Shown here: positions 1 to 64,000 of the stretch, one piece after another | How positions within the stretch are numbered: the stretch's first letter is position 1 | Layout: each line of letters starts with the position of its first letter | NCBI GenBank assembly: GCA_050084515.1 | Contig: CM114271.1 | Span: forward strand, 24,118,001 to 24,182,000 | Origin: Blasia pusilla | Lineage: Eukaryota | Length of the DNA stretch: 64,000 nucleotides | Direction of reading: 5' to 3' | The notes under the pieces: generated by a model | What the model saw: the letters and a program-made list of their open reading frames with translations, nothing else | Database searches by the model: none | What the model was told of the DNA's origin: nothing | Position numbers and translations under genes: made by a program

Positions 1-2969
1 CCAAGTTCTCAAACGCCATGGGCATCACTCTCCAAAATAACTCAACCCTCAGAGAACATGTTCGCATCCAAACATCAAGGTCATCAAGGTTCAACACCTC
101 ACCAACATCTCAACGAATGGCCGTAAGTAAATCTGGCTCTCAACCATAAAGCAACAAGTACGGTGAGAAAGACGCTAAGGATGCCTGCTTGGTGAATCTG
201 TTTCCCATCGCCAACCATGGCAACTAAAGGTCCCAATCTCCTGGGTGACCTCTCTACAAGCCATACTTGCGTAATCCTCTCTTCACCGTCTGCACAACTT
301 GCTCCGCTAGTCCATCCACCTCAGGATGATCTCGCGAAGTAGTACGATGGTCGATCAATGCCTGATCATGCAAGGCGTGAAACTCCCCGTGGAACCCTGT
401 ACCCTGGTCTGTCAACACCTCAGCATGTGCGTCATAGTAGCTCAACACTCGATCTAGGAAGTAGCTCAACACACGTGTCCATCTCAAGTGAGGAAGCCCA
501 ACGCTATTGTCCTTGTAAACGAAGAAGCACTAAGACTCCCTCACTTGCTTTGTCATGCAATGCATCCAACTCTATCCACTTCGAGAAGTGCTCGACCATC
601 ACCAACACATAACGACTATGATGCTCCGTCAAAGGCAAAGGTCCTACAAAATCCAAACTCCATCTATAACCTAAACCCATGATCTGAAGTGGATGCAACA
701 TTGGAGTCGCAGCATTGAACCATGCTCGGACTCAATCACACACCATGCATCTGGCAACAAACTATTGAACGTCAGTCTCCATGCCTCACCACCAATATTG
801 AATCTGGAGTAAGTTGTACGTCCGCTTCACTCCAAAATGACCCAACTCCTCATGGACATGACGCACCAAATGTGCACTCTACGAAGGATGAAGCACTACA
901 TGCACTCTACCATTCTCCCACACTCGCAGCACATATGTGCCATCCCACCGGAACCGTCTGGCTTGTTGTAGGATCCGATCCCGCTCTCTAGCATCCACTA
1001 TGCTCGCAACGCTACGAGTACGCAAGTACTCCAAGACCACTCTATCGTCGTGAATATCTTGGCCACCTTTCGTCTCCTTACCGGCCTCTGGATCTAAGGA
1101 CTCTTCATCAGACCTCGCCATCGAAATGTCAACAATCTGGCTCTCCATAGCCAACAAGCCCAAATAGGCTGACGGTTGTCATTCTGGCACCAACTCCTCA
1201 TCACTCTCACCATGCCAACGAGCTCCAGTCGGATCTCGCTAACTTGGGCATGGGTTACGCTCAAACCATTTGTATCTTGGTTGAGCATCCCAAGTCTATG
1301 CACCACATGGAGGTCATACTCCTGCAGTAAAAGAGCCCATCTTGCAAGCTTCCCTATAAGCTTTTCGGACTCCATCGACCACTTAAGTGGCTGATGATTA
1401 GTAATGATGGTAAAGGGATTGCCGAATAGATAACATCTAAGATGTACGATAATCCACATTGCAAAAAAGCACTCACCCTCATACGATCTATACTTCACCT
1501 CTGCAACGTTGTTCGAGCGACTAGCAAAAGCCAACATGAACTCTCTACCATCATCATCATGTTGGGTGAGGACGGCTCCAAGCCCCAACATGCTCCAATC
1601 GGTATGCAATTAGAAATGACGCCCCTTGATCAGTCTCCTCAATATGGGCGCGGACGTCAATTTGTCCTTGAGCATATGAAATGCTCTCTCTTGCTCATAT
1701 CCCCAGTGCCATTCCTGATCCACCTTGGTCATCAAGGTTAGCGGCTTCGCAATCGAACTGAAATCCTTAACGTACCATCAATAGAAGTTTGCCAATCCCA
1801 TGAATGCACGAACTCGACTCACATCTGTAGGGCGTGGAATGCGTGAATAGCCTCGACCTTCATCTGCTGCATATCAATACCACCAGGATATATCGTATGA
1901 CCCAAGTACTCAATGTGGTCGTAGAAGAACTTGCACTTGCCTTTATGTAGCTTCAGCCCATATAACTACAATCGTCGAAACACCCCCTCTAGATGTCGCT
2001 CATGCTCCTCAACTGTGGCGCTAAAGACTATGATGTCATCAATATAACACCAAGCAAAATCCATACATGTCAAGATCCTATCCATGACCCTCTCAAACTC
2101 AATCGGGGCATTCTTTAACGCGAATGGTAAGAACCGCCACTGGTACAAACAATCCTTCCCATGAGGATCAATGCCCCAAAATAGGCATCAGATGTCCTCC
2201 AATCTGATAGGCATTTGATGGTATCCGGCTTGCATATCCAATGAAGTGAAGACCTTTTGTATGCCCAATCGCATCAAAGATCTCCTCAAGGGTGGGCATG
2301 GCATACCTTTTGGACTTTGTCTGCCAATTGATAGGTCGGTAATCTCCACACATTCGCCTATCCGTCTAGTTGCCATACACATCCTTCTTGGCGCACTTGA
2401 TAGTGGCAGATGCATACTCTCCATGCGACATCTCCACTAGTCCTGCTCTAACCAAGTCCTAGCTCTTACTCTGAATCGGAGCCCTCTCCATGTCACTGTA
2501 CCTGTAGGGTCATCGGAAGATCGACGTGTCACTCGACAACTCAATGCAGATCCCTGGACCCTTCAGCGTACCCAAATCATGCATAGTAATGCAAAACAAC
2601 TCCTATAACTCCTAAGAAATTGGTGTATCCGGCGCCGTTCTCCTCCTGTCAACTTAGGGCCATATCTGGCTCCCAAGTCTCCATCGTGACTACGATAGGA
2701 CTCTCCGACGCGGGTGTCAATGGTTGCTATAGTGCAACCCCGTCTCGGACAATAGAACTCTCATCTCGACGTGCAGTATCCGGAACCACACTCGATGTTG
2801 TGACTATCATCTCCTGGCGTACCAGCAAAACATCCCAAGAAGTCCAAGGATGTCTCTTCTGATCACCCATGGTGTGTTGATCTCCTCAAGTCTCGCCCCC
2901 AGCCGCTGCCTCAACCGTCTCGGTAGACATGGGGCTCACCAACGTAACAGTTGTGATCTATCGCATCCT

Positions 2970-3940
2970 CAAGCAACGATGCTCAGCTACTCCTAAGCTG
3001 AAAATCCATGTCAAGAAGTTCAGGTCCATTGCGTGACCCAAGACATGACCTCGTGATGCCTCTTATAGTGACCGTACTGCCGTCACCCCTGTGGGGAATC
3101 CCATCGCTCGCTCTCGCTCATCGGCATTGGGATCCACCAAACTCTGTATTTGGTCATCCCAAACCAAACCTCCTTGAATGCATAGGAAGCGGGAGAACTC
3201 ACCAATGTGGGAAAGGTTTCCCGTGGCCTCCCAACCCTGTTGACTACAGTCAACGATGGTTGATCATCAAGCCTCACTGCCTATGATCGACGGCCAGGAT
3301 CCAATATAGAATCCACCAACAAATCGGAGGGGCGCTCCACTCTTGCATATGCCCTCCGTATAACCTCGTGTGGTACCAAGTTGGTCCACCAAAGATCCAG
3401 GCAATGTGCTCGTGAACCCACACTTGTCGCATCTAACAATACTACCGGGCCATTCCATGCGCGCACCTGATGTGCACTCATCACCACGCGGGACCTCGAA
3501 TTGCCCAAAGTTGGCACATTCTCCAAAATGTATGCTAGAGAACAAGACTTGTGCTCAAGTAAATGTCGCAAGATCCGCATCATTTCCCAAAATAACCTGG
3601 ACCGATTCTCAACTAACCCGCTACCTCGTCCAGCACTCGATTGGCCCTTACACGGCCAACCAGCAATGACCAAGTCTATGGTCCCTATCCACTCCAAGTC
3701 ATGCGCCACCACTAATGAAATGTCCCTCGGTAGGGAACTTTGGTAACCCTGAATGGCAGACGCAAACAACAAGTCGCTAAAACAAAGGCGTAACAACGCC
3801 ACATGATGAAGTGAAGTGCGCCTCGCAACATCATCAATCTCCACATATAGGTATTGCTGCACGCGCACTCCAGCGTGCAAAAGAGCAGCTAACCCACTGC
3901 TGATCCCTCCAAAGATATCCAACACCCGAATATCCTTCTT
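2970..3940 (-). pseudogene. DNMT3-like cytosine-5 methyltransferase domain of copy 1
   Basis: ORF 3281-4081: VLDIFGG (motif I), YVEID (II), IAGWPCKGQS (IV), ILENV (VI), AHC..WWTNL (VIII, frameshifted); downstream frame RERAMGFP and LGHAMD (IX/X). Confidence 0.9.
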
Positions 3941-6900
3941 TGGGATGCACCACACAATCCGGGTGGTGTCCAAAGGGATCATAGTAGCACTCTTGCCTAC
4001 TTGGGGTTCCTTTGACCTGTCACACTGTGGTGCAAACGTCTCGCTCCACACGGTTTGCACCACGCAAACGTCTCGCTCCACACGGTTTGCACATGCTCAG
4101 TGGCTAAGCGTCCAAGCTCCTCAGTCGAGCCCTAAACCGGCACCTCTCCTCCACATACTGATATGGCTACCATGACACTCCTCTCCATAGAAATGTTAGG
4201 TCATACACGCGCTAGGTGTCAGAGGTATGGTCATACACGCGCTAGCATCAGCAATAGGAGTTGTCGCACTCGCTTCTTTCATCGCCCTCCATGCCTGCAC
4301 ACCAACAACATCACCAACTCTCCAGGAACTCTGATCAGGACCCATCGATGGGGTCCTCATCGCCTCAGACAACGTGAAAGACTCAGGAAGCCTAGTCTAT
4401 TTCTTGGCTTCCCCTCGCTGTGGATCCAATTCTGCGGCTGCTCCACATGTCACAGCTGCGGCGGCCTCCATCTGGGCAACCCCGCACATCCAACCAGGAT
4501 CCTCCATATCTCTCGATGCTCCATATGATGTCGATGCCATGGATCCGGCATCGGGTAATCTTAATGCCATAGCAACAATTTGCTCCTGCATCTGATGTAT
4601 GTGAGCAGCCATCCTAGCCTCACGCCCGATGTCTCCCTCGACGCCTCTAGGTGGTGGGACTCTATCTCCTCCACGGGCAGCTCCACCACCCTGTTGGGCA
4701 ACTCCAGCTCCTTGTCCCCAAACGGGACCACCTGGCGTACGACCTCTACGCCCACCCGGACCGGCTACTCGCTCTGGTGGCTTCTCTCGACCTCGGTCCG
4801 GATGTAACTGAGGATGTAAACTCAAACACCTAGCGTGTGTATGACCATACCTCTCTCAATAGTCACATTGATAACCTCCTGGTGCTGCACCATCTCCTCC
4901 TCCATGGTGAGGCACACGTCCATGATCCTGACAAGTGCAATCACGCTGATGATGGGCTCCATCACATGACCAACAAGTAATCGTAGGTGGATGTTGTTGA
5001 GCCGTATATGAAGGCGCAAGTCTTTGTGGCAGGGCCTCCCAATATCCTCCCTGGGCTTGTGGTGCCACAATCAACCTATCTCGGAGTCCACGTTGTTGCA
5101 CAGGTGGTGTAGACAATCGTGACTGCTCTCGCCCAAAACCCATGGTGGCTATGCTCTGCTCCACCATGTTGCGTTCAATGTTCTCGATGGTCCTAAAAAC
5201 ATCTCTCAACGCAGGGTAGGTGTTCATAAGAAGCATTCCCTCCCGCACCCGTGTGCGTAGGGTCCAGTGCAACATCGCGTACCATGACTGGATAGCGTGA
5301 ACTTCTGTCACCCCATGAGTGACGTTGATCAACCGGTGCAAGCGAGTGTAAGCCTCTCCCAAACTCTCACTCGAGCGCCTCTGAAAGTCGTGAATACTTC
5401 ACAACTTCTCCATCTGTACCCCCTGGTAGCTCGCCCTCAACTTAGCGAAGAACTCAACCACGAGGTTGAATCTAGGACGAACCTGACTAGATGGTGCAAC
5501 TGCTCCAATGCGAGTGACCCCTCCTAAAACATCACAAGTGGAAGAGGAAGTACCCTCTCTTGACTCCTCCTCCTCATCTGGGACATAATGTGGGTTGTAG
5601 TAGAGTCGTCATGCCTCAATCTCCTGGGCATATCTGTGGGAGAACTCATGGTAATCGTCCATGGGCGCCCCCTCTAATTGCATGGAACATACCGTTCCAT
5701 GCTGTAAACGGGTTGAACTCTTTAGAGTTCCTAGCCCGTTGTGAATCACACCAACTCCTTAACTCCGCAAAGAAGTCGTGTAGCTCTATAGTGCCTACTG
5801 CATCCAAAAACCTACGCGGTCCTCTACCCCGATTGTCCATCTCATATGCCCAACTAGTAGGACCACTCAATGTGTACGGTGGATGAATAACGCACTCCTC
5901 TATACGCTCCCTCGTCTGAAGATGACACATAAGGAGATCGAGGTGGTCTCTCACATGGAGACCCTCGAAACCTCGCATCACTCCGGGTAAACCCTCTAGA
6001 GCTACTCTCAGGTCCACTGCCTCGCCTTTCAAAATCTAAAAAAGACGCCGTAATGGCCCTCGTGCCCCTCTCACACGATCACTCTCAATCTTGTGAGTAA
6101 TCCCTCAATCACTCAAACTAAACATGCAGCACTCAATCTAATTTCTCTCATTGAGATGTGTGTTGTGCGGCAACAAGCAACGTGGTGCGGCAAATCAACC
6201 GATCTATCGTCTCATCGACAAACCATCCTCAACTCTGGACATCCCATACAGTTCTATGTCTCCTAAACCCATACATCATCGATGCTCCTAGCAACAGCAT
6301 GAAATCCAATATCCCAAATAACTTCCCAATATCCAAAAATCCCTCACACGTATAGGGTAAGTGACCAGAATGGGTAGCATGACAACAATGTTGATGTCAC
6401 TCCTCGGCAATTGCAAATCTTCATCCCAACTTGGTTGTGAAGACAACTCCTCCAATCAGCAAGTCGTACTCCTCTCATACTGACGCTACTCAAACCTCCT
6501 CGATGTGCGATGCAGGTTCAACGGTCCGGTGCAGATCTGGCGGCATGGAACGGCTACAAATGGCACGGCACTCGGCGGCATACCCTGCTCAATCATCAAT
6601 TCATATGCTCTGCACCTTAGCGAAGGAGCCACTCCGCGATCACGAGAGTGCGGTGCGGCCACAAGCGGCACAATGCTGAAATCGATGGCGCATTGCGGCT
6701 ATGGGCGTCACAGCACAATACTCGATCATCATCGAGCGGCTATCAATCCCAACATAGCAACATGAAATAAAAAATCAAATACCATAGCCTGAGGTCACCT
6801 GCCATCACTTGTTGATGACAAAATTGTGATGAAGATGGCTACAAAACCAAAGTACGTGGTGGCGCAAATCAAAGAATCAACGGTGGTTGTAACTCCACTC

Positions 6901-7637
6901 CGTAATGGCGGCAATGGCAACCAAAGGTTGGACAATGGTCGAACGCGACTCTAAGCACCGCTAAGCAACTACAGCGGTGGACCGTGGACCGTGGACCATT
7001 GATGGTGACAATTGACCATTGACCATCGATGGTGATGGTTGACCATTGACGATGGACCGTTGACGGTCACTATGACGGCGACGGCTGGTTTAGGGTTTGA
7101 ACAATTTAATCCTACCAATTGCCTAGAAATGGAAGTTTTGCAAGATTGACCATTACTTTTTGCTCGCAACTCCAAATTGCGCACCGTTTGTTGCGTAGCG
7201 TGCACAGCTTTGTGATCTACAATAAATCCAAAATATATTTGGGATCGAACATTCTAGTAACAATTGACAGGGACTTTTGTAAAACCCAATGTCTCTTTCT
7301 CCTACACAAAATTTGGCAGCACTTCCGTGCTGATTATTTCCAACGAAAATGTAATACATATGAGAACACAAATCAGAAGGCTAAATGGTGCTCTTGAGAG
7401 CCTCGGCATAGGGCAACCCACCCCCATACTCAATCCCTAACAAAAATTGGGCAGCGCTTGCGCGCGTCACTCTTCTACACAACAAATCGACAAAGGAAAC
7501 ATCACAAGTAAGCACCTCTTGCTCCGGTGAGCACTCCCATGAACCGCTGACAAGGAATACAATCCCCAACCTGAAAAACCAGTGAGTGATCAGCGAGCTC
7601 CCCCATGAATCTCTCTCACTCACTCATTCTCTCTTTG

Positions 7638-8155
7638 TAAAATTAGATCCAATTTCTCTCACAACATCGTAGTTCTCACATGTGTGCAATCTCACATGTC
7701 TTTCTCAATGTCAAACCAAACCCACTCTCCTAATGAGAGGCTTGGGTTACACACACAAGGCAAGCAAGACCATAGCCCCGCCGCCTCATGCTAAGAGGTT
7801 CAACAAAGACAAAATTAGCTATGAAGGTCTCTCTTCTTGAGGTATACCCCTCCCCTCTCCCAAGCTCTTTCCATGGTAACCTATGCCCCCAAGTCATCTC
7901 CTTGGATCTTGACCTGATGTAGGAGGTCAAGGTCCACTTACCAAAAATATAAAATCGATCAAACACTCGAACTGGTATTTACCTAAAATAGTAAGTTCCT
8001 CAATATGGCTCCTAATGAGCCGAAACGAAGGGGAAACGTGCTCTCTCAGGTTTCTTGAGGCCTCAGTAGGTTATCCTTCACCTATTGATTTTTTCCTTTA
8101 CTGCTCACAAAGGCGCTCTACTAGATCTCAATGATCTATCATAAAAGACGTGAAA
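7638..8155 (-). repeat. 5' terminal repeat X of copy 1
   Basis: Diverged homologue of 39927-40444 and 29252-29768 (taaaattagatccaat ... gatctatcataaaagacgtgaaa). Confidence 0.85.
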
Positions 8156-8159
8156 ATTT

Positions 8160-9000
8160 CCATTTCAAGCTGTTTGGATCTATAAAAGCTCCAGTTTGAA
8201 AATTGGGGGCAGTTGGAAATCCCGTACGGCAATATGGGGGATGATCTTTTGTTCCTCTGATAAAAAAAACATCTTGTTTGCAGGTATGTAATTGTTTGGT
8301 AGGGACATAATGATGCAACTTATTTACAGCATGGACATCACTGTCTCCTACTATAGTATTGTCACTCCCTTGCGGAATATAGCAACAAATCTCCGATGTG
8401 ACTTTATCAGCATCAGATTTTTCAATTCATAGTATTATATGACAATAGAGATTTCCGCGTCCCTATAATTCATACCAGATTTAATAGATGTGAATTTTCC
8501 CTAATATCCGTAATTCACCGAAAATAAAGTCACTAAGGAAAAAATTAGTCTTGTATGGAATAGAACATCACACTCAACGTGCGCATCTCTCCATGTAAAA
8601 GAGGGATTGATCCTTTGGATGACACACTCTATATCGTCAATTTCAGGCCATCTTGTTTCAGAAACCTCTTCAGAAGTAAGGGTAAAAAAGAAGTAAGGTA
8701 ATCCCCATTTATGAACCATTGCTTTAATGTCTCTTAAGTGCCTTTGGTGCCAAAAATGGCTTCTAGGAATGTTCGCACCTATATTCTATTTTGACAGTCT
8801 TGCATATAGCTCTTCATCAAGAAGCGTAGGGTTTCTTTTCTTGAGTTGGTCTAATTCACGGTTCAAGATATAGGATCGGCAGGTAGAAGCCAGTGCAATA
8901 GATTGTCAAAGTTGATGCATTGTAAGAGTATATAGCTTGTACAAAGTAAAAATACTAAACAACTATTTAGTGCGAGCCCAAATATAGTTTGTGAAGGATA
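8160..9000 (-). pseudogene. Helitron-like Rep (HUH) fragment
   Basis: Minus-strand translation SHFWHQRHLRDIKAMVHKWGLPYFFFTLT (Helitron GxPxxFxTxT motif) and WYEL*GRGNLYCHIIL resembling EFQxRGxxHxH; stops present. Confidence 0.75.
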
Positions 9001-9001
9001 A

Positions 9002-10128
9002 ATGGCTTGTAAACCTGGTGTTTCTCAACCACCAGGTTTTGAGACACCCGGATCAGAAGAGAAAGTTTGTTTACTTCATCGAGCATTGTCTGGGTTGAAG
9101 CAAGCCCCAAGGGTATGGTATCAACGAATAGATACATTCTTTCAAGAGAAGGGTCTCATCAAGAGTCCGTCAGAAGCAAATTTGTATGTGTTTCGCGAAG
9201 ATGGGATGTATATGTTGATAGTCCTGTATGTGGATGATCTGATCATCAAGGAGACCACAGTAAGAAAATAGAGGAAATGAAGGGAGTGTTGAAATGTCAG
9301 ATTTAGGTCTTATGCACTACTTTATAGGGTTGGAAATTTGGCAACAGTCAGATTCTATTTTTCTCTCTCAGCAGAAGTATGCTAGAGAAATCTTGAAGGC
9401 ATTCGGGATGATTGAGTGTAAGGCAGTGGTCTCGCCAATGGAGGTAGAGTTGAAACTCTCAATGGAGGATGTTTCACCATTGGTAGATAAAAAGTTGTAC
9501 AGAAAGCTTGTAGGCACTTTGACCAGACATTAGCTTCGCTGTGGGAGTGTTGAGTAGGTTCTCAACTAAGCCTCATGAGAACCATTGGAAGGTAGGGATG
9601 CGTGTGTTGAAGTACATCAAAGGCACTATCGAGTACGGCATCACCTATGGAACAGGGACGGAAATGACAGGTTTTTGTGACTTGGATTGGGCAGGAGATT
9701 CTCGAAGATCAGTTTCGGGTTATTGCTTCTTGGTAGGATCAGAAGTGGTGTCATGGGTCAGCAAGAAGCAACCTACAGTGGCTCTTTCTTCTACCGAGGC
9801 AGAGTACAAGGCGGCTTGTTATGCTTCTTGTGAAGCAGTATGGTTGAGATGGATATTGGAGGACATAGGAGAAGCATCTGAAAGTGCTACTGTAATATGG
9901 TGTGACAATCAGAGTTGCATTGCCATAGCACATAATCTTGTGTTTTATGCTCGTACGAAGCACATAGAGATCCAGTATCACTTTGTTTGTGAATTGATCG
10001 AGAGAGAGGTTTTGAAGTTAGTCTATTGTCCAATAGAGGATAACCGTGCAAACATCTTCACGAAAGCCTTGAGCGGAGATCAGCTTCACCGACATCTGAA
10101 GGGTCTTGGCATAGGTCCAAGACAGTAG
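9002..10128 (+). pseudogene. Ty1/Copia RT-RNaseH 3' fragment
   Basis: QPPGF, GLKQAPRVWY, LYVDD, MSDLG, DLDWAGD, SSTEAEY, DNQS, RTKHIEIQYHF, ANIFTK; frameshifted. Confidence 0.95.
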
Positions 10129-10157
10129 TCCACATGAGAGTGGATATTGAGGGAGGG

Positions 10158-10600
10158 TGTTGGATTCTCAACATCCACTCCTCTGACCACCATTAATCTC
10201 ATCGGCCCCCTTGTATGAGGAGAAGCCTAGATTGATGATTCCGACTTATACGTCGAAGGAGTCATAGTAATATGACGTAGGTGGTTTTAGGAGCAGCGTT
10301 ACTAGGTTTATCTAACCCTATATTGCATCAGGGTGCGGGGCATCCTGATGCAATATTTTTCTATTAATGCAAAATTTTTCTATTAATAGAAATGAAGAAA
10401 AGTAGGTAAAAACCCTAGTTTTCCCGAGTAGTCAAATAGTCGGGAGCCGCAGCGGTAGCGCATTCTCGTATGTCGAGTTATCTTCCAGTTCAGGTTCCAT
10501 CGAAGCTCTTCTGTGAGCGCACAGACGGACTAGGCTACTTTGTATCTCTAAGTTTTGTAAAGATTTTAGTGATTTCGTCACTTTATGTTTTCTCACAACT
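10158..10600 (+). repeat. Putative Copia 3' LTR (right end uncertain)
   Basis: Polypurine tract GAGGGAGGG (10149-10157) directly followed by TGTTGG, just after the RNaseH stop. Confidence 0.55.
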
Positions 10601-13600
10601 CATACTGGTCCTCTTTCCCCACCATATGATGAGAAGATACCACCAACCAGAGGTCCTGCTCTATTCCAATTTTACAATGATAGCACATTGTATTGGGGAC
10701 CTGTGATGCCAGAGTCACCAAATATACGAGAGTGTAGTTAATACGTTGTTTCTATGGTATATGACAATATTTCCACATTCACTACAGTAGATATATTCAC
10801 ATTTACACTACTGCTATATTTGTAGTAGCTTCAAGTTTCTTTGAACCACTGAGCTGGTTGGCTAAAGTAAACTAACACTCTTGCTGTAAATCACATTATA
10901 TTATTAATGCACTCTTCTTCTCAAATTCAGTGAAATAATCCCATTAACTAAATTGTTCATAAACACCTGCCCTATAAACTTGTACTACTTGATGATCCTT
11001 ATTTATGTGAAATAGAGTCTCACTTCTTTAGAAAACTTACCCATTAGGAAAATGTAATATTTTGTTTAGTCATTCAGGTCTACTAAGTAGTTTAAGCTTA
11101 TGCTCATTCATGTATATACCGTATTAAAAGTTTCCATTGTAATGTTGACATCTAGAAGGTGTGTTACTTATCCCATATCTATTTTTCAATAACTTTCTCT
11201 ACAACCAACTTACCATCGTGAGTGATGTCTTTACTAAACTCATGTACTCGTAGGTATATAGTACCTATATTTGTATGCAACATTTTATCATTATATTTCA
11301 TGTTTTTTAAAGATAGCACTACCTACCATTACATGTGTTACCATTAAAACTTATGATGCAAGTATCTACTATGAACAAGATAATAAGTGTGCACAAAGAT
11401 AGATCCAAAGGAATCGACTAGTGACTACCACACTCCAATGGCTGGCACTTTAGTTCGTGATGCATGTCATAAAAAACATAAGTTATTCAAGAGTCAGTCG
11501 CGCATACTACACGAACGGAAGTCAGATTTGCTCAGTTGATGTTGTACCAGTTTTCCTATTTGAGGCTGCCATGAAGAACATTGAAGTTGTTCAAAATCAA
11601 GTTGTTTGCGCTAAGGAGCATACATTTTTTTTGAGAGAAGGAATGCATTCTACTGGTGAAGATGACAGGCATCAGGTGGACAAGATAATAAGTGTGCACG
11701 GACAAATGAGAGACATCTTTGTTGAATTACATGTCCTTGCTCAACATTGTGTCAATCACTACCCTAATGACACACAATTACAGATGTACATTAAGCACTT
11801 GCAGAGCCTACTTGTTGAGAGATGATCCAATGACTTACAACCACACACTACATTTTGTTGAGTATGGTTGGTATAACATGCTCATACCTTTCTAGTGGGC
11901 TAAGCATGCTTTGATGACTATATATTGCACTCAGCTGTTGACATATTTTACATTCCATGTTTACAAATAGCCTTTATGTGCAGTTCACGGTTATCCACCT
12001 ATCAGTACTAAAATTTTTCATTGGCTCATACTAGAGTACATAGAAGACACCAAACGTTGTATTGAAACTATATATCGTATTCGTTTCAACATACTTGCAT
12101 TTTATATTATTTGTAGTGTATCAAATGCATTTTTCGTACTCAACAGCACTTATGACCACTTGTAGACTTTCATTTCAATGTGTGCATTTTACACCACAAG
12201 TCGACCCATCTATACAACTTACACAATATACTTAGTACATTTTATACACTGGCTTCCAATCTACGCTCACCACTTGTATATGTATTTTCAACTCATAATT
12301 ACAATTTTTATTCTACTTCCTATTTGTAAAATTTAGATGCACTGTCAGTTAGGCCAACTCCATTTCATTTTTGCATTGTGTATACTTGTTGCTCATAGAT
12401 GTTGGAAAGGTATATTTTTGGACCACAATATTCATGTATTCAGATTGCACCAATGTTTTAAATGGTATCAAAAAATTATGCAATTTGTAATGCAAATTCA
12501 TCTTTTGAGTGATTGATTATCCTTTGCGTTGCAATCGTGTAGAGTGTGCAACTTTAAGAACACGGATGCATGCCTTGCAGAAATATCGTCATTTTATTCT
12601 TCTTAGCAATCTTGAGAGGACCATACATCGATGTGAACAAATATGGAGTCAGTTTGAATTTTAAGAGTAGTTTCAGAAAATGTGGTATATCCGACAGCCA
12701 TAACAGCTGTACACTTATTTCCAATTCAAATTGTTTCTTACAATAACAGAGTTCAAAAAATTTGTTCGCCATCTGTGATTAATCAACTAGTGACTAGAGA
12801 CTTTGGCATGATCATTGTTCGTATAGTAAATGTTGAGTGAGTATTCAGATATCCATGCTGCTGCATGTACCCTTTGGCTCTGAATTGAAGTAAATGCTCA
12901 TCCTTGTCACAGGTTTTACAAAGACAATATCTTTTCATTTGAACTTTAAAATATGTCAAATTTCCAATTACGAGCCAGACTCATTAGACACAATAATGCC
13001 ATTTACAGACGGTTTGTTATACAAAGTAATGTCAATCAAAGTCGTGACCATAGTCTATGATTACATAGTACACAACAACCACCTCATCAATGCCAATATT
13101 AGTTGTGTGTATGCACCCGTTTAATTAATAACTTGCTACTTCTTTCATCACTTAAACGGCTAAGGTGCGTTAAGTTTTGTTTTTGCAGCTTGCCAAAAGT
13201 TCAGACCCTATGATTTTTCCCATGTCAATGCATTTTGTAATGTTGAGGCACGTGCACTTTTGGTGAAGTTCTTATCTATATGTCGGCATCTTTGAACCTA
13301 TATTGGCACAATAGTATTAACATCGGTATACTTTGACAAGAGTTTTGTATCTCTGGTTGTATTTGGAAAAAGCTAATAACACATTCTAACATTATTCAAT
13401 AACAAACTAGCAAATTGCACTCATCGATCCAATATATCAACTACACCGTCACACTATCATAGCCTACATTATTATAATAAGGTATTTCATCCTCATACCA
13501 ACTATAATCATCTACCGCGAGACCTTATGGCACTTCAAAAATGATTGCACTTTCTTTTTCCATAATTTTGTTATTAATCCTAACAACTAACCAATATTAC

Positions 13601-14567
13601 TTTCTCCATTTACACCAATTCTTATATGCGGAATCCAACCTTTCCGCTACAACATCCACCTCAATACATCTTCTTTACAACATTAAATATCCCATTCTCA
13701 CCCTTCTCACATGTACTTTCTCCAACACCCTCACAACGATTCCTTTCTACTATGTTCAATCCAACTTTTACATATTACCTACTCTACAAGATTTTACTTG
13801 AACCCACCACACAATTCCTTCTTTTTCCAAAATTATGTAATTGATCCTAAGTAATGCCCAATATTAATCTCTCAATTTATAACATACCATCACATGCACA
13901 AGACACCACCAAACTACAACACCCACTTCAATACATCTTCTTAACAAACATTAGCACTACCACTCTCACCACTTTCTCCAACAGCCTCACAACATTTCCT
14001 TTCTGCTTTATTCACTCCACCTTTTCTTTCATTACCTACTCTACAAAGATATACGTTTTGGCCGCATTGTTGTTAGGTGGTCCACGGAATCGCGCTCTTA
14101 GTTGTGACGCATCTTGAAACGAAGCGGGTGTAGTTTCAAGCCCTAGTATGAGGAGTACGGAGACGCGGCTGAGGGACGAGAGGGACCAATCGAAGGCTTG
14201 GGAGAGGTTTCCGGGAGGAGAGTGTAAGTGAAAGTCGGGTCACTGGAAATCATGTTCATTGTGGAGTAGTAGCGGTAAGCACTCGACCCATTGAGGCGGG
14301 GGACTATTCTACGCTGTGGACCGGGGCCGGTGTTAGAGGGATGTCGTCTCTGAATGACGAGAAGAATTGCGTGAGGGTTGCCTGCAAACGGAATCAGACG
14401 GGAGGCATGTTTGTATCGATCGTAGGTCTCGCGATTAGGCGTATATAGGTAGGAAAGGACGGAACAGAGACGGTCCGGGCTTACTGTTAGGTTTCCGGAG
14501 AGTCGCAAGTCTCAGAAAGGGCGGAGCCCGTGGAACGAAGTCACATTGAAGCAAGCGGTCTCTCATC

Positions 14568-17500
14568 ATGGCAACAGCGTCAGGCATGTACCTCAGGGGG
14601 TTTATTCTCGTGCGGACGTTTTTGACGCTTCTTTGAAATTGTGGCGAATCGTGGATGAATGTTTGGAGGTGTCAATTTCGAACATCCGCGGAGGTGGTGA
14701 ATTGTCATAATGTGTTCGGGCTTATGGTTGAGATTCACAAGGGATCTCGAAGGGATTTCTTTCAATTTTATGAATTGCATTTTGTGGTTGCAGCTGCGTT
14801 CAAGTCCCGAGAAGACCATAGGAAGCAGTTGGAGTTGGAGGAGGCTCGAAAGGCCGGACTTGCTCCTGCAGAGCTCGATGAAGATGGAAAGGAGATCAAT
14901 CCTCACATTCCGCAGTACATGTCCTCTGCTCCATGGTACCTTAACGCGGAAAGACCGGTACGTCGAATTGGAGGGAAGGAACGGGTTAAGCACGGGGTTT
15001 GAAGTTGTGATTGAGACAGAAATCTTCGTCATGGTCACAAATTCCCAAGATTATAATCAGTCAGGATGTGGGGGCCCGTATCTTGTTGATTAAGCCTGGC
15101 TCTCGTCCATTTATGTTCAGGAACTTGAATGGATTGATGCCATTTCTGCAACATGTTAAGTACATAGTTGAAGATCTAGATGGTCGAGCTGGATCAGTAG
15201 AGTTACCCGTGGAGAGTGGCTTTGATGACCTCTCTAATGTCTGTTACGGTATTTGTTCACCAGAGTTTGAAGCATCAACGGAAATGGAAGTCTGATCCAA
15301 ACTATACAAAGGATTGGTATGATCGAGGTGCAAAAGTCTTTCAAGCTGAAAAGTTTCGACCAGGTGCTTGCATTAAGTAAGCGTTCTTCACGAGTTGGAG
15401 CATATGGCTGGGTTTTAGGGTTGATTGGGGTTTCTTGAGCACAAGTGGAGCTAAGGACGCTTACGTTGGAATTAACACTTTCCTCTTCACGATCAGGAGT
15501 TTTGTTGGACTCCCAAGTAGCCCACCTGGGTTTACAGCTTGCACTATTGCAGGCTGGCAAAGATTGCACTCTGCTGACTCTCATCAATACACTTGTGTTT
15601 TTTTGCAGCTGTGGGGCTATGAGCCATGATGTCAAGACATGTATGGAAAGACCTCGGAAGATTGGAGCCAAGTGGACTAACAAGCGCATAGCAGCCGATG
15701 AGAAGGTCGAAGCGTTTGAGCTTGATTACGATGGCAAGCGGGACAGATGGAATGGTTATGACCCAGCAACGTATGCTCGAGTCATAGATTCCTATGAAAT
15801 GAGGGACGATGCCAGAAGAAAGTATCAAAAGGAGCAGCAGATGAAGAAAATGGAGCAGAAAAATGCTGTTCCGGCGAGGGAGAAAGATAAAGGAGAAGGC
15901 AGCGACGATGAGGATGAGGATGAAGATATTGAGGTAGATGAAGCAAAGGTCGACGAATCGAAACAAATGGATTTTGCCAAGGTTGAAAAACGTGTGCGAA
16001 CTACAGGTGGTGGAAGCACTGGAACTGTCCGGTAAGTTTCAATATGATGGGACATATTTTTCGAGGTTTTTCTTCCAAACTCTATTTCTTTTTCTTGGAA
16101 CAAGAGTTTTTGATGTTTTTTTAAACCTGTATCGATCCATCTATGTTTATGGTCTTGATTGGAGTATACTCTACCTGGAGAGGGGATACTGACCTGGTAT
16201 GCCTTGCTAGTTGTCCAATTTCGACAAAGCTCTAGTGAGTGATTGACATTCAAGTTGATTATTGGAATGAAGTTTACCTGTAGATAGATTTAGTGTACTG
16301 AACTTCTGACATCATGTTTCTTACCTATACAGAAATCTTCGAATTCGAGAGGATACTGCGAAGTACCTCCTGAATTTGGATGTGAACTCTGCTTACTATG
16401 ATCCCAAAACAAGGTCCATGCGCGAAGATCCACTTCCCGAGACTGATCCCAATGAAAAGTTCTATGCGGTAAGTTTAATATGTCGCAACCATTATTACAT
16501 TCATGAACCCAGTTTTCTCTACAGGCAATTACTCTGAAGATGTTGACTAATGTTGAGTTATTATGTTGGTCCTCGCAGGGAGACAACCAAAACCGTGTCA
16601 GTGGACAAGCTCAAGAGTTTAAGCAACTCAATATTCATGCCTGGGAGGCATATGAGAAGGGACAAGATATTCATTTGCAGGCTGCTCCATCTCAAGCTGA
16701 ACTTCTTCATCGAGAATTTAAAATCAAAAAGGAGAAGCTTAAAAGTCAAACGGAGGAGGATATTCTTCAGAAGTATGGCAATGCTGCAGAAGAAGACAAA
16801 CCGGACATGGAATTATTATTAGGTCAAACAGAGCGACAAGTGGAGTATGACAGGGCGGGTCGCATTATAAAAGGGCAGGTAGTTATCATTGAACTATAAA
16901 ATGAATGTTTTTTCTGGCCATGAGTTTTTTCCTTCTCAACTTCTGGAAATGGTCTGTATGCACCTATTTTCCATTGTATTGTATTGAGATAAGTGTTCCA
17001 TCTCAATTTATGGATGGTAAGTGATAATATAGAGAAATGACACTAGTGGTACTTTTGTAGCAGAATGTGGTAGCTGTGGGTGAACAGAAGCTGAATATGG
17101 CTCTGAGTTTTTGTTGTTGAATGGTGTTATTGCAGGAAAAAGCTGTTCCTAAGAGTAAATATGAAGAGGACGTGTACATCAATAATCATACCATGGTGTG
17201 GGGCTCATGGTGGAAGGATGGCCAATGGGGCTTTAAATGTTGTAAGCAGTTTACACGGAATAGTTACTGCACTGGGCAAGCTGGAATTGATGCTGCGGAG
17301 GCCTCTGCTGATTTGATGCAAAGTAATATTGAGAAGAAAGAGGCATTGTCAGGTATGACTCAAACCATAACTACAACACAGCTGAATTAGAGGTGGGATC
17401 AGTTCCAGCTGATTCTGGATGAGCGATGATGCTATGATTAGGCAAATGTTCGTGTATGTGTCCTGTGATAACAGGGACCACGGTTACGGTTGTAAGAAAC

Positions 17501-18373
17501 CTTGTGCATGAGTTTGCAAACTAACTTGTTTTTTGGTCCATGCCTACTTCCAATTGCTGTCCCCCGAATTGGATTTTTTGTGGTTGGTAAAGTTAGTGCA
17601 TGGGAAATAAGCGACACAACTCATTGACAAGTGCTCATTCCCCTTAGTTTGTGGAAACGTTACAGAAAAGTCCCCAACAAAAGAGGAGAAGAATTTAGCA
17701 ACCTGGGGAACAGAGGTTGCAGATGATCTTGTGCTTGACCAGAAGAAGCTGAAGGCTGCCCTTAAGAAGGTCAGCAATCTCCTGGCCATGGATTTGCAAT
17801 GCGATGGTTTCCAAAATGGTTTCTCTTACTTCATCATGTATGGTGTTGAAGGAAAAAAAATACAATCTTATGTCCAGCATTTTGAAAACAACAGGTGGCA
17901 GAAGTCGGTGCTTGAGCGGTCTTTTCAGTCTCTCTTTCTCCTGCTATCTCTGATTTGAAGTTTCCCCAAGCAATCACAGTGTTGCTAGTTCTAGGTGTCG
18001 GAGTGTTTACAGAACATGGTGTGCTCTGTATTGAAATGTTCAGGAAGATGAACGAGTGAAGGAGGAGAAAGATGAGCGGAAGCGCAAGTACAATGTGACA
18101 CACACAGATGAGGTATGAACTCTTCTAGAGTCAGTGGCTAGGGCCCAGGGAGGGCAGTGTTGTCGATTTTGACACTCTGCTAGTTGGACATTTTTCAGAG
18201 GAGAATATTGTGCAAGTGACTGCCACACAGTGAGTTTTATTCTCAAGTTTGCAAAGAACTAACCCAGTAAGTGACTTGGAATTGGATTGCCTGTACAGGT
18301 CACAGCAGAGGATATGGAGGCGTATAGGATGAAGAAGGTTCACTTTGATGACCCCATGAAAGACTTCCTTTAG
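14568..18373 (+). CDS. SLU7: Pre-mRNA splicing factor SLU7, 10 exons: 14568-14583, 14794-14957, 15264-15376, 15609-16031, 16333-16468, 16579-16878, 17136-17352, 17666-17769 (or from 17648), 18044-18112, 18299-18373
   Basis: [32 protein letters not shown], zinc knuckle [62 protein letters not shown]; exons join in frame at GT-AG sites plus one GC-AG. Confidence 0.96.
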
Positions 18374-21300
18374 ATGGGATGGGATGGGGCTTAGAGTACC
18401 TCTGAGGCACTATGTGCAGGACACCACAGATTTTGAAGTTTAGAAGACTCAATGTAGGACCGCTGCCTTGATGCAAAATTAGGACAGTCAGCGAATGCTA
18501 ACCCTGTATATTTGGATTGAAAGCTTGGCAGTCAATGGGATGGTTTGTCGTTGGTAGCTGTGTCATCATGCGAAGTCTGGACTTGGGTTGAAGATTGATG
18601 AGATGTCATTTCTCTGGGTCAGCCAGACTTCCAATAAACCTCCCTAACAGCCTGTATTGAGACCTGTGCCAATGTCAATTGAAGGGAACAGAGGAAAGTA
18701 GTGGCCCAGGGAAAGCAAGAATGCTCGCCTCTCCCCCATACTGTACAATATTGTGTAGTACAAGTGAAATATCATATTCTACAGTGCACAAGTTTTGTGT
18801 GTGACCATCATCTTCTTCGAATTATACAAGCAGTCCTCGGGTTTTGTTTTCAGTAAGGCAGAATCAATATTCCAGGTAGGTTGCCTGGTGATGGCTTTGG
18901 GATAAACATTGAAATGCCTGTGGAAATCGCCCTTGGGTCTCACAGAGATATGCAGAGGTGGAGTAATCATGTTTGTGAAGATCTCTTTCCTGGCCTGAAC
19001 CCTTGTTATTAAACACAGGCTCCAAGGGCATACCCTGTGTTTATCTCAGAAAAAGTCTGCACTTGCTAATACACATTTGGTCACAAAGTTCGCACATGTA
19101 AACTCTAAAAAGAATTCACACTTGACATGCAAGGTGGTAGTACCCCTGCCAAACTAGGACTTGCAGATCAACCATGAATATCGCATCTTTCCTAACAGTT
19201 GATGTTGCATGAAGCATTTGACCACAAAATCTTTGGGATCCATTCTCTATGTTTTGTCCTACCAATCGTGAAAGATCTGGATCCAGGTTGTAACAGGGCC
19301 CTAATGCCATATTTCATGCTTTTGGATTCCATACACTTGAATGCAACTCCGGATGTAGTGTCTTCATTTTTCAGGCTTGTGATGTTACAACCTTTTCAGA
19401 AACTTTGGGCTCTCTTCCCTACGTTTTATCATGACGCACATGGCCTAAACTCCATATTAAATTCTGAGATTTTCACATCTTTTTTTTCCCCTATTACAAT
19501 TATGGGCAATTATCTTGATTTGGTCTTGCTTACAAATACATGAACCACCGGATTTCTAATCTAGTCATCCAAAGGTTGCACAATCTCTACTTGATATTGG
19601 ATATTTACATTGCTACTTAACTACTCTTAAGATTAACCATGTTGATATTTGACATTCATCTCCTCACTGGCATCCTTAATCATAATAGGCCCGCAATAAG
19701 AGGAGAAAATTAAATTAATAGTCTTAATAAAGAAGTTTAAGGAGTTATGCTTGTATGACGTGAAGGGTTTATCAAGTGATGTGTTAGAATAGATTTAACA
19801 TATTTTGCATGGAGCCATGGAGTTAAGGACCTCCACACAAACTGCATCCTTATTCTTAATAAAACATATTTTCTTATATTATTAATAAAATATAAGAAAA
19901 TATGTTACATACCCTATTTTCCCAAAGAGCCATTTAATCGAGGAACGAAAACAATAGTGTTTGTTCCTATGTTGAGTTTTCTCTTTGTTCAAATTCCATC
20001 CAAATTCTACTTAAAACATGGAAAAGTTCTACTTCTACATGGAAAAGACCATTTTTTAAATCTTTAATATTTGCTAAAAAAAACCAAGTTAGAATACATA
20101 GACATTAACCTAAGGCGCTCAACGAGTGCAAGATAATAGTTGGTAATGCATTGACAACCACAATTTTTTTTCTTGTAATGCTAAAAATATCTATTTTTGG
20201 ACATTCATGGGAGACCCACAAACTTCTTGTTGTTGTTTAAGAGTGACATCAGCAAATGCTTTTCCTATTTTTGGAATTTTTTGTTCAAGTTTTCTCCAAA
20301 TTTGTTTTTTTTTTCTCATGGAAAAATTAAAATGCATGCACTATGCAAAGTGGGCCTTTGTCTTAAGTTGGTGATAATGAAAAAAAATTGGTTATTGGTT
20401 ATAAGAAGATATAAATTTTTTTTTTCAATGTCAAATGCAAAACTTCCGTACTTGTATATATTATTTGTGTATATTTGTCTACGATTGATTGTACTTATAT
20501 GTGTTGTGTTACTTCATCCCAAGTACTAGCTATATTGATATTGATTACCTACATCTTAGCTAGTGTTATCTTTGGATTGCTCTTCCTTCAATGAGTGGGT
20601 GGGCCACTATTGGGAGTAGTTGACAATCGTCTATAACCTGAGTTGCGTTTGTAAGGGCCTCCCTCCTATTGTGGCCACTTTTTGACCGCCTATTCAAGCC
20701 ATGATATGTGGCTTTTGAGTGCAGATACATTGGTGCCTAACCTAATATGCGATCGTGCTAACGAATTGATAGAGGTCATTTCTATAGGTTTTCACGATCG
20801 GTTTCTCTAATGTCGTACTTTTTAGGTCCTCCTATGTCTAGCTGATTCCAACATTTGGTAATTCAAAGCGATATCTCAGAGTCCTCCTCATCCTTGTATC
20901 ATGAGCTATATGACAGAGCCAAGACACACCCTAAACGCACTACTACTATGTGAGTCTTTGGTGATTACTCCAATTTTGGGAGTCACTACATCCACAAAAC
21001 AGTGAGAATACAGGCCGACGAAGATCGATGAGTGTCACTTGCAAAAAAAACCCCTTTGCGAGGTAATCACGAGTGCACTCTACAACCATGGAGACTCACA
21101 AGAATGGAAAGAAATTTAATAACAAAAAAAGCTCCAACCCCTTTGCAGAACCCCTTCATTTTCTACCATACGATTTCAAGAATTCAAGTGTTAGTCAAGG
21201 ATTTTTAATTTTTCCTACTCTCAAGACTTTGTGGGACAAGAGCTCCCAAGATGTTAGTCTAGTTTTGTTCTTCTTCTTCCACTTTTCTCCCATAGATAGT

Positions 21301-21543
21301 GGGACCGATCATATTGGAAGTGGACATACATAGATTCCAAACCACATCGATATTGGATCCAAATATCTTCTTGATAGGAAGACGCATGAATATGTGTTTG
21401 TTGATTGCGACATGTGCTCTAAGTTGGTACATTATTATTCCCTTGAACTTACTTTATTTTATAATTGAATTATTTTTAGTTTTACGAATTGGCTTATACC
21501 AATTTATTTGGATGTGGAAGCATAAGATTATGCACTCATCTAA

Positions 21544-22543
21544 TGTCGTGCGCCTACTCTCCTTGAACGTCAATCTCTAGTATTGCGGAAGCGTACGTTC
21601 AGTAGGACACGCTCTCATCGCCGACTTGCATCCAAACGCACCCACATTAGTCTGGCTTTGGGTCAAGCCGTCTTCCAACCCACCGAGTCTTCTACTCGGA
21701 GTCTTATCAAGCTCAACCTTCCTTACTTCCTAGGTTCCCAACATCGCAAGTCCTTCAAGACTTGGAACAGACTTTCTGGTTAGTCCACGAACCTAAAACA
21801 ACACCTGCGCGCCTAGCGGTTCCAACTGTCCAACGGACCTCGTGCGAGTTCCTAACCGGGACCCAAGTAATTGAGTCACGGGTTGGAATCCAAGAGGGCT
21901 CTCTAAAATCACGTCAATAGACTTGGTTCAGGTTTTCAAGCCCAACTCCAAACTCCTGATCCGTTCCATGCCCTTGAACCGCCCCGCGGCGCCCAAAGTG
22001 GGGTTCGAGTCCCAAGCACCCTTGGAGACCTTCCCCATTACTAGTACTTCTGGGGTTCTCCAATAACCCCTCCCCTTTAGAAAAGGATGGTCGAGCCCTT
22101 CATTGTGGCCCTCAACCCGACTCTACTTACAGTCGTTTTCGGGTTGTTTCTCAACCGCTACTTATGCGTTTGTAGAGATCTTTAGTGCGTCTGAACCGGC
22201 TTTCCATAAGCTTTTCAACACACTTATTCATCCCAAATGCATCTTGGTGCTAAAAGTTATGGCCATAAATACAGTCGGAAACTCTCAAACGCAAGTGGCG
22301 TCCCAAATCCGGATTCCTTCCTTTGGCGACCCACTTCCTAGACTTGACTCCTCTCAAGTCTTGATCCGCCTTTGGTCCAGGTTTCTCAATCGCGACCACA
22401 ACCTATGAAACGCGAAGCCTCACTTGCGTCTCGTCTCTTGTCTCTTCTCCGAGACCACTCCAACGCGCAAACCATCTTAGAGTGAGCCCGCTAGTGTTCC
22501 GATGTTCCGCTTTGGCGCTCGTTTGGTCATGAGGGTCGCGACA
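21544..22543 (-). repeat. Chromovirus 3' LTR (1000 bp)
   Basis: TGTCG...GCGACA termini; homologous to 25158-26166 and 35299-36279. Confidence 0.92.
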
Positions 22544-24420
22544 CTCACCCCTCTTTAGAGGTTGATGCCCTCATCAACACAAACCTTTGTTATGTCAAGT
22601 CTATTGGGCAGCCTACCCCTTGACATCGAATTGCGTTTTGGTGGCTAACCCGCAATTCCTCTTAGTCTTAAGTTGTCGCTTTGCACCACTTAGAATTATT
22701 AGCATCTCGTCTTTGATAAGCCTGGACTTGTTCTGAAGAACTAACCTATCAAATAAGCTAACTAAGCGTGCAACCTTAGACTCTTCTGACTCACTCTTGC
22801 AAACATCACACCTATTTACCTGGTCCACAACTCGTACTATTATTGGGTCCCTCTCGTATTCGACTTAGGCGCGTCACTAAGTTTACTTATGTAGCCACAA
22901 GTAAGATCACCCCAAGCCCCAAGACAGACATCATCTGCCCCGCCGACGCTAGGGTGAGCCCGAGTGTAATCCAACACAAGGTCGTATTCTAGGTGCTTAT
23001 CCACATATGAGCTCTCTCTTCAAATACTCCTTGTCTCTCTTCTTGACTTACATCCTAAGCATATGATGAACGACTCATAGCCATACACTACCACATACAA
23101 ATTGCAAGCACTTTAGCATCGAATCTCCAAATCCATGCATTCCTTTATTGCAACACTAGCCTGTTCTAGTTACAATGGCCTTCGGCCCAGATTCCAATGG
23201 TCACAAGTCATGTCCTTAGCTTCTCCCCGTACTAACGTATGTGCTTCTTTTGCGTCCGCTTGAAGTCTCGCAACAACTCTTGTGCGTGTTCCAAATCTGC
23301 CTCCGCAATCCAAGTCGCCTCCTTCACATGGTAGCCTTTCCATTTAACCAAGTACTCATACTTGTTGGCCCGACGCCTCGAACGCAAGATGGTCTCCACC
23401 TCGAACTCCGGTTCTTCATTCGCAATTACCGGTTGCGGTCTCAACACTTGTCTTCACTCGAAGCGCCCATTATCTTGAAGATATTTATTCAACAATGACA
23501 CATGAAAGGTCGGGTGAATCTTGAACTCGTCCGATAGCTCCAACATATACACATCCTCAAACGGATTGGCCATAATCACATACGGTCCAACATACTTGGC
23601 CGACAGCTTCGCAAACAAGTCTTTCGGCACAGTGAGATTCTTCACACTCAACCACACTTGCTCTCCAACTTGGAATCGTACTTGGCGCCGACTCTTGTTA
23701 GCATGCTTAACGTACCTCCTTTGAGCCTTTTCAAGACTTTGCCTTGCTTGCTCTTCCCGTTCTCGCATCTCCGCTAACAAACCTTCTGCCGTCACTTGTC
23801 GTGTCCGTGCCAATGTAGTACCCTCCGAAAGGGCTAGGTCAAGAGGCCCTTCTGGCTCTCGTCCATTTTCCAGAAGAAACGGAGATTCTCCAATAGCAGA
23901 ATGCTTGGTCGAGTTGTAGCAGTACTCTGCCATGCTTAGCCACTTGACCCAATCTCGCTGATCCGCACTCACATAATTCCTTAAATACTGATTCACGATC
24001 AAATTTACCTTTTCAGTCTGCCCAACTGTTTGTGGATGGAAGGCATTGTTGAAACTCAACTTGGTCTTAAACCTTCTGAATAAGTGCTTCCAAAAAGCAC
24101 TGGTAAACTTTGGATCTCGATCTGAAACAATACTCCTTGGCAAACCTTGAGTCCGCCACTAGCCATCCAGGAACAATTGCGAAGTCGTATAACCCGTTGG
24201 GAAATCCACCGTTGGCACAAATCTCGTCAACTTGCTAAACCGATCCACAATCACAAGTATAGCGTTGTATCCCTCAGATTCCGGAAGACTCGTGATGAAA
24301 TCCATACTCACACTTTGCAAGGGTCCTTTTGGTATTGGGAAGGGATGGAGCAGATCTTGTCTCTTATCATAAGAAACTCTGTTTGCTTGGCAGGTCACAC
24401 AGGTCTTCACATATTGAGCA
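21544..24420 (-). mobile_element. Chromovirus (Ty3/Gypsy) 3' fragment: integrase, chromodomain, PPT and 3' LTR
   Basis: Integrase (SMDFITSLP, IVSDRDPKFTS, HPQTVGQTE, KYVGPY, IHPTFHVS) 23454-24410; chromodomain (FEVETIL..YLVKWKGY..TWIAE) 23232-23447; PPT AAAGAGGGGTGAG before the LTR; truncated at about 24420. Confidence 0.93.
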
Positions 24421-27400
24421 GGGGGCTGGTATTTTGGCAGGAGAGAGGAAGAGAGGAGAGTCTCTTTCTAAAAAAAAAGGCCAAATCGGCCTCCTCTCTT
24501 CAAATTTTTTGATATATTTGAAATTTTTGTTTGCTTTCAAATTCATAAAATCTTTAGAAGAGAGTAGGTAGTGGTCCACATTCAGGCCTTAAGAAACCTC
24601 TTTTTTCAGTGGGCGAAAAACAAGTAGACATCATAAGACCATTACAAACATTTTTCTATCACTCTCCATGTGAGCCTAAGTTTCTTCACATTGCCTGTCT
24701 CAGTCTACAGTAACCTGTGCCTAGGGGTATTTTTGTTGGAGGACCATTGGCAAATAATTTGACCAGAAGTAGCGATCTCATCTCAATGAAAGGTTCAAAT
24801 AAAGACTCTAATGATGGTCTCAATAGACTGCGGTGTTTTTCAAGGTTTAACTTCTCGGAATATTTGGTTGACATTATGGATTGACATCTCTTCTTGCAGA
24901 AGAAAGGCTCAAGGAAATGCCTGTAAATGATTGTTGACTCTTCTTGCAGAGGGCATCAATACTCATCATACATTATGGAAAACCATTGGCAACATTGTAC
25001 CAAAATGAGAATTTTTGACCTTCCCCCATTTCCAAGTGTCTATAAAGTATTAATGTGTCATGAGACCTTACCCGGATGCGTATCGGGTACGATGCCAACC
25101 TCTCTTTTTGCAGGTATTGTTGCCTGCATCATGGCCTCCCCTGAATTGCCCCATAATTGTCGCGCCCCTACTCTCCTTGAACGTCAATCTTTAGTGTTGC
25201 GGAAGCATACGTTCAGTAGGTCACGATCTCATCGCTGATCTGCACCCAAATACGCACTCTCGTTAGTCGGGTCTGGGCCAACCAGCGTTCCAACCCACCG
25301 AGTTCTCAACTCGACGTCTCATCAAGCTCAACCTTCCTTAGTTCCTAGTTTCCAAAACACGGCAAGTCCTTCAAGACTTGGAACAGACTTCCTGGTTAGT
25401 CCAAGGATCTGAAATGACACTTGCGCGCCTAGCGATCCCAACTGTTCAACGGACCTCGTGTGAGTTTCAAACCGAGACCCACGTAATTGAGTCACGGGGT
25501 GAAATCCAAGAGGGATGTCTAAAATCGCCTCAATAGACTTGGTGCAGGTTTTCCAACCCAACTCCCAAACTCGCGTTCCGTTCCATGCCCTTGAGCCGCC
25601 CCGCGGCGCCCAAAGTGGGGTTTGGGTTCCAAGCACTCTCGAAGACCTTTCCCCTTACTAGTACTTCTGGGGTTCTCCAATAACCCCCCCCCCTCCCCCT
25701 TGGAAAAGGAGGGTCGGGCCCTTCATTGCGGCTCTCAACCGGACTCTACTTACAGTCGTTTCCGGGTTGTTTCTTAGCCTCTGCTGAAGCGTTTGCAAAG
25801 ATCTCTAGTGCGTTTGAACCAGCTTTCCATAAGCTTTCTAACGCACCCTTATTTAATCCATACAAATCTTGGCGCTAAAAGTTATGGCCATAAATACAGT
25901 TGGAAACTCTCAAACGCTAGTGGTGTTCCAAATCCGGATTCTTCCTTTGGCAACCCACTTCCTAGACTCGACTTCTTTCAAGTCTCATTCCGCGTTTGGT
26001 CCAGGTTTCTTGGTCGCGACCACAACATCTGAAACGCGACGCCTCGCTCACGTCTCGTCTCTTGTCTCCTCTTTGAGACTACTCCAACGCGCAAACCATC
26101 TTAGTGTGAGCCCGCTAATGTTCCGATGTTCCGCTTGACATTCGTTTGGTCATGAGGGTCGCGACAATAATGAAAGGTGTATGCTCAAGATCAACTTTGT
26201 GAAATGTGAACACACGAGACGATAATTGAACCAAAAGATTGTTAGCTGTCTAGAGTAAAGAGGAACTGATGTCCCTTCATTCAGATCCTAAATCTGAGAA
26301 ACCAAGAAGCTACACCTCCCAACCCGTCGGAATTTTAAAGGTTGCAACTCTTGCAACCCGTCGGAATCTGATGGATTTCACCCCTTGCAAGCAAGCTCAC
26401 CATAATAAAGGAAAGGTTTTGAGAAGTGATTCCATTCCACCCTGCACCCACGAAAATCCAACAGGTTGGGAATCCGAAATGGCAATCCTACAGGTAGTAG
26501 GAATCCAACACGTCTTAGAGAAGAAAAGAAACCTACGACTAGTTTGACGATACTAGGGGAACAAGCCAAGAGTGAAGAAGCTCGCCACAATGCCTCACAA
26601 GTTGGTCTCACAGGGAAAGAGTCCGATCACTCAAGCAGCCAACTTGTCAGAATCCGACAGCTTGCTTGGAAATGGTTAAAAAGTTGTAGTGGTCAAAAAG
26701 TGGAAAGTTGCAACCCTTCGGAATCAGACGGGTTGCAAAATAAACCGGGGCTGGTATTCTCGTAGGAGAGAGGAAGATAGGAGAGGAAGAGAGGAAGAGA
26801 GGAGAGTCTCTCTTCAAAAAAAGGGGCCAAATCCGCCTCCTCTCTTCAAAACTTTTTGACATATTTGAAAATTTTGTTTGCTTTCAAATTCATGAAATCT
26901 TTAGAAGAGAGTAGGTAGTGGTCCACGTTCGGGCCTAAAAAAACGTTCTTTTTGCAGGGGGTGAAAAACTAGTAGACATCATAAGACCACTACAAACATT
27001 TTCCCATCACTCTCCATGTGAGCCTAAGTTTTTTCACATTGCCTCTCTCAGTCTAAAGTAAGCTATGCCCAGGGCTAGGTTTTTTGGAGGACCATTGGCA
27101 AATAATGTGACCATAAGTAGCAATCTCATCTCAATGAAAGGTTCAAATAAAGGCCAACTTTGTGAAATGTGAACAGGAGATGATAATTGAACCAAAAGAT
27201 TGTTAGTTGTCTGGAGTAAAGAGGAACTGATGTCCCTTCATTCAGATCCTAAATCTGAGAAACCGAGAAGTTGCACCCCTCCCAATCCGTCGGAATTTTA
27301 CACGTTGCAACTCTTGCAACCCGTCGGAATCAGATGACTTGCACCCCTTGCAAGCAAGCTCACCATAACAAAGGAAAGATTTTGAGAAGTGATTCCATTC

Positions 27401-27706
27401 TACCCTGCACCCATGAAGATCCAACTAGTTGGGAATCCGAAATGGCAATCCGACAAGCAACAGGAATCCAACACGTCTTAGAGAAGAAAAGAAGCCTACG
27501 ACTGGTTTGAAAATACTAGGGGATCGAGCCAAAAGTGAAGAAGCCCGCCACAATGCCTCAAAAGTTGGTCTCATAGGGAAAGAGTCCGATCACTCAAGCA
27601 GCCAACCCGTCGGAATCCGACAACTTACGTGGAAATGGTTAAAAAGTTGCAGTGGTGAAAAAGTGAAAAGTTGCAACCCGTCGGAATCAGACGGGTTGCA
27701 AAATAA
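24421..27706. repeat. Tandemly duplicated segment at the probable outer part of the Mutator-like element
   Basis: 24421-24815 matches 26746-27150 (both begin GGGGCTGGTATT); 26190-26743 matches 27155-27706. Confidence 0.8.
25158..26166 (-). mobile_element. Solo LTR of the same chromovirus family
   Basis: TGTCGCG...CGCGACA termini, 5-bp TSD ATAAT (25153-25157, 26167-26171). Confidence 0.95.
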
Positions 27707-27875
27707 ACATTCTGAGTAGCTAGACGAACACAATCGACAAGTCCAAAAAAAATATTCAGTAAACTTTTACAAACATCATTATCGTTTGAAAAAATCTTGT
27801 CCTTTATTACATCCGAAGGAAGCTCGGAAATGTACATTTGATCTAGTCTATGATTTCTTCAGCCTTGTCATCTAC

Positions 27876-28871
27876 AAATTTACTCCTAACTCTCCTAGGT
27901 TCCTGTACAAAAGGAATGTCCTGGGATACAAATGGCTTCTCTGGCAGATTGTAGACGGGGATTGAAAATGTTGGCGAATTCGAGAGCCTTGGGACCCCGG
28001 GCTAGGTACACCATAACGGTCCCATGTAACCTGATTTGAGTCCCACCGCCTTCCTCGGCAGTTAATCTTGTACGCTCTGCAAGGTGACATCCATCCAATA
28101 TCAATATGTGCTCCGTCCTTGGAGACACCATCAACCCCTCAGCCAAGTAGTAGGAATCCAACACGTCTTATTTGATGACGAGGCAGAAGAATCATAGAAT
28201 AGATCAAATGTACACTTCGGAGCTTCCTTCGGATGTAATAAAGGACAAGATTTTTTTGAACGATGATGGTGTTTGTAAAAGTTTGTTGAATATCTTTTTT
28301 GGTCTTGTCGATTGTGATCGTTTATGTACTCTGACAATTCATATTGCAACCCGTCAGATTGCCACAGGTTGCAACTTTTCACTTTTAGACCACTGCACCT
28401 TTTTAACCACTTCCACGCAACCTGTCGGATTCCGACAGGTTGGCTGCGGGAGTGATCGGACTCTTTCCCTATTAGTCCAACTTTACAAGCATTATGGCGG
28501 GCTTCTTCACTTTGGCACCTTCCCCTAGTTTCGTCAAACAAGTCTTAGGCTTCCTCTCTTCTCTAAGACGTGTTGGAGAGACTTGCCACTTTTCCATGTG
28601 CCTTTGATACTCGCCCCTGAAAGGCCCACTAAGTCGAACACCAAGTCACCCAGCCTTGAGCAGAGCTCGATGAGCGTTTGCATCATCGCCGGCGACTTTT
28701 CCCTTCCTCCAAATAAGGGGGTACCATTTTGCATGTTAATTCCCAGGGGGGGGGATTGTATAAACTATCTAAGCAATACCCATCGGAGCATGGATCCACT
28801 GGATCGAGGATCTGAAACCCTTGGAAGTTGTGCTCGGGCCTTACAAAACAGTAGACAAAGGAGTGGTCCAT
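27876..28871 (-). pseudogene. 3' exons of the left-arm gene: C-terminal half of a beta-class N6A/N4C methyltransferase-like domain
   Basis: AG acceptor at 28873-28872, then MDHSFVYCFVRP; after a frameshift, GGREKSPAMMQTLIELCSRLGDLVFDLVGLSGAS (motif X/I-like); possible further exon GLMVSPRTEHILILD. Confidence 0.65.
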
Positions 28872-29124
28872 CTATAAAGAAGTAGGTTGGAAAAAATGTC
28901 AGCAACAAGAAAGAGCTAATTTTAGTATGCAACAACAAGAACGGTATACTATCACAATGGTGACACAATGTGCAACTCGTTCCCAAAGAACTTCGCTTAA
29001 TCCCAGAGAACTTAGTTATAGTCCTAACATTGGAGCAACGTGTCGGAGTCCGACGGGTTGTTTTACAAGTGTTAGTGAATTTTTTTGCCATGAGCAACCC
29101 GTCCGAAGGCCATAGATTGCTGGA

Positions 29125-29880
29125 TGTTGTGCGCATACACATCGCTACACAACATATATCGCTGTCACCGAACACACACACAAACACGCACGATCCCATG
29201 CTAACTCATGGCATCCAAAAAACAAGACAAGAAGTACCAAATATCTCCAATTAAAGTAAGATCCAATCTCTATCTACACAATCTCACACCATAGCTCTCA
29301 AAGGTGTGCACTCTCTCTCATGTCAAACCAAACCCACTCTCCTAATGAGAGGCTTGGGTTACACTCACAAGGCAAGGGACCATAGCTCCGCCGCCTTATG
29401 CCAAGAGGTTCAACAAAGAGAGAATGAGCTCTCAAGCTCTCTCTCCTTGGGATATATACCCCTCCCCTCTCCCAAGCTCTCTCCATGGTAACCTATTCTC
29501 ACAAGTCACCTCCTTGGCTCTTGACCTGATGTAGGAGGTCAAGGGCCATATACTAAAAATTAGAAAGTCGATCATATACTCAAAATGGTACTTACCTAAA
29601 ATAGCAAGTTCCTCAATATGGCTCCAAATGAGCCAAAACGAAGGGGAAACCTACTCTCGCAGGTTTCTCGGGGCCTCAGCAGGTCATCCTCGACCTCCTA
29701 GGCATGTCGTACACTACTCTTGAAGACGCTCTACTACATCTCACCGATCTATCCTGAAGGACGTGACAATTATCGTGCGCATATACATCGCTGTCACCGA
29801 ACACACACACAAACACGCACGATCCCATGCTAACTCATGGCATCCAAACAACGAGACAAGAAGTACCAAATATCTTCAAT
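29125..29880 (-). repeat. 3' repeat block Y-X-Y of copy 2: Y 29125-29251, X 29252-29768, spacer AT, Y 29771-29880
   Basis: The two Y copies match apart from a 17-bp insertion and a few substitutions; X matches 39927-40444; purine tract AGGGGGGCG (sense) at 29881-29889. Confidence 0.93.
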
Positions 29881-30065
29881 CGCCCCCCTAGTTGGTGGTT
29901 AGGTCCCTCTAACTCCAGATAGCCATCTATCCCTACCTACCATGACATACATCTCTCGGACGCTAAGAGCAAGAAGGCCGGGTGCTCATGTGGCCCCATC
30001 GTTAGTCGCCTTCCTGTCATCCATGTCAGAGAAAAAGTCGGGATCGAACCTACCTAGTATCTCCT

Positions 30066-30809
30066 CTATGTACATCTGGGACACATCCATCGTCCCCGAG
30101 GAACCCTAGTGAGAGGTGGTGTCAGACATGCCATATGCCAACCTCTCGAACAACCATCACAGACTAGCATTGTGGCCGCACCACGGGCAAAACCACACAA
30201 CATACAACGCAAGCCTGCATGAACTACTGCTAAGCTCGGATCCAATGTACTATCAATGTTAGGAAGGTGACATGGTGCAAAATTACGCACATGGTCCTTC
30301 CATACCATACCATCGCGTCCCTCCAGCAAGAGAACACCGGATGGCAAAACGTCACGCACTCTCGGGATAGTGCGCCCTGCAGTCACATCCAACGTCGTCG
30401 GTGCCGTCTGCTGCAAGTAGACATTATCTCCCTGATGAAACCTCCCGATAGTTGGTCGATAACCACCACCCCGAATAGTCGCATACCTCAACGTATCTCG
30501 ATGCTGCGCAATCGCCAAGTTCTCGAACGCCATGGGCATCACTCTCCGAAACAACTCAGCCCTCTGAGAACATGCTTGCACCCATACATCTGGGTCATCA
30601 AGGTCCAGCACCTCACCAGCATCTCGACGAATGGCCGCAGGTAAATGTGGCTGTCGGCCATAAAGTAGAAAGTACGGTGAAAAAGACGCTAAGGATGCAT
30701 GCCTGCTGAATCTGTATCCCATCGCCAACCATGGCAAGTGGAGGTCCCAATCTCCTAGGTGCCCTCTCTGCAAGCCATACTTGCGTAAACCCCTCTTCAT
30801 TGTTTGCAC
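30066..30809 (-). pseudogene. Integrase C-terminal part ending in a PHD finger (copy 2)
   Basis: CMLC..MLVCDGCSRGWHMACLTPPL..VPRGRWMCPRC, a C4HC3 pattern, in frame with the integrase. Confidence 0.93.
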
Positions 30810-33439
30810 AACTCTCTCCGCTAATCCATCCGCCTCAGGATGATCTCACGAAGTCGTGCGGTGGTCGATCAACGCGTGATCACACAAGGCTTGAAACTCA
30901 CTGCGAAACTGGGTACCCTGGTCTGTCAACACCTCAGCCAGTGCGCCATAATGACTCATCACTCTGTCAAGGAAGACATAAGCTACTCCCTCACTCGCTT
31001 TGTCAGGCAATGCAACCAACTCGATCCACTTCGAGAAGTGCTCGACCATCACCAACACATAACGATTGTGACGCTTCGTCAAAGGCAAAGGTCCTGCAAA
31101 ATCCAAACTCCATCTATACCCTAAGCCCATGATCGGTAATGGATGCAACTGTGGAGTCAGAGCATTGAACGATGCTCAGACCCGATCACACACCATGCAC
31201 CTGGCAACAAACTGCTGAACGTCAGTCTGCATGCCTCGCCACCAATACTGAATCTGGAGCAAGCTGTACGTCCGCTTCACCCCAAAGTGACCCAACTCCT
31301 CGTGGGCATGCTGTGCTAGTGGTGCTCTCTGCGAAGGATGCGGCACTACGCGTACTCTGCCATCCTCCCAAACCCTCAAAACATGTGTCCCCTCCCAACG
31401 GAACCGTCCGGCCCACTGTAGGATCCGATCCCGCTCTCTAGCATCCACGGTGCTCGCAACGCTGCCAGTACGAGGTACTCCAAGACTACTCCATCATCAT
31501 GAATATCTCTACCACTTGTCGTCTCCTCACTGGCCTCGGGATCCAAGGACTCTCCACTAGACCTGGCCATCAAAGTCTCCACACTCTGGCTCTCCATAGC
31601 CAACATGCCTAAATAGGTTGACGCGTGCCATCTTGGCACGGACTCCTTATCACTCTCTCCATGCCATCGAGCTCCAGTCGCATCTCGCTGACTCAGGCAT
31701 GGGTTACGACTCAACTCATCTGCATCTTGGTTGAGCATCCCAGGTCTATGTACCACCTGAAAATCATACTCCTGCAACAACAAAGCCCATCTCGCAAGCT
31801 TCCCTGTAAGCTTGTCGGACTCTATCAACCACTTCAGAGGTTGATGATCAGTGATGATGGTAAAGGGGTTGCCGAATAAGTAACACTTGAAATGCAGCCA
31901 AGCACTCACCCTCATACAAGCTGTACTTCGCCTCTGTAGCATTTTTCGAGCGGCTAGCATAAGCCACCACAAACTCTCTACCCTCATCATCATGTTGGGT
32001 GAGCACCGCTCCAAGCCCCAACATGCTCCAATCTGTGTGCAACTGGAAAGGATGCCCCCTAATCGGTCTCCTCAAGATGGGCGCACACGTCAACCTGTCC
32101 TTGAGCAACTAAAATGCTTGCTCCTGCTCATCCCCCCAGTGCCACTCCTGATCCACCTTGGTCAGCAAGGTCAGTTGCTTCGCAATCAAACTAAATCCCT
32201 TGACGTATCGCCGATAGAAGTTCGCCAATCCCATGAATGCGCGAACACGGCTCACATCTGTAGGGCGTGAAATTCGTGAGATAGCCTCTACCTTCATTTG
32301 CTGAACACCAAGGCCCCTTGGGTATATCGTATGACCCAAGTACTCAATCTGGTCGTAGGAGAACTTGCACTTGCCTGGATGTAGCTTCAGCCCATGTAAT
32401 TGCAATCGTCCAAACACCTCCTCTAGATGTCGCTCATGCTCCTCAACGATGGTGCTAAAGACTACAATGTCATTTATATAACACCTAGCAAAATCCAGAC
32501 CAACCAAGATCCTATCCATGACCCTCTGAAACTCAGACGGGGCGTTCTTTAACCCAAATGGTAAGAACCGCCATTGGTACAAATAATCCTTCCCGTGAGA
32601 ATTGATGCCCAAAAATACCGTCTTCTACATGTCCTCCAATCTGATAGGCAATTGATGGTATCCGACTCGCAAATCCAATGAACTGAAGACCTTTGCGTGA
32701 CCAATCGCATCAAAGATCTCCTTAGGGGTGGGCATGGCATACCTATCGAACTTCGTCTGCCAATTGATAGGTCGGTAATCCCCACACATCCGCCTATCCG
32801 TCCAGTTGCCATGCACATCCTTCTTGGCGGGCATGACAGTGGTAGATGCATACTCCCCATGCGACATCTCCACTAGTCTTGCTCTGACCAAGTCTTGGCT
32901 CCTACTCTGAATCAGAGCCCTCTCCATATCATTGTACCTGTAGGATCTTCGGAAGATCGGCGTATCACTTGATAACTCAATGCGGATCCCCGGTCCCTTC
33001 AGCGTACCCAAATCCTCCATGCTAAATGCAAAGCAGCTCCTATAACTCCTCAGGAACTGATGTATTTGGCACCGCTCTCCTCCTATCAACTTAGGGCCCA
33101 TATCTGGCTCCCAAGTCTCCATCGTGACTACGGTAGGACTCTCCGGCATGGGTATCGGTGGTTGCTATGGTGCAACCCCGTCTCGAACAACAACACTCGG
33201 CCGCTCTCTTACAGCCAACTGCAAACTCTGATCTCCTCCACGTGCAGTGCCCGAAACCACGCTCGATGTTGTGGCTATCATCTCCTTGCGTACGAGCAAA
33301 ACATCCCAAGAATTCCAAGGGTGTCTCTCCCGATCTCCTCGGGTCTCGCCCCCAGCCACTGCCTCCACCGTCTCGGTAGGCATGGGGCTCACCAACGCAA
33401 CCGTTGTGATCTGTCGTGATCTCATACGACGCTGCTCAC

Positions 33440-34400
33440 CCCCTCCCAAGCTGAGGATCCATGTCAAGCACTTCAGGTCCATCGCCTGACCCAAGACATG
33501 GCGTCGTGATGCCTCTGACACTGACTGTACTGCCGTCACTCCTCTGGGAAATCCCATCGCTCGCTTTCTCTCGTCGGCGTTGGGCTCCACCAACCGCTAA
33601 ACCTGGTCATCCCAAACCAAGCCAGGAACGGCCTCCTTGTATGCATAGGAAGCGGGAAAACTCACAAACGTGGGCAAGGCTACCCTCGGCCTGCCTACCC
33701 TGTTGACCATAGTCAACAGTGGTCGATCATCGTGCCTCACTTCCTGTGATCGACGACCTGGATCCCGAATGGAATCCACTAACAAATGGGAGGGGCGCTC
33801 CACTCTCGCATACGCCCTCCATAACACCGCATGGGGCACCAAGTTGGTCCACCATAGACGCGGGCGATGGGCTCTAGAACCTACACTCGCCGCATCCAAG
33901 AACACTGCTGGGCCGATCCAGGCACGCACCTGCTGAGCACTCGTCACCACCCGTGACCTAGAGTATCCTAAGATCGGTGCATACTCCAAAATGTAGGCTG
34001 GAGAACGAGACTGGTGCTCCTGCAAGTGCCGTAAGACCCTCAACATCTCCCAAAACAACCTGGACTGAGTGTCAGCCAACCCGCTGCCTGGTCCACTTGA
34101 TTGGCCCTGACATGACCAACCGGCAATGACCAAATCAATGGTCCCTACCCGCTCTAAGTCCTGCGCCCCCAACAACGAAATATCCCTCGATAGGGAACTC
34201 TGGTACCCATGTACTGCGAACGCAGACAATAAGTCGGGAAAACGTAGGCGGAATTGTGCCACATGTGGTAGTGAGACGCGCCTTGCAACATCATCACTCT
34301 CCACATATAGGTACTGTTGTACTCACACTCTTGCCTGCAAAACAACAGCTAACCCGGTGCTAATCCCTCCAAAGAGATCTAACACTCGAATACCCTCCCC
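33440..34400 (-). pseudogene. DNMT3-like C5 methyltransferase domain of copy 2
   Basis: VLDLFGG, IAGWSCQGQS, RLFWEMLR, ILEYA, SRAHRPRLWWTNL, ERKRAMGFP, RRHVLGQAMD; PC and ENV motifs altered in this copy. Confidence 0.9.
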
Positions 34401-35298
34401 CTGGATACACCACACAATGGGTGTGGTATCCAAGGGTGTCATCGTAGCACTCCGTGCTACCTCGGGTTCCTCAGGCCCGTCATGCTCCGGTGCAAACGCT
34501 TTGCTTCACGCGGTCTGCACGTGTTCATCTGCCAATCGTCGAAGCTCCTCAGTCGAGCCCCACATCGGTACCTCTCCTCCACGGAATGATGCACCTACCA
34601 TAACACTCCTCTCCATAGAAATGTCAGGAACGGGAGTATCCTCTGCATTGACATGTCCCTCAATCAAATCACTAGGCCAAGTGATGGCACTGCTAAATGT
34701 TGCTAAGGTCGCCATCTCTCCTGGTCGTTGCTCGATCACTGCACCTGTGAATCGAAGGGGTAATGAGCTAAGACGCCCATCTCTTGACTGCCATCCTGGT
34801 TTGTAGGATGGTGACTCCTCCTAGTAATCCAGGGAAAACCCCATCGGGTATAACACTGCTCCACCAACCAAGACGTCGTAGGACTGTGCATTAGTCACTA
34901 TCGCCTTGGCGCGCACCACGGACTCATATGTAGGATGTCCCAGGAGAATCTTCACCAGGACCTCTTTTCAGATGATATACTGTGTGGTACTCGCTCCACC
35001 CAAGGATGTCTGTATCCGGAATGGACAACGCTCCACATCAGCTCTCGTCAAGCCCAATCCTCTGAATGACGCTTTCCCCAACATGAGGGGTTGCGCTCCT
35101 GAATCCAACAAGACGCGCTACGGACTAAAATCTCTACCTCCAGGACTCACCAACTGGAAGACCTCTCCTCGGTTATCCAGCAACACAACACCAGGAGAAG
35201 CCATGGCACGCTCTATCGCGGGTCTAGCGGGCATCTCCGCCATTCTAGCAGCCGCAGCCTGCCATGAATCTGACGTGGATGGTTCGAGCATTCGCTCC

Positions 35299-36279
35299 TG
35301 TCGCGCCCCTACTCTCCTTGAACATCAATCTTTAGTATTGCGGAAGCGTGCGTTCAGTAGGTCGCAAACTCATCGCCGATCTGCACCCAAACACGCACTC
35401 TCGTTAGTTGGGTCTGGCCAACCGGCGTTCCAACCCACCGAGTCCTCAACTCGGCGTCTCATCAAGCTCAACCTTCCTTAGTTCCTAGCTTCCAAAACAT
35501 GGCAAGTCCTTCAAGACTTGGAACAGACTTCCTGGTTAGTCCAGGGATCTGAAACAACACTTGCGCGCCTAGCAATCCCAACTGTTCAAGGGTCCTCGGG
35601 TGAGTTCCGAACCGAGACTCAAGTAATTGAGTCGCGGGGTGGAATCCAAAAGGGATGTCTAAAATCGCCTCACTGGACTTGGTGCAGGTTTTCCAACCCA
35701 ACCCCCAAACTCGCGTTCCGTTCCATGCCCTTGAGCCGCCCCGCGACGCCCAAAGTGGGGTTTGGGTTCCAAGCACTCTCGGAGACCTTCCCTCTTACTA
35801 GTACTTCTGGGGTTCTCCAATAACCCCTCCCCTTTGGGAAAAGAGGTTCGGGCCCTTCATTGTGGCCCTCAACCCGACTCCACTTACAGTCGTTTTCGGG
35901 TTGTATCTCGGCCACTGCTTATGCGTTTGCAGCGATATTTGGTGCGTTTGGACCGGCTTTCCATAAGCTTTCCAACGCATCCTTATTTGCTCCAAATGCA
36001 TCTTGGCGCTAAAAGTTATGGCCATAAATACAGTCGGAAACTCTCAAACGCTAGTGGCGTTCCAAATCCGGATCTTCCCTTTGGCAACCCACTTCCTAGA
36101 CTCGACTTCTTTCAAGTCTCATTCCGCGTTTGGTCCAGGTTTCTCAGTCGCAACCATAACACCTGAAACGCGACTCCTCGTTCGCGTCTCGTCTCTTGTC
36201 TCCACTTTGAGACAACTCCAACGCGCAAACCATGTTCCATGTTCCGCTTGGCACTTGTTTGGTCATGAGGGTCGCGACA
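35299..36279 (-). mobile_element. Chromovirus solo LTR nested between gag and protease of copy 2
   Basis: TGTCGCG...CGCGACA termini, 5-bp TSD GCTCC (35294-35298, 36280-36284). Confidence 0.95.
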
Positions 36280-39200
36280 GCTCCAAGGGGAGGTCCATCA
36301 CCTCCTCTGCAATCACCTCTGTACGTGATGCAGGAACTCCAACTCCACGCTCACATAGCGACGCGGCCAGCCGAGAAGCCTTGACGGGCGTACCCCCCGA
36401 CGTCATAACATCGGAAGCAGAAAATAAAGGAGTGCGGTACACAACGGTGGCCGCCCCCAACAATGTGCTCGACACATGCCCCTCCTGAGCATCAACAATA
36501 GGAGTCGTTGCACTTGCTTCTCCCATCGCCCTCCGTGCCTGCACACCAACAACATCACCAACTCTCAAGGAACTTTGATCAGGACCCATCCATGGGGTCC
36601 TCATCGCTTCGGACAACGTGAAAGGCTGAGGAAGCCTAGTCTGTTTTCTGGCTTCCCCTCGATGTGGATCCAACTCTGTGGCTGCTCCATGCGTCACAAC
36701 TACGGCGGCCTCCATCTGGGCAACCCTGCACATCCAACCAGGATCCTCCAGATCTCTAACTGCTCCATATGATGTCGATACCACGGATCCGGCATCGGGT
36801 AACCTCAATGCCATAGCGGCAATCTGGTCATGCAGCTGCTATATCTGAGCAGCCATCCTAGCCTCACGTCCGGCCTCTCCCTCGGCGCGTATAGGTGGTG
36901 GTACTCTACCTCCTCCACGGGCAGCTCCACCACCCTGTCGGGCAACTCCAGCTCCTCGTCCCCCAACGAGACCACCTGGTGCACGATCTCTAGGCCCACC
37001 TGGATCGGCTACTCGCTCTGGTGCCCTCTCTGGCCCTCGGTCCGAACGTAACTCAGGATGCAAACTGAAACACTTGGCGCGTGTATGACCATACCTCTGA
37101 CAATAGTCACACTGATAACCTCCGGGTGCAACACCATCTCCTCCTCCATGCTGAGGCATACATCCATGACCCTGACGAGTGCAATGGCGCTGATGATGGG
37201 CTCCACCACATGACCAACAAGTAATAGTAGGCGGTTGTTGTTGAGCCGCATATGAAGGCGCAGGTCTCTGTGCCACGGGCTCCTGGTATCTTCCCTGAGC
37301 TCGTGGTGCCATAGTTGACCTATCTCGGAGTCCACGTTGCTGCACAGGTGGTGCAGCCAATCGCGACTACTCTCGCCGAGAACCCATGATGGCTTACGCT
37401 CTCCTCTGCCATGTTGCGCTCAATGTTCTCAGCGGTCCTAAAAACATCTCTCAACGTAGGGGAGGTGTTCATAAGAAGCACCCTCTCCCGCACCCGTGGC
37501 CGTAGGGTCTGGTCCAGCATCGCGTACCATGACTGGATAGCCCGAGCCTTTGTCACCCCCTGAGTGACGTTGATCAACCGGCGCAAGCGAGTGTAAGCCT
37601 CATGTAAACTCTCACCCGGGTGCCTCCGGAAGTTGTGGATGCTCCGCAACTTTTCCGTCCGTACTCCTTGGTAGCTCGCCCTCAACTCAACAAAGAACTC
37701 AACCACGGGGTTGAACCTGGGACAAACCCGACTAGACGGTGCAACTGCTCCAGTGAGAGTGACCCCTCCTTAAACATCACTAGTGGAAGAGGAAGTAGCC
37801 TACCTTGACTCCTACTCATCTGGGAATGGCTCCCTCCATGACACATAGTGTGGGTCGTAGTAGAGTCGCCATGCCTCAATCTCCTGGGCATATCTGTGGG
37901 AAAACTCATGGTAATCGTCCATGGGTGCCCCCTCTAAATGCTGGAACATACCGTTCCATGATGTAAACGGGTTGAACTCTCTAGAGTTCCTGGCCCGCTG
38001 GGAGTCGCACCAACTCTTAAACTCTGCTATGAAATCGTGCAACTCAATCGTACCTACTGCACCTGAAAACCTACGCGGTCCTCTACCCCGGTCGTCCATC
38101 TCGTACGCCCAACTGGTAGGACCACTCACAATGTGTGGCGATGTTCTCACAAATTCCTCTACACCCTCCCCCTCGTCTGACGATGACACAAAAGGAGGTC
38201 GAGGTGGTCCCTGAAGTGAAGACCCCCGGAACCTAACGCCACTCCGCGTAAAACCTCTAGAGCTACTCTCGGGTTCACCACCTCGCCTCTCAAAGTCCCG
38301 AACGGACGCCGTGATGACCCTCGTGCTCTTCTCACCTGATCACTCTTGCCTCGCAAGTAATCCCTCAACCACTCATCCCAAACATGCGGCACTCGATCTA
38401 CACTCTCCCTCCCCGAGACATGTAACGTGCGGCAATAAGCGGCGTGGTGAGGCAAATCGATCAAGCTATCATCTCATTGACAACCTACCCTCAACTCCGG
38501 ACATCCCACACAGGTCCATGTCCCCTAAATCACATACATAAATAATGCTCTCAGCATCCACACACCCAATATCCCCAAATAAACTACCCAAATCCGAGAA
38601 TCCCTCACACGTGCAGGGTAAAGGGCCAGAATGGGTAACATGAACACATGTCGATGTCGCTCCTCAGCAGCTGCGAATCTCGACCCCAACTCGGTCGTGG
38701 AGACAAATCCTCCAATCAGCAAGTCATACTCCTCCCGTACTAATGTTGCTCAAAACTCCTCGATAGACGGTGCAGTTCCAGTGGAATGGTACGGCGTTGC
38801 AGGCGGCACGCAACGGCTACGAACGGCACGGCCCTCGATGATGGGATGTGGCACTCGGCGGCATACCCTCCTTATTCAACAATAAACCCACACTCTGCTT
38901 CACAATGCCAGAGCGGCTCCGCGATCAAGATGGTGCGGTGCCGCCACGAGTGGCACGGCGCGGCAACCGGCGGCGCGTTGCGGCTACGGGCGTCACGGCA
39001 CGGTACCCGATCGTCGTTGAGCGGCTACGAATCACAACATAGCAGCAGGAAATCAAAACTCAAACAAAATAACAGGAGGTCATAAGCCATCACAGGTTGA
39101 TGACGGTGGCGGCCAAAACAAAGTACGTGATGGCGACGCAAGTCCGAGAATCAATGAATGTTGTGGAAGACCCTCCACTCCGTAATGGCGGCAATGGCAA

Positions 39201-39926
39201 CCAAGGATGGACAACGGACGGTGACGGTTGGCGGTTGATGGTGACGAACGAATGGTGACGGTGACGGTTGACCGTTGGTGGTGATGGTTGACCATCGACG
39301 GTGATGCATGACCGTTGACGGTTGACGGTGACTATGACGGCGACGGCCGCCGCCGGTGTGGCGGCTGGTTTAGGGTTTGCACAATTTAACCCTAAAAATT
39401 GCCTAGCAATGGCATTTTTGCAAGATTGACCATAACTTTTTGCTCGCAACTCCAAATTGTGCATTCTTTGTTGCACAACTTGCACAGCTTCACAATCTAC
39501 GCCAACATTAAAAAATATTTGGAATCAGACATTTGAGTAAAAACTGACGGGGACTTTCATAAAGCCCAATGTCTCTTTCTTCTACCCAACATTCGGCAGC
39601 GCTTTCGCGCTGATTCCTCCCAAAAAAAATGTAAAACCTATAAAAATGCAAATCAAGAAGCGACATGGTGCTCCCAAAAGCACCGGCATGGGGCAACCCT
39701 CCCCCATACTCAATCCCTATCAGAAATTGGGCAGCGCTTCCACACGCCACTCTTCCACACGAAAAATCGGCAAATGCAAAGAACAATCCAAGCAACCCTT
39801 GCTCCGATGAGCACTCCCATGAGCCGTTGAACGGGGAACACGGTCCGCAACCTGCAAAAATAGCGAGTGACCAGCGAGCTCCCCCATGAAGCTCTCTCAC
39901 TCTCTCATTCTCTCATTCTCTCTTTG

Positions 39927-40444
39927 TAAAGTAAGATCCAATCTCTCTCAACACAATCTCACACCGTAGCTCTCAAAGGTGTGCACTCTCTCTCATGTCA
40001 AACGAAACCCACTCTCCTAATGAGAGGCTTGGGTTACACTCACAAGGCAAGGTACCATAGCTCTGCTGCCTCATGCCAGGAGGTTCAACAAAGAGAGAAT
40101 GAGCTCTCAAGCTCTCTCTCCTTGGGATATATACCCCTCCCCTCTCCCAAGCTCCCTCCATGGTAACCTATTCTCCCAAGTCACCTCCTTGGCTCTTGAC
40201 CTGATGTAGGAGGTCAAGGGCCACTTACTAAAAATTAGAAAGTCCATCATATACTCAAAATGGTACTTACCTTAAAATAGCAAGTTTCTCAATATGGCTC
40301 CAAATGAGCCAAAACGAAGGGGAAACCTACTCTCTCAGGTTTCCCGGGGCCTCAGCAGGTCATCCTTGACCTCATACGCTTGTCCTCCACTACTCTTGAA
40401 GACGCTCTACTAGATCTCACCGATCTATCCTAAAGGACATGACA
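39927..40444 (-). repeat. 5' terminal repeat X of copy 2, containing a TATA box
   Basis: 518 bp matching 29252-29768; sense TATATAT at 40133-40127; no Y sequence adjacent. Confidence 0.93.
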
Positions 40445-40718
40445 TGGCTCAGAGCAGCCCATGGTTGGCTTAGAGCACCCCGTCGCATTCAGACGGGTTG
40501 CATCATTCCAAAAATACAAGGAAAAGCATAAGCACTTGCAACCCGTCGGAACCCGACGGGTTGCATTCACCCAATGGAGACTTGCGGTAAATTTGCAACC
40601 CGTCGCTTTCAGACGGATTGCACCACCGAAATCTTCAGCTCAGGCAATCCAACGGGTTGTATGCAGAGACGCAATCTGTCGGAGCAAGACAATTTGGATA
40701 TGGATTTAGAGCCCTTAC

Positions 40719-43700
40719 TCGGATTTTACTCGTCGCGGATTGGAGTGGGTACTCGTTCTTGATGACCCACGATTGCGCCGTCCTCCACTTCAACGACCTC
40801 TTGACGCACTGCACGTTGAAGAGCTTGTCCTCGCTCCCTCCAATCAAAACCAAGAAATAGCCCTTGTCATTGAGATAAGCGTCTGCAAAGGAAAACATGA
40901 GCGCGATGTGGTAATAAGAAAGAGGGACATTCCAGTCTGGGACACCGTCGGACGGATTCTCGTCCCACAAGCGCAACTTTGAGGGCAAATCAGCGACGAG
41001 GAGATCCATTGTCACCTACTCGACCTCCCCATGGACCATCCAGGGAGCGTGCCCGTAAGAAAGAGGGACATTCCAGTCTGGGACACCGTCGGACGGATTC
41101 TCGTCCCACAAGCGCAACCTCGAGGGCAAATCAGCGACGAGGAGATCCACCGCCACCTCCTCGACCTCCCCATGGACCATCCAGGGAGCGTGCCCGTTAC
41201 GTTGAAGCTTCTGTCCCAGCGTTGTCAATTTATCGATGGCGGGTGTTGACGCTTGGGAACTGAAACTTTTTAGCTCATCCAGAAGATTCGTGTAGTGAAT
41301 GATGACGCTTGTCCGGGTCGTTGTTTCTCTATGTCTTCCCAAGGATGATGGAGTGTATTCCACATCTTGGTCTGCTCCCTGGGACAAACATGGCGCCTCT
41401 CGCTTCCGCTTCTCCCGAGTCTACGGTCGGCTTGTTGGGGTCTTTATTACCTCAGACTCTAGTGGAGTTTTTTTGGCGGAGGACCTGGTCCGACCCTCTC
41501 TCCCCGCTTGCGCGGATGATTCCGCCTCTTGCCTTGAATTCTCAGCCTCTTTTTGGGAAGACTCGGCCTCAGAATTCTTCAATCCCCTCGCCTTGGCTTG
41601 GAGACCCACTATAGATTTGTCCTTGGCGGTGACGACCTTGCACACCAACTCCGCTGTCTCGAGGGCTTGCTCCTCCGCATCTCCTTCAAAAAAGTCTTCA
41701 AGCTGCACGAAATTGGGGATGTAGTCCCTACTTGCGGCCACTGCATCATAGAGCAGGCGTAGATTTTTCTCGGTTATGTCCTCAGGGTCGTTGAAGTCCA
41801 GCCAGATGGGGCAATTCTCCACCTCCCAGTCGAGAACATGCTTTGAGCCATCTCCATGTCGTACATGGAAAATGTCTCTCCATGAGGCGAAGAAGCCCAC
41901 AATTTGCAGGCTGCCCGTATTTTTTGCCACGTACCTGCATTCTTACAATGGACAATGTACCTGAACACCATGTGTTGGGCAGCTCTTAGTCGAGATGCAT
42001 CGGCCGCCTGCTCCTGAAGATCTCACTTTTTCTTTGCGAAATCCCTTTTCTTCGCCTCTATTTCTTCATCAAGGTCCGCCTGAGGGAGGATGTGATCCTT
42101 GAACATCGTCCTGAAGCCTGGGTTTTTTATGGGCTTGTCATGGATGTCATCCAGCAAAAGTTCAAAATCTTCAGCACTCTCCACGGTTGCTTCCTCCGGA
42201 AGTGGCTCTATTTTTTTCAGCTCCGCTTGGAGATCCACGAGCATGGACTTCTCGAGAAGCCGCAGAGCATCCCAGAATGACCATTCACAGAGCCAGTGGG
42301 AAATCACTGGATCAGAGACACCCGGAGGATGGTGTGCCACCCTCTTTTGGGCCTCTATGCCCTCGAGACTGATTTCCATAAGTCGGATTCTCCTAAATTC
42401 TGAAATTCCACACACGGCAAATTGATGGACGCAGTCGAGAGACACTTTCTCCCCAATCCGACCCTGCGGATCTTCATCCCTCTTCTACTGGGGCTTGATT
42501 ATCGCCTTCAGCTCCTTGTAGAAATCGGGGCCAAGTTCGGGGTTGAGAATGGCGATGTACCGTTGCATCTTGCTTGCAGTGTACTTTGTAGCTGCAGATA
42601 CTGCAGATTGGATGAACTTAGTACGCTCAGACACAGACACTTTCTCCCTCCGCTCCAGCTCCAATGAAGCGCTCTTCTTGGCGGCATGTATCTTCGACCA
42701 GCAAAGGATTGTCATGGCTGCATCTTGGGAAATAAATGTATTTGCCCAAGTCTTGTTTTTTTTATTTGAGCCCCCTTCGCCTGCATCTCATTTACAAGGG
42801 CGTCGCCCAAGAACCCCTTGTACTCTGCAGTGTACTTCGTAGCTACAGATATTGCAGCTTGGATGAACTTAGCACGCTCAGACACAGACACTTTCTCCCT
42901 CCGCTCCAGCTCCAATGAAGCGCTCTTCTTGGCGGCCTGTATCTTCGACCAGCAAAGGATTGTCACGGCTACATCTTGGGAAATAAATTTATTTGCCCAA
43001 GTCTTTTTTTTTATTTGAGCACCCTTTGCTAGCATCTCATTTACAAGGGCGTTGCCCCAAAACCCCTTGTACTCTTCCAGGTGCGTTGTTAGCACTTTAT
43101 TCACCCGATCGCAATCCTGGATCCAGTGGTGGATGACATTCCCCTCGGATACAATCCTGCACATCCAAACTCAATATAAGAAATTTTGCAAGCTACATGG
43201 GTTCCTGCAACTTGTCGAACTTCGACAGGTCGTCACACCTCATGTTCGGAATGGTAACTACGAGCTAAATTTTGCAACCCATCGGAGTTCGACGGATTGC
43301 ATTTAGATTTGTGATTGCCTGGTTTCAACCCATCGGAGTCCGATGGGTTGTCAGATAATATGTATTCAGAGAGTGGTCTCCGTAGGAAAAGTGAACATAT
43401 CAACCCGTCGGAGTCCGACAGGTTGCGCAATTTCAAGTAAAGCTGCAATTTGACGCCAAAAATCAAGCTCCCCTACTTTGATCACCTTCCTGTGCCAGCG
43501 AATGCAACCCGTCGGAGTCCGACGAGTTTCTTTCGGCCAAAAACATCCTAAAAACAACGGCCAGTCGAGCAACTCGTCAAACTCCAACGAGTTGCTTTCG
43601 GCCAAAAACATCCTAAAACAGCGGCCAGCCGAGCAACTCGTCCGACTACGACGAGTTGCTTTCGGCCAAAAACATCCTAAAAACAGCGGCCAGTCAAGCA

Positions 43701-45155
43701 ACTCGTCGGACTACGACGAGTTGCTTTCGGCCAAAAAAATCCTGAAAACAACGACTAGTCAAGCAACTTGTCGGACTCCGACGAGTTGATTTTGGCCAAA
43801 AATATCCTCAAAAATAGCGGTGAGTCAAGCAACTCGTCGGGCTTCGACGAGTTGCTTTAAGGCATACGATGATTTGTTACCACTAGTTAAACAACTCGTA
43901 GGAGTCCGACGGTTTGGAACAATCAAAATAAAGGAAGAGGAAACTTACGTGTTCATGGCATGCATGGCCATCTCCACCGTCGCCATGTGATGAGGGTATG
44001 GATGAAGCATGACTGCCTTCACGCAAAAATGCGCCTCCAATGAGTTTTGGCGCTCCTCTATAAACTGGGTCCACGCCATAAACCTGTGGTTTCCATCCCA
44101 GATGAAGAAATACAGGTTCCGCATCCAGCTGAATTCCGTCCCTTCAATCGCCCTTCTGAATTCCCGATCTCTCATCCTCCACAATGTGTCGAGCGCTTCC
44201 AAGTCCTCCTCTGTCACCAGCGCTTGGGTTCCATGTTCATTGTAAGGCTGAACATAGAACGGAGGGAAGTTGTTGACATAGGATGTTGTTATTGTCGATT
44301 GTTTCAGCTTCGCAATATCCTCGTCAGACTGAATTTTGCGGACGTACTCCATTGTCCACAATCCGCAAAGTGGAATTCTCGGGGCGTTCTGGCCCTCCAT
44401 CAGTGCCATCTGCTTTACCACCTGTCACAATGGAGACAAGGTCAATAAACTACACTGAATCGCCAATGAATTGCAACATGGGCCTTCACATAACTCAAAG
44501 AACAAAGATCATATCTTACCCGCTCGAAGATTGGGTCGGTGTCTTGGCCCGCCAATTGCTCTGGGACAGCAGCTGGCAAGTCCGCTGGAAACTCGTCAAT
44601 CTGATAGAGGTCAATTTCTTCCGCCGGGCTAAGAGACGATGAAGACTGCTCTCCTACTTCTTCAGAGATATCCACCATCTCCACGCTGGCAGTCCTCATG
44701 ACCTCATCGTCCGTCACTTGAACTTTGCCCATTTCCTCAACCGTTTTCTTATTGATTGTGTCCCCGGACTTCATCGGAGACATTTCTTGCATCTCAACTC
44801 TTTCGGTTGGACCGGCCGGACTTTCTTCAATGGCAATCGCTTTTTCCCTTTGAGCTTTTTCCAATTCTGCTCTCCTCACCAACGCGTCCAGACGCTGCTT
44901 TGCACACTTCTCCTCGGCGATCCTTTTCTTCAAGGCCTGCGACGCCTCAGCCTCTGCGTTCTATTTTTCAATCGCCTCCTTAACACGTTCTGCAAGAAGC
45001 TCCTGCCTATGCATCTCCGCTTCCATTTCGCGCTCCTCGATCTCTTGCTGCCTTATCTCATTGGCCAAACGAGGCCCTGGAGATGGTGACGTAGGAGTCT
45101 TGGACTTGGGAGTGAAGCTCCTTGCCTTGCTTGCTTGAGTTTTTTTCCTCGTCAT
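40719..45155 (-). pseudogene. Left-arm gene: coiled-coil N-terminus, ParB-like motif, N-terminal half of an amino-methyltransferase-like domain; exons about 45155-44520, 44421-43949, 43156-40719
   Basis: GT-AG introns at the same positions as in the right-arm copy; FFIWDGNHRFMAW; VDLLVADLPS..AYLNDKGYFLVL..SWVIK; frameshifts and internal duplications. Confidence 0.75.
43525..43900. repeat. Intronic minisatellite of ~61-bp units, each with a GCAACTCGTCGGANTCCGACGAGTTGC-type palindrome
   Basis: About six units of cggccaaaaacatcctaaaa..gcaactcgtc..gacgagttgcttt; inverted counterpart at 52670-52775 and 61788-61890. Confidence 0.85.
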
Positions 45156-45357
45156 TGTTCCCGAAAATACCACCTCCTCGACAACGAAATTACTTTATGT
45201 GCATGATGAGTCACCTCGATGAGTCACCTTGATGAGTCGCTCGAATCGTCTCATGATGAGTCACTGTGTAAAGCGCCCCTTGGTATCTGGTCCGCTACTG
45301 CCCTAAAGAGCAATCGAGATCGCGAAACGAAAAACCTGAAATGAGCAAACTCTAGCC

Positions 45358-45365
45358 TATTTATA
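45358..45365 (-). promoter_or_regulatory. TATA box of the left-arm gene
   Basis: TATAAATA about 200 bp upstream of the ATG, conserved in the right arm. Confidence 0.6.
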
Positions 45366-45971
45366 CTTTTCGAGCCGTTGGACTGACCGTCGTTCTGACA
45401 GCGACGTGTCGGCCGTTATGGAGGTCTGTACGTGAAAACCACCAACCCGACGGTCTCTGACCGGTTGGAGGCATCCATCCTAGCTGAACTATCCTGGCAA
45501 CCCTTCGGAGTCTGACAGGTTGGGCGCCTCCGCCGTCTTGGGGGAAGAACGCGAGGTACCGGCGCAACCGAGGTGAGGTAAGAAGAGAGGAAGAGAGGAA
45601 GAGAGGAGAGATTAGAGAGGAAACTACCTTCAACCGAAAGAGATACTTTTTTTAAAGAGAGTTTCCGTTGGGTTGAAGAGAGGAAACTTTTTGTGTGAAT
45701 TTTTTTGCACTTTTTTGCTCAGTTATTAAGCAGTCCCACATTTTGTTTTTCCTCTTCCATATTTTGGCAACCAACGTGAGTCTGACGAGTTGCAAATTGC
45801 ACAAAATTTAGAAAACTGAAAAATCAGTGGAATCATAAGTGTGGAACCAATCACTTTTTCCGTCCAAGGTCTGGAAAAAATCTATCATTTGCCCTGGGCA
45901 AAATAGAGTTGAAGCTAAAAGTGAAGGTTCTGGAAAAATGAAAGTATAATCTAAAACCTCATTTTGCATCC

Positions 45972-48900
45972 TCAAATTGGTTTGTTTAAAATACTTTGCA
46001 CTTCTTTGAGGGACACAATTGGTTGGTGGATTCCTACTCCTACCTCCGACTCTCTTAAAACTACAAGCAACACATAGTATATGTGCTTACAAGGGAAATA
46101 CCTTTTGCCACTTGTCTCTCTTTGGACAAAGTCATCACATGAACATGTGGAAAAGCAGCTGATGTGCACCACATACACCCCTATGACACTTGAATTTATA
46201 GTGTTGTTCCTGACCCAATACATCCTTCCTATTCCATTGCCACTGTGGACATCTTTTGTGGCGATGATCTCCATTTTTGCCTCTCAAGCTGATGCAATTC
46301 GCTTTGCTCTCTCCACCGTTGGCCTACACATTCTGTTTCTCTTCATCCCATTTCTAGACTCAAACAGAAATAGTGGATTGAGATCATCCACCTTCTCCAG
46401 GTACATGTTGATGTCAATCTTGGGTTGAATACGAAATGCGAAGGTCTCTGTAATGCGAACATGCTCCAAACTTCCTCCGTCTACGAGTCTAAAACCGGCA
46501 CTTGTAAGATTTTCCACTTCGTCTCGAGTGCAATTCGTACCTGCAGCCATGGGCCAAATCGTGGGGGTATTCCGCCGAGCTCCAACGGCAGCCGGATAAG
46601 ACTTGCGGAAAGCGCAAGATTAATTTGGGCCGAAGAAGTACTTCAATTGATCCCCGGTCCTTGTGAAACGATCAAAGATTTTGAGTCCCCAAAACCCAGG
46701 CAGTGGTCGTCCAGTCCTTGTACAATTCTTATTTAGGAAAGTGCCGCATGTTCTCCTAATGCCATCAAATCCTGCCCTGCAAGTGGGTCCATGTCTTGGG
46801 TTGCTCCGAGATATATGCCACCGTTTCAGGTTGCAATCCACCTCCATGACCGGAATCCCATATTGTTGAACCACTCAGCGACCGGATGTTGCGAACTTCC
46901 AACAACGGAGGGCTTTTGAAATAAAACATTCACTGATTTTGGAGAAGTTACTCCAACGCGGATTTGGGAGCGGTCCGGGGTCCCCGAATACCTGGGCGGC
47001 GTAATTTCTTCATCTAAATCAATCACTAGATTCGTTCCTCGATGCTGCCTCTTCACCTGCCTGAAGTCAAGATACTTATCTGGTCTCCACGAGTCTCGCT
47101 CGGATTGCTCTACCACCATCTGTATGGGACGTCTTGAAACGCGCCCACGAATATCCCCACCACTGTGTACGTCTTGCTCGAGGGGAGTTCCTGCTATGCA
47201 CCGGTTGAAGGCTTCCACATAGATTTTTCATCACAGATCTCTGATGCCTACGACATAGAGCTCGTAGATCAAAGGCCCCCTTCCTTTTGTTATGCCTTTT
47301 GTGAGGAAGATATGGGATGCTGGAGAATGTAGCATTGCTCTTGCCTGGTCTTGTTGGCATGCCTCCACTAGTGAAATTCTTTGGCATGCTTGTGACAACC
47401 TCCAAGAGGAATGAACACTTTGTGCTCCACTAGTGAAATTCTTTGGCATGCTTGTGACAACCTCCAAGAGGAATGAACACTTGTGCTCCACTTGTGTTGG
47501 GGCAGAGGGCATTTCAATGAATGTTCAATCCCTACAACGACGGCAATGTGAGAAGGGAACGAAAATAGCTCAGAAGTCAAAGAAATAAGCTACGTGTCGA
47601 AACCAGACGGGTTGCAAGGCCAAGGCATCGCATGAATGACTCTGCGAGCCGTTGGGTTCCGACGTTTTGCAACACCCAGGAACCACCTACTGCAACCCGT
47701 ACGATTTCGACGGGTTGCAAGAACCTTTGGCCACTCCGGGCTGGAAGATCCAAGTGCAAGTCATCTGAAACCCATCCGGGTCAAACTATTTGCTGGCCTT
47801 GTATACATGCGACTTGCATACTTGTATACGGATTGCACCAAAATTCTTGATGCAACCTGTTGGTTTCCGACTGGTTGCACACTCAGGCAACCCGTCGCAT
47901 CCGACAAGTTGCTTGGTTTCTTCGGTTTGAAATCCCTATAGTTCCCACGCTTCTCAACTTGAGCTGCAACTTTTCAAACAATTCTCAGCGTGAGCTTGAC
48001 AAGACGAAATAGTGAACTCACCTACCACATGAAGTTTCCCCATTGTCTCATACGTACAGTCCACCAACTCAACCAAGAGCAGAACTCTTTGTACTTCCCC
48101 TCAATTGCATGCATCCTCCACCACCCATGAAGTTCTTCTTGGCATTCCATGGCATGTTTCAAGGTTTTGTTGTCCTTGCAGCGTTGGAGTAGAGTGACAT
48201 GCTCTGTCCTCTTATTCTCCTTGATGCAAGATTTGGTGTACAGGGTCACAGATTGTTGCCAATGGAAAGCATCCGACCTTTCCCTCTCCGGTTGAACCTC
48301 TCCACCCCATAACACTTCCCTGATAGCAATCCACCCAGGTTGTGCATTGTTCGCCATGAACCCATAAATTTCCGGAGGTGGCCTTTTGTTTTCCTTCACC
48401 CCCTCCAATAAGAGTTACCACCACATCTTCAAACTGCCAACGTCTTCTGCTTTTACTTCACAGAAAAATATACTTTTGAGTCCCTTCTCCACATGGTCAT
48501 AAACGTGAGCACCCATTATCAACCATCCGTTCAACACTCTGTAGCAAATATCAAAGCTTACCTAGCTCCCGTAAAGATCTTCCCCTTCCCTCATTCGATC
48601 TATAAGATCGAGGCCACTCGACGGACCGGTGGTTGACATTTTGAAGACATAGGCCCTGGATCCTTGGCCTCCCTGGCCCATGAACTACCATCTCTGAATG
48701 AATGGAAATCTAGAGTTGGCCTTGATTGTGGCAATAGCATCCATTTCGGTTGTCTTTCCATCCAGTACCCGCATTTGACGCAACAAATTCCGGAAGCATT
48801 TAGGATCAGCGAGAAATGAGAGATTTTCCCAAAGTTGTTTCTCCTCAACAGCCGTGATCTCGCTCTGTCCAGGGATTCCAAGCAATTGTTACAAATTTGT

Positions 48901-49935
48901 GATACTGTTGTGAGCTTGATCACTCCGGGCTTTGAACCCGGAGAGTTTCTGTAGACCTTGGCAACTTTCTTCGCCACATCCTCCTTGATGTGTCTCTGAA
49001 TTGCATCGGTCAAAGGATGAGTGTGGGAGCCAACATGAAGTGCCAGCCTTATGTACTCTAACGTGGAGCCCAAGTCGTGGACAATGAAAAATATTTATGC
49101 AGGACACGCTCCAACGCAGAAGGGGGATGCCTGACAATGAGGACATCGATGGCCTCCCGGCCGTATGGTGGCAGCGACCTCATATGGAGTTTTTGCATTC
49201 TTGGGGGGAATTACGACGTATTGACTCGCCCGTTGCGCTCTAGATACGGGCTTGCTGGACTTCTACACTCCAAGGCTCCAATGCATTGGCGGTGGGAGAC
49301 AATCCAAGGACCATATGGAATTGAAGCACTAGTCCGTTGAAGCCTGCACCATCGATGACAATTAGACTTTCTGTCCATACCCTTCAAGCGTCCTCCATCT
49401 TTCTTTTGAGCAAGAGCAGCAAGTGGAGGCAACTCAAAAATGGAATTACCTTCGTACGTGGGCGGCAGCTCGTCGACAAGAATGTGCTTGAACATTTTCA
49501 AGGCCATAGACGATAGCAAACTATTGCCTGATATCCGCAAGAGGAACGAGTAGGCAGACAGAGGGCCCGGTTGGTGTCCGACAGATCCATTGAGGTTCAC
49601 AACATCCGGAATGTCTTCAGGAAGTACAACATTCTTACGAGCGTGTGAAGTTGGAGTCGAAGCCGGATCTACTGAGCTAGGAGTTGAAACGTAGAGCTCG
49701 GTGCACTAGGAAATTCTCGACTGTCTACTTGGGAAACAGAGGAATTCAGGGGCAAGCCGTAAACTCTGTATTGACCATTTGCTAGAGGTAGGAGATTCCA
49801 TACTTTACGGTCTACAATCACTGGCTCGACTGTCTCACCTATTATGTCTTCCGTATCGTCCATCCTAACATCCTTGGATACAAAGATGGTTCCAATTTGG
49901 AGAAGAAATCGAACTGAGAGAAAATTTTCATCCAC
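45972..49935 (-). pseudogene. Mutator-like (MULE) transposase with GCM-like N-terminal region and C-terminal SWIM zinc finger
   Basis: HRQCIGALECRSP (GCM-like), HVGSHTHP, FMANNAQPGWIAIREV..DAFHWQQSV (MULE DDE-like), CSCDDF..PCKHIYYV (SWIM); frameshifts, introns and a 62-bp duplication near 47365-47490. Confidence 0.75.
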
Positions 49936-50419
49936 TTCTATGAAAGACTCACGAGCTTGCGGTCAAACGATTTCAGATTGAGGAAGGGCCGCTAGATGAC
50001 TGCCACAAGTGACCTTCATATAATTATCCATTCCCAAAAGATTCCAGCGGGAGGAGACAGAGAATGAGAATGAGAATGAGAATGTTTAATTTATAGTGAA
50101 TAGGGACTCAGATTCTCCTGACAGAATTTGACTGACAAGATGAAGTTTGGTAGGTGAAAATGTCTGACACAATGGATTCAATTCTGTTGCAACCTATCGG
50201 AGTCAAGTGGGTTGCAGAATTTGGGAATCAGAGACGTTGGTTGCGAAGCATGCACTTCTTTTTGTTGGAACCCGTCGGAGTCCGTTGGGTTGGTACCCCC
50301 TTCTTGCCGACCAAAGGTCTTTTGAGTCGATTTTGCTAGCATCAAACACAAGATATCGCTTGCATATGCTAAGGCAACCAATTTTTGGGGACTTTTGCAG
50401 GATTGTCCAACTCAAGGTA

Positions 50420-51050
50420 GATCTTGTGACCCGTCGGATTGCAATGGGTTGCCTCGGAACTATGCGTTGTCGCATTGTTACCCGAGGGATAGAAAAGCGT
50501 GCAACCTGTTGATAACCAACGGGTTGCCCTGGTACCTTGCCTATTAACTCAAGATAAGCAAAGCGTGCAACCCGTCGGCTTTGGACGGGTTGCACGCTTC
50601 TGCCTCACCTTGTAACGCTATCATAAAGGATGATAGCATTACAAGGTGCAACCCGTTGCTCTCCGACGAGTTGCGCGGATGCCGCGCCTTCTTGCACAAA
50701 GACGGCGGAGGCACGCAACCCATCGGCCTCAGACGGGTTGCGCAATTGCCTCACCTTGTAAAACTTACATTAAGGAAGCAACCCGTCTGTTTCCGATGAG
50801 TTGCGCGAGTGCCGCACCTTCTTGCCCAAAGAGGGCAGAGGCGCGCAACCCTCCAACGGGTTGCGCTGGTACCTTGCGTTCTTGTTCGAAAGACGGCATA
50901 GGCGCGCAACCTATCGGTCTCGACGGTTTGCGCGGGTATCTCGTGTTCTTGTCCTACGACGGCGGAGGCGCGCAACCTGTCGGTCTCTGACGGGTTGCCA
51001 CGAGGACGGATGCCTTGAACCCTCGGGAAGCGTGCAACCCGTCGAAGCCG
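50420..51050. repeat. Array of ~60-bp units with the palindrome GCAACCCGTCGG..CCGACGGGTTGC
   Basis: Roughly ten degenerate copies between the transposase start and the right-arm promoter. Confidence 0.8.
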
Positions 51051-51148
51051 TCGAGTTGGTTTTTTTCACGTCCAGACTTCCATAACGGCCGGCACGTCGC
51101 CGTCGAAAGGACAATGCGACCCAACAGTCAGCCCAACGGCTCGAAAAG

Positions 51149-51156
51149 TATAAATA
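51149..51156 (+). promoter_or_regulatory. TATA box of the right-arm gene
   Basis: TATAAATA mirrored at 45358-45365. Confidence 0.6.
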
Positions 51157-52775
51157 GGCAAAGGTTTGCTCATTTCCGGTTTTTCCTTTCGCGATCTCAA
51201 TTGCTCTTCCGCGCAGCAGCTGACTAGATACCAAGGGGCGCTTTACATAGCAACTCATCGCGAGACTATTCGAGCGACTCATCGCGAGACGATTCGACCA
51301 AACAATCGCGAGACGATTCGAGATACTCATCAAGGCGACTCATCGCGACATCAGCAAGGCGACTCATCAAGGTGATTCCTCGAGCCGATTCATCGTGCAC
51401 AGAGAGAAATTCCTTGGCCATAGGAGGCATTTTTGGGAACAATGACGAGGAAAAAATCTCAAGCAACCAAGGCTTGGAGCTTCACTCCCAAGTCCATGAG
51501 GACTCTTGCGTCACCATCTCCAGGGCCTCGTTCGGCCAATGAGATAAGGCAGCAAGAAATCGAGGAGCGGGAAAGGGAAGCGGAGATGCACAAGCAGGAG
51601 CTTCTTGCAAAACGTGTAAATGAGGGCGCTCAAAAAACGCTCAGCAGAGGCTGAGGCATCGCAAGCCTTGAAGAAAAGGATTGCCGACGAAAAGCGTGAA
51701 AAGAAGCATCTAGACGCGTCGGTGAGGAGAGCAGAAATTGGCAAAAGCTGGGAGGGAAAAAGTGATTGCCATTGAAGAAAGCCCTGCCCCTCCAACCAAA
51801 AGAGTTGAGATACAGGAAATGTCCCCGATGAAGTGCGAGGACACAATCAATATAACGGAAACGACATAAGTTCAAGTGACGGACAATGAGGTCATGAGGA
51901 CCGCCAGCGTGGTGATGGTGGACATCGCTGAAGAAGCAGGAGAGCGGTCATCCTCATCTCTAAACCCAGCGGAAGAAATTGACCTCTATCAGATCGACAA
52001 GTTTCTAGTGGACTTGCCAGCTGCTGTCCTAGAGTAATTGGTTGGCCAAGACACCAACCCAACTTCGAGCGGGTAAGAGAGGATATGTGTTCTTTGAGTT
52101 ATGTGAAGGCCCATGCTGCAATTCAATGGAAATTCAGTGTAGCTTATTGACCTTGTCCCTGTTGTGACAGGTGGTAAAGCAGATGGCAATGATTGAGGGC
52201 CAGAACGCCCCGAGAATTCCACTTTGCCGATTGCAAACAATGGAGTAAACGTCAGCGAAATTCAGTCTGACGAGGATATTGCGAAGCTGAAACAATCGGT
52301 TATGACAGCATCCTACGTCGACACCTTCCCTCCGTTCTATGTTCAGCCTTACGATGAACATGGAACCCAAGCGTTGGCTACGGAGGACTTGGAAGCGCTC
52401 GACACATTCTGGAGGATGAGAGATCAGGAATTCAGAAGGGCGATAGAGGGGACGGAATTCAGCTCGATGCGGAACCTATATTTCTTCATCTAGGATGGAA
52501 ACCACAGGTTCATGGCATGGACCTAGTTTGCAGAGGGGCGCCCAAACTCATTGGAGGCATATTTTTGCGTGAAGGCAATCGTGCTACATCCATACCCTCA
52601 TCACATGGCGACGGTGGAGATGGCCATGCATGCCATGAACACGTAAGTTTCCTCTTGCTGCAAACCGTCGGACTCCGACAAGTTGTTTGAGTCGCCACTA
52701 TTTTTGGGATGTTTTTGGTCGAAAGCAACTCGTCGGACTGACGAGTTGTTCGACAAATCACTGGTTTAGGATGTT

Positions 52776-53359
52776 TGTCATGCGAATCCCCATCGTCATA
52801 CAACATACATCGCTGACATACCATACTCACATACATACATAACATAGACGAGAGTATCCACAAACGCAAGTGTACCACAACTAAAATCCGTGAAAGACCT
52901 ACTGTCATAAAACACGTTTACAATCACATACAATTGAGCCAAACCCACTCCACGATGGGAGAATCTAGGTCGAAGCTTGGAAACACCATAGCCAAGAGCT
53001 CTACTCACTACCAAGGCTAACTCCCCAAGCATAGCAGGCTCAACTCAAAGAACTGATGTTCTTTGAGGGCAAGCCACCTTATATCCTCCAACCTAAGAGC
53101 GGGCCCCTCTTTGGGAAAGTCACCCCCAAGTGAGTAACCCCAACCCTATGTATGGAACAAAGACATCTCTACCAAGCCACTACGGTCCTACATAAGGAAT
53201 GGCCTCTACCTGACACTATACTCTACGACATAATCCGTATGGTCATGGAATTTTTCGTGCGAATCCCCATCGTCATACAACATACATATTTGACATACCA
53301 TACTCACATACATACATAACATAGACGAGAGTATCCACAAACGCAAGTGTACCACAACT
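52776..53359 (-). repeat. 3' repeat block Y-X-Y of copy 3: Y 52776-52882, X about 52884-53250, Y 53253-53359
   Basis: Y copies near-identical; X matches 61423-61787; purine tract AGGGGGCG (sense) at 53360-53367. Confidence 0.93.
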
Positions 53360-56300
53360 CGCCCCCTAAGCGGCGGTTAGGTCCTCTAACTCCAGGTAGC
53401 CTATACATCTACTACATGCTATACACCTTCTTGGGTGCCCGAATCGAAGGCCGGGTGCTAGGTTGCCCCATCGTTAGTCGCACATCGTAATCCATATCAT
53501 GCAAAGATCAAGTCATCTACCTCTCCTAAGTACATCGAGGACAAACCCACCTTCCAGTAGGCACAACATCCAAACGTGGAGTCAAACACATCATGTGCCA
53601 ACCCCTAGAACACCGATCACACACCAACATACGGGTTGCGTTACGGTGAGACCCACACAACATGCACCTCAAGCTAGCACGTATCATGGCTAAGCTTGGG
53701 TCACAAGATACCATCCACATTTGGAAGATGACATGGCGCACAATTACGCACATGGTCCTTCCAAACAACTCCATCACGACCCTCCAACATGAGAACTCGA
53801 AGCCAACACCTCACGCACTCGTAAAATAGTGCGGCTGCCGTCACATCCAACGTTGTCGGGCAATCTGCTGCAAATAGACATAGTCCCCACATGGAACCTA
53901 CGAATCGATGGTCGATAACCTCCACCCGAATGGTTGCATACATAACGTATCCCTGTGTTGAGCAATGGCAAGATTCTCAAAGGCTGTTGGCATAACTCTC
54001 CGAAAGAGCTCCGCCCGGCCGAGAACACACCCTCATCTACATCTCGGGTCATCAAGGTCCACCACCTCACTAGACTCCCAACAATTCTTTGTTGGCAAGT
54101 CCGGATCTCGGCCGTATAATGAAAAATAAGGTGAGAAGGAAGCCAAGGATGCTTGGCGATCGAACCTATACTCCATGGCTAACCATGGCAACTGAATATC
54201 CCAGTCTCCAAGATGCCCCTTCTGTAGGCCATACTTGCGCAATGCCCTCTTTACCGTCTGAACCACACGCTCAGCCAAACCATCCGCCTCTGGATGATCT
54301 CGAGGCGTGGTCCGATGATCAATCAACGCCTTGTCACACAAGACCGAAACTCACCCTGAAACTCAGACTGGTGGTCAAGACTTCATTTGGTGCACCAAAA
54401 TGACTAAGCACTCTATCCGAAACGCATACGCCGTTCCCTCACTTGCCTTGTCCGTAATGCCACCAACTCAATCCACTTGGAGAAGTGCTCCACCATCACC
54501 AACACATATCGATGATGTCGATCAATGGTAACGGTCCCGCAAAGTCCACACTCCAACGGTAACCCAACCCCATAATAGGCAAGGGGTGTAATTGTGGTGT
54601 AGGGGCATTAAATGATGCCCTCACCCGGTCACAAACCATACAACGTGACACCAATCTGCTGCACTGAGTATGCATGCCACGCCACCAATATCGCCAAGCG
54701 CAAATAAGCTATACGTGACGCTTTACCCCAAAATGTCCCAACTCCTCATGGGCATGTCGCTGTGCGCTCTCTTTGAGCCAAATGTGGCACTACTCGTACT
54801 CTACCATCCTCCCACATGCGGAGAATATGTGTTCCCTCAATCGATACCTCTTAGCACGTTGAAGAACACGGTCTCGCTCCTTGGCACTCACTATGCCGGC
54901 ACCCTCTTGGTCCGTAGGAACTCCAACACCAACGCATCATCATGAATATCACGCTGATCGGTACCACCATCTCCAACCTTAGGATCGAAGGATGGCCATC
55001 TACCCCTCGACTAGAGTAAGATATCATGTGGTCCTCCATACTAGAGTCCACCCTAACCAACATAAAAGGCGGATGCATGCCAACTGGCACCATCTCCTCA
55101 TCAACCTCGCCATGCCATCTAGCCCCGATTGTATCCTCTTGGCTAGTACATGGGTTCCTACTCAACCCATCAAAGCATCAAGGTTGGCAACTCAGGTCTA
55201 TGTACCACCTGGAAGTCATACTCTGTAAGATAAGAGCCCACCGTGCAAGCTTCCTGTAAGCTTGTCCGACTCCATCAACCACTTGAGCGGCTGGTGATCA
55301 ATAACAAGGGTAAACGTGTGTGCCAAACAAGTAACACCTAAAGTGTGCCCACCCACACTCTTGCCAAGCACTCTCCCTCATATGAACTATAGCGCGACTC
55401 CATTTGCATTATTCGACCGACTTGCATAGGCCACCACAAACTCCATGTGCTCATCATCATGTTGTGTCAACACCGCTCCAAGTCCCAACCTACTCCAATT
55501 AGTGTGTATCTGAAATGGGCGCCCTCGATAGGTCTCCTCAAGATAGGCGCCGCCACCAACCAGGCCTTAAGCTCCCAAAAGCTCTCTCGATCATCTTCCC
55601 AAAGGTGCCACTCTTGATCTGATTTCAGCAATTGGTTCAAAGGCTTTGCCATAGCACTAAATCCCTTCACATACCTCCGATAGTAGTTCGCCAATCCCAT
55701 GAATGCTCGAACTCTACTCACATCTACCGGACGCGGAATAAGTGCAATAGCCTCCACCTTTGCTTGCTGAACTCCCAAACCACCTGGATAGATCACATGA
55801 CCCAAGTACTCAACATCCTCATGGAAGAACTTACACTTTCCTGGATGCAAACGTAGACCATGAGCTTTCAACCGCTCAAACCCTAAACCCTAAATGCTCC
55901 TCCACCGTGTTACTGAACACCAAGATATCATCAATATAACACTGAACAAAATCCAACCCTGCTAGGATCCTGTCCATCACTCTTTGAAACTCGGCAGGTG
56001 CATTCTTCAACCCAAAGGGTAAGAATTTCCACTAGTACAAACAATCCTTGCCATGAGAGTTGACACCCCAAAATGTTGTCTTGGCTTTGTCACTCTCCCG
56101 AATCGGCAATTGATGGTATCCTGCCCGAAGATCCAAATTACTGAAAATCTTTGCCTGTCCCACCACATCAAAGATCTCCTCAGGTGTAGGCATGGCATAC
56201 CTATCGGCCTTGGTTTGCCGATTGATAGGACGGTAATCTCCACACATCCGCCTATCCATGTAGTTGCCATGCATATCCTTTTAGCGAGCATGACAAGTGG

Positions 56301-56859
56301 GCGATGCATACTCTCCATGCGACAACTCCACTAATCCAGCCTCCAAAAGGTCCAACGTCCTACTCTGAATCAGGTCCCTCTCCATATCACTATATCGGTA
56401 GGGACGACGGAAGATTGGCGTATCACTAGCCAAATCAATCCGTATACCGGGTCCAACCAGAGAACCCAACTCCTTCATGCTAAAGGCAAAACAACTCTTA
56501 TAAGCACGTAGGAACTGTGTCAAGCGTTGTTTCTCACCTCCCGTAAGCTTGGGCCCAAGTAATGGCTCCCAAGTCTCCTCCATTGGCATACTAGAGGGAG
56601 AGGCGATGCCATTGGTGCTACATAACCCCTCACAAGATGATACACCCTTAGCTACACCATCATCTCGAGCAAATAACTCCTCCACCAAAGATGAGCAACC
56701 AACTCCACATGCCCAACCATTACATCCCATTTACTCCAAGGATGCAAAATACTACTCTCCTCGCCCACCGATGCCTCTACCGCCCGGTAGCCATCGAGCT
56801 CATTACAAGGGGTGGAAGACCCTGACATAGTCAAGTCGACGCTCGCCATACCAAGACTC

Positions 56860-57745
56860 AAAATCCAAGTCAAACAATTCAGGTCCATGGCTGACCCAAC
56901 ACATGACGTCGTGAAGCCTCGTAAATAGAAGCAACCATTTGCCACGCCATGAGAGTAAATCCCATCGCACGCTCTCTCTCATCAGCGTTAGGCTCCACCA
57001 ACTGCCCGCACATAAGAATCCCATACAAGCCCCGGACCACCTTCCTCGTAGGCATGTGAAGGGAAAACTCACAAATGTGGGTAGTGCCATCCTAGGTGGC
57101 CCACACGGTTCACCACCGCCATGGGTGACCGATCAATAACCCTCACCACTTGAGAAAGTCGCCCAAGATCAAGATACTATCCTTTGAAGGCGAGGATCAT
57201 TTGCCAGACCGCATCATATGCTCGACGTAGAACCTCCCTAGGCAACAAGTTTGTCCACCACAAGCGTGGGCGATGTGCACGCTGAGCCAACTTGTTGCAT
57301 CCAACAACACCGGTGGTCCAATCCAAGACCGCACCTCATGAACACTCGCCATCATCCGGGTCCAAGTGTCACCCAACAATGGAACATTCTCCAGAATGTA
57401 AGCTAGAGCACGTGCCTGATGAACATGAAGATGTCGTAACACCCGTAACATCTCCCAAAACAATCGAGACCTAGGGTCATGTAATCCCTCACCACGACCA
57501 GCACGTGTATGACCTTGACATGGCCATCCAGCAATCACCAAATCCACAGGACCAACCCTCTCAAGGTCCTGCGCCCCCAACAATGCAATGTGTGATGGTA
57601 AAGCACGTTGGTACCCACGAATAGCTGATGGCGGCAACAACTCAGGATATCTCCGCATCAACTGACCAATATGTCGGGATGAGACTCTCTGGGCCGTCTC
57701 ATCTCGCTCCACATACACGTATCTCCGCACAGGAATACCGGCCTG
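56860..57745 (-). pseudogene. DNMT3-like C5 methyltransferase domain of copy 3 (motif I lost by deletion)
   Basis: YVYVERD, IAGWPCQGHT, RLFWEMLR, ILENV intact; joined abruptly to post-protease sequence at about 57745. Confidence 0.88.
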
Positions 57746-60700
57746 AGAATCCATAGCAGAAACATTACCCTCCAAAAAGTCTCCTGGCCAAGTGACTACT
57801 CCACTAAAACCAGCCACAGATGTTAACACTGTTGGGGAAGACCCTCCTGGTCGAGCCCCAGAAATAAATCTCACAGGAACTTGGCTCATACGTCCATCCC
57901 GGATCGCCAACCTGGTCTATAAAGACGTCTCACCCAAATAATCCATCTGAAAACCCATCGGGTACAATACTGCTCCTCCAACTAGTACATCATACGACTC
58001 GATTGATGTGACTACCGCAGATACTCCCAACCGGGAGCTATCAGTCGCATGATCTGGTCTCAACTGTACAGAAAACTTATCCCGTGTCATGAATTGAGAC
58101 CTATCATTGGCTCCTCCAAGTGATGTTTGAATCTGGAATGGGCAAGGCTCAAGCTCTGACCTCCGAATACCCAAACCAATACATGCCGCCTTTCCCAACA
58201 TCAAAGGCTGGGCACCTGAGTCTAACAAGACTCTATCTGGTCTATACACCTGTCCTGTAGGACTCACCAATCGGAAGATCCCACTCCGGTTGTCCAACAT
58301 ACATACACCAGGTGTAAGCCTCTCACGATCAATGGCTGGCCGGGCTGGTAATGCATCCATCTTCGCCGTTGCTGCCTGCCAAGTAGCACTGGTACTCAAT
58401 GCTACTCCTGACATAGAGGGTCGCTCCACCGCAACATCCTCATCCACCTCAACACGTGTAGCAGTAACACCCCCACGTTCACACAATGTGGCTGCTAGCT
58501 GAAATACAGGAGCTAAGTCAACTCCTAAAGCCATCAGCTCCGTGGCCGAAAACAATGGGGATCCCAACACTGAAGTTGCCATCCGCAATACTGCACTGGA
58601 TGCTGCATCCGTGTCTACTACACGCGATGTAGATGCCTCAGTCCCCACTTTCGGCTCAATAGGCTGCGTAGGAACCATGGATGGAGTCCTAAGCACCTCA
58701 GACAACAAGAATGACTGGGGAAGCCTAGCCTGCCTCCCAGCCTCACCCCTCTGTGGGTCCAACTCCACAGTAGCACCACGTGGCTCTGACGCTCGAGTGG
58801 CTCCTCTCAGAATCGCTTGGTGATGCCTCAACCTTTGTCTTTGCACTCGCCATATAAGAGAGATCATCCCCTCCATAAGAGGTGGAAGCCCTCGCTCCCG
58901 ACCGATCTATCTTTGGATACCGACCATTGTAGCCAACTCTCGCTCCAATCTGCTCAATCTGGCGGCAGTGAGGCTGACTCTGTCGTAGTGGTAGGGGTAG
59001 CCACCGTAGGCTCTCCAACCACTGGTCCACCTCTACCACCCCTACCACCCCTACCACCTCTACCACCTCGGCCTCTTGGAGCTACTCCACCACGGCCACG
59101 GCCTGATCTCAACTCTGGATGAAGATCAAAGCAACGCTCTTGAGGATGACCTAGTCTCCCCAATGATCACACGAGTTGGGGCCGATTGAGGCCCATCCTC
59201 CAAAGTCCGTCTCCCATCCTCTTGGGGACAAAACTTCCTAACATGATCACCTCCACATGTCCAACATGACTGTCCTTGTTGCGGGGCAGCAAATGAAGGC
59301 AATGGTCTCTGCACAAATGTCCCTCTAGGACTTGACTGAGGTCGCGTGTACCCCCCACGACTCCCACTACTACTACCACCACCACTACTACAAGACTGTG
59401 AGGTGGGGCAACAACACGAAGCGTGATTTGTATCCCTGAATGAATGCGGATGTCACCACTCTCTCCTTCACGATGTTAAGCTCAATCTTCTTAGATAGAG
59501 CAAACACATGGGTCAATGTGGGTGAATCATCACTCATAAGAGTAGCATCACGCACGTACCCTACGGCGCAAATCTCTGTCCAAGATCCCATACCAAAATC
59601 GATCGCTGATCCTCAGTCACACCTTGGGTTACTGAAATCAAGCGCCGATACGCGTGTATGCCTCACGAAGACTCTCACCGAGTCTTTCGCTCAAAGTCCA
59701 AGATTCCTCAACTTCTCCGTCTTCACTCCTTGATAGTTCTTCTTCAACCTCTTGAAGAACTCTGCAATGGGCTAAACGATGGTGGGGCACTAGTACCTCC
59801 ACTAGTACCCCCACTAGTACCTCCACTTTGGTACCCCCACTCCGGCTCGTACTGCGTACCACTCGGGCCGGGCTAGGTGGCATAGTAGGAGCACTACTAC
59901 CAATACCACCATGGGTGATAGACACATAGCCTGGAGACCAATATTGTCTCCATGCCTCAATCTCAGCAACATGGTCCTTCCTAAACTCATGGTAATCATC
60001 CATGGGTGGTCCTTCCAAGTCTTTGAAACAACCCCTTCCAAGCCAAGAAGGGTGTAAACAACGTGGCGTTCCGCAACATCTGCATATCACACCACGTATC
60101 AAACTCCTGCATGAAGTCCTCCAACTCAATGGTACCCACTGCACCCGAGTATCGTCGTGGGCCCTTCATGGCCCCATATCCACCATCCATGTCCCAAATC
60201 AATGGAGCTGCAACACTCGATAACAACGTAGAAGACTCGGTGTTTGGAACACCCTTGTCCTCCTCTTCATCAATCGTCGGAAGTGGAAAAGGTAGCCGAT
60301 ACCTAAATCCACTCCATGTGAAACCACCACTGTCCGCACCACGGTTCCCAACCAGACCACCCGACAACTCCGTGATGACCAACGCCGATGCCGCACCACC
60401 ACCAAATTACCCAAGTGACGTCGATGTCGCTCTACTATTGTAGCTCTACTAGCTATGGGTGTAGGCAACCTAACCTCTCATCACCACAAGAAGACTCCCA
60501 CGGTCTACTGGTCATCACTCCAGCCTCACTATCAGTAGCACACAAGAGTAACACTACTATGGAAATCAGCGTCAACCCTAACAATGGGCGCGCAAGCAAG
60601 AAGCACAATGGAGGGGATCCAAACACAGGAAATCCAACGACAACCCTCCAATCGCAAATGGAAATCAAGGTAACAAAATCCACCAAACGTGGTGCCCTCT

Positions 60701-61422
60701 GAATCCACAAAACCCACCACACAATTCTAACGCAATAGCTACTCCGCCGCGGGTCGATGACGTGCTAGTCGAACTCGCAGCACCTGAAAATATCACCTGC
60801 ATGGAGAGGCTACACCGTACTATGCGCTAGAGGTACATCAACCAAAAACCTGAGATGCATAAAGTGCCTAACACCTCTCCGAACAGCACCAAATGAGCTA
60901 CAACAGTCTGTACACTGGCATAGTTAAGAACTCAGCAGTTAAGCGTCCTCCAGGCATAATAGCCCAAAGATGAGTGACCAGTTATGCAAAACTCAAATCC
61001 TAAATCCTGCAAAAATTGCCTCACGCCCAAGCAAGCAAGCTTGCTTGCTTGCTCCTTGCTCCTTGCTCCTTGCTCCTTACTCCGCCTCTCACGCCCACTC
61101 GCCCCGAGCTACCACGAGTTGCCTCGAAGCCTCGCCCCGAGCTTCCGCACTCCAAGCTCTCCACATCATAAAATTGTCGAACACGAGCCAGAATCTTCAA
61201 TGCTTGATAACTTCCAACTCCCTTGACGAAATCCGGCGATCTACAACGCGTTGGAAAGCTTTCAGCAAGGCGCTTCTTTCCCAACCAACCACGCACCTGA
61301 TTCACACCTCCAACATAGGCAACAAGCCGCGAACATCCACGGCTGAGTACAAAATCAGCCCTAACCAGATCCTACTGATCTACAATCGAAGCTACCATCG
61401 ATCTACTCCAGTTCTTTGAGTG

Positions 61423-61787
61423 AAATCCGTGAAAGACCTACTGTCATAAAACACGTTTACAATCACATACAATCGAGCCAAACCCACTCCACGATGGGAG
61501 AATCTAGGTCGAAAGCTTATGGAAACACCATAGCCAAGAGCTCTACTCACTACCAAGGCTAACTCCCAACGCATAAGGCTCAACTCAAAGAATCGATCGT
61601 TCTTTGAGGGCAAGCCACCTTATATCCTCCAACCTAAGAGCGGGCCCCTCTTTGGGAAAGTCACCCCAAGTGAGTAACCCCCAACCCTATGTATGGAACA
61701 GCATCTCTACCAAGCCACTACGGTCCTACATAAGGAATGGCCTCTACCAGCACTATACTCTACGACATAATCCGTATGGTCATGACA
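61423..61787 (-). repeat. 5' terminal repeat X of copy 3
   Basis: About 365 bp matching 52884-53250; no Y adjacent; sense TATAA near 61624. Confidence 0.93.
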
Positions 61788-64000
61788 TGTTTTTGGCCGA
61801 AAGCAACTCTTTGGAGTCCGACGAGTTGTTTGACTGACCATAGGTTTAGGATGTTTTTGGCCGAAAGCAACTCGTCGGAGTCCGACAGGTTGCATTCGGA
61901 GGTAGGGAAGCTTTTTGGCGTCAAATTGCATGTTTAATTGAAATTGCGCAACTTGTCAGACTCCGACGGGTTGATATGTTCACTTTTCTCTCGGTAACCA
62001 CTCTCTAAATACAAATTATCTGACACCGACGGGTTGAAACCAGGCAATCACAAATCTGAATGCAATCCATCGGACTCCGATGGTTGCAAAATTTAGCTCG
62101 TAGCTACCATTCCGACCATCAACTGTGACGACCTATCGGAGTCCGACGGGTTGCAGGAACCCATGAACCTTGCAAAATTTCTTATATTGAGTTTGGATTT
62201 GTAGGATTGTATCGGAGGGGAAAGTCACCCACCACTGGATCCAGGATTATGATCGGGTGAAGAAAGTGCTAACGACGAACCTGGTAGAGTACAAGGGGTT
62301 CTTGGGCGACGCCCTTGTAAATGAGATGCTGGCAAGGGTGCTCAAATAAAAAAAAAGACTTGGGCAAATAAATTTATTTCCCAAGATGTAGCCGTGACAA
62401 TCCTTTGCTGGTCGAAGATACTGGCCGCCAAGAAGAGCGCTGCATTGGAGCTGGAACGGAGGGAGAAAGTGTATGTGTCTGAGCGTGAAAGTTCATCCAA
62501 GCTACGGTATCTGCAACTACAAAGTACACGGCAAGCAAGATGCAGCGCTACATCGCCATTCTCAACCCCGAACTTGGCCCCAATTTCTACAAGGAGCTGA
62601 AGGCAATAATCAAGCGCCAGCGGAAGAGGGATGAAGATCCGCAAGGTCGGATTGGGGAGAAAGTGTCTCTCGGTCGCGTGCATCGATTTGCCTTGTCTGG
62701 AATTAGCGAATTTAGGAGAATCCGACTGATGAAAATTAGTCTCGAGGGCACAGAGGTCCAAAAGAGGGCGGCACACCATCCTCCGGGTGTCTCTGATCCA
62801 GTGATTTCCCACTGGCTCCGTGAATGGTCATTCTGGGAGGCGTTGCGGCTTCTCGGGAAGTCCATGCTCGTGGGTCTCCAAGCGGAGCTGAAAAGAATAG
62901 AGCCAGTTGCGGAGGAAGCAAACCTGGAGAGTGCTGAAGATTTTGAACTTTGGTTGGATGACATGCGGGACAAGCCCATAAAAAACCCAGGTTTCAAGAC
63001 GATGTTCAAGGATCGCATCCTCCCTCAAGCAGAACTTGACGAAGAAATAGAAGCGAAAAAAAAGGGATTTCGTAGAGAAGAAGGGAGATCTTCACGAGCA
63101 GGCGGCCGATGCATCTCGACTAAGAGCTGCCCAACGCATGGTGTTCAGGTACCTCGTCCATTGTAAGAATGGAGGTAACTGGAAAAAAATACCGGCAGCC
63201 TGCCAATTATGGACTTCTCCGCCTGATGGAGAGACATTTTCCATGTACGACATGGAGATGGCTCAAAGCATGTCCGATTGGGAGGTGGAGAATTGCCCGA
63301 TTTGGCTGGACTTCAACGACCCTGAGGACATAACCGAGAAGGATCTATGCCTGCTCCATGATGCAATGGCCGCAGGTAGGGACAACATCCCCAATTTTGT
63401 GCAGCCTGAAGACTTTTTCGAAGGAGATGGGAGGAGCAAGCCCTCGAGACAACGGAGTTGGTGTCCAAGTTCGTCACTGCCTAGGACAAATCTACACCGG
63501 GTCTCAAAGCCAAGGCGAGGAGATCGAAGAATTCCGAGGCCGAGTCTTCCCAAAGAGAGGCTGAAAATTCAAGGTGAGAGCCGAAATCGTCCGGGCGAGC
63601 GGGGAGAGAGGTTCGGACCAGGTCCTCCGCAAAAAAAACTCCACCAGAGTCTGAGGTCATAGAGACCCCAACAAGCCGACCGCAGACTCGGGAGAAGCGG
63701 AAGTGATAGGCGCCAGGGTTGTCCCAGGGAGCAGACCAGGATGTGGAATACACTCCATCATCCTTGGGAAGACATAGAGAAACAACGACCCGGACAAGCG
63801 TCATCATTCACTGCACGAATCTTCTGGATGAGCTGAAAAGTTTCAGTTCCCAAGCGTCGACACCCGCCATTGAGAAATTGACAACGTTGGGACGGAAGCT
63901 TCAACAAAACGGGCACGCTCCCTGGACGGTCCATGGGGATGTCGAAGAGGTGGCAGTGGATCTCCTCGTCGCTGATTTGCCCTCCGGGTTGCACTTATGG

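Follow-up and report, generated by a model that had tools for sequence, protein, structure and literature searches.

A pseudogenised, probably accessory gene of Blasia pusilla, likely descended from a ParB-like protein with a methyltransferase-derived domain

The window, a 64,000-nucleotide stretch of a Blasia pusilla contig, contains two inverted copies of one gene. The left copy (41106-45570, minus strand) is 79-91% identical to the right copy (50924-52656 plus 61787-64000, plus strand). The features are given below, beginning at the 5' end of the left copy.

44964-45194, minus strand: 5' coding piece of the left copy, Lys/Glu-rich, spanning the ATG that the earlier note placed near 45155
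44445-44960, minus strand: N-terminal region, acidic and rich in Lys, sharing the frame of the 5' coding piece with one stop between
43948-44424, minus strand: ParB-like exon (RIPLC..., FFIWDGNHRF), supported by its relatives and by hhalign to ParB_N
43504-43858, unstranded: 5.5 tandem units of 65 bp each, within the intron that immediately follows the ParB-like exon
41424-43170, minus strand: middle region, several ORF pieces, with homology to Riccia protein P0002 (residues 1-375)
40719-41250, minus strand: N-terminal half of the methylase-like domain (DLLVADLPS, AYLNDKGYFLVL, SWVIKNEYP)
29125-40444, minus strand: nested LTR retrotransposon of 11.3 kb inside the intron, "copy 2" of the earlier note
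28765-28871, minus strand: exon piece MDHSFVYCFVRP..., following an AG (28872-28873), in a frame unlike that of the next piece
28578-28764, minus strand: last recognisable exon piece, motif X-I-like EKSPAMMQTLIELCSRLGDLVFDLVGLSGAS
27467-28577, unstranded: inverted repeat cutting the last exon, with 406-nt arms at 27467-27872 and 28174-28577 (86%)
45570-50924, minus strand: centre between both copies, holding decayed ORFs, one of them with a SWIM zinc finger at 45975-46283
50924-52656, plus strand: 5' part of the right copy, with a broken ParB-like exon
52657-61786, minus strand: second nested LTR retrotransposon copy, at a different insertion site in the right copy
61787-64000, plus strand: right copy from the middle region to DLLVADLPSGLHLW, where the window ends

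The left copy is a pseudogene. Four in-frame stops interrupt it: 44961-44963, which terminates the 5' coding piece, 42485-42487 in the middle region, 41421-41423, and 41016-41018. The middle region also contains a tandem duplication of 252 bp (42575-43075). Another, of 142 bp (40915-41197), partly doubles the N-terminal half of the methylase-like domain and carries the stop at 41016-41018. Further on, VYCFVR and EKSP lie in separate frames, the two ORFs overlapping at 28683-28764 around a C9 run. With the four stops, the 142-bp duplication and the frameshift at the C9 run, the reading frame is not intact, contrary to the description in the earlier note. The peptides that it quoted are all found on the minus strand: WDGNHR in ORF 43948-44424, VDLLVADLPS and MDLLVADLPS with AYLNDKGYFLVL and SWVIKNEYPLQSATSKIR in ORFs 41019-41420 and 40638-41015, MDHSFVYCFVRP in ORF 28686-28871, and EKSPAMMQTLIELCSRLGDLVFDLVGLSGAS in ORF 28537-28764. 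The tail that it assigned to the gene, ...SLQHVLEKRGSLRLV, is instead sequence of the inverted repeat. This unrelated repeat, of which direct copies lie at 26192-26745 and 27155-27708, interrupts the last exon at 28577, and the gene sequence of the left copy ends there, truncated after motif I and missing methyltransferase motifs II-III.

The right copy is broken as well. It has a stop directly after FFI, at the position of the W in the left copy's WDGNHR, and reads R at the left copy's 42485 stop. Its arm at 63710-64000 reads DLLVADLPS too.

The retrotransposon within the intron has LTRs at 29252-29768 and 39927-40444 (94.8% identity), so that an LTR-flanked element does lie nested there, as had been proposed. 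It encodes an integrase with a PHD finger, and a sister copy at 1-8158 has a C5 DNA methylase ORF. The insertions in the left and right gene copies are independent. Around the insertion, a donor (CGA|GTAAGG, 40718) and an acceptor (TTTATAG|ATG, 28872) are present and join in phase 0. The GT-AG intron proposed in the earlier note would, without the nested element, be 526 bp long and not 523. The junctions 40718>28872 and 29124>40445 are absent among the 15 RNA-read joints listed, with 345 more existing. Three RNA runs give depths of 0 to 3.5 per bin across 40994-45600, and the gene body is near zero.

The gene lies in a high-copy repeat. In DNA run X12 its bins are covered 105-358x at a likeness of at least 90%, which corresponds to tens to hundreds of copies, and the differences among them are rich in transitions. 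Reads that are 99% alike or more make up only 461 of the 99,158 placed. That the repeat is a transposon had been claimed before, and two observations fit the claim: the copy number itself, and the remnant of a SWIM zinc finger (PF04434, 22.5 bits against a cut-off of 19.6) in an ORF that shares the left copy's strand and lies about 400 bp upstream of it. From this remnant alone the carrier may be MULE-like. A DDE/MULE domain, a terminal inverted repeat and a target-site duplication of the carrier were sought and none was found; the seven other centre ORFs tested against Pfam gave no family.

Another explanation for these copies is a multi-copy host gene, or a captured fragment, amplified by segmental duplication or by other elements, with the SWIM ORF unrelated to it. 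The missing DDE domain, terminal repeats and target-site duplication would be expected in that case, no adjoining transposase-like ORF was found beside the metagenome relatives, and two members are kept as ordinary gene models in the Riccia annotation. It is nevertheless improbable, given the number and transition-rich divergence of the copies, the decay of both window copies and the retrotransposons nested in them, the position and strand of the SWIM ORF, and the recurrence of related copies as near-identical paralogues in metagenome contigs.

A further property of the element is a set of palindromes. Each unit of the 65-bp array contains a 27-bp palindrome of the GCAACTCGTCGGACTCCGACGAGTTGC type. 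Matches to it number 25, against 0 expected, and all are within the element.

A phmmer search with the N-terminal half of the methylase-like domain against 1.84 billion representatives returned two Riccia proteins, P0001 and P0002 (E 4e-9 and 7e-9), both of which terminate at the site of the left copy's intron. The ParB-like exon has three protein relatives (P0004-P0006) and 15 metagenome loci, and the last exon has six metagenome loci. Among the seven metagenome loci with at least 3.5 kb downstream of the ParB-like exon, six have a last-exon-like ORF 3.4-3.5 kb after it on the same strand. At three of these six (L015, L001 and L002) an ORF like the N-terminal half lies in between (E 0.007-0.011 among 4,418 ORFs). 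The order read from the window, with a ParB-like part followed by the two methylase-like parts, is therefore repeated in distant relatives.

The domain assignments have modest, consistent support from sequence comparison. Against a profile of 18 bacterial ParB_N domains, the ParB-like exon aligns with P 0.01 in hhalign, a score that none of 60 shuffles reaches, and the alignment places box I on IPLC..VR and GxRRxRA on DGNHRFxAW. In Pfam the exon matches DUF1015 alone (E 0.018). The earlier note proposed that the gene is prokaryote-derived; when the ParB-like profile was run over prokaryote genomes and viral contigs, no relative came up. The 5' coding piece gave no Pfam family at threshold. As a separate observation, P0006 lies closest, in its language-model features, to clusters whose members carry DUF3723 in 47% and 31% of cases (score 0.95, with 182 and 181 features shared); the HMM of that family, PF12520, has no match on P0004-P0006.

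For the last exon, all three matches in PHROG are phage families annotated as "DNA methyltransferase" (E 0.0014, 0.032 and 0.11), and the best Pfam match is PF01555, below threshold at E 0.12 (positions 165-189 of 221). On a broad PF01555-type profile built from 43 sequences, hhalign places this exon at positions 202-228, which hold motifs X-I (KP..LL..II.ASS..GD.VLDPF), with P 0.0026 for the exon by itself and 0.00077 for a family profile; no shuffle out of 60 reaches the score. The N-terminal half is placed on positions 40-118 of the same profile, from motif IV onward with DLP over DPPY, at P 0.024, and here 3 of 60 shuffles do as well. hhalign gives the methylase-like segments low probabilities, 2% and 25%. 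In a search of 2,065 sequences with the broad HMM, the last exon comes fourth (E 2.6), and the N-terminal half, P0001 and P0002 have no score. A narrow YhdJ-type profile gives hhalign probabilities of 0.05-0.5%, and 1.4 bits in hmmsearch (rank 13 of 2,059 ORFs). No Pfam or NCBIfam cut-off is reached by a window ORF of this gene, nor by any relative. Thus the proposed joining of a ParB-like part to a beta-order methyltransferase-like part holds for the order and for the weak colinear profile matches, but not at the level of a Pfam threshold.

Structural comparison points in the same direction for one relative. For residues 375-488 of Riccia P0002, all ten ESM Atlas structural rows among the matches listed are class-I methyltransferases. 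This part (114 residues) has a TM score of 0.63-0.65 to PF01555 clusters, a value that means little at this length, and the Atlas model of P0002 has a mean pLDDT of 0.33. AF2 models (pLDDT 44 and 42) are too poor to show a Rossmann fold, with no meaningful Foldseek match.

These scores invite the view that the motif matches are due to chance, in a lineage-specific repeat-borne ORF of unrelated fold. Every sequence-level score is under its family threshold, PDB sequences searched by profile and by single sequence return noise only, the AF2 models are uninformative, and 3 of 60 shuffles equal the score of the N-terminal half. Moreover, the PF01555 match is not an independent prediction, because the motifs had been picked by eye in the earlier note. 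The exons of the metagenome relatives have no methylase match in PHROG, and have unrelated matches at E about 0.02. A chance resemblance is still rather unlikely: each of three separate segments matches the family expected for it, at the expected and colinear position, two of them with a score that none of 60 shuffles reaches, the last exon's PHROG matches and the listed neighbours of the independent homologue P0002 are methyltransferases throughout, and the two-domain combination is known from phages and algal transposons.

If the domain does derive from a methyltransferase, the next consideration is its activity. Motif IV reads DLPS twice, DLPK and DLPT in the two Riccia proteins, and DILD, and never (D/S)PP(Y/F); the earlier caveat about DLPS in both arms extends to all members seen. 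No member seen keeps the second proline or the aromatic residue. Transfer of a methyl group to N6-A or N4-C is unlikely because this motif is DLP[S/K/T] or DILD in every member seen. It could be argued that the family contains active 6mA/4mC writers, with dead copies in the window, intact ones elsewhere and DLPS as an unusual working strand-4 motif. The colinear likeness from motif IV to X-I agrees with this, as do the motif-I-like GDLVFDLVGLSGAS, which retains the G-x-S-G pattern, the coverage of the last exon by RNA reads of a minority paralogue, and the "unusual variants" of the strand-4 motif that Iyer et al. describe in permuted clades of eukaryotes (PMC4738411). The altered motif IV, the loss of the glycine loop in the metagenome branch (ILDLFYATSE) and the failure of any family to reach a methylase threshold leave active writers with only a slim chance.

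The gene is best explained as a pseudogenised accessory gene whose ancestor was probably a ParB-like protein with a permuted, methyltransferase-derived domain, likely non-catalytic and DNA-binding. The interval would then hold one of two inverted pseudogene copies of a gene that a high-copy DNA element of a plant-type genome carried as an accessory and not as its transposase. Its ancestral product would have been a long protein of three parts: a ParB/Srx-like domain at the N-terminus (IPLC...VR, FFIWDGNHRF), a middle region peculiar to the family and about 550 residues long, and at the C-terminus a domain that goes back to an amino-methyltransferase fold of the circularly permuted kind (beta-order, PF01555-like). 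Having presumably lost methyl transfer, this domain may have served as a DNA- or SAM-binding module, and the whole protein as a DNA-binding accessory factor, possibly acting on the 27-bp palindromes in the introns and flanks of the element.

An example of a catalytically degenerate permuted methyltransferase is METTL14 of the MT-A70 clade, a host gene conserved in single copy and described as acting with METTL3 on RNA (PMC4738411). As in the Blasia family, the fold is kept and the active-site motif disrupted, presumably for binding. Unlike METTL14, the Blasia family is a high-copy repeat, with no known partner.

In fungal Starship elements, DUF3723 (PF12520) is described as a conserved accessory gene (10.1101/2021.12.13.472469). 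It resembles the Blasia gene as a mobile-element accessory gene with a proposed DNA-binding role; the language-model likeness of P0006 is a lead only, and P0004-P0006 lack an HMM match.

Fusions of ParB_N with PF01555 occur in phages and plasmids, as in L161 (PF01555 E 5e-44, N-terminal ParB_N E 7e-4), and ParB-terminase loci have also been discussed (PMC4738411). They share the order of a ParB-like domain followed by a permuted amino-methylase. The phage fusions are 450-580 aa long, intron-less, have DPPY and score above Pfam thresholds, whereas the Blasia family has the long middle region, introns, DLPx and no threshold passed.

Closer parallels, as far as descriptions can be compared, come from algal transposons. 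In the Plavaka element of the red alga Bostrychia, PAG2 combines an N6-adenine methylase with SET and PAG3 combines ParB with a 2OG oxygenase, and homologues are reported in Chondrus Plavaka and Mutator elements (10.1101/2025.02.11.637652). As in Blasia, ParB-like and adenine-methylase-like modules appear as transposon accessory genes and inverted-repeat tandem arrays adjoin the ParB gene, the Blasia counterpart being the 65-bp array and its palindromes. The Mutator carriers match the MULE hint of the SWIM remnant. PAG2 and PAG3 are two proteins with other partner domains, whereas Blasia has one gene.

The 21.5-kb Sola1-1_Ec32 transposon of Ectocarpus, according to its description, encodes beside its transposase an accessory protein of 1104 aa with a ParB-like and an N4C/N6A DNA methyltransferase domain, proposed to bind and modify its own element (PMC12477816). 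The likeness lies in a long protein with the ParB-like domain N-terminal and the N4/N6-type methylase-like domain C-terminal. The carrier there is Sola1, and not one with a SWIM remnant hinting at MULE; its gene runs opposite to the transposase, whereas the left Blasia copy shares the strand of the SWIM ORF; and the Blasia copies are dead, with a degenerate motif IV. Accessory genes with ParB-like and N4C/N6A methylase domains are already published, as described for brown, red and green algal transposons (PMC12477816; 10.1101/2025.02.11.637652), and the idea as such is not new; the Blasia gene would be a new, land-plant-type and probably non-catalytic form of them.

By self-comparison, the window is repeat-rich eukaryotic DNA that holds one unit in two inverted copies, here called left and right. 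The two are 79-91% identical and are separated by 5.35 kb of unique sequence. Each is interrupted by a copy of an 11-kb LTR retrotransposon, at sites that differ between the two.

Copies of the unit and of the LTR retrotransposon
41106-45570, gene on the minus strand: left copy of the unit
50924-52656 and 61787-64000, gene on the plus strand: right copy of the unit
29125-40444, minus strand: LTR retrotransposon insertion in the left copy
52657-61786, minus strand: LTR retrotransposon insertion in the right copy
1-8158, minus strand: third copy of the LTR retrotransposon

The retrotransposon has features of its own. Its products include a C5 cytosine DNA methylase (PF00145, E 3e-10, ORF 3284-4096) and a PHD finger linked to the integrase (PF00628, E 5e-11, ORF 30069-30845). 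Transcription is strong, reaching about 100-170x in the RNA runs. Reads connect the LTR end at 40444 with the LTR start at 29125, and two extra letters stand between them (104+81 DNA reads, and 22-25 reads in each of three RNA runs). Tandem elements or circles have LTR-LTR junctions of this kind. With its C5 methylase the element is similar to retrotransposons of charophytes and dinoflagellates that bear a DNMT (PMC5890265).

In the left copy, the earlier note had described a spliced gene that joins a ParB-like motif to a methylase-like domain. Its main parts are the ParB-like exon (43948..44424, minus strand), which carries FFIWDGNHRF; the N-terminal half of the methylase-like part (40719..41250), with DLLVADLPS; and the last exon (28578-28871), with pieces resembling motifs X and I. 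All the quoted peptides were found on the minus strand. The donor CGA/GTAAGG at 40718 and the acceptor TTTATAG/ATG at 28872 exist and are in phase 0, and their join would link ...SATSKIR to MDHSFVYCFVRP. The intron proper, computed after removal of the nested element, would measure 526 bp rather than 523. The reads neither show nor exclude this splice: the 40718>28872 junction is absent among the 15 joints listed, 345 more falling outside that list, as is 29124>40445, the junction with the nested element removed. Joints 29064>40541 and 29064>40539 were considered as empty sites and rejected; they are read as cross-matches, because their shorter side is at most 25-27 letters long and ends in palindromes.

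The frame assembled for this gene did not prove intact. It is broken by stops, duplications and a frame change.

Features that break or cut the left-copy gene
44961, 42485, 41421 and 41016, minus strand: in-frame stops
Left copy, containing the stop at 41016: 142-bp tandem duplication repeating the DLLVADLPS segment
42575-43075, left copy: 252-bp duplication
27467-27872 versus 28174-28577: arms of the inverted repeat that cuts the last exon

The segments MDHSF...VYCFVR and ...EKSPAMMQTL... do not share a frame, and a C9 run lies where they overlap. The gene sequence of the last exon ends at 28577, where a 406-nt inverted repeat starts. With the exon cut there, the tail of the last ORF as first read is repeat sequence rather than gene, and the methylase part after motif I (motifs II-III) is therefore missing from the left copy. 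The unit of about 400-550 bp that makes up this hairpin-like repeat occurs in three copies (26192-26745, 27155-27708 and 28174-28577), two direct and one inverted.

The right copy has an arginine at the position of the left-copy stop 42485. It has a stop of its own directly after FFI, at the left copy's W of WDGNHR, and it exits the window (64000) at DLLVADLPSGLHLW. The observation of the gene is real, yet the copy that it describes is dead and truncated.

Reads of three RNA runs and of one DNA run, all with the same species label, were aligned at a likeness of at least 90%. In the DNA run the gene bins (40417-45600) are covered at 105-358x with both columns summed, and only 461 of 99,158 reads are at least 99% alike. 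High depth combined with so few close reads indicates that diverged copies of the unit number in the tens to hundreds. The differences in the DNA run over 28300-45600 are rich in transitions, with C>T at 542 places, G>A at 509 and any other class at no more than 349. Such dominance is the pattern expected for methylated, silenced repeats.

RNA depth is 0 to 3.5 per bin over 40994-45600 and 2.5-7.9x in the last-exon bin (28300-28876), where the orientation fits a minus-strand transcript. The variants carried by these last-exon RNA reads are rare in DNA: 28813 T>A occurs in 0 of 108 DNA reads, 28860 G>T in 4 of 145, and 28761 T>G in 2 of 88, compared with 28 of 29 RNA reads. The reads therefore come from a minority paralogue and not from the window copy. 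One such paralogue of the family, with variants across 28652-28860, seems to be transcribed.

Relatives from other genomes provide a second view of the gene. The 126-residue ORF of the N-terminal half was searched with phmmer against 1.84 billion representatives (E ≤0.001), and three matches were returned. Two of them (P0001 and P0002) come from Riccia fluitans and Riccia sorocarpa, where they are hypothetical proteins, with E 4e-9 and 7e-9. They read DLPK and DLPT at motif IV, have W.I.N..P in common, and terminate at the intron site of the window gene; P0002 additionally spans a homologue of that gene's middle region. The third match (P0003, E 9e-4) is a repetitive protein of 1,496 residues and was set aside as unrelated. 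A homologue search with P0002 returned P0002 alone.

The ParB-like ORF has three unnamed protein relatives of 169-241 aa (P0004-P0006), in which IPLC and FFIWDGNHRF are invariant, and 15 related metagenome loci. A search for longer homologous proteins found none, and the profile had no relative in prokaryote genomes and viral contigs. Unnamed proteins from metagenomes and assemblies contain members of the FFIWDGNHRF domain family.

Seven of the loci have at least 3.5 kb of downstream sequence. Six of these (L001, L002, L004, L005, L006 and L015, L011 being negative) carry a last-exon-like ORF (GGKERSLIMIQQLIEVCS..ILDLF) 3.4-3.5 kb downstream on the same strand. Between the two, L015, L001 and L002 have an ORF that resembles the N-terminal half (VDMVLIDILD...VPSWN...DNGC), at E 0.007-0.011 among 4,418 ORFs; L004 has an ORF of this kind too, scoring only E 19. 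Because it recurs in relatives, the order ParB-like exon, N-terminal half, last exon belongs to the family as such. Continuation of other copies into the last exon, on which the earlier note had let its reading depend, is thereby answered at the level of the family, though not for this genome. Tblastn of the window's centre ORFs against the metagenome loci gave no transposase link, and a tblastn search of the window with the exons downstream in the relatives gave no motif II-III exon.

The similarity to PF01555 expected for a methyltransferase of this class falls short of the threshold. PF01555 is the best Pfam match of the last exon (profile positions 165-189 of 221), at 12.8 bits and E 0.12 against a gathering cut-off of 26.7 bits. 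For the N-terminal half, P0001 and P0002 there is no match to PF01555, the Pfam scan of P0001 and P0002 gave nothing else, and no Pfam or NCBIfam model reaches its threshold. The last exon's only three PHROG matches are all 'DNA methyltransferase' (E 0.0014, 0.032 and 0.11). A comparable scan with ten related proteins had its best unrelated matches at E about 0.02.

A PF01555-type profile was made from 43 sequences, YhdJ relatives and viral methylases, and nine of its viral members were confirmed as PF01555 (E ≤1e-43). On this template hhalign places the family's N-terminal half at positions 40-118 (P 0.024), with iDLLi.DLP on vDLIFADPPY and a.alvnD.Gc on rvLK..GS. The last exon falls at 202-228 (P 0.00077 as a family, 0.0026 for the window sequence alone), with ErSl.miQqLIEvCS...g.ilDLf on QKPeaLL.RII.aSSnpGDlVLDPF. 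Column-shuffled controls reached the score in 3 of 60 cases for the N-terminal half and in 0 of 60 for the last exon. A permuted order, with motifs IV-VIII first and then X and I, is found in the hhalign placements and in the relatives' DNA, at weak scores. In the ESM Atlas, all ten structural matches listed for residues 375-488 of the Riccia protein P0002 are class-I methyltransferases, from a poor model; PF01555 clusters have TM 0.63-0.65, and feature matches to methyltransferase clusters lie at 0.91-0.93. The Atlas model of the whole Riccia protein has pLDDT 0.33.

Other searches gave little. The AF2 model of the N-terminal half is unusable (pLDDT 42) and has no Foldseek match in the PDB at E ≤0.001. 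A narrow YhdJ-type profile gave no signal, a broad HMM ranked the last exon only fourth of 2,065 sequences (E 2.6) and missed the N-terminal half, and PDB sequences searched with the last exon, and with profiles of the N-terminal half and of the last exon, yielded noise only. We count the placements, which are colinear and independent, as evidence of moderate weight that the C-terminal part of the family is a derived beta-order methyltransferase fold.

Such a fold would lack its catalytic motif. The caveat that motif IV reads DLPS in both arms is confirmed, and no member seen has (D/S)PP(Y/F/W) after strand 4. With DLPS in each window copy, DLPK and DLPT in Riccia and DILD in the metagenome relatives, five kinds of member agree that the catalytic motif is absent throughout. 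At the position of motif I the window reads FDLVGLSGAS, in an exon cut at 28577, and the relatives LDLFYATSE, compared with the SAM loop DPFxGSGTT.

For the other end of the gene, a likeness to ParB is plausible, not proven, from sequence comparison. PF02195 (ParB_N, cut-off 26.3 bits) has no match on the window ORF or on P0004-P0006, and a Pfam scan of these three proteins gave nothing. The window ORF matches DUF1015 alone (E 0.018), a family that we take to be tied to the ParB clan. Against a ParB_N profile of 18 domains from five bacterial genomes, hhalign scored 21.7 (P 0.01), a score reached by 0 of 60 shuffles, the highest being 17.7. IPLC..VR falls on box I (..qPR) and FFIWDGNHRF.AW on y.lvaG.rR.rA, the GxRRxRA arginine-patch helix; only one arginine is kept, and about 45 residues are inserted between the two boxes.

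Among Atlas features of P0006, DUF3723-bearing clusters are nearest (0.95), and a cluster with 11% ParB_N ranks 25th (0.91). The AF2 model of the exon has pLDDT 44, with no Foldseek match in the PDB at E ≤0.001, and a PDB sequence search with the ParB-like profile returned noise only. By language-model features, the family's nearest neighbours are DUF3723, a Starship accessory family, and a cnidarian cluster.

The centre between the two copies (45570-50924) contains degraded minus-strand ORFs, and both the centre and the unit itself bear on the nature of the carrier.

Features of the centre and of the palindromes
45975-46283, minus strand: SWIM zinc finger (PF04434, 22.5 bits against a cut-off of 19.6)
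26355-29059, 40477-45521, 47694, 50269-50996, 52662 and 61869-62152: sites of a 27-bp palindrome
43504-43858, immediately downstream of the ParB-like exon: tandem array, 5.5 units of 65 bp, holding 27-bp palindromes

The SWIM ORF is on the same strand as the left copy and stops about 400 bp upstream of it, which hints at a Mutator-like element. SWIM is also found outside MULEs. Seven other centre ORFs that were tested matched no family, and the DDE transposase core PF10551 is absent at E ≤0.1 from the 8 centre ORFs tested. Near the SWIM ORF, the ORF 48025-48414 looks transposase-like by eye and matched no family. The carrier hinted at would be Mutator-like, with the accessory gene in its long inverted arms. 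Mutator-like elements are marked by terminal inverted repeats and a target-site duplication of 9-11 bp; of the two copies, the right one runs beyond 64000 and the left one is cut at 28577.

The 27-bp palindrome (AACCCGTCGGANTCCGACGGGTT core, 12-bp stems and a 3-nt loop) occurs 25 times at up to 3 mismatches, where shuffling gives an expectation of 0. All occurrences lie within the ParB/methylase-like unit and its 3' flank, and 0 in the retrotransposon copies. The metagenome loci have no recurrent palindrome.

One reading, which we hold to be improbable, is that a land-plant lineage of large DNA transposons carries a partition-like module of its own. In this model, the module would be a fusion of a ParB-like protein with a methylase fold that no longer catalyses, and it would load on the 27-bp palindrome arrays in the element's introns and flanks, an analogue of parS. 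The loaded fusion would shield the element from the host silencing machinery or redirect that machinery. VANC-type factors are known as anti-silencing factors, and a device of this kind, if real, would be a protein-based one distinct from them. More generally, where mobile elements and host silencing are in conflict, transposon-encoded proteins that bind or mark the DNA of the element itself have been little explored.

With nearest protein relatives in liverworts, the family would show that the ParB-methylase module extends to the land-plant side, and the liverwort-related architecture would also show it persisting after loss of the catalytic motif. Persistence without that motif points to DNA binding, not methylation, as the selected function. 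As the window copies are dead, the value would not be in the locus itself but in the leads it gives: the family, and the palindrome arrays as putative binding sites.

Similar accessory genes have recently been published. ParB-methylase accessory genes are so far reported from brown, red and green algae (PMC12477816; 10.1101/2025.02.11.637652). A literature search for 'ParB-like' with bryophytes gave none among the matches listed, and no land-plant description was found. An example from brown algae is Sola1-1_Ec32 of Ectocarpus, with a 1104-aa protein that is ParB-like and an N4C/N6A methylase (PMC12477816). In the red alga Bostrychia, PAG2 combines an N6-adenine methylase with SET and PAG3 combines ParB with a 2OG oxygenase; arrays of inverted repeats adjoin the PAG3 gene, and homologues occur in Chondrus Plavaka and Mutator elements (10.1101/2025.02.11.637652). 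Iyer et al. describe eukaryotic ParB-linked Dam-type methylases and inactive METTL14-type domains (PMC4738411).

Compared with the algal genes, the window family has weakly supported ParB-like and methylase-like domains in a conserved order, in a high-copy repeat whose transposase is a SWIM remnant. The earlier interpretation, a DNA transposon carrying a methyltransferase-like gene, is partly right: the repeat is of transposon type and has a ParB-like/methylase-like accessory gene. The window gene goes with the recently published algal kind of ParB/methylase accessory genes. Set side by side from their descriptions, the two differ in that the window family has lost the catalytic motif family-wide.

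Follow-up and report, generated by a model that had tools for sequence, protein, structure and literature searches.

Permuted direct repeats in a green-lineage Ty3/Gypsy clade suggest integration at a site within the LTR

Introduction

In the textbook view, the linear cDNA of LTR retrotransposons and retroviruses is integrated at its termini, and circular forms with joined LTRs count as by-products. What, then, could leave an element with an ordinary DDE integrase in the chromosome with split direct repeats? The question is raised by a 64,000-nucleotide stretch of Blasia pusilla (contig CM114271.1, positions 24,118,001 to 24,182,000; hereafter the window), where a Gypsy element was predicted to have the order X-internal-Y-X-Y and to derive from a two-LTR circle cut inside the upstream LTR. 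We call this element copy 1, and its two relatives in the window copies 2 and 3 (Table 1).

Results

All parts of the X-internal-PPT-Y-NN-X-Y layout of copy 1 (PPT, polypurine tract) were found where the original prediction had placed them, on the minus strand at 29125-40444. The match of the repeats is well beyond chance, with 94.8% identity between X5' and X3' over 518 nt and 95.9% between Y1 and Y2 over 98 nt; Y2 includes a 17-nt internal duplication. The outer ends read TGTCATG... (X start) and ...CACAACA (Y2 end), and the X3'/Y2 joint, TTTA/ATTG, connects the X end exactly to the Y start. The nested insertion in copy 1 is akin to repeats at 21544-22543 and 25158-26166 and is missing from copy 2. 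In copy 2, X (7638-8153) forms the 5' end, and unrelated flank, not Y, lies in front of it. Copies 1 and 3 sit at most 4 bp apart within the same unit of a 65-bp satellite.

Table 1. Positions in the window of the features of copies 1, 2 and 3
Feature	Position	Strand	Remarks
Copy 1, 5' flank	40445..40448	-	4 bp, GCCA; target-site duplication, 3/4 match to TCCA
Copy 1, X5'	39927..40444	-	518 nt, begins TGTCATG
Copy 1, TATATA	40133-40128	-	in X5'
Copy 1, putative transcript start / self-primer motif	40103-40089	-	in X5'; CTCATTCTCTCTTTG
Copy 1, self-priming primer-binding site	39912..39926	-	immediately after X5'; CAAAGAGAGAATGAG
Copy 1, gag-region ORF piece	36842..37366	-	weak zinc-finger match below Pfam cut-off
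Nested insertion in copy 1	34629..36487	+	1.86 kb, outside the element proper
Copy 1, C5 cytosine DNA methylase piece	33600..34322	-	Dnmt3-like, upstream of reverse transcriptase
Copy 1, reverse transcriptase	32112..32624	-	RVT_1
Copy 1, RNase H	31379..32071	-	RT_RNaseH
Copy 1, integrase	30849..31493	-	H2C2 zinc domain 31179-31493, DDE core rve 30849-31175
Copy 1, integrase C-terminal part	30069..30845	-	catalytic E region HPEADGLAER, PHD finger at end
Copy 1, polypurine tract	29881..29889	-	AGGGGGGCG; G-run, adjoins Y1
Copy 1, Y1	29771..29880	-	110 nt, U3 start
Copy 1, internal junction J	29762..29777	-	CACGATA-AT-TGTCACG; Y end and X start head to head
Copy 1, AT spacer	29770-29769	-	between Y1 and X3'
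Copy 1, X3'	29252..29768	-	517 nt
Copy 1, Y2	29125..29251	-	127 nt, ending CACAACA
Copy 1, 3' flank	29121..29124	-	4 bp, TCCA
Copy 2	1..8153	-	truncated by window start; ~80% identity to copy 1
Copy 3	52776..61787	-	related family, same layout; internal part ~70% identity to copy 1, repeat sequences different
Copy 3, X'5	61787-61423	-
Copy 3, Y'1	53359-53251	-	PPT before Y'1
Copy 3, X'3	53250-52884	-
Copy 3, Y'2	52882-52776	-
Copy 3, target-site duplication	61791-61788 and 52775-52772	-	4 bp, AACA

Matches to RVT_1, RT_RNaseH, Integrase_H2C2, rve, PHD and DNA_methylase are arranged in Gypsy order, with the Ty3/Gypsy succession of reverse transcriptase, RNase H and an integrase that combines an H2C2 domain with a DDE core and keeps its D, D and E residues in homologues. 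Judged by these domains, copy 1 is a degenerate Ty3/Gypsy element, in line with the prediction. The integrase C-terminus is a PHD finger and not the chromodomain of chromoviruses. A tyrosine recombinase had not been expected either, and the 99 ORFs of 75 aa or more that copies 1 and 3, both degenerate, hold on their two strands gave no Phage_integrase (PF00589) match with E up to 0.01. Matches to PF00145 in copies 1 and 3 place a Dnmt3-type methylase in the Gypsy polyprotein; its best solved relatives include DNMT3A/3B, though weakly (E about 3e-4). Methylase relatives numbered 26, from Marchantia, Calypogeia, Sphagnum and metagenomes, and 0 from Klebsormidium; the position of the methylase differs between two relatives.

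The proteins closest to the element in the window come from the liverwort Marchantia (75-81% identity), an integrase-PHD protein of K. nitens is 53% identical to that of copy 1, and those of chlorophytes show 46-48% identity. REM1 of Chlamydomonas, which Perez-Alegre reportedly described in 2005, is said to be another PHD-finger Gypsy element. Copy 1 belongs to a green-lineage clade of Ty3/Gypsy elements that are self-priming, have a PHD finger at the C-terminus of their DDE integrase and in many cases embed a Dnmt3-like methylase. The family is transcribed: RNA reads with the same species label give sense coverage of copy 3 and include intact J junctions. Read joints that "go back" are accounted for by the internal junction of other copies, and extrachromosomal DNA, circular or linear, was not seen.

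In every family, Y begins immediately 3' of a G-run PPT. The first 30 nt beyond X5' hold, in 9 of 11 copies, a stretch of 9-17 nt that is the reverse complement of a motif within X; where a TATA box was detected, this motif lies ~30 nt downstream of it. Primer site and motif covary, their sequence differing among three families. For 7 of the 9 copies 0/200 shuffles equal the match, and 0/200 reach the 15-nt match of copy 1. PPT and Tf1-like self-priming site set the start of Y and the end of X, so that the LTR as defined by reverse transcription reads Y-NN-X, which is the LTR that had been predicted.

The permuted layout is a family trait and not a single case. The window and 80 related metagenome loci yielded 24 Y-X-Y blocks, 18 of them distinct; 16 of these are additional to copies 1 and 3, and they represent at least two other families and independent assemblies. 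Within each Y-X-Y element, the divergence of the X pair matches that of the Y pair. Y precedes 0 of 13 distinct X copies adjacent to a primer site, so that the sample held no canonical YX...YX element, and ordinary paired YX LTRs occur in no family member. Instead of two equal LTRs ended by PPT and primer-binding site, these elements have their integrated ends inside the LTR that the two signals define.

Junction J has the same anatomy throughout, as had been proposed from copy 1: in 18/18 distinct elements it consists of both outer ends head to head with a spacer of 2 nt. The arms fit CA[CT][GA]A[CT]A / T[GA]TCA[CT]G in 17/18, and the spacer sequence is variable (GC 8, AT 4, AC 2, GT 2, TC 1, AA 1). 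J is situated within U3, at 110-180 nt 3' of the PPT, and in three of four further loci carrying the motif it follows a PPT-like run (L014, L016, L057); no such run was detected before the motif in L038/L039. The X3'-Y2 joint is less uniform. It is an exact fusion of X end and Y start in 11/18 distinct elements and deviates in length in the other seven (+19, -1, -2 three times, -7 and about -214); L077 and L078 have a common X-end variant, yet their joints differ. At this joint both cDNA termini have been put together, with length variation typical of end-joining.

Target-site duplications (TSDs) of 4 bp flank the X start and the Y end, the predicted integrated ends, in all ten elements having both. 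They are perfect in seven (copy 3, AACA; L005, ACTA; L009, TACA; L025, CATA; L040, GGTC; L069, CCAA; L071, TGCA) and match at 3/4 positions in copy 1, L066 and L003. The flanks of the metagenome elements all differ from one another. Metagenome contigs show a single Y followed by flank at 27 loci, against Y-X(-Y) at 23; in five of the former, the element reads X-internal-Y and has TSDs. These may represent Y/Y deletions, collapsed assemblies or else primary products (from one-LTR circles or from cutting at both sites). Among the 11 elements with a known 5' end, the mirror form X-Y-NN-X-internal-Y was found in none and the observed permutation in six (binomial 0.016, in a small sample).

Discussion

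Our results suggest that the integrase inserts the element at a site within the repeat and not at the cDNA ends. In the explanation that we consider the best, and which is probably correct, cDNA with joined termini is cut by the DDE integrase at J and inserted as a permuted linear molecule. The termini of linear YX-internal-YX cDNA would be joined, most simply as a two-LTR circle, a stage that we infer. The integrase would then cut both strands at the internal CA-NN-TG site of the LTR proximal to the primer site, giving recessed CA-3'OH ends with 2-nt overhangs, and would insert the permuted molecule in the ordinary DDE manner. The sequences that it joins to the target (TGTCATG... and ...CA(C/T)GACA) lie inside U3, away from the cDNA ends. 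Because the observed permutation alone would keep an X with promoter upstream together with a complete U3-R downstream, it alone could replicate again. Layout, TSDs and the end-joined X3'-Y2 joint all fit the circle cut in the upstream LTR that had been proposed, but the asymmetry does not follow from it: a two-LTR circle has two identical J sites, and cutting either of them at random predicts mirror and observed forms in equal numbers, against counts of 0 and 6. An extra assumption would be required, for example that the first LTR to become double-stranded is also the first to be loaded with integrase.

Geometry, TSDs and joint heterogeneity would be the same if no free circle formed. The integrase might synapse the J arms in the upstream LTR of linear cDNA, cut, and link the target to the X start on one side and to the end of the freed Y fragment on the other, leaving host end-joining to seal the X end to the Y start in the chromosome. 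The 6:0 asymmetry would be accounted for if the upstream LTR, on plus-strand strong-stop DNA, is double-stranded first, a timing taken from the standard scheme of reverse transcription, and the five elements of X-internal-Y form would result from cuts in both LTRs. This route is indistinguishable from the circle by sequence data alone, but each integration would leave a chromosomal double-strand break needing repair, a costly obligatory step, and we regard it as rather unlikely. That reverse transcription itself makes a permuted linear X-internal-Y-NN-X-Y, from read-through RNA with the X3'-Y2 joint (cf. the DIRS/PAT/Ngaro models), with the integrase acting on true termini, seems to us improbable. 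Tyrosine-recombinase retroelements, as described in parts of PMC4157794 and PMC7192593, have split direct repeats in exactly this arrangement, and RNA depth over Y'2 stays above zero, although such reads could stem from Y1 of other copies. However, the PPT adjoins the Y start and the self-priming site the X end, so that standard strand transfers give YX LTRs and never copy Y2, and neither a purine tract before X3' nor a primer site after Y was found. Moreover, the length of the X3'-Y2 joint varies in 7/18 elements, even within one sublineage, whereas that of the transcribed J spacer is constant.

The split direct repeats and the shared satellite unit of copies 1 and 3 would also fit a tyrosine recombinase, encoded elsewhere or lost, that inserts a circular form site-specifically as in elements of DIRS order. 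Such integration is contradicted by the 4-bp TSDs in 10/10 elements; PAT-like, Ngaro and TOC elements, to our knowledge, integrate without TSDs. With the DDE integrase conserved, no recombinase domain in the 99 ORFs and every metagenome flank different, we give this reading almost no credence. No more credible is that misassembly, a nested solo LTR or unequal recombination produced the layout by accident in copy 1 alone. This copy is indeed old and holds a nested insertion, but the recurrence of its layout in copy 3 and the 16 further elements, across families and assemblies, and the matching divergence of X and Y pairs in each element contradict such an origin.

The prediction knew of no description of the layout, but one exists. 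The legend of Fig. 4c in de Mendoza et al. (2018, Nat Commun, PMC5890265) calls the repeat structure of KnitGypsy-Dnmt3 from Klebsormidium nitens "the same as that of a DIRS retrotransposon", with Gypsy domains, a combination also present here. As far as the element is presented there (PMC5890265), it shares with copy 1 a Gypsy pol, a Dnmt3-like methylase in the polyprotein and A-coding-B-A-B repeats, but the nearest proteins of the element in the window are those of Marchantia, not Klebsormidium. The main-text account of KnitGypsy-Dnmt3 (PMC5890265) does not extend to TSDs, junction anatomy, primer sites or mechanism, and our literature searches found no published mechanism for this repeat layout.

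Other known systems share single features with these elements. PAT-like, Ngaro and TOC elements have split direct repeats in the same order, A1-internal-B1-A2-B2 (parts of PMC4157794, PMC7192593), but they encode a tyrosine recombinase and lack a DDE integrase, whereas the elements described here have a DDE integrase and a 4-bp TSD, and a recombinase ORF was not found in copies 1 and 3. In Tf1/Sushi and plant Tcn1-clade Gypsy elements the primer-binding site is complementary to the element's own transcript start, without a tRNA (Neumann et al. 2019, PMC6317226, in its passages on priming). This self-priming recurs here in 9/11 copies, with a putative transcript start; those elements, however, have canonical LTRs and usually a chromodomain, unlike the permuted repeats and PHD-ending integrase described here. 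In retroviral two-LTR circles, integrase cleaves the palindromic LTR-LTR junction (foamy virus, PMC1180852; HIV-1, PMC1905944; portions of each). In the proposal made here, too, a DDE integrase would cut at an internal CA...TG palindrome and regenerate integration-competent ends. In the retroviral case, as those portions present it, the true cDNA termini meet in the palindrome, the provirus is canonical and cleavage is a side route, whereas here the palindrome lies in U3, the provirus is permuted and cleavage would be the obligatory route. Finally, Gypsy-7a_cRei of Chlamydomonas has a Gypsy polyprotein with PHD finger (Craig et al. 2022, PMC9940879); the legend of Fig. 6A of that paper mentions "LTR subparts" and a left LTR without the last 8 bp of the right LTR.

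Overall, the provirus that this ordinary DDE integrase reproducibly leaves behind is bounded by an intra-LTR site and has the joined cDNA termini inside. If the proposed mechanism is true, these elements would be a natural case of end-joined cDNA serving as the productive intermediate, and would offer a possible route by which DIRS-type split repeats arise. Finders that expect equal TG..CA LTRs beside primer-binding site and PPT would then misplace the boundaries of a family widespread in bryophytes and green algae. It is conceivable, although we do not yet lean that way, that throughout the clade (chlorophytes, Klebsormidium, liverworts and mosses) end-joined circular cDNA is the obligatory substrate, opened by the DDE integrase at a palindromic att site in U3, so that "dead-end" two-LTR circles are productive and split direct repeats arose before, and independently of, tyrosine recombinases. 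The family has its own DNA methylase and PHD reader and is transcribed, which makes it accessible to study in a model liverwort lineage. Should the obligatory-circle reading be true, the clade would serve as a living model of the transition from Gypsy-like to DIRS-like retroelements.

Results

A Gypsy element with permuted terminal repeats

Copy 1, the Gypsy element at 29125-40444 on the reverse strand, is split as the original prediction described: re-reading the repeat coordinates, identities and junction sequence showed the order X-internal-PPT-Y-AT-X-Y to be accurate, X and Y being the two parts of its terminal repeat. The two X are 94.8% identical over 518 nt and the two Y 95.9% over 98 nt. 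The outer ends read TGTCATG... and ...CACAACA, and the internal Y/X joint CACGATA-AT-TGTCACG. Y2 is longer than Y1 (127 vs 110 nt) and carries near its end (29125-29165) a 17-nt internal duplication that Y1 lacks.

Repeats and internal parts of copy 1, in sense order
Feature	Position	Strand	Remark
X5'	40444-39927	-	flank precedes
Broken ORFs, ~10 kb	between X5' and PPT	-	
G-run PPT	29889-29881	-	
Y1	29880-29771	-	then AT
X3'	29768-29252	-	
Y2	29251-29125	-	then flank

Pfam domains on the reverse strand are of Gypsy type and follow the order weak gag zinc finger, C5 DNA methylase piece, RVT_1, RT_RNaseH, Integrase_H2C2, rve and C-terminal PHD finger; copy 3 (52776-61787) has the same set. The D, D and E residues of the integrase are conserved in homologues. 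No tyrosine-recombinase family was matched by any of the 99 stop-to-stop ORFs (≥75 aa, both strands) of copies 1 and 3. A phage collection gave no match. Copy 1 is dead: its reading frames are broken in many places, and it contains a 1.86-kb nested insertion (34629-36487) not present in copy 2 (1-8153). This insertion is 84-89% identical to ~1-kb direct repeats at 21544-22543 and 25158-26166, which bracket an ORF with a Tf2-1-like integrase SH3 domain (23457-24158, reverse strand). The region 21544-26166 looks like another, short LTR element, and the nested insertion may be a solo LTR of its family. Just beyond the 5' flank of copy 1, a 141-bp unit is tandemly duplicated (95% identity) at 40915-41197. 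The only host-gene-like signal among the long ORFs of the window is a Slu7 (pre-mRNA splicing factor) domain (E 1e-15) in an ORF piece at 15439-16032 on the forward strand.

The methylase piece of copy 1 weakly resembles the catalytic domains of DNMT3A/3B. Its closest proteins are from Marchantia polymorpha (75-76%), as are those of the integrase-PHD piece (78-81%). A search for relatives of the latter returned 196 proteins (E up to 1e-3), also from Calypogeia, Klebsormidium nitens (53%), Haematococcus, Pleodorina, Tetrabaena, Chromochloris and many metagenome contigs. In one metagenome relative (P0043) the C5 methylase domain lies upstream of the RT, like in the copies of the window, and in another (P0070) between RNase H and integrase, a difference that suggests either repeated capture or relocation inside the clade.

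The layout across families

The permuted layout is real and general. Both further copies in the window lie on the same strand as copy 1. Copy 2 (~80% identical) runs off the start of the window; at its 5' end it opens with X, and the DNA before that is unrelated. Copy 3 has ~70% identity internally and different repeat sequences (X' and Y'), yet shows the order X'-internal-PPT-Y'-X'-Y'. We also took a census of repeats, with family-specific X and Y probes, in metagenome loci encoding integrase-PHD relatives (the best 80 of 516 confirmed stretches, from 600 candidates). Y-X(-Y) directly follows the integrase gene in 23 of the 80, and a single Y followed by unrelated flank is also frequent (27 loci). 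Y is cut by the contig end in one, and 24, most with little downstream sequence, gave no probe match. The remaining five matched probes without fitting a class: X only (L006, L028, L072), a deletion form (L023) and the Y-X-Y block of a neighbouring element (L077). Window and metagenome loci together hold 24 Y-X-Y blocks, 18 of them distinct once six with shared flank (same locus, different samples) are removed. These 18 span at least three families: the copy-1 type, the copy-3 type (Y ~115, X ~340) and a third type (Y ~180, X ~290).

The original prediction read the internal Y/X joint as the two outer ends separated by 2 nt, and exactly 2 nt separate the Y end from the X start in all 18 distinct elements. 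In 17 of the 18 the arms form a 7-nt inverted repeat with the patterns CA[CT][GA]A[CT]A and T[GA]TCA[CT]G, and the spacer sequence is free (GC 8, AT 4, AC 2, GT 2, TC 1, AA 1). Arm differences between paired copies are often CpG transitions (CACGACA to CATGACA or CACAACA). The motif also occurs in five further loci, after a PPT-like run in L014, L016 and L057 and with no such run detected before it in L038 and L039; in the next 1.5 kb, or up to where the contig stops, no second Y was found in any of the five.

Two RNA runs that carry the same species label as the best-matching DNA data gave reads spanning all of copy 3 at 90-99% likeness, almost only in sense-transcript orientation. Most differ from copy 3 and thus derive from other family members. 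Copy 3's own junction arms have diverged, and the reads crossing there carry family-typical arms (38/38 and 68/68). The version Y end-GC-X start was seen in further RNA reads and in one DNA contig. RNA joints that go back from 61787 to 52776 were rejected as circle junctions, because the internal Y-GC-X junction of other copies takes this appearance when aligned to copy 3. The lower ends of 13 molecules coincide at 61627 in both runs, immediately upstream of the X' TATA box; this pile-up, and the equivalent place in X'3, may mark an RNA 3' end or the point where expressed relatives diverge from copy 3. In 15 and 26 reads, 995 nt of the integrase region (53992-54988) are missing and 9 other letters stand in their place; as the ends of the gap do not resemble those of an intron, these reads probably come from a family member that carries a deletion and is expressed.

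Integration ends and predicted reverse-transcription ends differ

The 4 bp before the X start match the 4 bp after the Y end in all ten elements with both ends, as predicted. The target-site duplication (TSD) is perfect in seven (copy 3 AACA, L005 ACTA, L009 TACA, L025 CATA, L040 GGTC, L069 CCAA, L071 TGCA) and holds at 3 of 4 positions in three (copy 1 GCCA/TCCA, L066 GCAT/ACAT, L003 GGTT/TGTT). Such duplications mark the action of a DDE integrase on the ends TGTCATG... and ...GACA. Copy 1 and copy 3 both sit in one and the same 65-bp satellite unit, and their flanks at first seemed to abut without duplication, from which came the idea of a site-specific, recombinase-like insertion lacking a TSD. 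We rejected it because copy 3 has a perfect AACA when the family-wide Y end (...GACA) is used, nine other elements have TSDs, and the flanks of metagenome elements are unrelated to each other.

The satellite unit, at 43504-43858, contains a palindrome with 12-nt arms (GCAACTCGTCGGA CT CCGACGAGTTGC). The satellite also flanks copy 1 (~40450-40700, 28900-29120) and copy 3 (52600-52775, 61790-62100), and 100 matches to its motif (at most 2 mismatches) concentrate at 26-29 kb, 40-53 kb and 61-63 kb. The insertion points of copies 1 and 3, which have the same orientation, are 4 bp apart in the unit, a proximity that is weak evidence at most for regional preference. A contig joint from 52656 to 61865 in X7, considered as an empty site, is not clean and lies in the satellite.

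The signals of reverse transcription delimit another unit. The first base after the G-run is the start of Y in every family. Inspection by eye showed no tRNA-type primer-binding site after X5'; in 9 of 11 copies, a motif of X recurs as its reverse complement within the 30 nt that follow X5', matching over 15 nt in copy 1, over 10-17 nt in the family of copy 3 and over 12-16 nt in the third family. For seven of these nine, none of 200 shuffles reached the match, and the two copies without it (copy 2 and L009) are degenerate. The motif varies in sequence between families while complementarity is kept, and it lies ~30 nt downstream of the TATA box where we detected one (copy 1, L005, third family). 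The arrangement is the same as in Tf1/Sushi/Tcn1-type self-priming, as outlined by Neumann 2019 (PMC6317226). A copy of the primer-site sequence also stands inside X just upstream of the self-primer motif (copy 3 X'5, 61610-61580: CTCAAAGAAC ... TTCTTTGAG), placing the putative transcript start within a hairpin-forming inverted repeat; X5' of copy 1 has a similar purine/pyrimidine inverted repeat at 40125-40089.

With the PPT at the Y start and the self-priming site at the X end, U3 begins with Y, transcription should initiate within X and U5 runs to the end of X. The LTR is therefore Y+X, as the original prediction had it, and standard strand transfers would give a linear YX-internal-YX cDNA, whose termini differ from the ends of the genomic element. 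The X3'-Y2 joint consists of precisely these two cDNA termini, placed end to end. In 11 of the 18 distinct elements the joint is exact, and in seven its length differs: +19 nt (L011), -1 (L079), -2 (L037, L043, L077), ~-7 (L064) and ~-214 (L059). L077 and L078 share an X-end variant and have different joints. Unlike this joint, the transcribed spacer of the Y/X junction is constant in length. Judging from this difference, each transposition seems to create the X3'-Y2 joint anew by end-joining, as happens at the junctions of two-LTR circles; the joint does not look copied from a parent element.

Discussion

These elements have a Gypsy-type DDE integrase and TSDs at the X start and Y end, and they carry inside the PPT/PBS-defined LTR a conserved head-to-head copy of their own ends, with the joined cDNA termini inside the provirus. 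The best available account is the geometric model of the original prediction, with the TSDs and the X3'-Y2 joint behind it. The termini of the cDNA would become joined, most simply as a two-LTR circle; integrase would cleave the CA-NN-TG site of the primer-site-proximal LTR, each strand being cut after its CA; and the opened, permuted molecule would be inserted. Retroviral integrases are reported to be able to cut the palindromic LTR-LTR junction of circles (PMC1180852, PMC1905944), which makes the chemistry of the proposed cut plausible by analogy. Both the circle and the selection of the upstream site are inferences. The same data are explained without a circle if the substrate of integrase is linear cDNA whose free termini are later sealed by the host.

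Ordinary paired YX LTRs, which would have spoken against a permuted family, were not found: Y precedes none of 13 distinct primer-site-adjacent X copies. Among the 11 elements with a known 5' end, six are X-internal-Y-X-Y, five X-internal-Y and none has the mirror order X-Y-NN-X-internal-Y (six vs zero, binomial probability 0.016). As a two-LTR circle has two identical Y/X junction sites and a cut at the second would yield the mirror form, the lack of mirror forms calls for a directional step. We suggest that integrase would load on the LTR that becomes double-stranded first, the upstream one, built on plus-strand strong-stop DNA. The single-Y form could have arisen by deletion between the two Y, by collapse of the assembly, from one-LTR circles or through cuts in both LTRs. 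Five single-Y elements have TSDs (four perfect, L003 at 3 of 4 positions), and both complete copies in the window (1 and 3) are of the double-Y form.

The original prediction knew of no description; the layout has been noted once in print: the legend of Fig. 4c in de Mendoza et al. 2018 (PMC5890265) gives KnitGypsy-Dnmt3 of Klebsormidium a DIRS repeat structure with Gypsy domains. The name occurs in no other paper of the literature searched, and searches of its main texts brought up nothing on TSDs, an internal att-like palindrome, self-priming or a mechanism for such elements, nor on such elements in bryophytes. Craig et al. 2022 (PMC9940879) ascribe 'LTR subparts' to the PHD-bearing Gypsy-7a_cRei and mention that its left LTR is without the final 8 bp present in the right LTR, features that may be related to the permutation seen here. 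Details of the repeats that bear on priority may be found in the supplementary figures of de Mendoza 2018 and in the Chlamydomonas repeat library of Craig 2022. The anatomy and the proposed mechanism appear to be new, as does the spread across the clade, with split repeats in bryophyte-like families and integrase-PHD protein relatives that reach the green algae.

Follow-up and report, generated by a model that had tools for sequence, protein, structure and literature searches.

Hosts defend themselves against transposons chiefly by cytosine methylation, which makes a transposon with a de novo methyltransferase of its own a paradox. To our knowledge, only dinoflagellates and one charophyte alga have so far been documented to harbour such elements. 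The locus considered here, a cytosine methyltransferase domain lying inside a retrotransposon, raises the questions of whether the domain belongs to the element, whether it has been kept by selection and on what substrate the enzyme would act. The window (the whole stretch of DNA analysed, 64 000 nucleotides) contains three Ty3/Gypsy-type copies, all on the minus strand and each with a C5 cytosine methyltransferase (DNMT) domain. They represent two diverged families, one comprising copies 1 and 2 and the other copy 3, in agreement with the preliminary description of this DNA, and none of the three is intact, all being pseudogenes. We conclude that all three are degraded insertions belonging to two families of one Ty3/Gypsy-type LTR retrotransposon lineage, and that this lineage encodes a DNMT3-like cytosine-5 methyltransferase.

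Copy 2 (29125–40444, minus strand) is a complete element of 11.3 kb, a length that includes a nested insertion of approximately 1 kb (35280–36280, no strand assigned) found in this copy only and kin to repeats at 21660–22512 and 25276–26136. In element orientation, that is from high to low coordinates on the minus strand, it begins with a 5′ LTR-like repeat, A1 (39927–40444), and an adjoining primer-binding position (39912–39926), followed by gag (36299–38102, with CCHC knuckles at approx. 37016–37288), an aspartic protease with the motif LLDSGAQ (34848–35195), the DNMT3-like domain (33432–34397), a conserved in-frame stop between the DNMT linker and the reverse transcriptase (RT), RT and RNase H (31760–32882), an integrase comprising an H2C2 zinc domain, rve core and C-terminal part (30222–31361) and a PHD finger at the integrase C-terminus (30072–30215; PF00628, E 5e-11). 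A polypurine-like tract (AGGGGGGCGA, 29880–29890) lies directly upstream of repeat B1 (29783–29880), after which come A2 (29252–29768; 94.8% identity with A1) and B2 (29125–29251; 96% identity to B1 over 98 nt, plus an indel). B2 forms the 3′ terminus of the element, and its end was fixed by an RNA joint (40444->29125). A single frame runs from the protease through a spacer into the DNMT domain, which has been inactivated: it contains two in-frame stops, motif IV reads GWSCQ versus GWPCQ (Pro to Ser) and motif VI reads EYA versus ENV, while motif I is present.

The other two copies are damaged in different places. Copy 1 (1–8158, minus strand; repeat A1 7638–8158) is cut by the window start inside its integrase and has lost the protease region by deletion. 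Its DNMT domain (approx. 2976–3958, minus strand) has FGG, PCK and ENV, together with a frameshift near 3170, several stops and a damaged motif VIII (AHCLDLWW). Copy 3 (52777–61792, minus strand) is a complete element of the second family, with repeats A1 (61423–61792), B1 (53251–53359), A2 (52884–53255) and B2 (52777–52882) and a PHD finger after the integrase (53532–53675), all on the minus strand. Its DNMT domain (approx. 56844–57826, minus strand) retains PCQ and ENV, has frameshifts near 57293–57305 and has lost motif I (FxGxG) by deletion. Comparison with a paralogous empty site near 43611–43824 identifies copy 3 as an insertion and B2 as part of the inserted DNA.

C5 methyltransferase motifs had been reported at the same position in all three copies. 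The domain does lie at the same place in each, upstream of RT in 3/3 copies and downstream of a protease stretch in copies 2 and 3, but copy 2 lacks both PC and ENV, whereas motif reading confirmed that these are intact in copies 1 and 3. Likewise, copies 1 and 3 score 40.4 and 35.1 bits against PF00145, above the Pfam gathering threshold of 22 bits, whereas copy 2 falls below it at 19.5 bits. The DNMT3-like strings pointed out earlier can all be read in copy 2, as AHRPRLWWTNL, ERKRAMGFP and RRHVLGQAMD. The domain is element-encoded and sits between protease and RT, as had been suggested, an order seen both in the window copies and in metagenome relatives. These elements have the features of Ty3/Gypsy: a protease-RT-RNase H-integrase (DDE) order, direct terminal repeats and a short target duplication. 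No PF00589 match indicative of a DIRS-type tyrosine recombinase was found, the integrase being of the H2C2 plus rve type.

To place the methyltransferase among known enzymes, the domain was compared by sequence, profile and predicted structure. The intact relative L033 scored 51.1 bits against PF00145. Among solved proteins, the copy 1 ORF matched DNMT3A best (E 3e-11), with DRM2 and bacterial enzymes far behind, and a profile of seven related domains again favoured DNMT3A (77 bits, E 9e-21) over tobacco DRM (51 bits), M.HaeIII/HhaI (38 bits), DNMT2 (28 bits) and DNMT1 (19 bits). A second collinear profile match aligned ERERAMGF...LGQAMD with ERVFGFP...LGRSW. An AlphaFold model of the domain built from a 43-sequence alignment had a pLDDT of 94.9, replacing an earlier model from seven sequences (pLDDT 57). 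The best 47 Foldseek matches listed were all DNMT3A, 3B or 3C (best E 2e-19), with TM-scores by target length of 0.79–0.84 for the catalytic-domain chains of these proteins, while an ESM Atlas look-up gave generic PF00145 clusters only. By profile and fold comparison the domain is therefore of the DNMT3 subfamily, and the DNMT3-like assignment made at the outset holds.

Like the catalytic domain of mammalian DNMT3A, 3B and 3C, the element domain has motifs I (FxGxG), IV (PC), VI (ENV), VIII and X in collinear, unpermuted order across the family. Motif X, LGRSW in mammalian DNMT3, is LGQAMD in the elements, in DNMT3 style. Identity to the mammalian enzymes is only approximately 20%, the stretch between motifs VIII and IX spans approximately 87 residues versus 62 in the profile alignment and, unlike mammalian DNMT3, the element domain forms the tail of a Gag-protease precursor. 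It also differs in lacking PWWP and ADD reader domains, none of which was found by Pfam in L033 ORF1; the lineage has a PHD finger on the integrase instead. The 43-sequence alignment shows little or no variation at the catalytic Cys, at the Glu of ENV and at the arginines of motif VIII. The Closterium protein P0220 reads GWECQ where the family has GWPCQ, and catalysis may not be kept everywhere.

The copy 1 ORF retrieved 22 longer proteins, the best with 55–56% identity, from Marchantia polymorpha (many of them 'hypothetical' models), Calypogeia fissa, Sphagnum fallax and unnamed sources. The domain profile extended this set considerably: 17 286 cluster representatives matched at E<=1e-3, of which 488 remained at E<=1e-30. 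Scores exceeded 250 bits throughout the top 150, many of which lie in proteins of 1000–3456 aa, and further named hosts were Closterium spp., Scenedesmus sp. and Haematococcus lacustris. Three protein searches (22, 69 and 21 matches) returned element-borne copies only, with no host enzymes and no Klebsormidium-labelled proteins among the matches. A scan of metagenome contigs found 71 related loci with the DNMT at the same position.

Two layouts could be distinguished. Type I, that of the window, is gag-protease-DNMT-RT-RNase H-integrase, and type II is RT-RNase H-DNMT-integrase-PHD. Among 202 proteins with a near-complete domain, 37 were type I, 75 type II and 90 unclassed. Green-algal type II elements (Scenedesmus P0078, Haematococcus P0244 and many unnamed) share with the window elements a related DNMT (>250 bits to the profile) and an integrase followed by a PHD finger, but their DNMT is placed after RNase H rather than before RT. 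A quick tree of 88 rows (37 type I, 45 sampled and one named type II, two named unclassed and the three window pieces, with 88 unclassed left out) put all type II DNMTs on one side of a branch with an SH-aLRT of 94. The three window domains fell in a 13-row clade with Marchantia and Calypogeia rows (SH-aLRT 99 in this quick tree), which makes the proposed land-plant host plausible.

In intact relatives, ORF1 encodes Gag (CCHC), aspartic protease, a spacer and the DNMT, and ends at a stop; ORF2, in the same frame, encodes RT, RNase H, integrase and the PHD finger. In L033, ORF1 (976–5082, 1369 aa, with CCHC knuckle, aspartic protease and DNMT) and ORF2 (5086–8226, 1047 aa, with RT, RNase H, H2C2, rve and PHD) are uninterrupted, share the same phase and are parted by a single TAG, and the same junction is present in L029, L015 and L003. 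The region upstream of a conserved WEPxxGPK or FDDWP motif was searched in all loci. Of 40 metagenome locus rows, 37 carry an in-frame stop at a distance of exactly 17 or 21 codons from that motif, TAG in 27 and TAA in 10, and the next codon is always CAA or CAG. Many of the rows are near-duplicates from related assemblies rather than independent cases, although at least four divergent groups are represented. The full CAR-YYA motif follows six of the 37 stops, and the other 31 have CAA CCC, one base off the consensus. In copy 2 the stop reads TAG CAA CCA (33159–33167, minus strand), of UAG-CAR-YYA type; the junction of copy 1 has the same nine bases, and copy 3 has a TAG near the junction, but out of phase. 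Two Marchantia models (P0004 and P0007) end approximately 77 aa past the DNMT domain.

This situation resembles the leaky stop of tobamoviruses, for which UAG_CAR_YYA is the type I read-through signal and which also works with UAA (PMC3542737). As described there, a stop followed by CAA or CAG and two pyrimidines likewise divides a plentiful upstream product from a less frequent extension that bears the polymerase. The retrotransposon stop differs in its position, following protease and DNMT instead of a replicase core, and most element relatives have CCC as the second codon versus the tobamovirus YYA. By this analogy, the conserved stop is probably a programmed read-through site. Judging from the layout, Gag-protease-DNMT would be the main product, with RT-RNase H-integrase-PHD made via read-through; since the stop separates these two blocks, the DNMT would form the C-terminus of the main translation product. 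The earlier view of a DNMT embedded in one Gypsy polyprotein needs amending to this extent: in intact L033 the domain is indeed in frame with pol, but it ends ORF1, upstream of the conserved stop.

Selection was assessed from dN/dS (Nei-Gojobori) on nucleotide alignments read in the frame of copy 2. For the DNMT domain, dN/dS was 0.21 between copies 2 and 1 and 0.17 between copies 2 and 3 (dS saturated, 1.76), compared with 1.0–1.8 in the wrong frames. The corresponding values for RT were 0.35 and 0.17, and 0.7–1.5 in the wrong frames. During divergence of the families, purifying selection constrained the DNMT domain as strongly as RT, bearing out the expectation that it had been kept by selection: values of 0.17–0.21 are not near 1 between families. 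That an element-encoded, DNMT3-type domain has been maintained by selection is in our judgement almost certain.

The window insertions themselves are old, given the divergence between A1 and A2, which is 5.0% for copy 2 and 6.3% for copy 3. Mismatches in the two LTR pairs show no transition bias (12/26 and 12/23), and CpG observed/expected ratios of 0.28–0.76 in the elements are not distinct from those of neighbouring DNA (0.55–0.83). Neither CpG depletion nor the LTR mismatch spectrum says anything on methylation.

Related copies are represented in RNA. Each of three raw RNA-seq runs contained 3922–4149 reads at >=90% likeness, covering the whole element including the DNMT at a depth of approximately 20–50 over that domain and approximately 100 at the 3′ end. 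The first mate fell on the plus strand approximately 10 to >100 times more often than on the minus strand, depending on bin and run. The reads are mostly 90–95% like copy 2, and the runs carry the same species label as the best DNA dataset, which has only 41% of sampled words; the reads therefore reflect transcription of related copies, not of the dead window copies, and that transcription is in the sense direction provided that the libraries were stranded in the usual way. RNA joints skip the nested 1-kb insertion of copy 2. In each run, 22–25 reads join the end of B to the start of A with 2 nt between them; such reads would equally be expected from a B1|A2 junction inside related copies. Nothing in the window shows present activity, all three copies being dead.

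The terminal repeats are arranged in an unusual way. The order A-coding-B-A-B is found in window copies 2 and 3 and in L039 and L051, and B-A-B in L024, accounting for 5/5 elements whose 3′ end is present; terminal repeats were not found in contigs L033, L029 and L015, which probably lack one or both ends and are thus uninformative on this point. Family termini are 5′-TGTCATG...CGCAYGACA-3′ (5′-TGTCATG...CGCACAACA-3′ in copy 2). Target duplications are AACA (4 bp) or, equally possible, AAACA (5 bp) for copy 3, AAGG (4 bp) for L039 and CATA or, equally possible, ACATA for L051, while the 4-bp flanks of copy 2 (GCCA and TCCA) match at 3/4 bases and are compatible with a 4-bp target duplication. 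Within the 3′ array, the B1|A2 junction consists of the 3′ terminus, 2 nt and the 5′ terminus, and at the A2|B2 junction the end of A abuts the sequence found after the polypurine tract. Directly after A1, 11–16 nt are perfectly complementary to a mid-A site in 4/4 elements, including the primer-binding position of copy 2, which we take to be the signature of Tf1-type self-priming.

It is conceivable, if rather improbable, that the A-coding-B-A-B layout arises when the DDE integrase cuts open a joined-ends form at its B|A palindrome. If true, entry in this form would explain how a DIRS-like layout comes to be combined with a 4-bp target duplication. A fuller scenario is equally speculative: an old green-algal and land-plant lineage in which a DNMT3-type enzyme would be made with Gag before a leaky stop, priming would be Tf1-like and the element would enter as joined-ends (circle-like) DNA rather than linear LTR-to-LTR DNA, the integrase opening the palindromic B|A site in the repeat.

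DNMT-bearing retrotransposons have already been described in Symbiodinium and Klebsormidium (de Mendoza et al. 2018, PMC5890265), and the idea is not new, as the preliminary description acknowledged. That paper gives 'A-coding region-B-A-B' as the DIRS arrangement and reports the same repeat structure for KnitGypsy-Dnmt3. According to its description, KnitGypsy-Dnmt3 shares with the window elements the Gypsy domain set, an unrearranged DNMT3-type domain, the absence of introns and the A-coding-B-A-B layout, a likeness drawn from the published description. Purifying selection is also comparable, with Ka/Ks <0.2 there versus 0.17–0.21 in the window elements. The hosts differ, being Klebsormidium nitens in one case and a land plant, probably a liverwort, in the other. 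SymbioDIRS-Dnmt3, as described in the same source, likewise has a DNMT3-type domain in a retroelement with A-coding-B-A-B repeats, and occurs in two alternative domain orders; it carries a tyrosine recombinase, however, whereas the window lineage has an H2C2/rve DDE integrase and a 4-bp target duplication. Matched by domain set and repeat layout, from descriptions, the window element belongs with KnitGypsy-Dnmt3 and extends this kind of element, published in 2018, to a land plant.

Later texts mention 'streptophytes (Gypsy-DNMT3)' (bioRxiv 10.64898/2026.05.21.726589; PMC12344493). The accessible part of the Marchantia methylome paper (PMC5784723) has five host DNA methyltransferases and no element-borne one, and that of PMC6317226 makes no mention of Marchantia, methyltransferase or PHD. 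Our literature search returned no text with DNMT-bearing Gypsy elements in liverworts or mosses, or noting the stop codon, although supplements may list copies. The novelty lies in the host group, the way the ORFs are organized, the presence of a PHD finger, the signature of self-priming and how broad the family is.

We consider that the best overall explanation, with a probability of roughly 0.6, combines a selected element DNMT with a leaky stop, methylation of cDNA and PHD targeting. A leaky stop of the UAG-CAR-YYA type would place the DNMT on every translation product, with a minority extended into RT and integrase. Particles would incorporate the Gag-protease-DNMT product as they assemble, and cleavage by the protease would free the DNMT, which would methylate new double-stranded cDNA before or during integration, such that a new copy would arrive methylated; the PHD finger of the integrase would choose the chromatin entered. 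Of these steps, the choice of the element's own cDNA as substrate is the more tentative, and we put it at somewhat less than even odds.

Three other accounts deserve consideration. One is that there is no element-borne enzyme at all, and that the association arose by accident, through insertions into a host DNMT3 gene or through chimeric assembly. The same junctions occur in three copies of two families, ORFs are continuous in independent loci, with 71 related loci and 488 cluster representatives at E<=1e-30, and the domain has been selected as strongly as RT. Shared junctions, intact ORFs in relatives and selection refute this account, for which we found no support and to which we assign almost no probability. 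Alternatively, the domain could have been kept for another task, either acting on RNA (genomic RNA or a primer) or, without catalysis, binding nucleic acids as a module of the Gag-protease precursor. It does reside in the Gag ORF, the usual seat of nucleic-acid chaperone functions, and the PC-motif Pro is lost in one Closterium copy. The Klebsormidium Gypsy DNMT has been assayed in one publication only, where it gave no methylation in yeast, a result that the authors called inconclusive (PMC5890265). We nevertheless regard this role as unlikely: the catalytic Cys, ENV Glu and motif VIII arginines hardly vary, if at all, in 43 sequences, the nearest solved folds are DNA-bound DNMT3 enzymes rather than DNMT2, and SymbioDIRS-Dnmt3 domains methylate CG in yeast, as reported in the same paper.

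Slightly less probable again is that the enzyme acts on host chromatin, at the integration site or on resident copies, guided by the PHD finger and leading to self-silencing or copy-number control. The PHD finger and the DNMT are in different parts of the read-through protein, which protease cleavage presumably parts, and the CpG ratios of the elements (0.28–0.76) are not set apart from those of their neighbours (0.55–0.83). Such a role would nevertheless fit the observation that the PHD finger always accompanies the integrase in this lineage, as well as the excess of DNMT over RT and integrase that a leaky stop would produce, and host-directed effects were raised as a possibility in PMC5890265. 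Methylation of the element's own cDNA, with the PHD finger directing entry, remains the reading that we prefer.

The wide spread of the domain (488 representatives at E<=1e-30) suggests that it was acquired much earlier, or is much more mobile, than the published placement of the KnitGypsy-Dnmt3 acquisition 'in the K. nitens lineage' (PMC5890265) implies. The same kind of element is present in liverworts and Sphagnum, and relatives are transcribed. What a transposon does with its own methyltransferase thus becomes a question that can be approached in Marchantia, a model land plant that offers both genetics and methylome tools. A testable statement about dosage also follows from the conserved stop downstream of the DNMT, namely that the enzyme would be made with Gag and not with RT.

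Copy 3 of the DNMT-bearing element is confined to one arm of an inverted segmental duplication (41106-45476 against 51026-52754 plus 61787-64000; 80-91% identity), so the other arm provides an empty site for comparison with it. The duplication also contains a tandem array of approximately 65 nt units at 43505-43858. In copy 2, a repeat of approximately 1 kb (35280-36280) is nested between gag and protease; it has two relatives in the window (21660-22512 and 25276-26136) and is skipped by RNA reads from the element family. Across the window (1-64000), plus-strand GC skew is strongly negative (about -0.2) across all three minus-strand copies, which corresponds to an excess of G over C on the element coding strand.

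In copy 2 (30072-30215), copy 3 (53532-53675) and the related metagenome locus L033 (8053-8187 of its contig), downstream of the integrase lies a PHD finger (PF00628). Within the DNMT-bearing lineage this domain is present in both layouts, at the position where chromoviruses instead have a chromodomain. The second layout, RT-RNase H-DNMT-integrase-PHD, was observed outside the window in Scenedesmus, Haematococcus and many further proteins (P0078, P0047, P0025 and P0244 among them), and in a quick tree its DNMTs all lie to one side of a branch. Another relative, P0220 from Closterium sp. NIES-53, has the catalytic motif GWECQ rather than GWPCQ (residues about 710-716), even though the model of its polyprotein is long and uninterrupted.

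The 3' end of the elements has the repeat order B-A-B, located at 29125-29880 in copy 2, 52777-53359 in copy 3 and, on metagenome contigs, 10238-10805 in L039, 14507-15075 in L051 and 6513-7080 in L024, while the 5' end carries a single A without B. The termini are of integrase type (TGTCATG...GACA) with a 4 bp target duplication, and the internal B|A junction resembles a fusion of both termini across a 2 nt spacer. The bases directly 3' of the 5' repeat, A1 (39912-39926 in copy 2, 61409-61422 in copy 3 and 2018-2033 in L039), are perfectly complementary, over 11-16 nt, to a stretch midway through A in four of four elements. This complementarity suggests that reverse transcription is self-primed, not tRNA-primed.

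Follow-up and report, generated by a model that had tools for sequence, protein, structure and literature searches.

To our knowledge, self-priming of reverse transcription has been shown only for the retrotransposon Tf1, and has been predicted only for the Tf1/sushi-Tcn1 chromoviruses and one copia lineage. The Tf1 primer is 11 nt long and is not removed; the duplexes described below span 10–16 nt, compared with these 11 nt in Tf1. In Tf1 and Tj1 of fission yeasts the primer-binding site (PBS) lies directly after the 5′ LTR and can pair with the beginning of the transcript made by the element itself, with no tRNA site, an arrangement that the elements studied here appear to share; according to the accessible text of the source, the mechanism is established for Tf1, and Tj1 was assigned to it on sequence evidence of the same kind (PMC4600332). 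In plants, self-priming has been proposed for the Tcn1 and TAR lineages, where the accessible supplement table gives it as the dominant site type (83% of Tcn1 and 89% of TAR elements); Tcn1 comprises chromoviruses of mosses and clubmosses, and TAR is a Ty1/copia lineage (Neumann et al., 2019, PMC6317226).

With respect to repeat arrangement, a close match among described elements is KnitGypsy-Dnmt3 of Klebsormidium nitens ("Gypsy-DNMT3" of streptophytes), which, in the accessible parts of the two reports, has a Gypsy pol with a C5-DNA methyltransferase (C5-DNMT) in its polyprotein and the order A-coding-B-A-B (de Mendoza et al., 2018, PMC5890265; 2026 preprint, 10.64898/2026.05.21.726589). No passage on priming, target duplications or the origin of the repeats, and no mention of a PHD finger or split direct repeats, was found in the accessible text of PMC5890265. 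The same order, A1-internal-B1-A2-B2, occurs in DIRS, PAT and Ngaro elements, for which a circular intermediate has been proposed, with the DIRS-1 primer given as unknown in the accessible text (PMC7192593). A literature search found KnitGypsy only in the 2018 paper. Among the papers listed on split direct repeats in retrotransposons, no Gypsy element appeared in the titles or abstract openings; a search on self-priming, LTR retrotransposons and liverworts returned nothing on the present clade, which was likewise not found among the lineages covered in the accessible parts of PMC6317226.

Here we describe a site within 64,000 nt of Blasia pusilla DNA (contig CM114271.1, positions 24,118,001–24,182,000; hereafter the window) that probably serves a self-primed Ty3/gypsy retrotransposon as its PBS: self-priming in the manner of Tf1 explains it best, if not as a proven mechanism. 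Self-priming seemingly occurs here in a separate green-lineage Gypsy clade, one equipped with a DNA methyltransferase and a PHD finger.

Element identity and repeat order

The window contains three element copies from two families, copies 1 and 2 forming family 1 and copy 3 belonging to the other. All are degenerate Ty3/gypsy elements encoding gag, C5-DNMT, reverse transcriptase (RT), RNase H, DDE integrase and PHD components, and in each copy the minus strand shows matches to PF00145, PF00078, PF17917/17919, PF17921 and PF00665, in this order. The integrase C-terminus is a PHD finger (PF00628) in copies 2 and 3, as it is in most of the listed homologues, rather than the chromodomain by which the Tf1/sushi-Tcn1 clade is recognized. 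Among solved structures, Ty3 is the closest relative of the element RT, and the best 120 of 2180 homologues include no fungal Tf1/sushi or vertebrate member. Homologous retrotransposon proteins that contain a PHD finger are present in K. nitens, at approximately 40% identity.

With a pol containing C5-DNMT and the order A-coding-B-A-B, the elements belong with the streptophyte Gypsy-DNMT3 (KnitGypsy-Dnmt3-like) elements; unlike KnitGypsy-Dnmt3 itself, their nearest named homologues come from liverworts (59–68% identity over the RNase H piece). They differ from Tf1 and Tj1 in ending the integrase with a PHD finger in place of a chromodomain, in their 4-bp target duplications and in the order A-internal-B-A-B. 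Tcn1 and TAR elements are similar in their green-plant hosts and in the method by which self-priming was predicted; however, Tcn1 has chromodomains (100%) and 5-bp duplications in the accessible data (PMC6317226), whereas members of the present clade carry a PHD finger, often together with a DNMT, and are flanked by 4-bp duplications. Compared with DIRS, PAT and Ngaro, the window elements have a DDE integrase, TG..CA termini, 4-bp duplications and an RT nearest to that of Ty3. No Phage_integrase (tyrosine recombinase) match was obtained in 102 window reading frames, which instead gave Integrase_H2C2 and rve DDE integrase; the DDE integrase, the lack of a tyrosine recombinase and the 4-bp target duplications rule out membership of the DIRS order.

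A metagenome scan with a DNMT alignment yielded 16 loci, of which only L005 and L010 retain a 5′ repeat with a primer site. L006 and L013 comprise 3′ ends only, L002–L004, L007–L009, L011 and L012 are internal fragments, and L001 is 5′-truncated, with homology beginning approximately 400 nt before the DNMT. L014–L016 were left out: they have 32–33% identity and resemble a host DNMT gene, L014 being AT-rich with possible introns. Viral contigs gave no match with the DNMT alignment, and two distant Gypsy viral contigs recovered with a pol alignment (L017 and L018, 33–37% identity) were left out as they have no A-B repeat anatomy. Reading frames are broken in all five elements that have a 5′ end (copies 1–3, L005 and L010), which represent about three lineages.

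The order A-internal-B-A-B is present in copies 2 and 3, L006 and L013, and L010 shows A-internal-B only. A1 and A2 of copy 2 are 94.8% identical over 518 nt. The repeats of copies 2 and 3 are arranged as follows:

39927..40444, minus strand: A1 of copy 2, the 5′ repeat (X in the sequence-only reading), starting TGTCATG at 40444 and containing U3′, R and U5
29881..29891, minus strand: polypurine-tract-like CTAGGGGGGCG, immediately preceding B1 of copy 2
29771..29880, minus strand: B1 of copy 2, separated from A2 by 2 nt (AT) and sharing 96% identity with B2 over 98 nt
29252..29768, minus strand: A2 of copy 2, the 3′ repeat, with the 16-mer described below at 29428–29413
29125..29251, minus strand: B2 of copy 2, ending ...CACAACA
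61423..61787, minus strand: A1 of copy 3, 95.1% identical to A2 at 52884–53247, with TATAAGG at 61624–61618
52776..53359, minus strand: 3′ block of copy 3, consisting of B1 (53359–~53255), A2 (53247–52884) and B2 (52882–52776)

The G-run of the polypurine tract (PPT) likewise adjoins the start of B in copy 3 (53369–53360), L006, L010 and L013.

Pairing at the end of the 5′ repeat

The features that define the proposed primer and its binding site are:

40127..40133, minus strand: TATA box (TATATAT) in A1 of copy 2; the primer stretch begins 30 nt after its first T
40089..40124, minus strand: hairpin of copy 2 between the TATA box and the start of R (MFE −19.4 kcal/mol), its 3′ arm being the primer stretch
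40088..40103, minus strand: predicted transcript 5′ end and self-primer of copy 2, CTCATTCTCTCTTTGT, the start site placed by TATA spacing only
39912..39927, minus strand: predicted PBS of copy 2, ACAAAGAGAGAATGAG, its first base being the last base of A1
61409..61421, minus strand: predicted PBS of copy 3, ACTCAAAGAACTG, one base past the end of A1
53043..53055, minus strand: primer stretch in A2 of copy 3, CAGTTCTTTGAGT, 13/13 complementary to 61421–61409
61595–61583, minus strand: decayed primer stretch in A1 of copy 3, CGATTCTTTGAGT, keeping a 10-nt run at 61592–61583
7623..7638, minus strand: predicted PBS of copy 1, with the same sequence as in copy 2; the partner at 7818–7803 is decayed

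The sequence-only reading had reported a perfect 16-nt complementarity in copy 2 and a different pair in the same places in copy 3, and both were recovered: CTCATTCTCTCTTTGT (40103–40088) is the exact reverse complement of ACAAAGAGAGAATGAG (39927–39912) at 16 of 16 positions, coordinates and letters being correct, and the copy 3 pair spans 13 nt with the 3′ repeat stretch and 10 nt with the 5′ repeat stretch. Exact occurrences of the 16-mer in the window are confined to A1 and A2 of copy 2, with its complement at the family-1 primer positions (39912–39927 and 7623–7638). None of 2000 dinucleotide shuffles of A1 reached 16 nt, the largest run being 12, and none of 2000 reached the 13/13 pairing of copy 3 A2. 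The 10-nt runs of copy 3 A1 and L010 were reached by 23 and 19 of 2000 shuffles, respectively. By the same exact-run statistic, two elements are not above chance individually: copy 1, whose 5′ stretch CTAATTTTGTCTTTGT (7818–7803) forms 13 Watson-Crick pairs, one G-U pair and two mismatches over 16 positions by eye (1542/2000), and L005, with 11 of 12 positions paired (837/2000). One or more mismatches are present in four of the five 5′ repeats (copy 1, copy 3 A1, L010 and L005). The copy 2 site lies within a GA-rich tract built on a repeat unit of 8 nt, and weak lookalikes occur at 39896–39919.

The duplex starts at the last base common to A1 and A2 in copy 2 (position 39927) and one base later in copy 3. 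At the 3′ end, the A2|B2 junction coincides within one base with the U5 end that the duplex predicts, and there U5 is joined to the first base after the conserved PPT. Because of this match, next to the post-PPT base, the use of the primer site to fix the U5 end, as the sequence-only reading had done, holds.

The sequence-only reading had also noted the lack of a TGG-type tRNA PBS. This stands for family 1, as no TGG occurs in the first 40 nt after A1 of copies 1 and 2, but not for copy 3, in which a TGG 11–13 nt past the end of A overlaps the end of the complementary stretch. A 12-nt initiator-tRNA site motif had no match near any 5′ repeat, and a tRNA scan of the window and the 16 loci detected no tRNA genes. 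A search against Rfam produced nothing at gathering score in the window and a single chance-level match (E 0.3) near the site.

Mapping of RNA-seq data (three raw runs and one contig run) showed that the element family is transcribed, with reads almost all from one strand (sense). Read depth falls from 152–275 in R to 66–69 at the U5 end, a drop of the kind that polyadenylation inside A would produce. The reads display no pile-up of molecule ends at 40080–40130, and depth in R is not above that in U3, contrary to what would follow if transcripts of the 5′ and 3′ repeats simply added up. Since reads from the 3′ repeat swamp the signal, these two observations count neither for nor against self-priming.

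Covariation, leader folding and alternative explanations

A TATA box is located 28–31 nt before the complementary stretch in nine of nine aligned A sequences and in all five 5′ repeats. In an alignment of the five elements with 5′ ends (copies 1–3, L005 and L010) over 12 pairs, scored against a structure taken from the sequences themselves, pairing holds in 56 of 60 cells (93.3%), compared with 38–53% when the partner is slid by 1–3 columns. Seven of the 12 pairs are changed on both sides, a count that also holds for the comparison of the two window families, and the covariation score of 0.600 (0.246 for shuffles) was reached in none of 500 shuffles. Within the copy-3-like lineage, GAGT/ACTC of copy 3, L010 and L013 is replaced by GAAT/ATTC in L005 and L006, a compensatory switch from G:C to A:U that the upstream hairpin arm does not follow in L005 and L006. 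The covariation across further families that the sequence-only reading had suggested as a check is borne out in L005 and L010, two independent metagenome lineages that retain the pairing, one of them through this added switch. Its inference of Tf1-like self-priming gains support from a pairing that is far above chance, lies at the first base after the 5′ repeat and is kept through sequence change.

Folding of the predicted leaders places the helix between the 5′ end and the PBS within the MFE structure of copy 2, copy 1 and L010; its pairing probability is 0.77–1.0 per base in copy 2, approximately 0.45 in copy 3 and approximately 0.7 in L005. The primer stretch has a second possible partner, the 5′ arm (L) of the hairpin just upstream, which resembles the primer-site sequence. 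Hairpins comparable to that of copy 2 are predicted in copy 3 A2 (−14.3 kcal/mol), L013 (−12.0) and L006 (−10.3), these being per-sequence folds in which the arms fall in different columns in the two families.

A less probable explanation is that the helix belongs to a long-range fold of the 5′ leader that serves some other purpose (packaging, dimerization, translation control or primer-site masking), and that reverse transcription is primed by a host RNA such as a tRNA fragment. What a conserved, covarying helix demonstrates is that pairing, and not necessarily priming, is under selection; the start site is placed by TATA spacing and not by reads, and a TGG is present 11–25 nt after A in copy 3, L010 and L005. 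However, the helix starts at most one base from the repeat boundary, exactly where minus-strand DNA must have its first templated base, and this boundary base is matched by the A2|B2 junction. Moreover, the sequences downstream of the primer site, including the stretches with TGG, lack conservation from one lineage to the next, TGG is absent for 40 nt in family 1, and separate lineages would require separate host primers. We consider this explanation unlikely.

The complementarity might alternatively be the by-product of a signal at the DNA level, made up of a start-site palindrome (L arm, loop and 3′ arm) and a directly repeated L arm after A, whose role would be in protein binding, strand transfer or recombination and not in RNA pairing. 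Such a signal would account for the hairpin or palindrome present between the TATA box and R in all lineages, and for the resemblance of the L arm to the primer site (CTCAAAGAAC occurs in both places in copy 3). It is made distinctly improbable by the better fit of the 3′ arm to the primer site than to the L arm (16/16 in copy 2, as opposed to a bulged helix with G-U pairs), by the L005/L006 primer site, which tracks the G-to-A change when the L arm does not, and by half-site sequences that are wholly different between families, unlike a conserved protein-binding site. Chance matching in purine/pyrimidine-rich low-complexity sequence, for which the GA-rich tract of copy 2, its 8-nt unit and the lookalikes at 39896–39919 might be cited, is very unlikely indeed, as no dinucleotide-preserving shuffle in 2000 reached 16 or 13 nt and the same two positions pair in five elements of differing sequence.

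Proposed priming and origin of the split repeats

In the self-priming mechanism that we favor, transcription from approximately 30 nt past the TATA box of A1, a start predicted from this spacing, would give an RNA beginning with the 13–16-nt stretch. The RNA 5′ end would then fold back over R-U5 (approximately 175 nt) and pair with the bases that immediately follow A1. If the analogy with Tf1 holds, the element RNase H may cut the RNA at the end of the duplex, and the freed 3′-OH would prime minus-strand strong-stop DNA, which would move to the R copy in A2. Plus-strand synthesis would begin at the G-rich tract before B1, and with this start the terminal repeat produced by reverse transcription would be B+A.

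The integrated ends differ from those that reverse transcription would set by the U5 end and the PPT. Integrase-type TG..CA termini and 4-bp duplications are located at the A start and the B end. As the PPT directly precedes B1, the ends of reverse transcription (B start and A end) are offset by B from the integrated ends (A start and B end), an offset that fits a circular or concatemeric intermediate.

We tentatively propose, as a possibility that the evidence does not yet favor, that the clade follows a replication scheme undescribed for LTR retrotransposons. Self-primed reverse transcription would produce a B+A repeat bounded by the PPT (B start) and the self-primer site (A end), and the DDE integrase would instead use an internal palindromic junction within each repeat (B-end ...CA, 2 nt, TG... 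A-start). A circle or concatemer with two repeats, opened at this junction, would yield A-internal-B-A-B with a 4-bp duplication; the upstream hairpin arm might keep the primer stretch in its 3′ copy masked, leaving the RNA 5′ end as the only one able to prime. The "DIRS-like repeats on a Gypsy element", unexplained in 2018, would thereby acquire a testable model, cutting of circular or concatemeric DNA at an internal junction by a DDE integrase, which bears on the origin of split direct repeats in general.

The duplications are AACA in copy 3 (61791–61788 and 52775–52772), ATTA in L010 and GCCA/TCCA in copy 2, where by eye the flanking 4 nt are TCCA after B2 and GCCA before A1. The copy 3 insertion sits within a 65-bp tandem array, an uninterrupted copy of which is present at 43494–43858.

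Classification of the element

The window, of eukaryotic origin, carries three copies of one retrotransposon kind, all of them degenerate and all on the minus strand.

Retrotransposon copies in the window, located by self-BLAST and inspection of the sequences
1-8158, minus: copy 1 (3′ end beyond the window)
29125-40444, minus: copy 2
52776-61787, minus: copy 3

A Pfam scan of 102 stop-to-stop frames of the window showed that all three copies share one domain order: gag (weak match), C5 DNA methylase, RVT_1, RT_RNaseH, Integrase_H2C2, rve, and, at the C-terminus, a PHD finger. None of these frames matched a tyrosine recombinase. The nearest solved relative of P0008, an intact homologue, is Ty3 Gag-Pol and RT. 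The RNase H piece of copy 1 has named homologues in the liverworts Calypogeia, Riccia, and Marchantia (59–68% identity), to which P0008 as query adds proteins of Klebsormidium nitens, Closterium, and chlorophytes; many P0008 homologues have a PHD finger and some have a DNMT. The window element is thus of the KnitGypsy-Dnmt3, or streptophyte Gypsy-DNMT3, kind, for which the describers report Gypsy domains with a DIRS-like repeat order, A-coding-B-A-B (PMC5890265; preprint 10.64898/2026.05.21.726589). In contrast to the DIRS order, the window element has a DDE integrase and target duplications and lacks a tyrosine recombinase, and membership of that order was rejected on these grounds. Placement in the Tf1/sushi-Tcn1 clade is not supportable either: a PHD finger is present where the clade has a chromodomain, the duplications are of 4 bp rather than 5 bp, and no such relative occurs among the best 120 homologues listed. 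What is new is the lineage and its architecture, the self-priming mechanism itself being already known; the literature search found no account of priming in the Gypsy-DNMT3 kind in the portions of text it covered.

Complementarity between the predicted transcript start and the proposed primer site

The order of the repeats (A1 and A2, the 5′ and 3′ A repeats; B1 and B2, the B repeats) is identical in copies 2 and 3.

Repeats and polypurine tracts of copies 2 and 3
40444-39927, minus: copy 2 A1
29891-29881, minus: copy 2 polypurine tract, G-rich, before B1
29880-29771, minus: copy 2 B1, then 2 bases (AT)
29768-29252, minus: copy 2 A2, 94.8% identical to A1
29251-29125, minus: copy 2 B2
61787-61423, minus: copy 3 A1
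53369-53360, minus: copy 3 polypurine tract
53359-~53255, minus: copy 3 B1
53247-52884, minus: copy 3 A2, 95.1% identical to A1
52882-52776, minus: copy 3 B2

The coordinates and letters of the sequence-only reading all proved correct on re-check. In copy 2 the 16-mer at 40103-40088, which begins 30 nt past the first T of TATATAT (40133-40127) and forms the predicted transcript 5′ end (the primer stretch), is the exact reverse complement of the putative primer site at 39927-39912; 39927 is the final base common to A1 and A2. Complementary runs longer than 12 arose in 0/2000 dinucleotide shuffles of copy 2 A1, and elsewhere in the window the exact 16-mer occurs only in A2 and, as its complement, in the copy 1 site. 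Copy 3 does have a different pair, as was claimed: the A2 13-mer 53055-53043 matches 61421-61409 (0/2000 shuffles), a site starting one base past the A1 end, and the A1 version of the stretch retains 10 nt (23/2000 shuffles). Copy 1 retains the site; its partner has four changes, its TATA box is mutated too, and its pairing is not above chance by the exact-run statistic. A TATA box lies 28–31 nt upstream of the stretch in nine of nine A sequences.

Metagenome contigs scanned with an alignment of the three DNMT frames yielded 16 loci, twelve of which were left out as lacking a 5′ end or being host-gene-like. The remaining four belong to a lineage whose A repeat shares ~75% identity with the copy 3 A repeat; the 5′ repeat plus site is present in L010 and L005, and B1-A2-B2 in L006 and L013. 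The L010 pairing, TTCTTTGAGT with ACTCAAAGAA, extends over 10 nt (19/2000 shuffles). In L005, AGTTCTTCGAAT pairs with ATTCAAAGAACT at 11/12 positions with a single C-A mismatch; its exact run of 7 is not significant alone (837/2000 shuffles). The A2 of its closest relative, L006 (GTTCTTTGAAT), fits the L005 site perfectly over 11 nt, implying a change from GAGT/ACTC to GAAT/ATTC on both strands within the copy-3-like lineage.

The pairing is kept when L005 and L010 are included in the covariation check. A MAFFT alignment of the five leaders places both partners, with 12 pairs, in common columns, anchored by TTGARCCT and the A end. Standard pairs fill 56/60 cells (93.3%) for these five sequences of ~3 lineages, from which the structure was itself derived, and 7/12 pairs changed on both sides, a count reached, with the same few lineages, by 5/500 shuffles. 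The covariation score of 0.600 for this structure derived from the same five sequences compares with 0.246 in shuffles and was reached by none of 500; sliding the 3′ partner by 1–3 columns left 38–53% paired. For copy 2, copy 1, and L010, the lowest-energy fold of the predicted leader contains the helix between 5′ end and site; the helix has a probability of ~0.45 in copy 3 and ~0.7 in L005.

The proposed lack of a TGG-type tRNA primer site held for family 1 (copies 1 and 2), with no TGG within 40 nt of A1. In the copy-3-like lineage TGG-containing stretches lie 11–25 nt downstream; these show no conservation. An initiator-tRNA site motif is not matched in the vicinity of any of the 5′ repeats.

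The site has the three defining properties of a self-primer site: it lies directly against the 5′ repeat, it can pair with the bases predicted to open the transcript, and it keeps that complementarity through change. In Tf1 the mRNA 5′ end anneals to the site and acts as primer. Tj1 was assigned to self-priming on the same kind of evidence as used here (PMC4600332), and the plant Tcn1 and TAR lineages are likewise predicted to self-prime (PMC6317226). As in Tf1, the site in the window element is complementary to the (predicted) start of its own transcript, directly after the 5′ repeat, and we consider Tf1-like self-priming at this site likely. By analogy with Tf1, the RNA would be cut by RNase H and its 5′ end used as primer. 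The pairing may be maintained by selection, or because the primer is copied into the plus strand in each cycle; both readings favour priming.

Transcripts and leader structure

Three raw RNA-seq runs with the same species label were aligned to 38800-40700 at 82% likeness, giving 1090, 1598, and 1151 fitting reads, with the first mate nearly always on the plus strand. For stranded libraries of the usual type, such placement indicates RNA of the minus strand, the element sense. Read depth was 154–353 over U3′ (40144-40399), 152–275 over 40016-40143, 120–133 over 39952-40015, 66–69 over 39888-39951, and ~52–62 further in, and zero to 0.6 past 40464. Reads with loose ends occur at 40444 (91, 154, and 106) and at 40433 (39, 90, and 49); these ends carry B sequence, and the B-to-A junction is therefore transcribed. 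These data fit transcripts that pass through B1 to A2 and terminate within A, which would make R some 100 nt long. No clustering of molecule ends near 40103 was reported in the three runs, and depth in R was not above that in U3′.

Twelve reads (5, 2, and 5 in the three runs) join the GA-rich tract after the site (39892) to 40064 in R with 6 extra letters between, suggesting a variant copy with a ~180 nt tandem duplication or a template switch. About half of the reads (30/59, 36/67, 26/65) are without 8 nt at 39901 (39894-39901), a loss shared with copy 1 that equals a single unit of the GAGAATGA repeat immediately following the primer site, and about a third are without 2 nt of the TATA box at 40128 (40127-40128).

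In every lineage a hairpin separates the TATA box from R, and the primer stretch forms its 3′ arm.

Hairpins at the predicted start site
40089-40124, minus
53043-53067, minus
61583-61608, minus

Folding energies are −19.4 (copy 2), −14.3 (copy 3 A2), −12.0 (L013), and −10.3 kcal/mol (L006). The predicted start is the loop or the beginning of the 3′ arm, and hence the 5′ arm would be missing from the RNA 5′ end and present in the 3′ copy (U3-R), where the hairpin may mask the stretch. The 5′ arm resembles the primer-site sequence, but the GAGT-to-GAAT change (L005/L006) is followed by the site and not by this arm, so the stretch-to-site pairing is the tighter relation. A U5 motif, GGAGTGGGTTTGG (40000-40025, 61480-61500, and in L005, L010, L006, and L013), is nearly unchanged across all lineages, the A repeats outside it being only ~60–75% alike; possible roles are that of a downstream element for polyadenylation or of a component of the priming structure.

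Predicted reverse-transcription ends and integrated ends

The polypurine tract adjoins the B start in every lineage and the self-primer site adjoins the A end; reverse transcription is therefore expected to yield the terminal repeat B+A. To within one base, the genomic A2/B2 junction (L013 ...TTTTC-A-GTTGTGG; copy 2 ...CTTACTTT-A-ATTGGAG) is the predicted U5 end plus the base that immediately follows the polypurine tract, in agreement with the proposal that the U5 end lies at the end of the 5′ repeat.

The integrated termini are the A-start and B-end, inverted as TGTCrTG...CAyGACA. Copy 3 is inserted in a 65-bp tandem array, and its ends (TGTCATG...CATGACA) can be read exactly because an intact counterpart of the array exists at 43494-43858. 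The 4-bp duplications are AACA in copy 3 and ATTA in L010, and the copy 2 flanks, GCCA and TCCA, match at 3/4 positions; inverted termini with 4-bp duplications are characteristic of DDE integrases. The B1/A2 junction, ...CA, two bases, TG..., resembles two abutted LTR ends; the two bases are AT in copy 2 and L006, AC in L013, and GT in the commonest expressed form (loose-end consensus at 40444), and the junction is degenerate in copy 3.

At 29125-29891, 52776-53369, L006:7590-8171, and L013:4810-5355 the polypurine tract abuts the B1 start while the integrated termini are the A-start (TGTCATG) and B-end (CATGACA), so that the two end types are offset by the length of B (~110 nt). Since the predicted reverse-transcription ends differ from those that are integrated, the integrated order corresponds to the reverse-transcription product permuted circularly. 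Most simply, it would arise from a two-repeat circle or concatemer opened at one internal junction, a route that we propose only tentatively. L010 (5878-15576) consists of A-internal-B, without A2 and B2, between intact ATTA duplications; it may derive from recombination between B1 and B2, or from integration after cuts at the two internal junctions.

Copy 2 has ~1.8 kb (34628-36488) missing from copy 1; a repeat within it recurs at 21541-22543 and 25154-26166 (85–91% identical), marking it as a nested insertion. Copy 3 lies inside one of two inverted copies (40915-45570 versus 50819-52776 plus 61787-64000; 87–91% identical) of another repeat, which contains the 65-bp array and has no Pfam match in the frames of either copy. 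A Slu7-like splicing-factor exon at 15439-16032 on the plus strand (PF11708, E 1e-15) is probably a host gene, and 23457-24158 on the minus strand holds part of a further Gypsy integrase (SH3_Tf2-1, E 4e-14).

Follow-up and report, generated by a model that had tools for sequence, protein, structure and literature searches.

Split repeats and a possible internal integration site in a Ty3/Gypsy retrotransposon family of the bryophyte Blasia pusilla

In textbook LTR elements, the ends used by integrase are defined by the two priming sites, and Tf1/Sushi and Tcn1 elements have ordinary LTRs. These chromoviruses are described as self-priming (Neumann et al. 2019, PMC6317226), and HIV-1 integrase is described as cutting its own palindromic two-LTR junction internally (PMC1905944). 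A layout with split repeats, A-coding-B-A-B, is given as DIRS-type in the legend of Fig. 4c of de Mendoza et al. (2018, PMC5890265) for KnitGypsy-Dnmt3 of the alga Klebsormidium nitens. We found neither a duplication length nor termini, a primer site or a mechanism stated for this element in the text of that paper, and a text search of its supplement files found neither 'KnitGypsy' nor 'target site'; the figures and the bioRxiv supplements may hold more. In a search of the open literature, we found no published account of the layout's mechanism, and no other Gypsy retrotransposon with split repeats was matched by title or abstract.

We analyzed a window of 64,000 nucleotides from Blasia pusilla (assembly GCA_050084515.1, contig CM114271.1, positions 24,118,001 to 24,182,000). 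On its minus strand, at 52776..61787, lies an element with many stop codons and frameshifts, whose terminal and internal repeats we located by reading the sequence and by self-BLAST. The order is X1-internal-Y1-j-X2-Y2, where j is a putative internal attachment site of the form CA-nn-TG. X1 (61422..61787) begins with the TG attachment half-site and contains a putative promoter and R-like region, while Y1 (53253..53359), directly preceded by a polypurine tract (53360..53367), ends in the CA half-site, which is degenerate in this copy. The two-base spacer of j (53251..53252) is most commonly GC across the family; here the junction reads CACGAAA-AA-TTCCATG. X2 (52883..53250) meets Y2 (52776..52882) at 52883/52882, the presumed joint of two cDNA ends, and Y2 ends in CATGACA, the right terminus. 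By self-BLAST, X1 and X2 are 94% identical, and Y1 and Y2 95%. This order of repeats had been described in a sequence-only reading, together with the 7-bp terminal inverted repeat TGTCATG/CATGACA, the purine tract before Y and the degenerate junction; all of these features are confirmed in the sequence, and the order also by self-BLAST.

The element is flanked by a 4-bp duplication, with its 5' copy at 61788..61791 (AACA on the minus strand, TGTT on the plus strand) and its 3' copy at 52772..52775 (TGTT on the plus strand). When the element and one TGTT are excised in silico, an intact 65-bp unit is restored, as found at 61846-61862 and in a paralogous arm near 43600. This restoration had been noted in the earlier reading, where the repeat was called a host minisatellite; the surrounding 65-bp-unit repeat lies in the long inverted arm of a probable Mutator-like element. 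Among 43 two-ended copies of the family, 34 have an exact 4-bp duplication and none has a 5-bp one, which upholds the 4-bp length proposed earlier; we therefore dropped the alternative 5-bp ATGTT. The TG...CA termini and the 4-bp duplication fit the Ty3/Gypsy criterion (4-6 bp).

Coding domains follow one another on the minus strand. A broken Gag-like region (59100..60190) was found by tblastn with Marchantia proteins, with a weak Pfam Gag match in a sister copy. It is followed by an open piece with a protease-like LDSG motif (57917..58906; ORF and tblastn), a C5 cytosine methyltransferase domain with GWPCQG and ENV motifs (56860..57745; PF00145, E 1.3e-08), a reverse transcriptase and RNase H in pieces (55219..56571; domain search and tblastn), and a DDE integrase, also in pieces, with H2C2 finger and core (54036..54708; weak Pfam matches and tblastn). 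The integrase of a sister copy is matched more clearly (Pfam rve 2.2e-13, H2C2 6.7e-16). A PHD finger (53529..53670; PF00628, E 4.4e-11) stands at the end of the coding region, in the place after the integrase where no chromodomain was matched. No tyrosine recombinase family was found in the pieces and frames scanned; rve and H2C2 are present instead. Among solved structures, Ty3 Gag-Pol is matched best (E 1.1e-95), and the order protease-RT-RNase H-DDE integrase is that of Ty3/Gypsy elements. Judged by these domains, the element is a decayed Ty3/Gypsy retrotransposon copy. However, where the Ty3/Gypsy norm is two full terminal repeats bounded by a primer site and a purine tract, its repeats are split.

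A sister family in the same genome is 72% identical over the internal region and 77-78% over part of Y, while the X repeats of the two families have no BLAST match to each other. The element had been taken to represent a second, sequence-distinct family, but the two families are related rather than independent. The layout X-internal-Y-j-X-Y is family-wide and occurs in both families. This supports a mechanism shared by the family over a chance rearrangement; the earlier reading had argued for a lineage-wide one. The genome contains at least about 800 X/Y joints of the family studied here and at least about 1,100 of the sister family, and in both families the purine tract adjoins Y1. Copies lacking the terminal Y, or a terminal Y with its own duplication, had been named as observations that would speak against the layout. 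The outcome is mixed: some copies do lack the terminal X-Y (11 of 30 in the sister family, 1 of 30 in this one), but no separate duplication flanks Y2. The copies concerned have the monomeric form X-internal-Y and a 4-bp duplication of their own, and a model in which the element is cut internally accommodates them. A metagenome scan for relatives with flanks gave 91 pattern matches, of which 0 were confirmed. Contigs of two organisms (B and C) contain j and the junction between X and primer site at high identity, but span X/Y too weakly to be counted; these organisms may be close kin or mislabelled.

Both priming signals can be placed. A TATAA box in X1 (61620..61624, minus strand), presumably the promoter, lies 30 nt from a site complementary to a putative self-priming type of primer-binding site (61410..61421, minus strand) directly 3' of X1. 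This complementary site would form the first 12 nucleotides of the transcript (61583..61594, minus strand); it matches at 10 of 12 positions in X1, and its counterpart in X2 (53054-53043, minus strand) at 12 of 12. Among 41 copies, the 12 nt after X1 are exactly complementary to the site ~30 nt past TATAA in 29, and have at most one mismatch in 38; a shuffle control gave an exact match in 1 of 20,000. In the sister family, where the sequence is different, the complementarity is likewise exact in 6 of 6 copies. Complementary site and primer site lie 173 vs 174 nt apart in the two families, although X measures 366 vs ~518 nt. In predicted folds, the primer duplex is dominant in this family (pair probability 0.68-1.0) but not in the sister family (~0.25). 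The site after X1 is likely a self-priming (Tf1-type) primer site.

In a raw RNA run chosen by its shared species label, we found RNA of the element's family. Sense depth is ~70-150 over the internal region, Y1, j and X2, and drops to 15 and then 3 across X2/Y2. Reads pass from X into the primer site in 27 cases, and four reads span X2/Y2, so this joint is transcribed at times. Read starts in the run do not pile up at the predicted start; a single pile lies ~30 nt upstream of it.

The X/Y joints themselves are informative. In the element's family, 708 of 779 joints (91%) are exact and 71 contain inserts of 1-30 nt. By hand tally, single-base inserts are A (33), G (17), T (9) and C (0), where A is the first base of the primer site and G the last base of the purine tract; the longer inserts include four clear primer-site starts, four purine-tract ends and four other or ambiguous cases. 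Among 100 joints listed for the sister family, seven hold 2-24 nt of primer site and leader (hand tally). In one copy, which has a 4-bp duplication, the joint holds a 161-nt stretch of primer site and leader. Remnants of primer site and purine tract in a minority of joints are as expected for joined cDNA ends, although some single-base inserts could be long-read errors, and the longer ones could stem from later gene conversion from X1. The repeats are homogenised, with variants throughout their length common to both X or both Y of one copy (X34, 14/14-15; X361, 3/3-4; Y56, 16/16); 11 of 56 doubleton states are confined to one copy.

Given these footprints, we think it likely that this is a Ty3/Gypsy element whose attachment site has become uncoupled from its priming sites, such that integrase cuts at the internal j and the cDNA ends are joined. 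The evidence is a genomic footprint, and no extrachromosomal cDNA was seen. From the layout, the duplication, the positions of both priming signals, the homogenisation, the joint remnants and the permutation bias described below, we infer the following course. RNA would start ~30 nt past the TATA box in X1, run through the internal region, Y1 and j, and end in X2. Its first 12-13 nt would prime the minus strand just after X1, and plus-strand synthesis would be primed by the purine tract where Y1 begins. Reverse transcription of the usual kind would then yield a linear [Y-j-X]-internal-[Y-j-X], in which Y-j-X is the LTR and neither end is an attachment site. Within the 5' repeat, the DDE integrase would cleave each strand of the near-palindromic j (CA-nn-TG) after its CA, and the two resulting ends, which would resemble processed retroviral ends, would be inserted with a 4-bp duplication. 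Joining of the original cDNA ends (the end of X and the start of Y), before or after insertion, would produce X-internal-Y-j-X-Y. The 5' j is probably favored because it becomes double-stranded first. A one-repeat circle, a double cut or subsequent recombination between Y repeats could account for the X-internal-Y monomers. We speculate that the encoded methyltransferase may shield the spare j from being cut again.

The same layout could instead be produced by a templated route like that of DIRS and Ngaro elements, in which RNA reaches Y2, the internal junctions template or splint the ends, the X/Y joint is inherited, and integrase acts on a linear X-internal-Y-j-X-Y. Such a route would account for the large majority of exact joints, the four reads across X2/Y2 and, with no extra assumptions, the one-sided permutation, and A-coding-B-A-B is typical of DIRS-type elements (PMC5890265). 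However, the inserts at the joints are remnants of primer site and purine tract, after which Y begins exactly; RNA depth falls away ahead of Y2, whereas 27 reads continue out of X into the primer site; and both priming signals lie at the borders of Y-j-X and not at the element's termini. We therefore regard this route as unlikely. We find very doubtful a model in which either j of a closed two-LTR circle can be opened and the unused j is often nicked and repaired, leaving the degenerate junction. The joint does resemble a circle junction, as its inserts indicate, which sustains that part of the circle proposed in the sequence-only reading. The alternative permutation sought there, X-Y-j-X-internal-Y, also exists, with a 4-bp duplication. 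But such a circle predicts roughly equal permutations, and we count 344 normal matches to one true opposite copy (in one family, by exact patterns that miss mutated copies), which rules out a freely symmetric circle for this family; the lone copy could derive from a circle recombining into a solo X-Y. Nor does Y lie upstream in any of 12 sampled 5' ends of the sister family.

Nick repair at j had been offered to explain its degeneracy. The spacer variants do not cluster on a tree, except GC, and inner half-sites are changed more often than termini, as nicking might predict. However, spacer changes are mostly G>A and C>T at the CAGCTG site, at ~25% per base (100 rows listed, hand tally), which is inside the range of other CTG-context sites (mean changed fraction 0.17, highest 0.43-0.47). 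Moreover, departures in both X1 and X2 climb with distance from the unique flank, a pattern that points to long-read errors left unpolished. At j, short reads have GC or GT, with no j indel among the 12 of 28 indel rows listed. The degenerate junction thus falls within the CTG-context background of mutation or miscalls, and nick repair, which is not needed, was set aside. We give very little credence to the view that the 5' Y of an ordinary X-Y LTR element was moved out of place a single time, in an ancestor, and that the odd layout was then copied passively: X2-Y2 alone does resemble a TG...CA LTR, but no Y is followed by a primer site, no X is preceded by a purine tract, both repeats are homogenised, and the layout occurs in Klebsormidium as well as in two families whose X sequences are unrelated. 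Residual errors inside the repeats of the assembly might suggest an artefact or nested independent insertions. This is scarcely credible, given that in 34 of 43 copies the unit as a whole sits between the two halves of one 4-bp duplication, and that short-read contigs and RNA reads span j, X/primer site and X/Y.

If the internal-cut model is correct, the uncoupling of priming sites from integrase ends means that integrase acts inside the cDNA and that the cDNA ends must be joined. This offers a testable explanation for a layout reported in 2018 without a mechanism, and a naturally occurring instance of junction cleavage, which has until now been described as a side activity of the integrases of retroviruses. 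The element also brings land plants into the range of Gypsy elements that carry a methyltransferase. RT-RNase H is 85% identical to relatives in Calypogeia and Marchantia, and relatives in the green-lineage clade occur in liverworts, Sphagnum, Klebsormidium, Closterium and chlorophytes. In a quick RT tree of 24 rows (23 from top matches; chromovirus and Tat references left out), green-lineage rows stand apart from two animal Gypsy rows (SH-aLRT 99), with weak inner forks. We lean, with only slight preference, toward the idea that this Gypsy-type clade normally integrates by cutting an attachment site inside the LTR and joining the cDNA ends. If true, it would be a DDE-integrase retroelement with junction cleavage, not linear-end processing, as the standard route. 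LTR-finding software built around two full terminal repeats would probably cut such elements at the wrong place or overlook them, the relatives in Marchantia included.

Compared with known systems, the element shares with KnitGypsy-Dnmt3, as described in PMC5890265, its Gypsy domains, a polyprotein that includes a C5 methyltransferase, and the A-coding-B-A-B repeats; the Blasia element differs in bearing a C-terminal PHD finger. P0072, a K. nitens protein that combines methyltransferase, RT, RNase H and integrase, shows 46% identity across 95% of RT-RH-IN. Troyka (Kojima 2025, PMC12440569) has a Gypsy-like domain order, but is described with ordinary LTRs, CG...CG ends, a 3-bp duplication and a distribution restricted to animals; we ruled it out as the family of this element, which has TG...CA ends, a 4-bp duplication and split repeats. 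The Tf1/Sushi and Tcn1 elements of PMC6317226 share the Gypsy domain order and a primer site that is complementary to the 5' end predicted for the RNA rather than to a tRNA 3' end, a complementarity present in both Blasia families. They carry chromodomains, whereas the Blasia element carries a PHD finger, a methyltransferase and the presumed internal attachment site. With PAT, Ngaro and DIRS it has in common the A-coding-B-A-B split repeats and, in the proposed model, insertion via an internal repeat junction, but in place of a tyrosine recombinase it has a DDE integrase, TG...CA ends and a 4-bp duplication; recombinase-type elements, with their split direct repeats, may have arrived at the same geometry by means of another enzyme. 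In retroviral two-LTR circles, integrase cuts a palindromic CA..TG junction inside duplex DNA (PMC1905944, PMC4372172), much as is proposed for the Blasia element. There, cleavage is a side route at the joint of the cDNA ends, whereas here it would use a separate, transcribed site, apparently as the normal route. The layout is thus known in print from the alga's KnitGypsy-Dnmt3, and is extended here to a bryophyte with a mechanism suggested by its footprints.

The split-repeat layout is real and family-wide. In the element at 52776-61787, which lies on the minus strand, X1 (61787-61422) is followed by an internal region of about 8 kb, a purine tract (53367-53360), Y1 (53359-53253), a 2-nt spacer, X2 (53250-52883) and Y2 (52882-52776), all on that strand. 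This arrangement confirms the order proposed in the sequence-only reading. The ends are TGTCATG and CATGACA, with AACA on either flank, and the empty site matches a 65-bp unit in a paralogous arm. Copy 2 (40444-29154 of the window) shares this layout but has a longer X. We refer to the family of the first element as family A and to that of copy 2 as family B; their internal regions are 72% identical, and identity is 77-78% over part of Y.

The surroundings of these copies are themselves repetitive. The family A element is lodged, inside a 65-bp minisatellite, in the right one of two inverted arms of about 4.5 kb that are 85-91% alike (window 41106-45567 and 50670-64000). These arms and the core between them, which contains a SWIM finger (45972-46283), probably form a Mutator-like element whose terminal inverted repeats are very long. 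At about 61140, the family A element lacks about 480 nt of 5' leader found in most family A copies. Copy 1 (window 1-8158, running off the window edge) is about 80% identical to copy 2 and shares its primer-site sequence after X. A 1-kb repeat occurs three times (21544-22543, 25158-26166 and 35299-36279); because two of these flank a Tf2-type SH3 piece (23454-24158), they are probably the LTRs of another Gypsy, and the third, inside copy 2, is probably a solo LTR. The window also holds part of a Slu7 splicing-factor gene (PF11708; 15439-16035) and a tangle of 240-580-bp repeats, both direct and inverted (24442-28577).

We searched the 390-Mb genome, in which the window is C1:24118001-24182000. 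Among 30 family A loci found with an internal-only query, Y-X-Y continues in 27 (with Y2 interrupted in two of them), one ends after Y1, one is cut within Y1 and one has other DNA replacing X2. Among 30 found via the 5' end, X is intact at the start in 29, and none has Y directly upstream of X1. Of 30 family B loci, Y-X-Y is present in 16, X is truncated in 3, and the remaining 11 stop at Y1; Y was not found upstream in any of the 12 copies that contain the 5' end. The expectation that other copies carry the terminal Y thus holds for most, the exceptions being X-internal-Y monomers (11/30 in family B, L144-L172, versus 1/30 in family A, L061-L090). Despite this disparity, Y lengths are similar, at about 127 nt in family B and 107 nt in family A. 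A diverged X-Y at L184:485-1050, 72-75% identical to family B and with no Y before it, may be a solo unit belonging to a third family.

Target duplications were tallied in 54 family A copies, of which 43 have both ends, 9 extend beyond the stretch taken and 2 are truncated. An exact 4-bp duplication flanks 34 of the 43, and 4 more have one mismatch, bearing out the original reading; the alternative of a 5-bp duplication fits none of the 43. For family B, 5' stretches were taken for 20 of the 30 loci, and 12 contain the end; exact 4-bp duplications flank 5/6 monomers and 4/6 full copies, the other two full copies having one mismatch.

Pieces of the family A element match C5 DNA methylase, RVT_1, RT_RNaseH and PHD, and H2C2 and rve weakly. 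Another copy with uninterrupted frames yields a weak match to Gag together with matches to methylase, RT, RNase H, H2C2 (6.7e-16) and rve (2.2e-13). No tyrosine recombinase was found in the scanned pieces and frames of either, and the nearest relative of solved structure is Ty3. Among named proteins, those of Marchantia polymorpha, Calypogeia, Riccia and Sphagnum come closest, followed by those of Klebsormidium, Closterium, Tetraselmis and Tetrabaena, which makes a bryophyte host probable. In a quick 24-row tree, which contains no reference clades, these plant and algal relatives stand apart from two animal Gypsy rows. In a sister copy, the Gag-protease-methylase and RT-RH-integrase frames are in phase with one stop codon between them, possibly subject to programmed readthrough; Marchantia protein P0004 likewise stops short of RT.

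The Tf1 self-primer is 11 nt long. The 12 nt directly after X1 do not start with TGG; read in reverse complement, they match a site in X that lies about 30 nt past TATAA. Of 41 family A copies, 29 show this complementarity exactly and 38 with at most one mismatch; shuffling yields a match in 1/20,000. It is also exact in 6/6 family B copies, with a different sequence, and the X site and the primer site lie 173 nt apart in family A and 174 nt apart in family B. The signature is that of self-priming as in Tf1/Sushi and Tcn1 elements (PMC6317226). Self-priming is weakened because the predicted duplex, although the dominant fold in family A, has a probability of only about 0.25 in family B, and because the RNA run shows no pile of read starts at the predicted start site. 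An inverted repeat spans that site in X (window 61610-61583 and 53070-53043), with a looser counterpart in family B; its 3' copy would fold, hiding the start of R.

The purine tract adjoins Y1 in both families. With a putative primer site after X and a purine tract before Y1, the repeat that reverse transcription would build therefore starts at Y, passes through j, the proposed internal attachment site, and stops where X ends. Within copies, the two repeats are homogenised, as expected if reverse transcription builds Y-j-X: in 39 copies (the 41 minus two with disrupted Y2), this holds for X34 (14 of 14-15), X87 (8 of 8-10), X361 (3 of 3-4), Y56 (16/16) and Y93 (9 of 9-10). Sense RNA spans the internal region, Y1, j (115 reads) and X2, and then falls to 15 and 3 in the X2|Y2 bins, with no comparable drop at the opposite edge of the stretch. 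Passage from X to the primer site is seen in 27 reads, and passage from X to Y in 4.

Retroviral two-LTR junctions carry remnants like those at the border of X2 and Y2, and this X|Y border behaves like a joint of cDNA ends. Exact patterns found 708 precise family A joints genome-wide and 71 with inserts: a single A in 33, G in 17, T in 9 and C in none. Of the other 12 inserts, 4 open with primer-site sequence, 4 close with purine-tract sequence and 4 are other or ambiguous. The primer site begins with A and the purine tract ends with G; single-T inserts might reflect an untemplated A on the opposite strand. Family B gave 1,105 matches. Of the 100 that are listed, the joint is exact in 66; A is inserted in 21, a stretch of 2-24 nt from the primer site and leader in 7, and AG, G or T in 3, and the remaining 3 carry substitutions. 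In one family A copy, flanked by a 4-bp duplication, the joint contains 161 nt derived from primer site and leader. Related aberrant ends occur at L195, L196 and L152. The right end at L196:1877-2263 consists of 96 nt of leader joined to an X in inverted orientation, so that X would start at both termini of this copy; its 5' end was not found.

The degenerate junction at j had been suggested to reflect repair of a nicked site. Among the 100 family A matches listed for a pattern across j, the spacer is GC in 44, GT in 21, AC in 20, AT in 5, another dinucleotide in 4 and 3 nt long in 6; the pattern requires intact half-sites. CA-GC-TG is a CAGCTG site in which each spacer base is a cytosine in CTG context on one strand, and the element's other such sites change at a mean rate of 0.17, and up to 0.47, so nick repair, though possible, is not needed. 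Departures from the column majority number 113 in X2 versus 52 in X1 at positions 0-119 of X, and 60 in X1 versus 18 in X2 at positions 280-359. Because the excess in both lies on the side further from unique flank, it points to unpolished long-read errors atop methylation-driven transitions. Short reads confirm GC and GT spacers, with no AC or 3-nt spacers among the variant rows listed, beyond which there are 119 further substitution rows and 16 further indel rows. In a tree of 39 copies, AC, GT and ATT spacers are unclustered and GC is mildly clustered (6/500 shuffles).

The suggested search for the opposite permutation, X-Y-j-X-internal-Y, yielded one true example; a 4-bp duplication flanks it, and its repeats are 96.7% and 95.3% alike. 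Genome-wide, family A has 344 matches to j-X-Y and 4 to j-X-primer site, 3 of the latter being normal-orientation copies with aberrant right ends; reversed control patterns gave 0. A closed circle freely accessible at either j predicts about 1:1, and we reject it for family A given 344 versus 1. Instead, integrase would be loaded at the 5' j, which may become double-stranded early, once the minus strand has been extended by about 470 nt; the 3' repeat would follow later, awaiting plus-strand synthesis over about 9 kb. Joining of the cDNA ends would come before or after insertion. There is a precedent in HIV-1, whose integrase cleaves a palindromic junction internally (PMC1905944, PMC4372172).

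Priming-site geometry, junction remnants and the 344:1 bias thus support the view that these elements probably work like Ty3/Gypsy, with priming of the Tf1 type and an internal attachment site. DIRS/Ngaro identity is rejected, as rve and H2C2 are present and no tyrosine recombinase was found in the pieces and frames scanned. In the literature searched, we found no mechanism for a split-repeat Gypsy layout, and the name KnitGypsy in no paper other than de Mendoza et al. 2018; streptophyte "Gypsy-DNMT3" is named in passing in a 2026 preprint (10.64898/2026.05.21.726589). The layout itself is already known: the legend to Fig. 4c of de Mendoza et al. (PMC5890265) states that KnitGypsy-Dnmt3 combines Gypsy domains with a repeat structure like that of DIRS elements. 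Our elements, for which clade membership was only loosely tested, are most likely of the same kind as KnitGypsy-Dnmt3.
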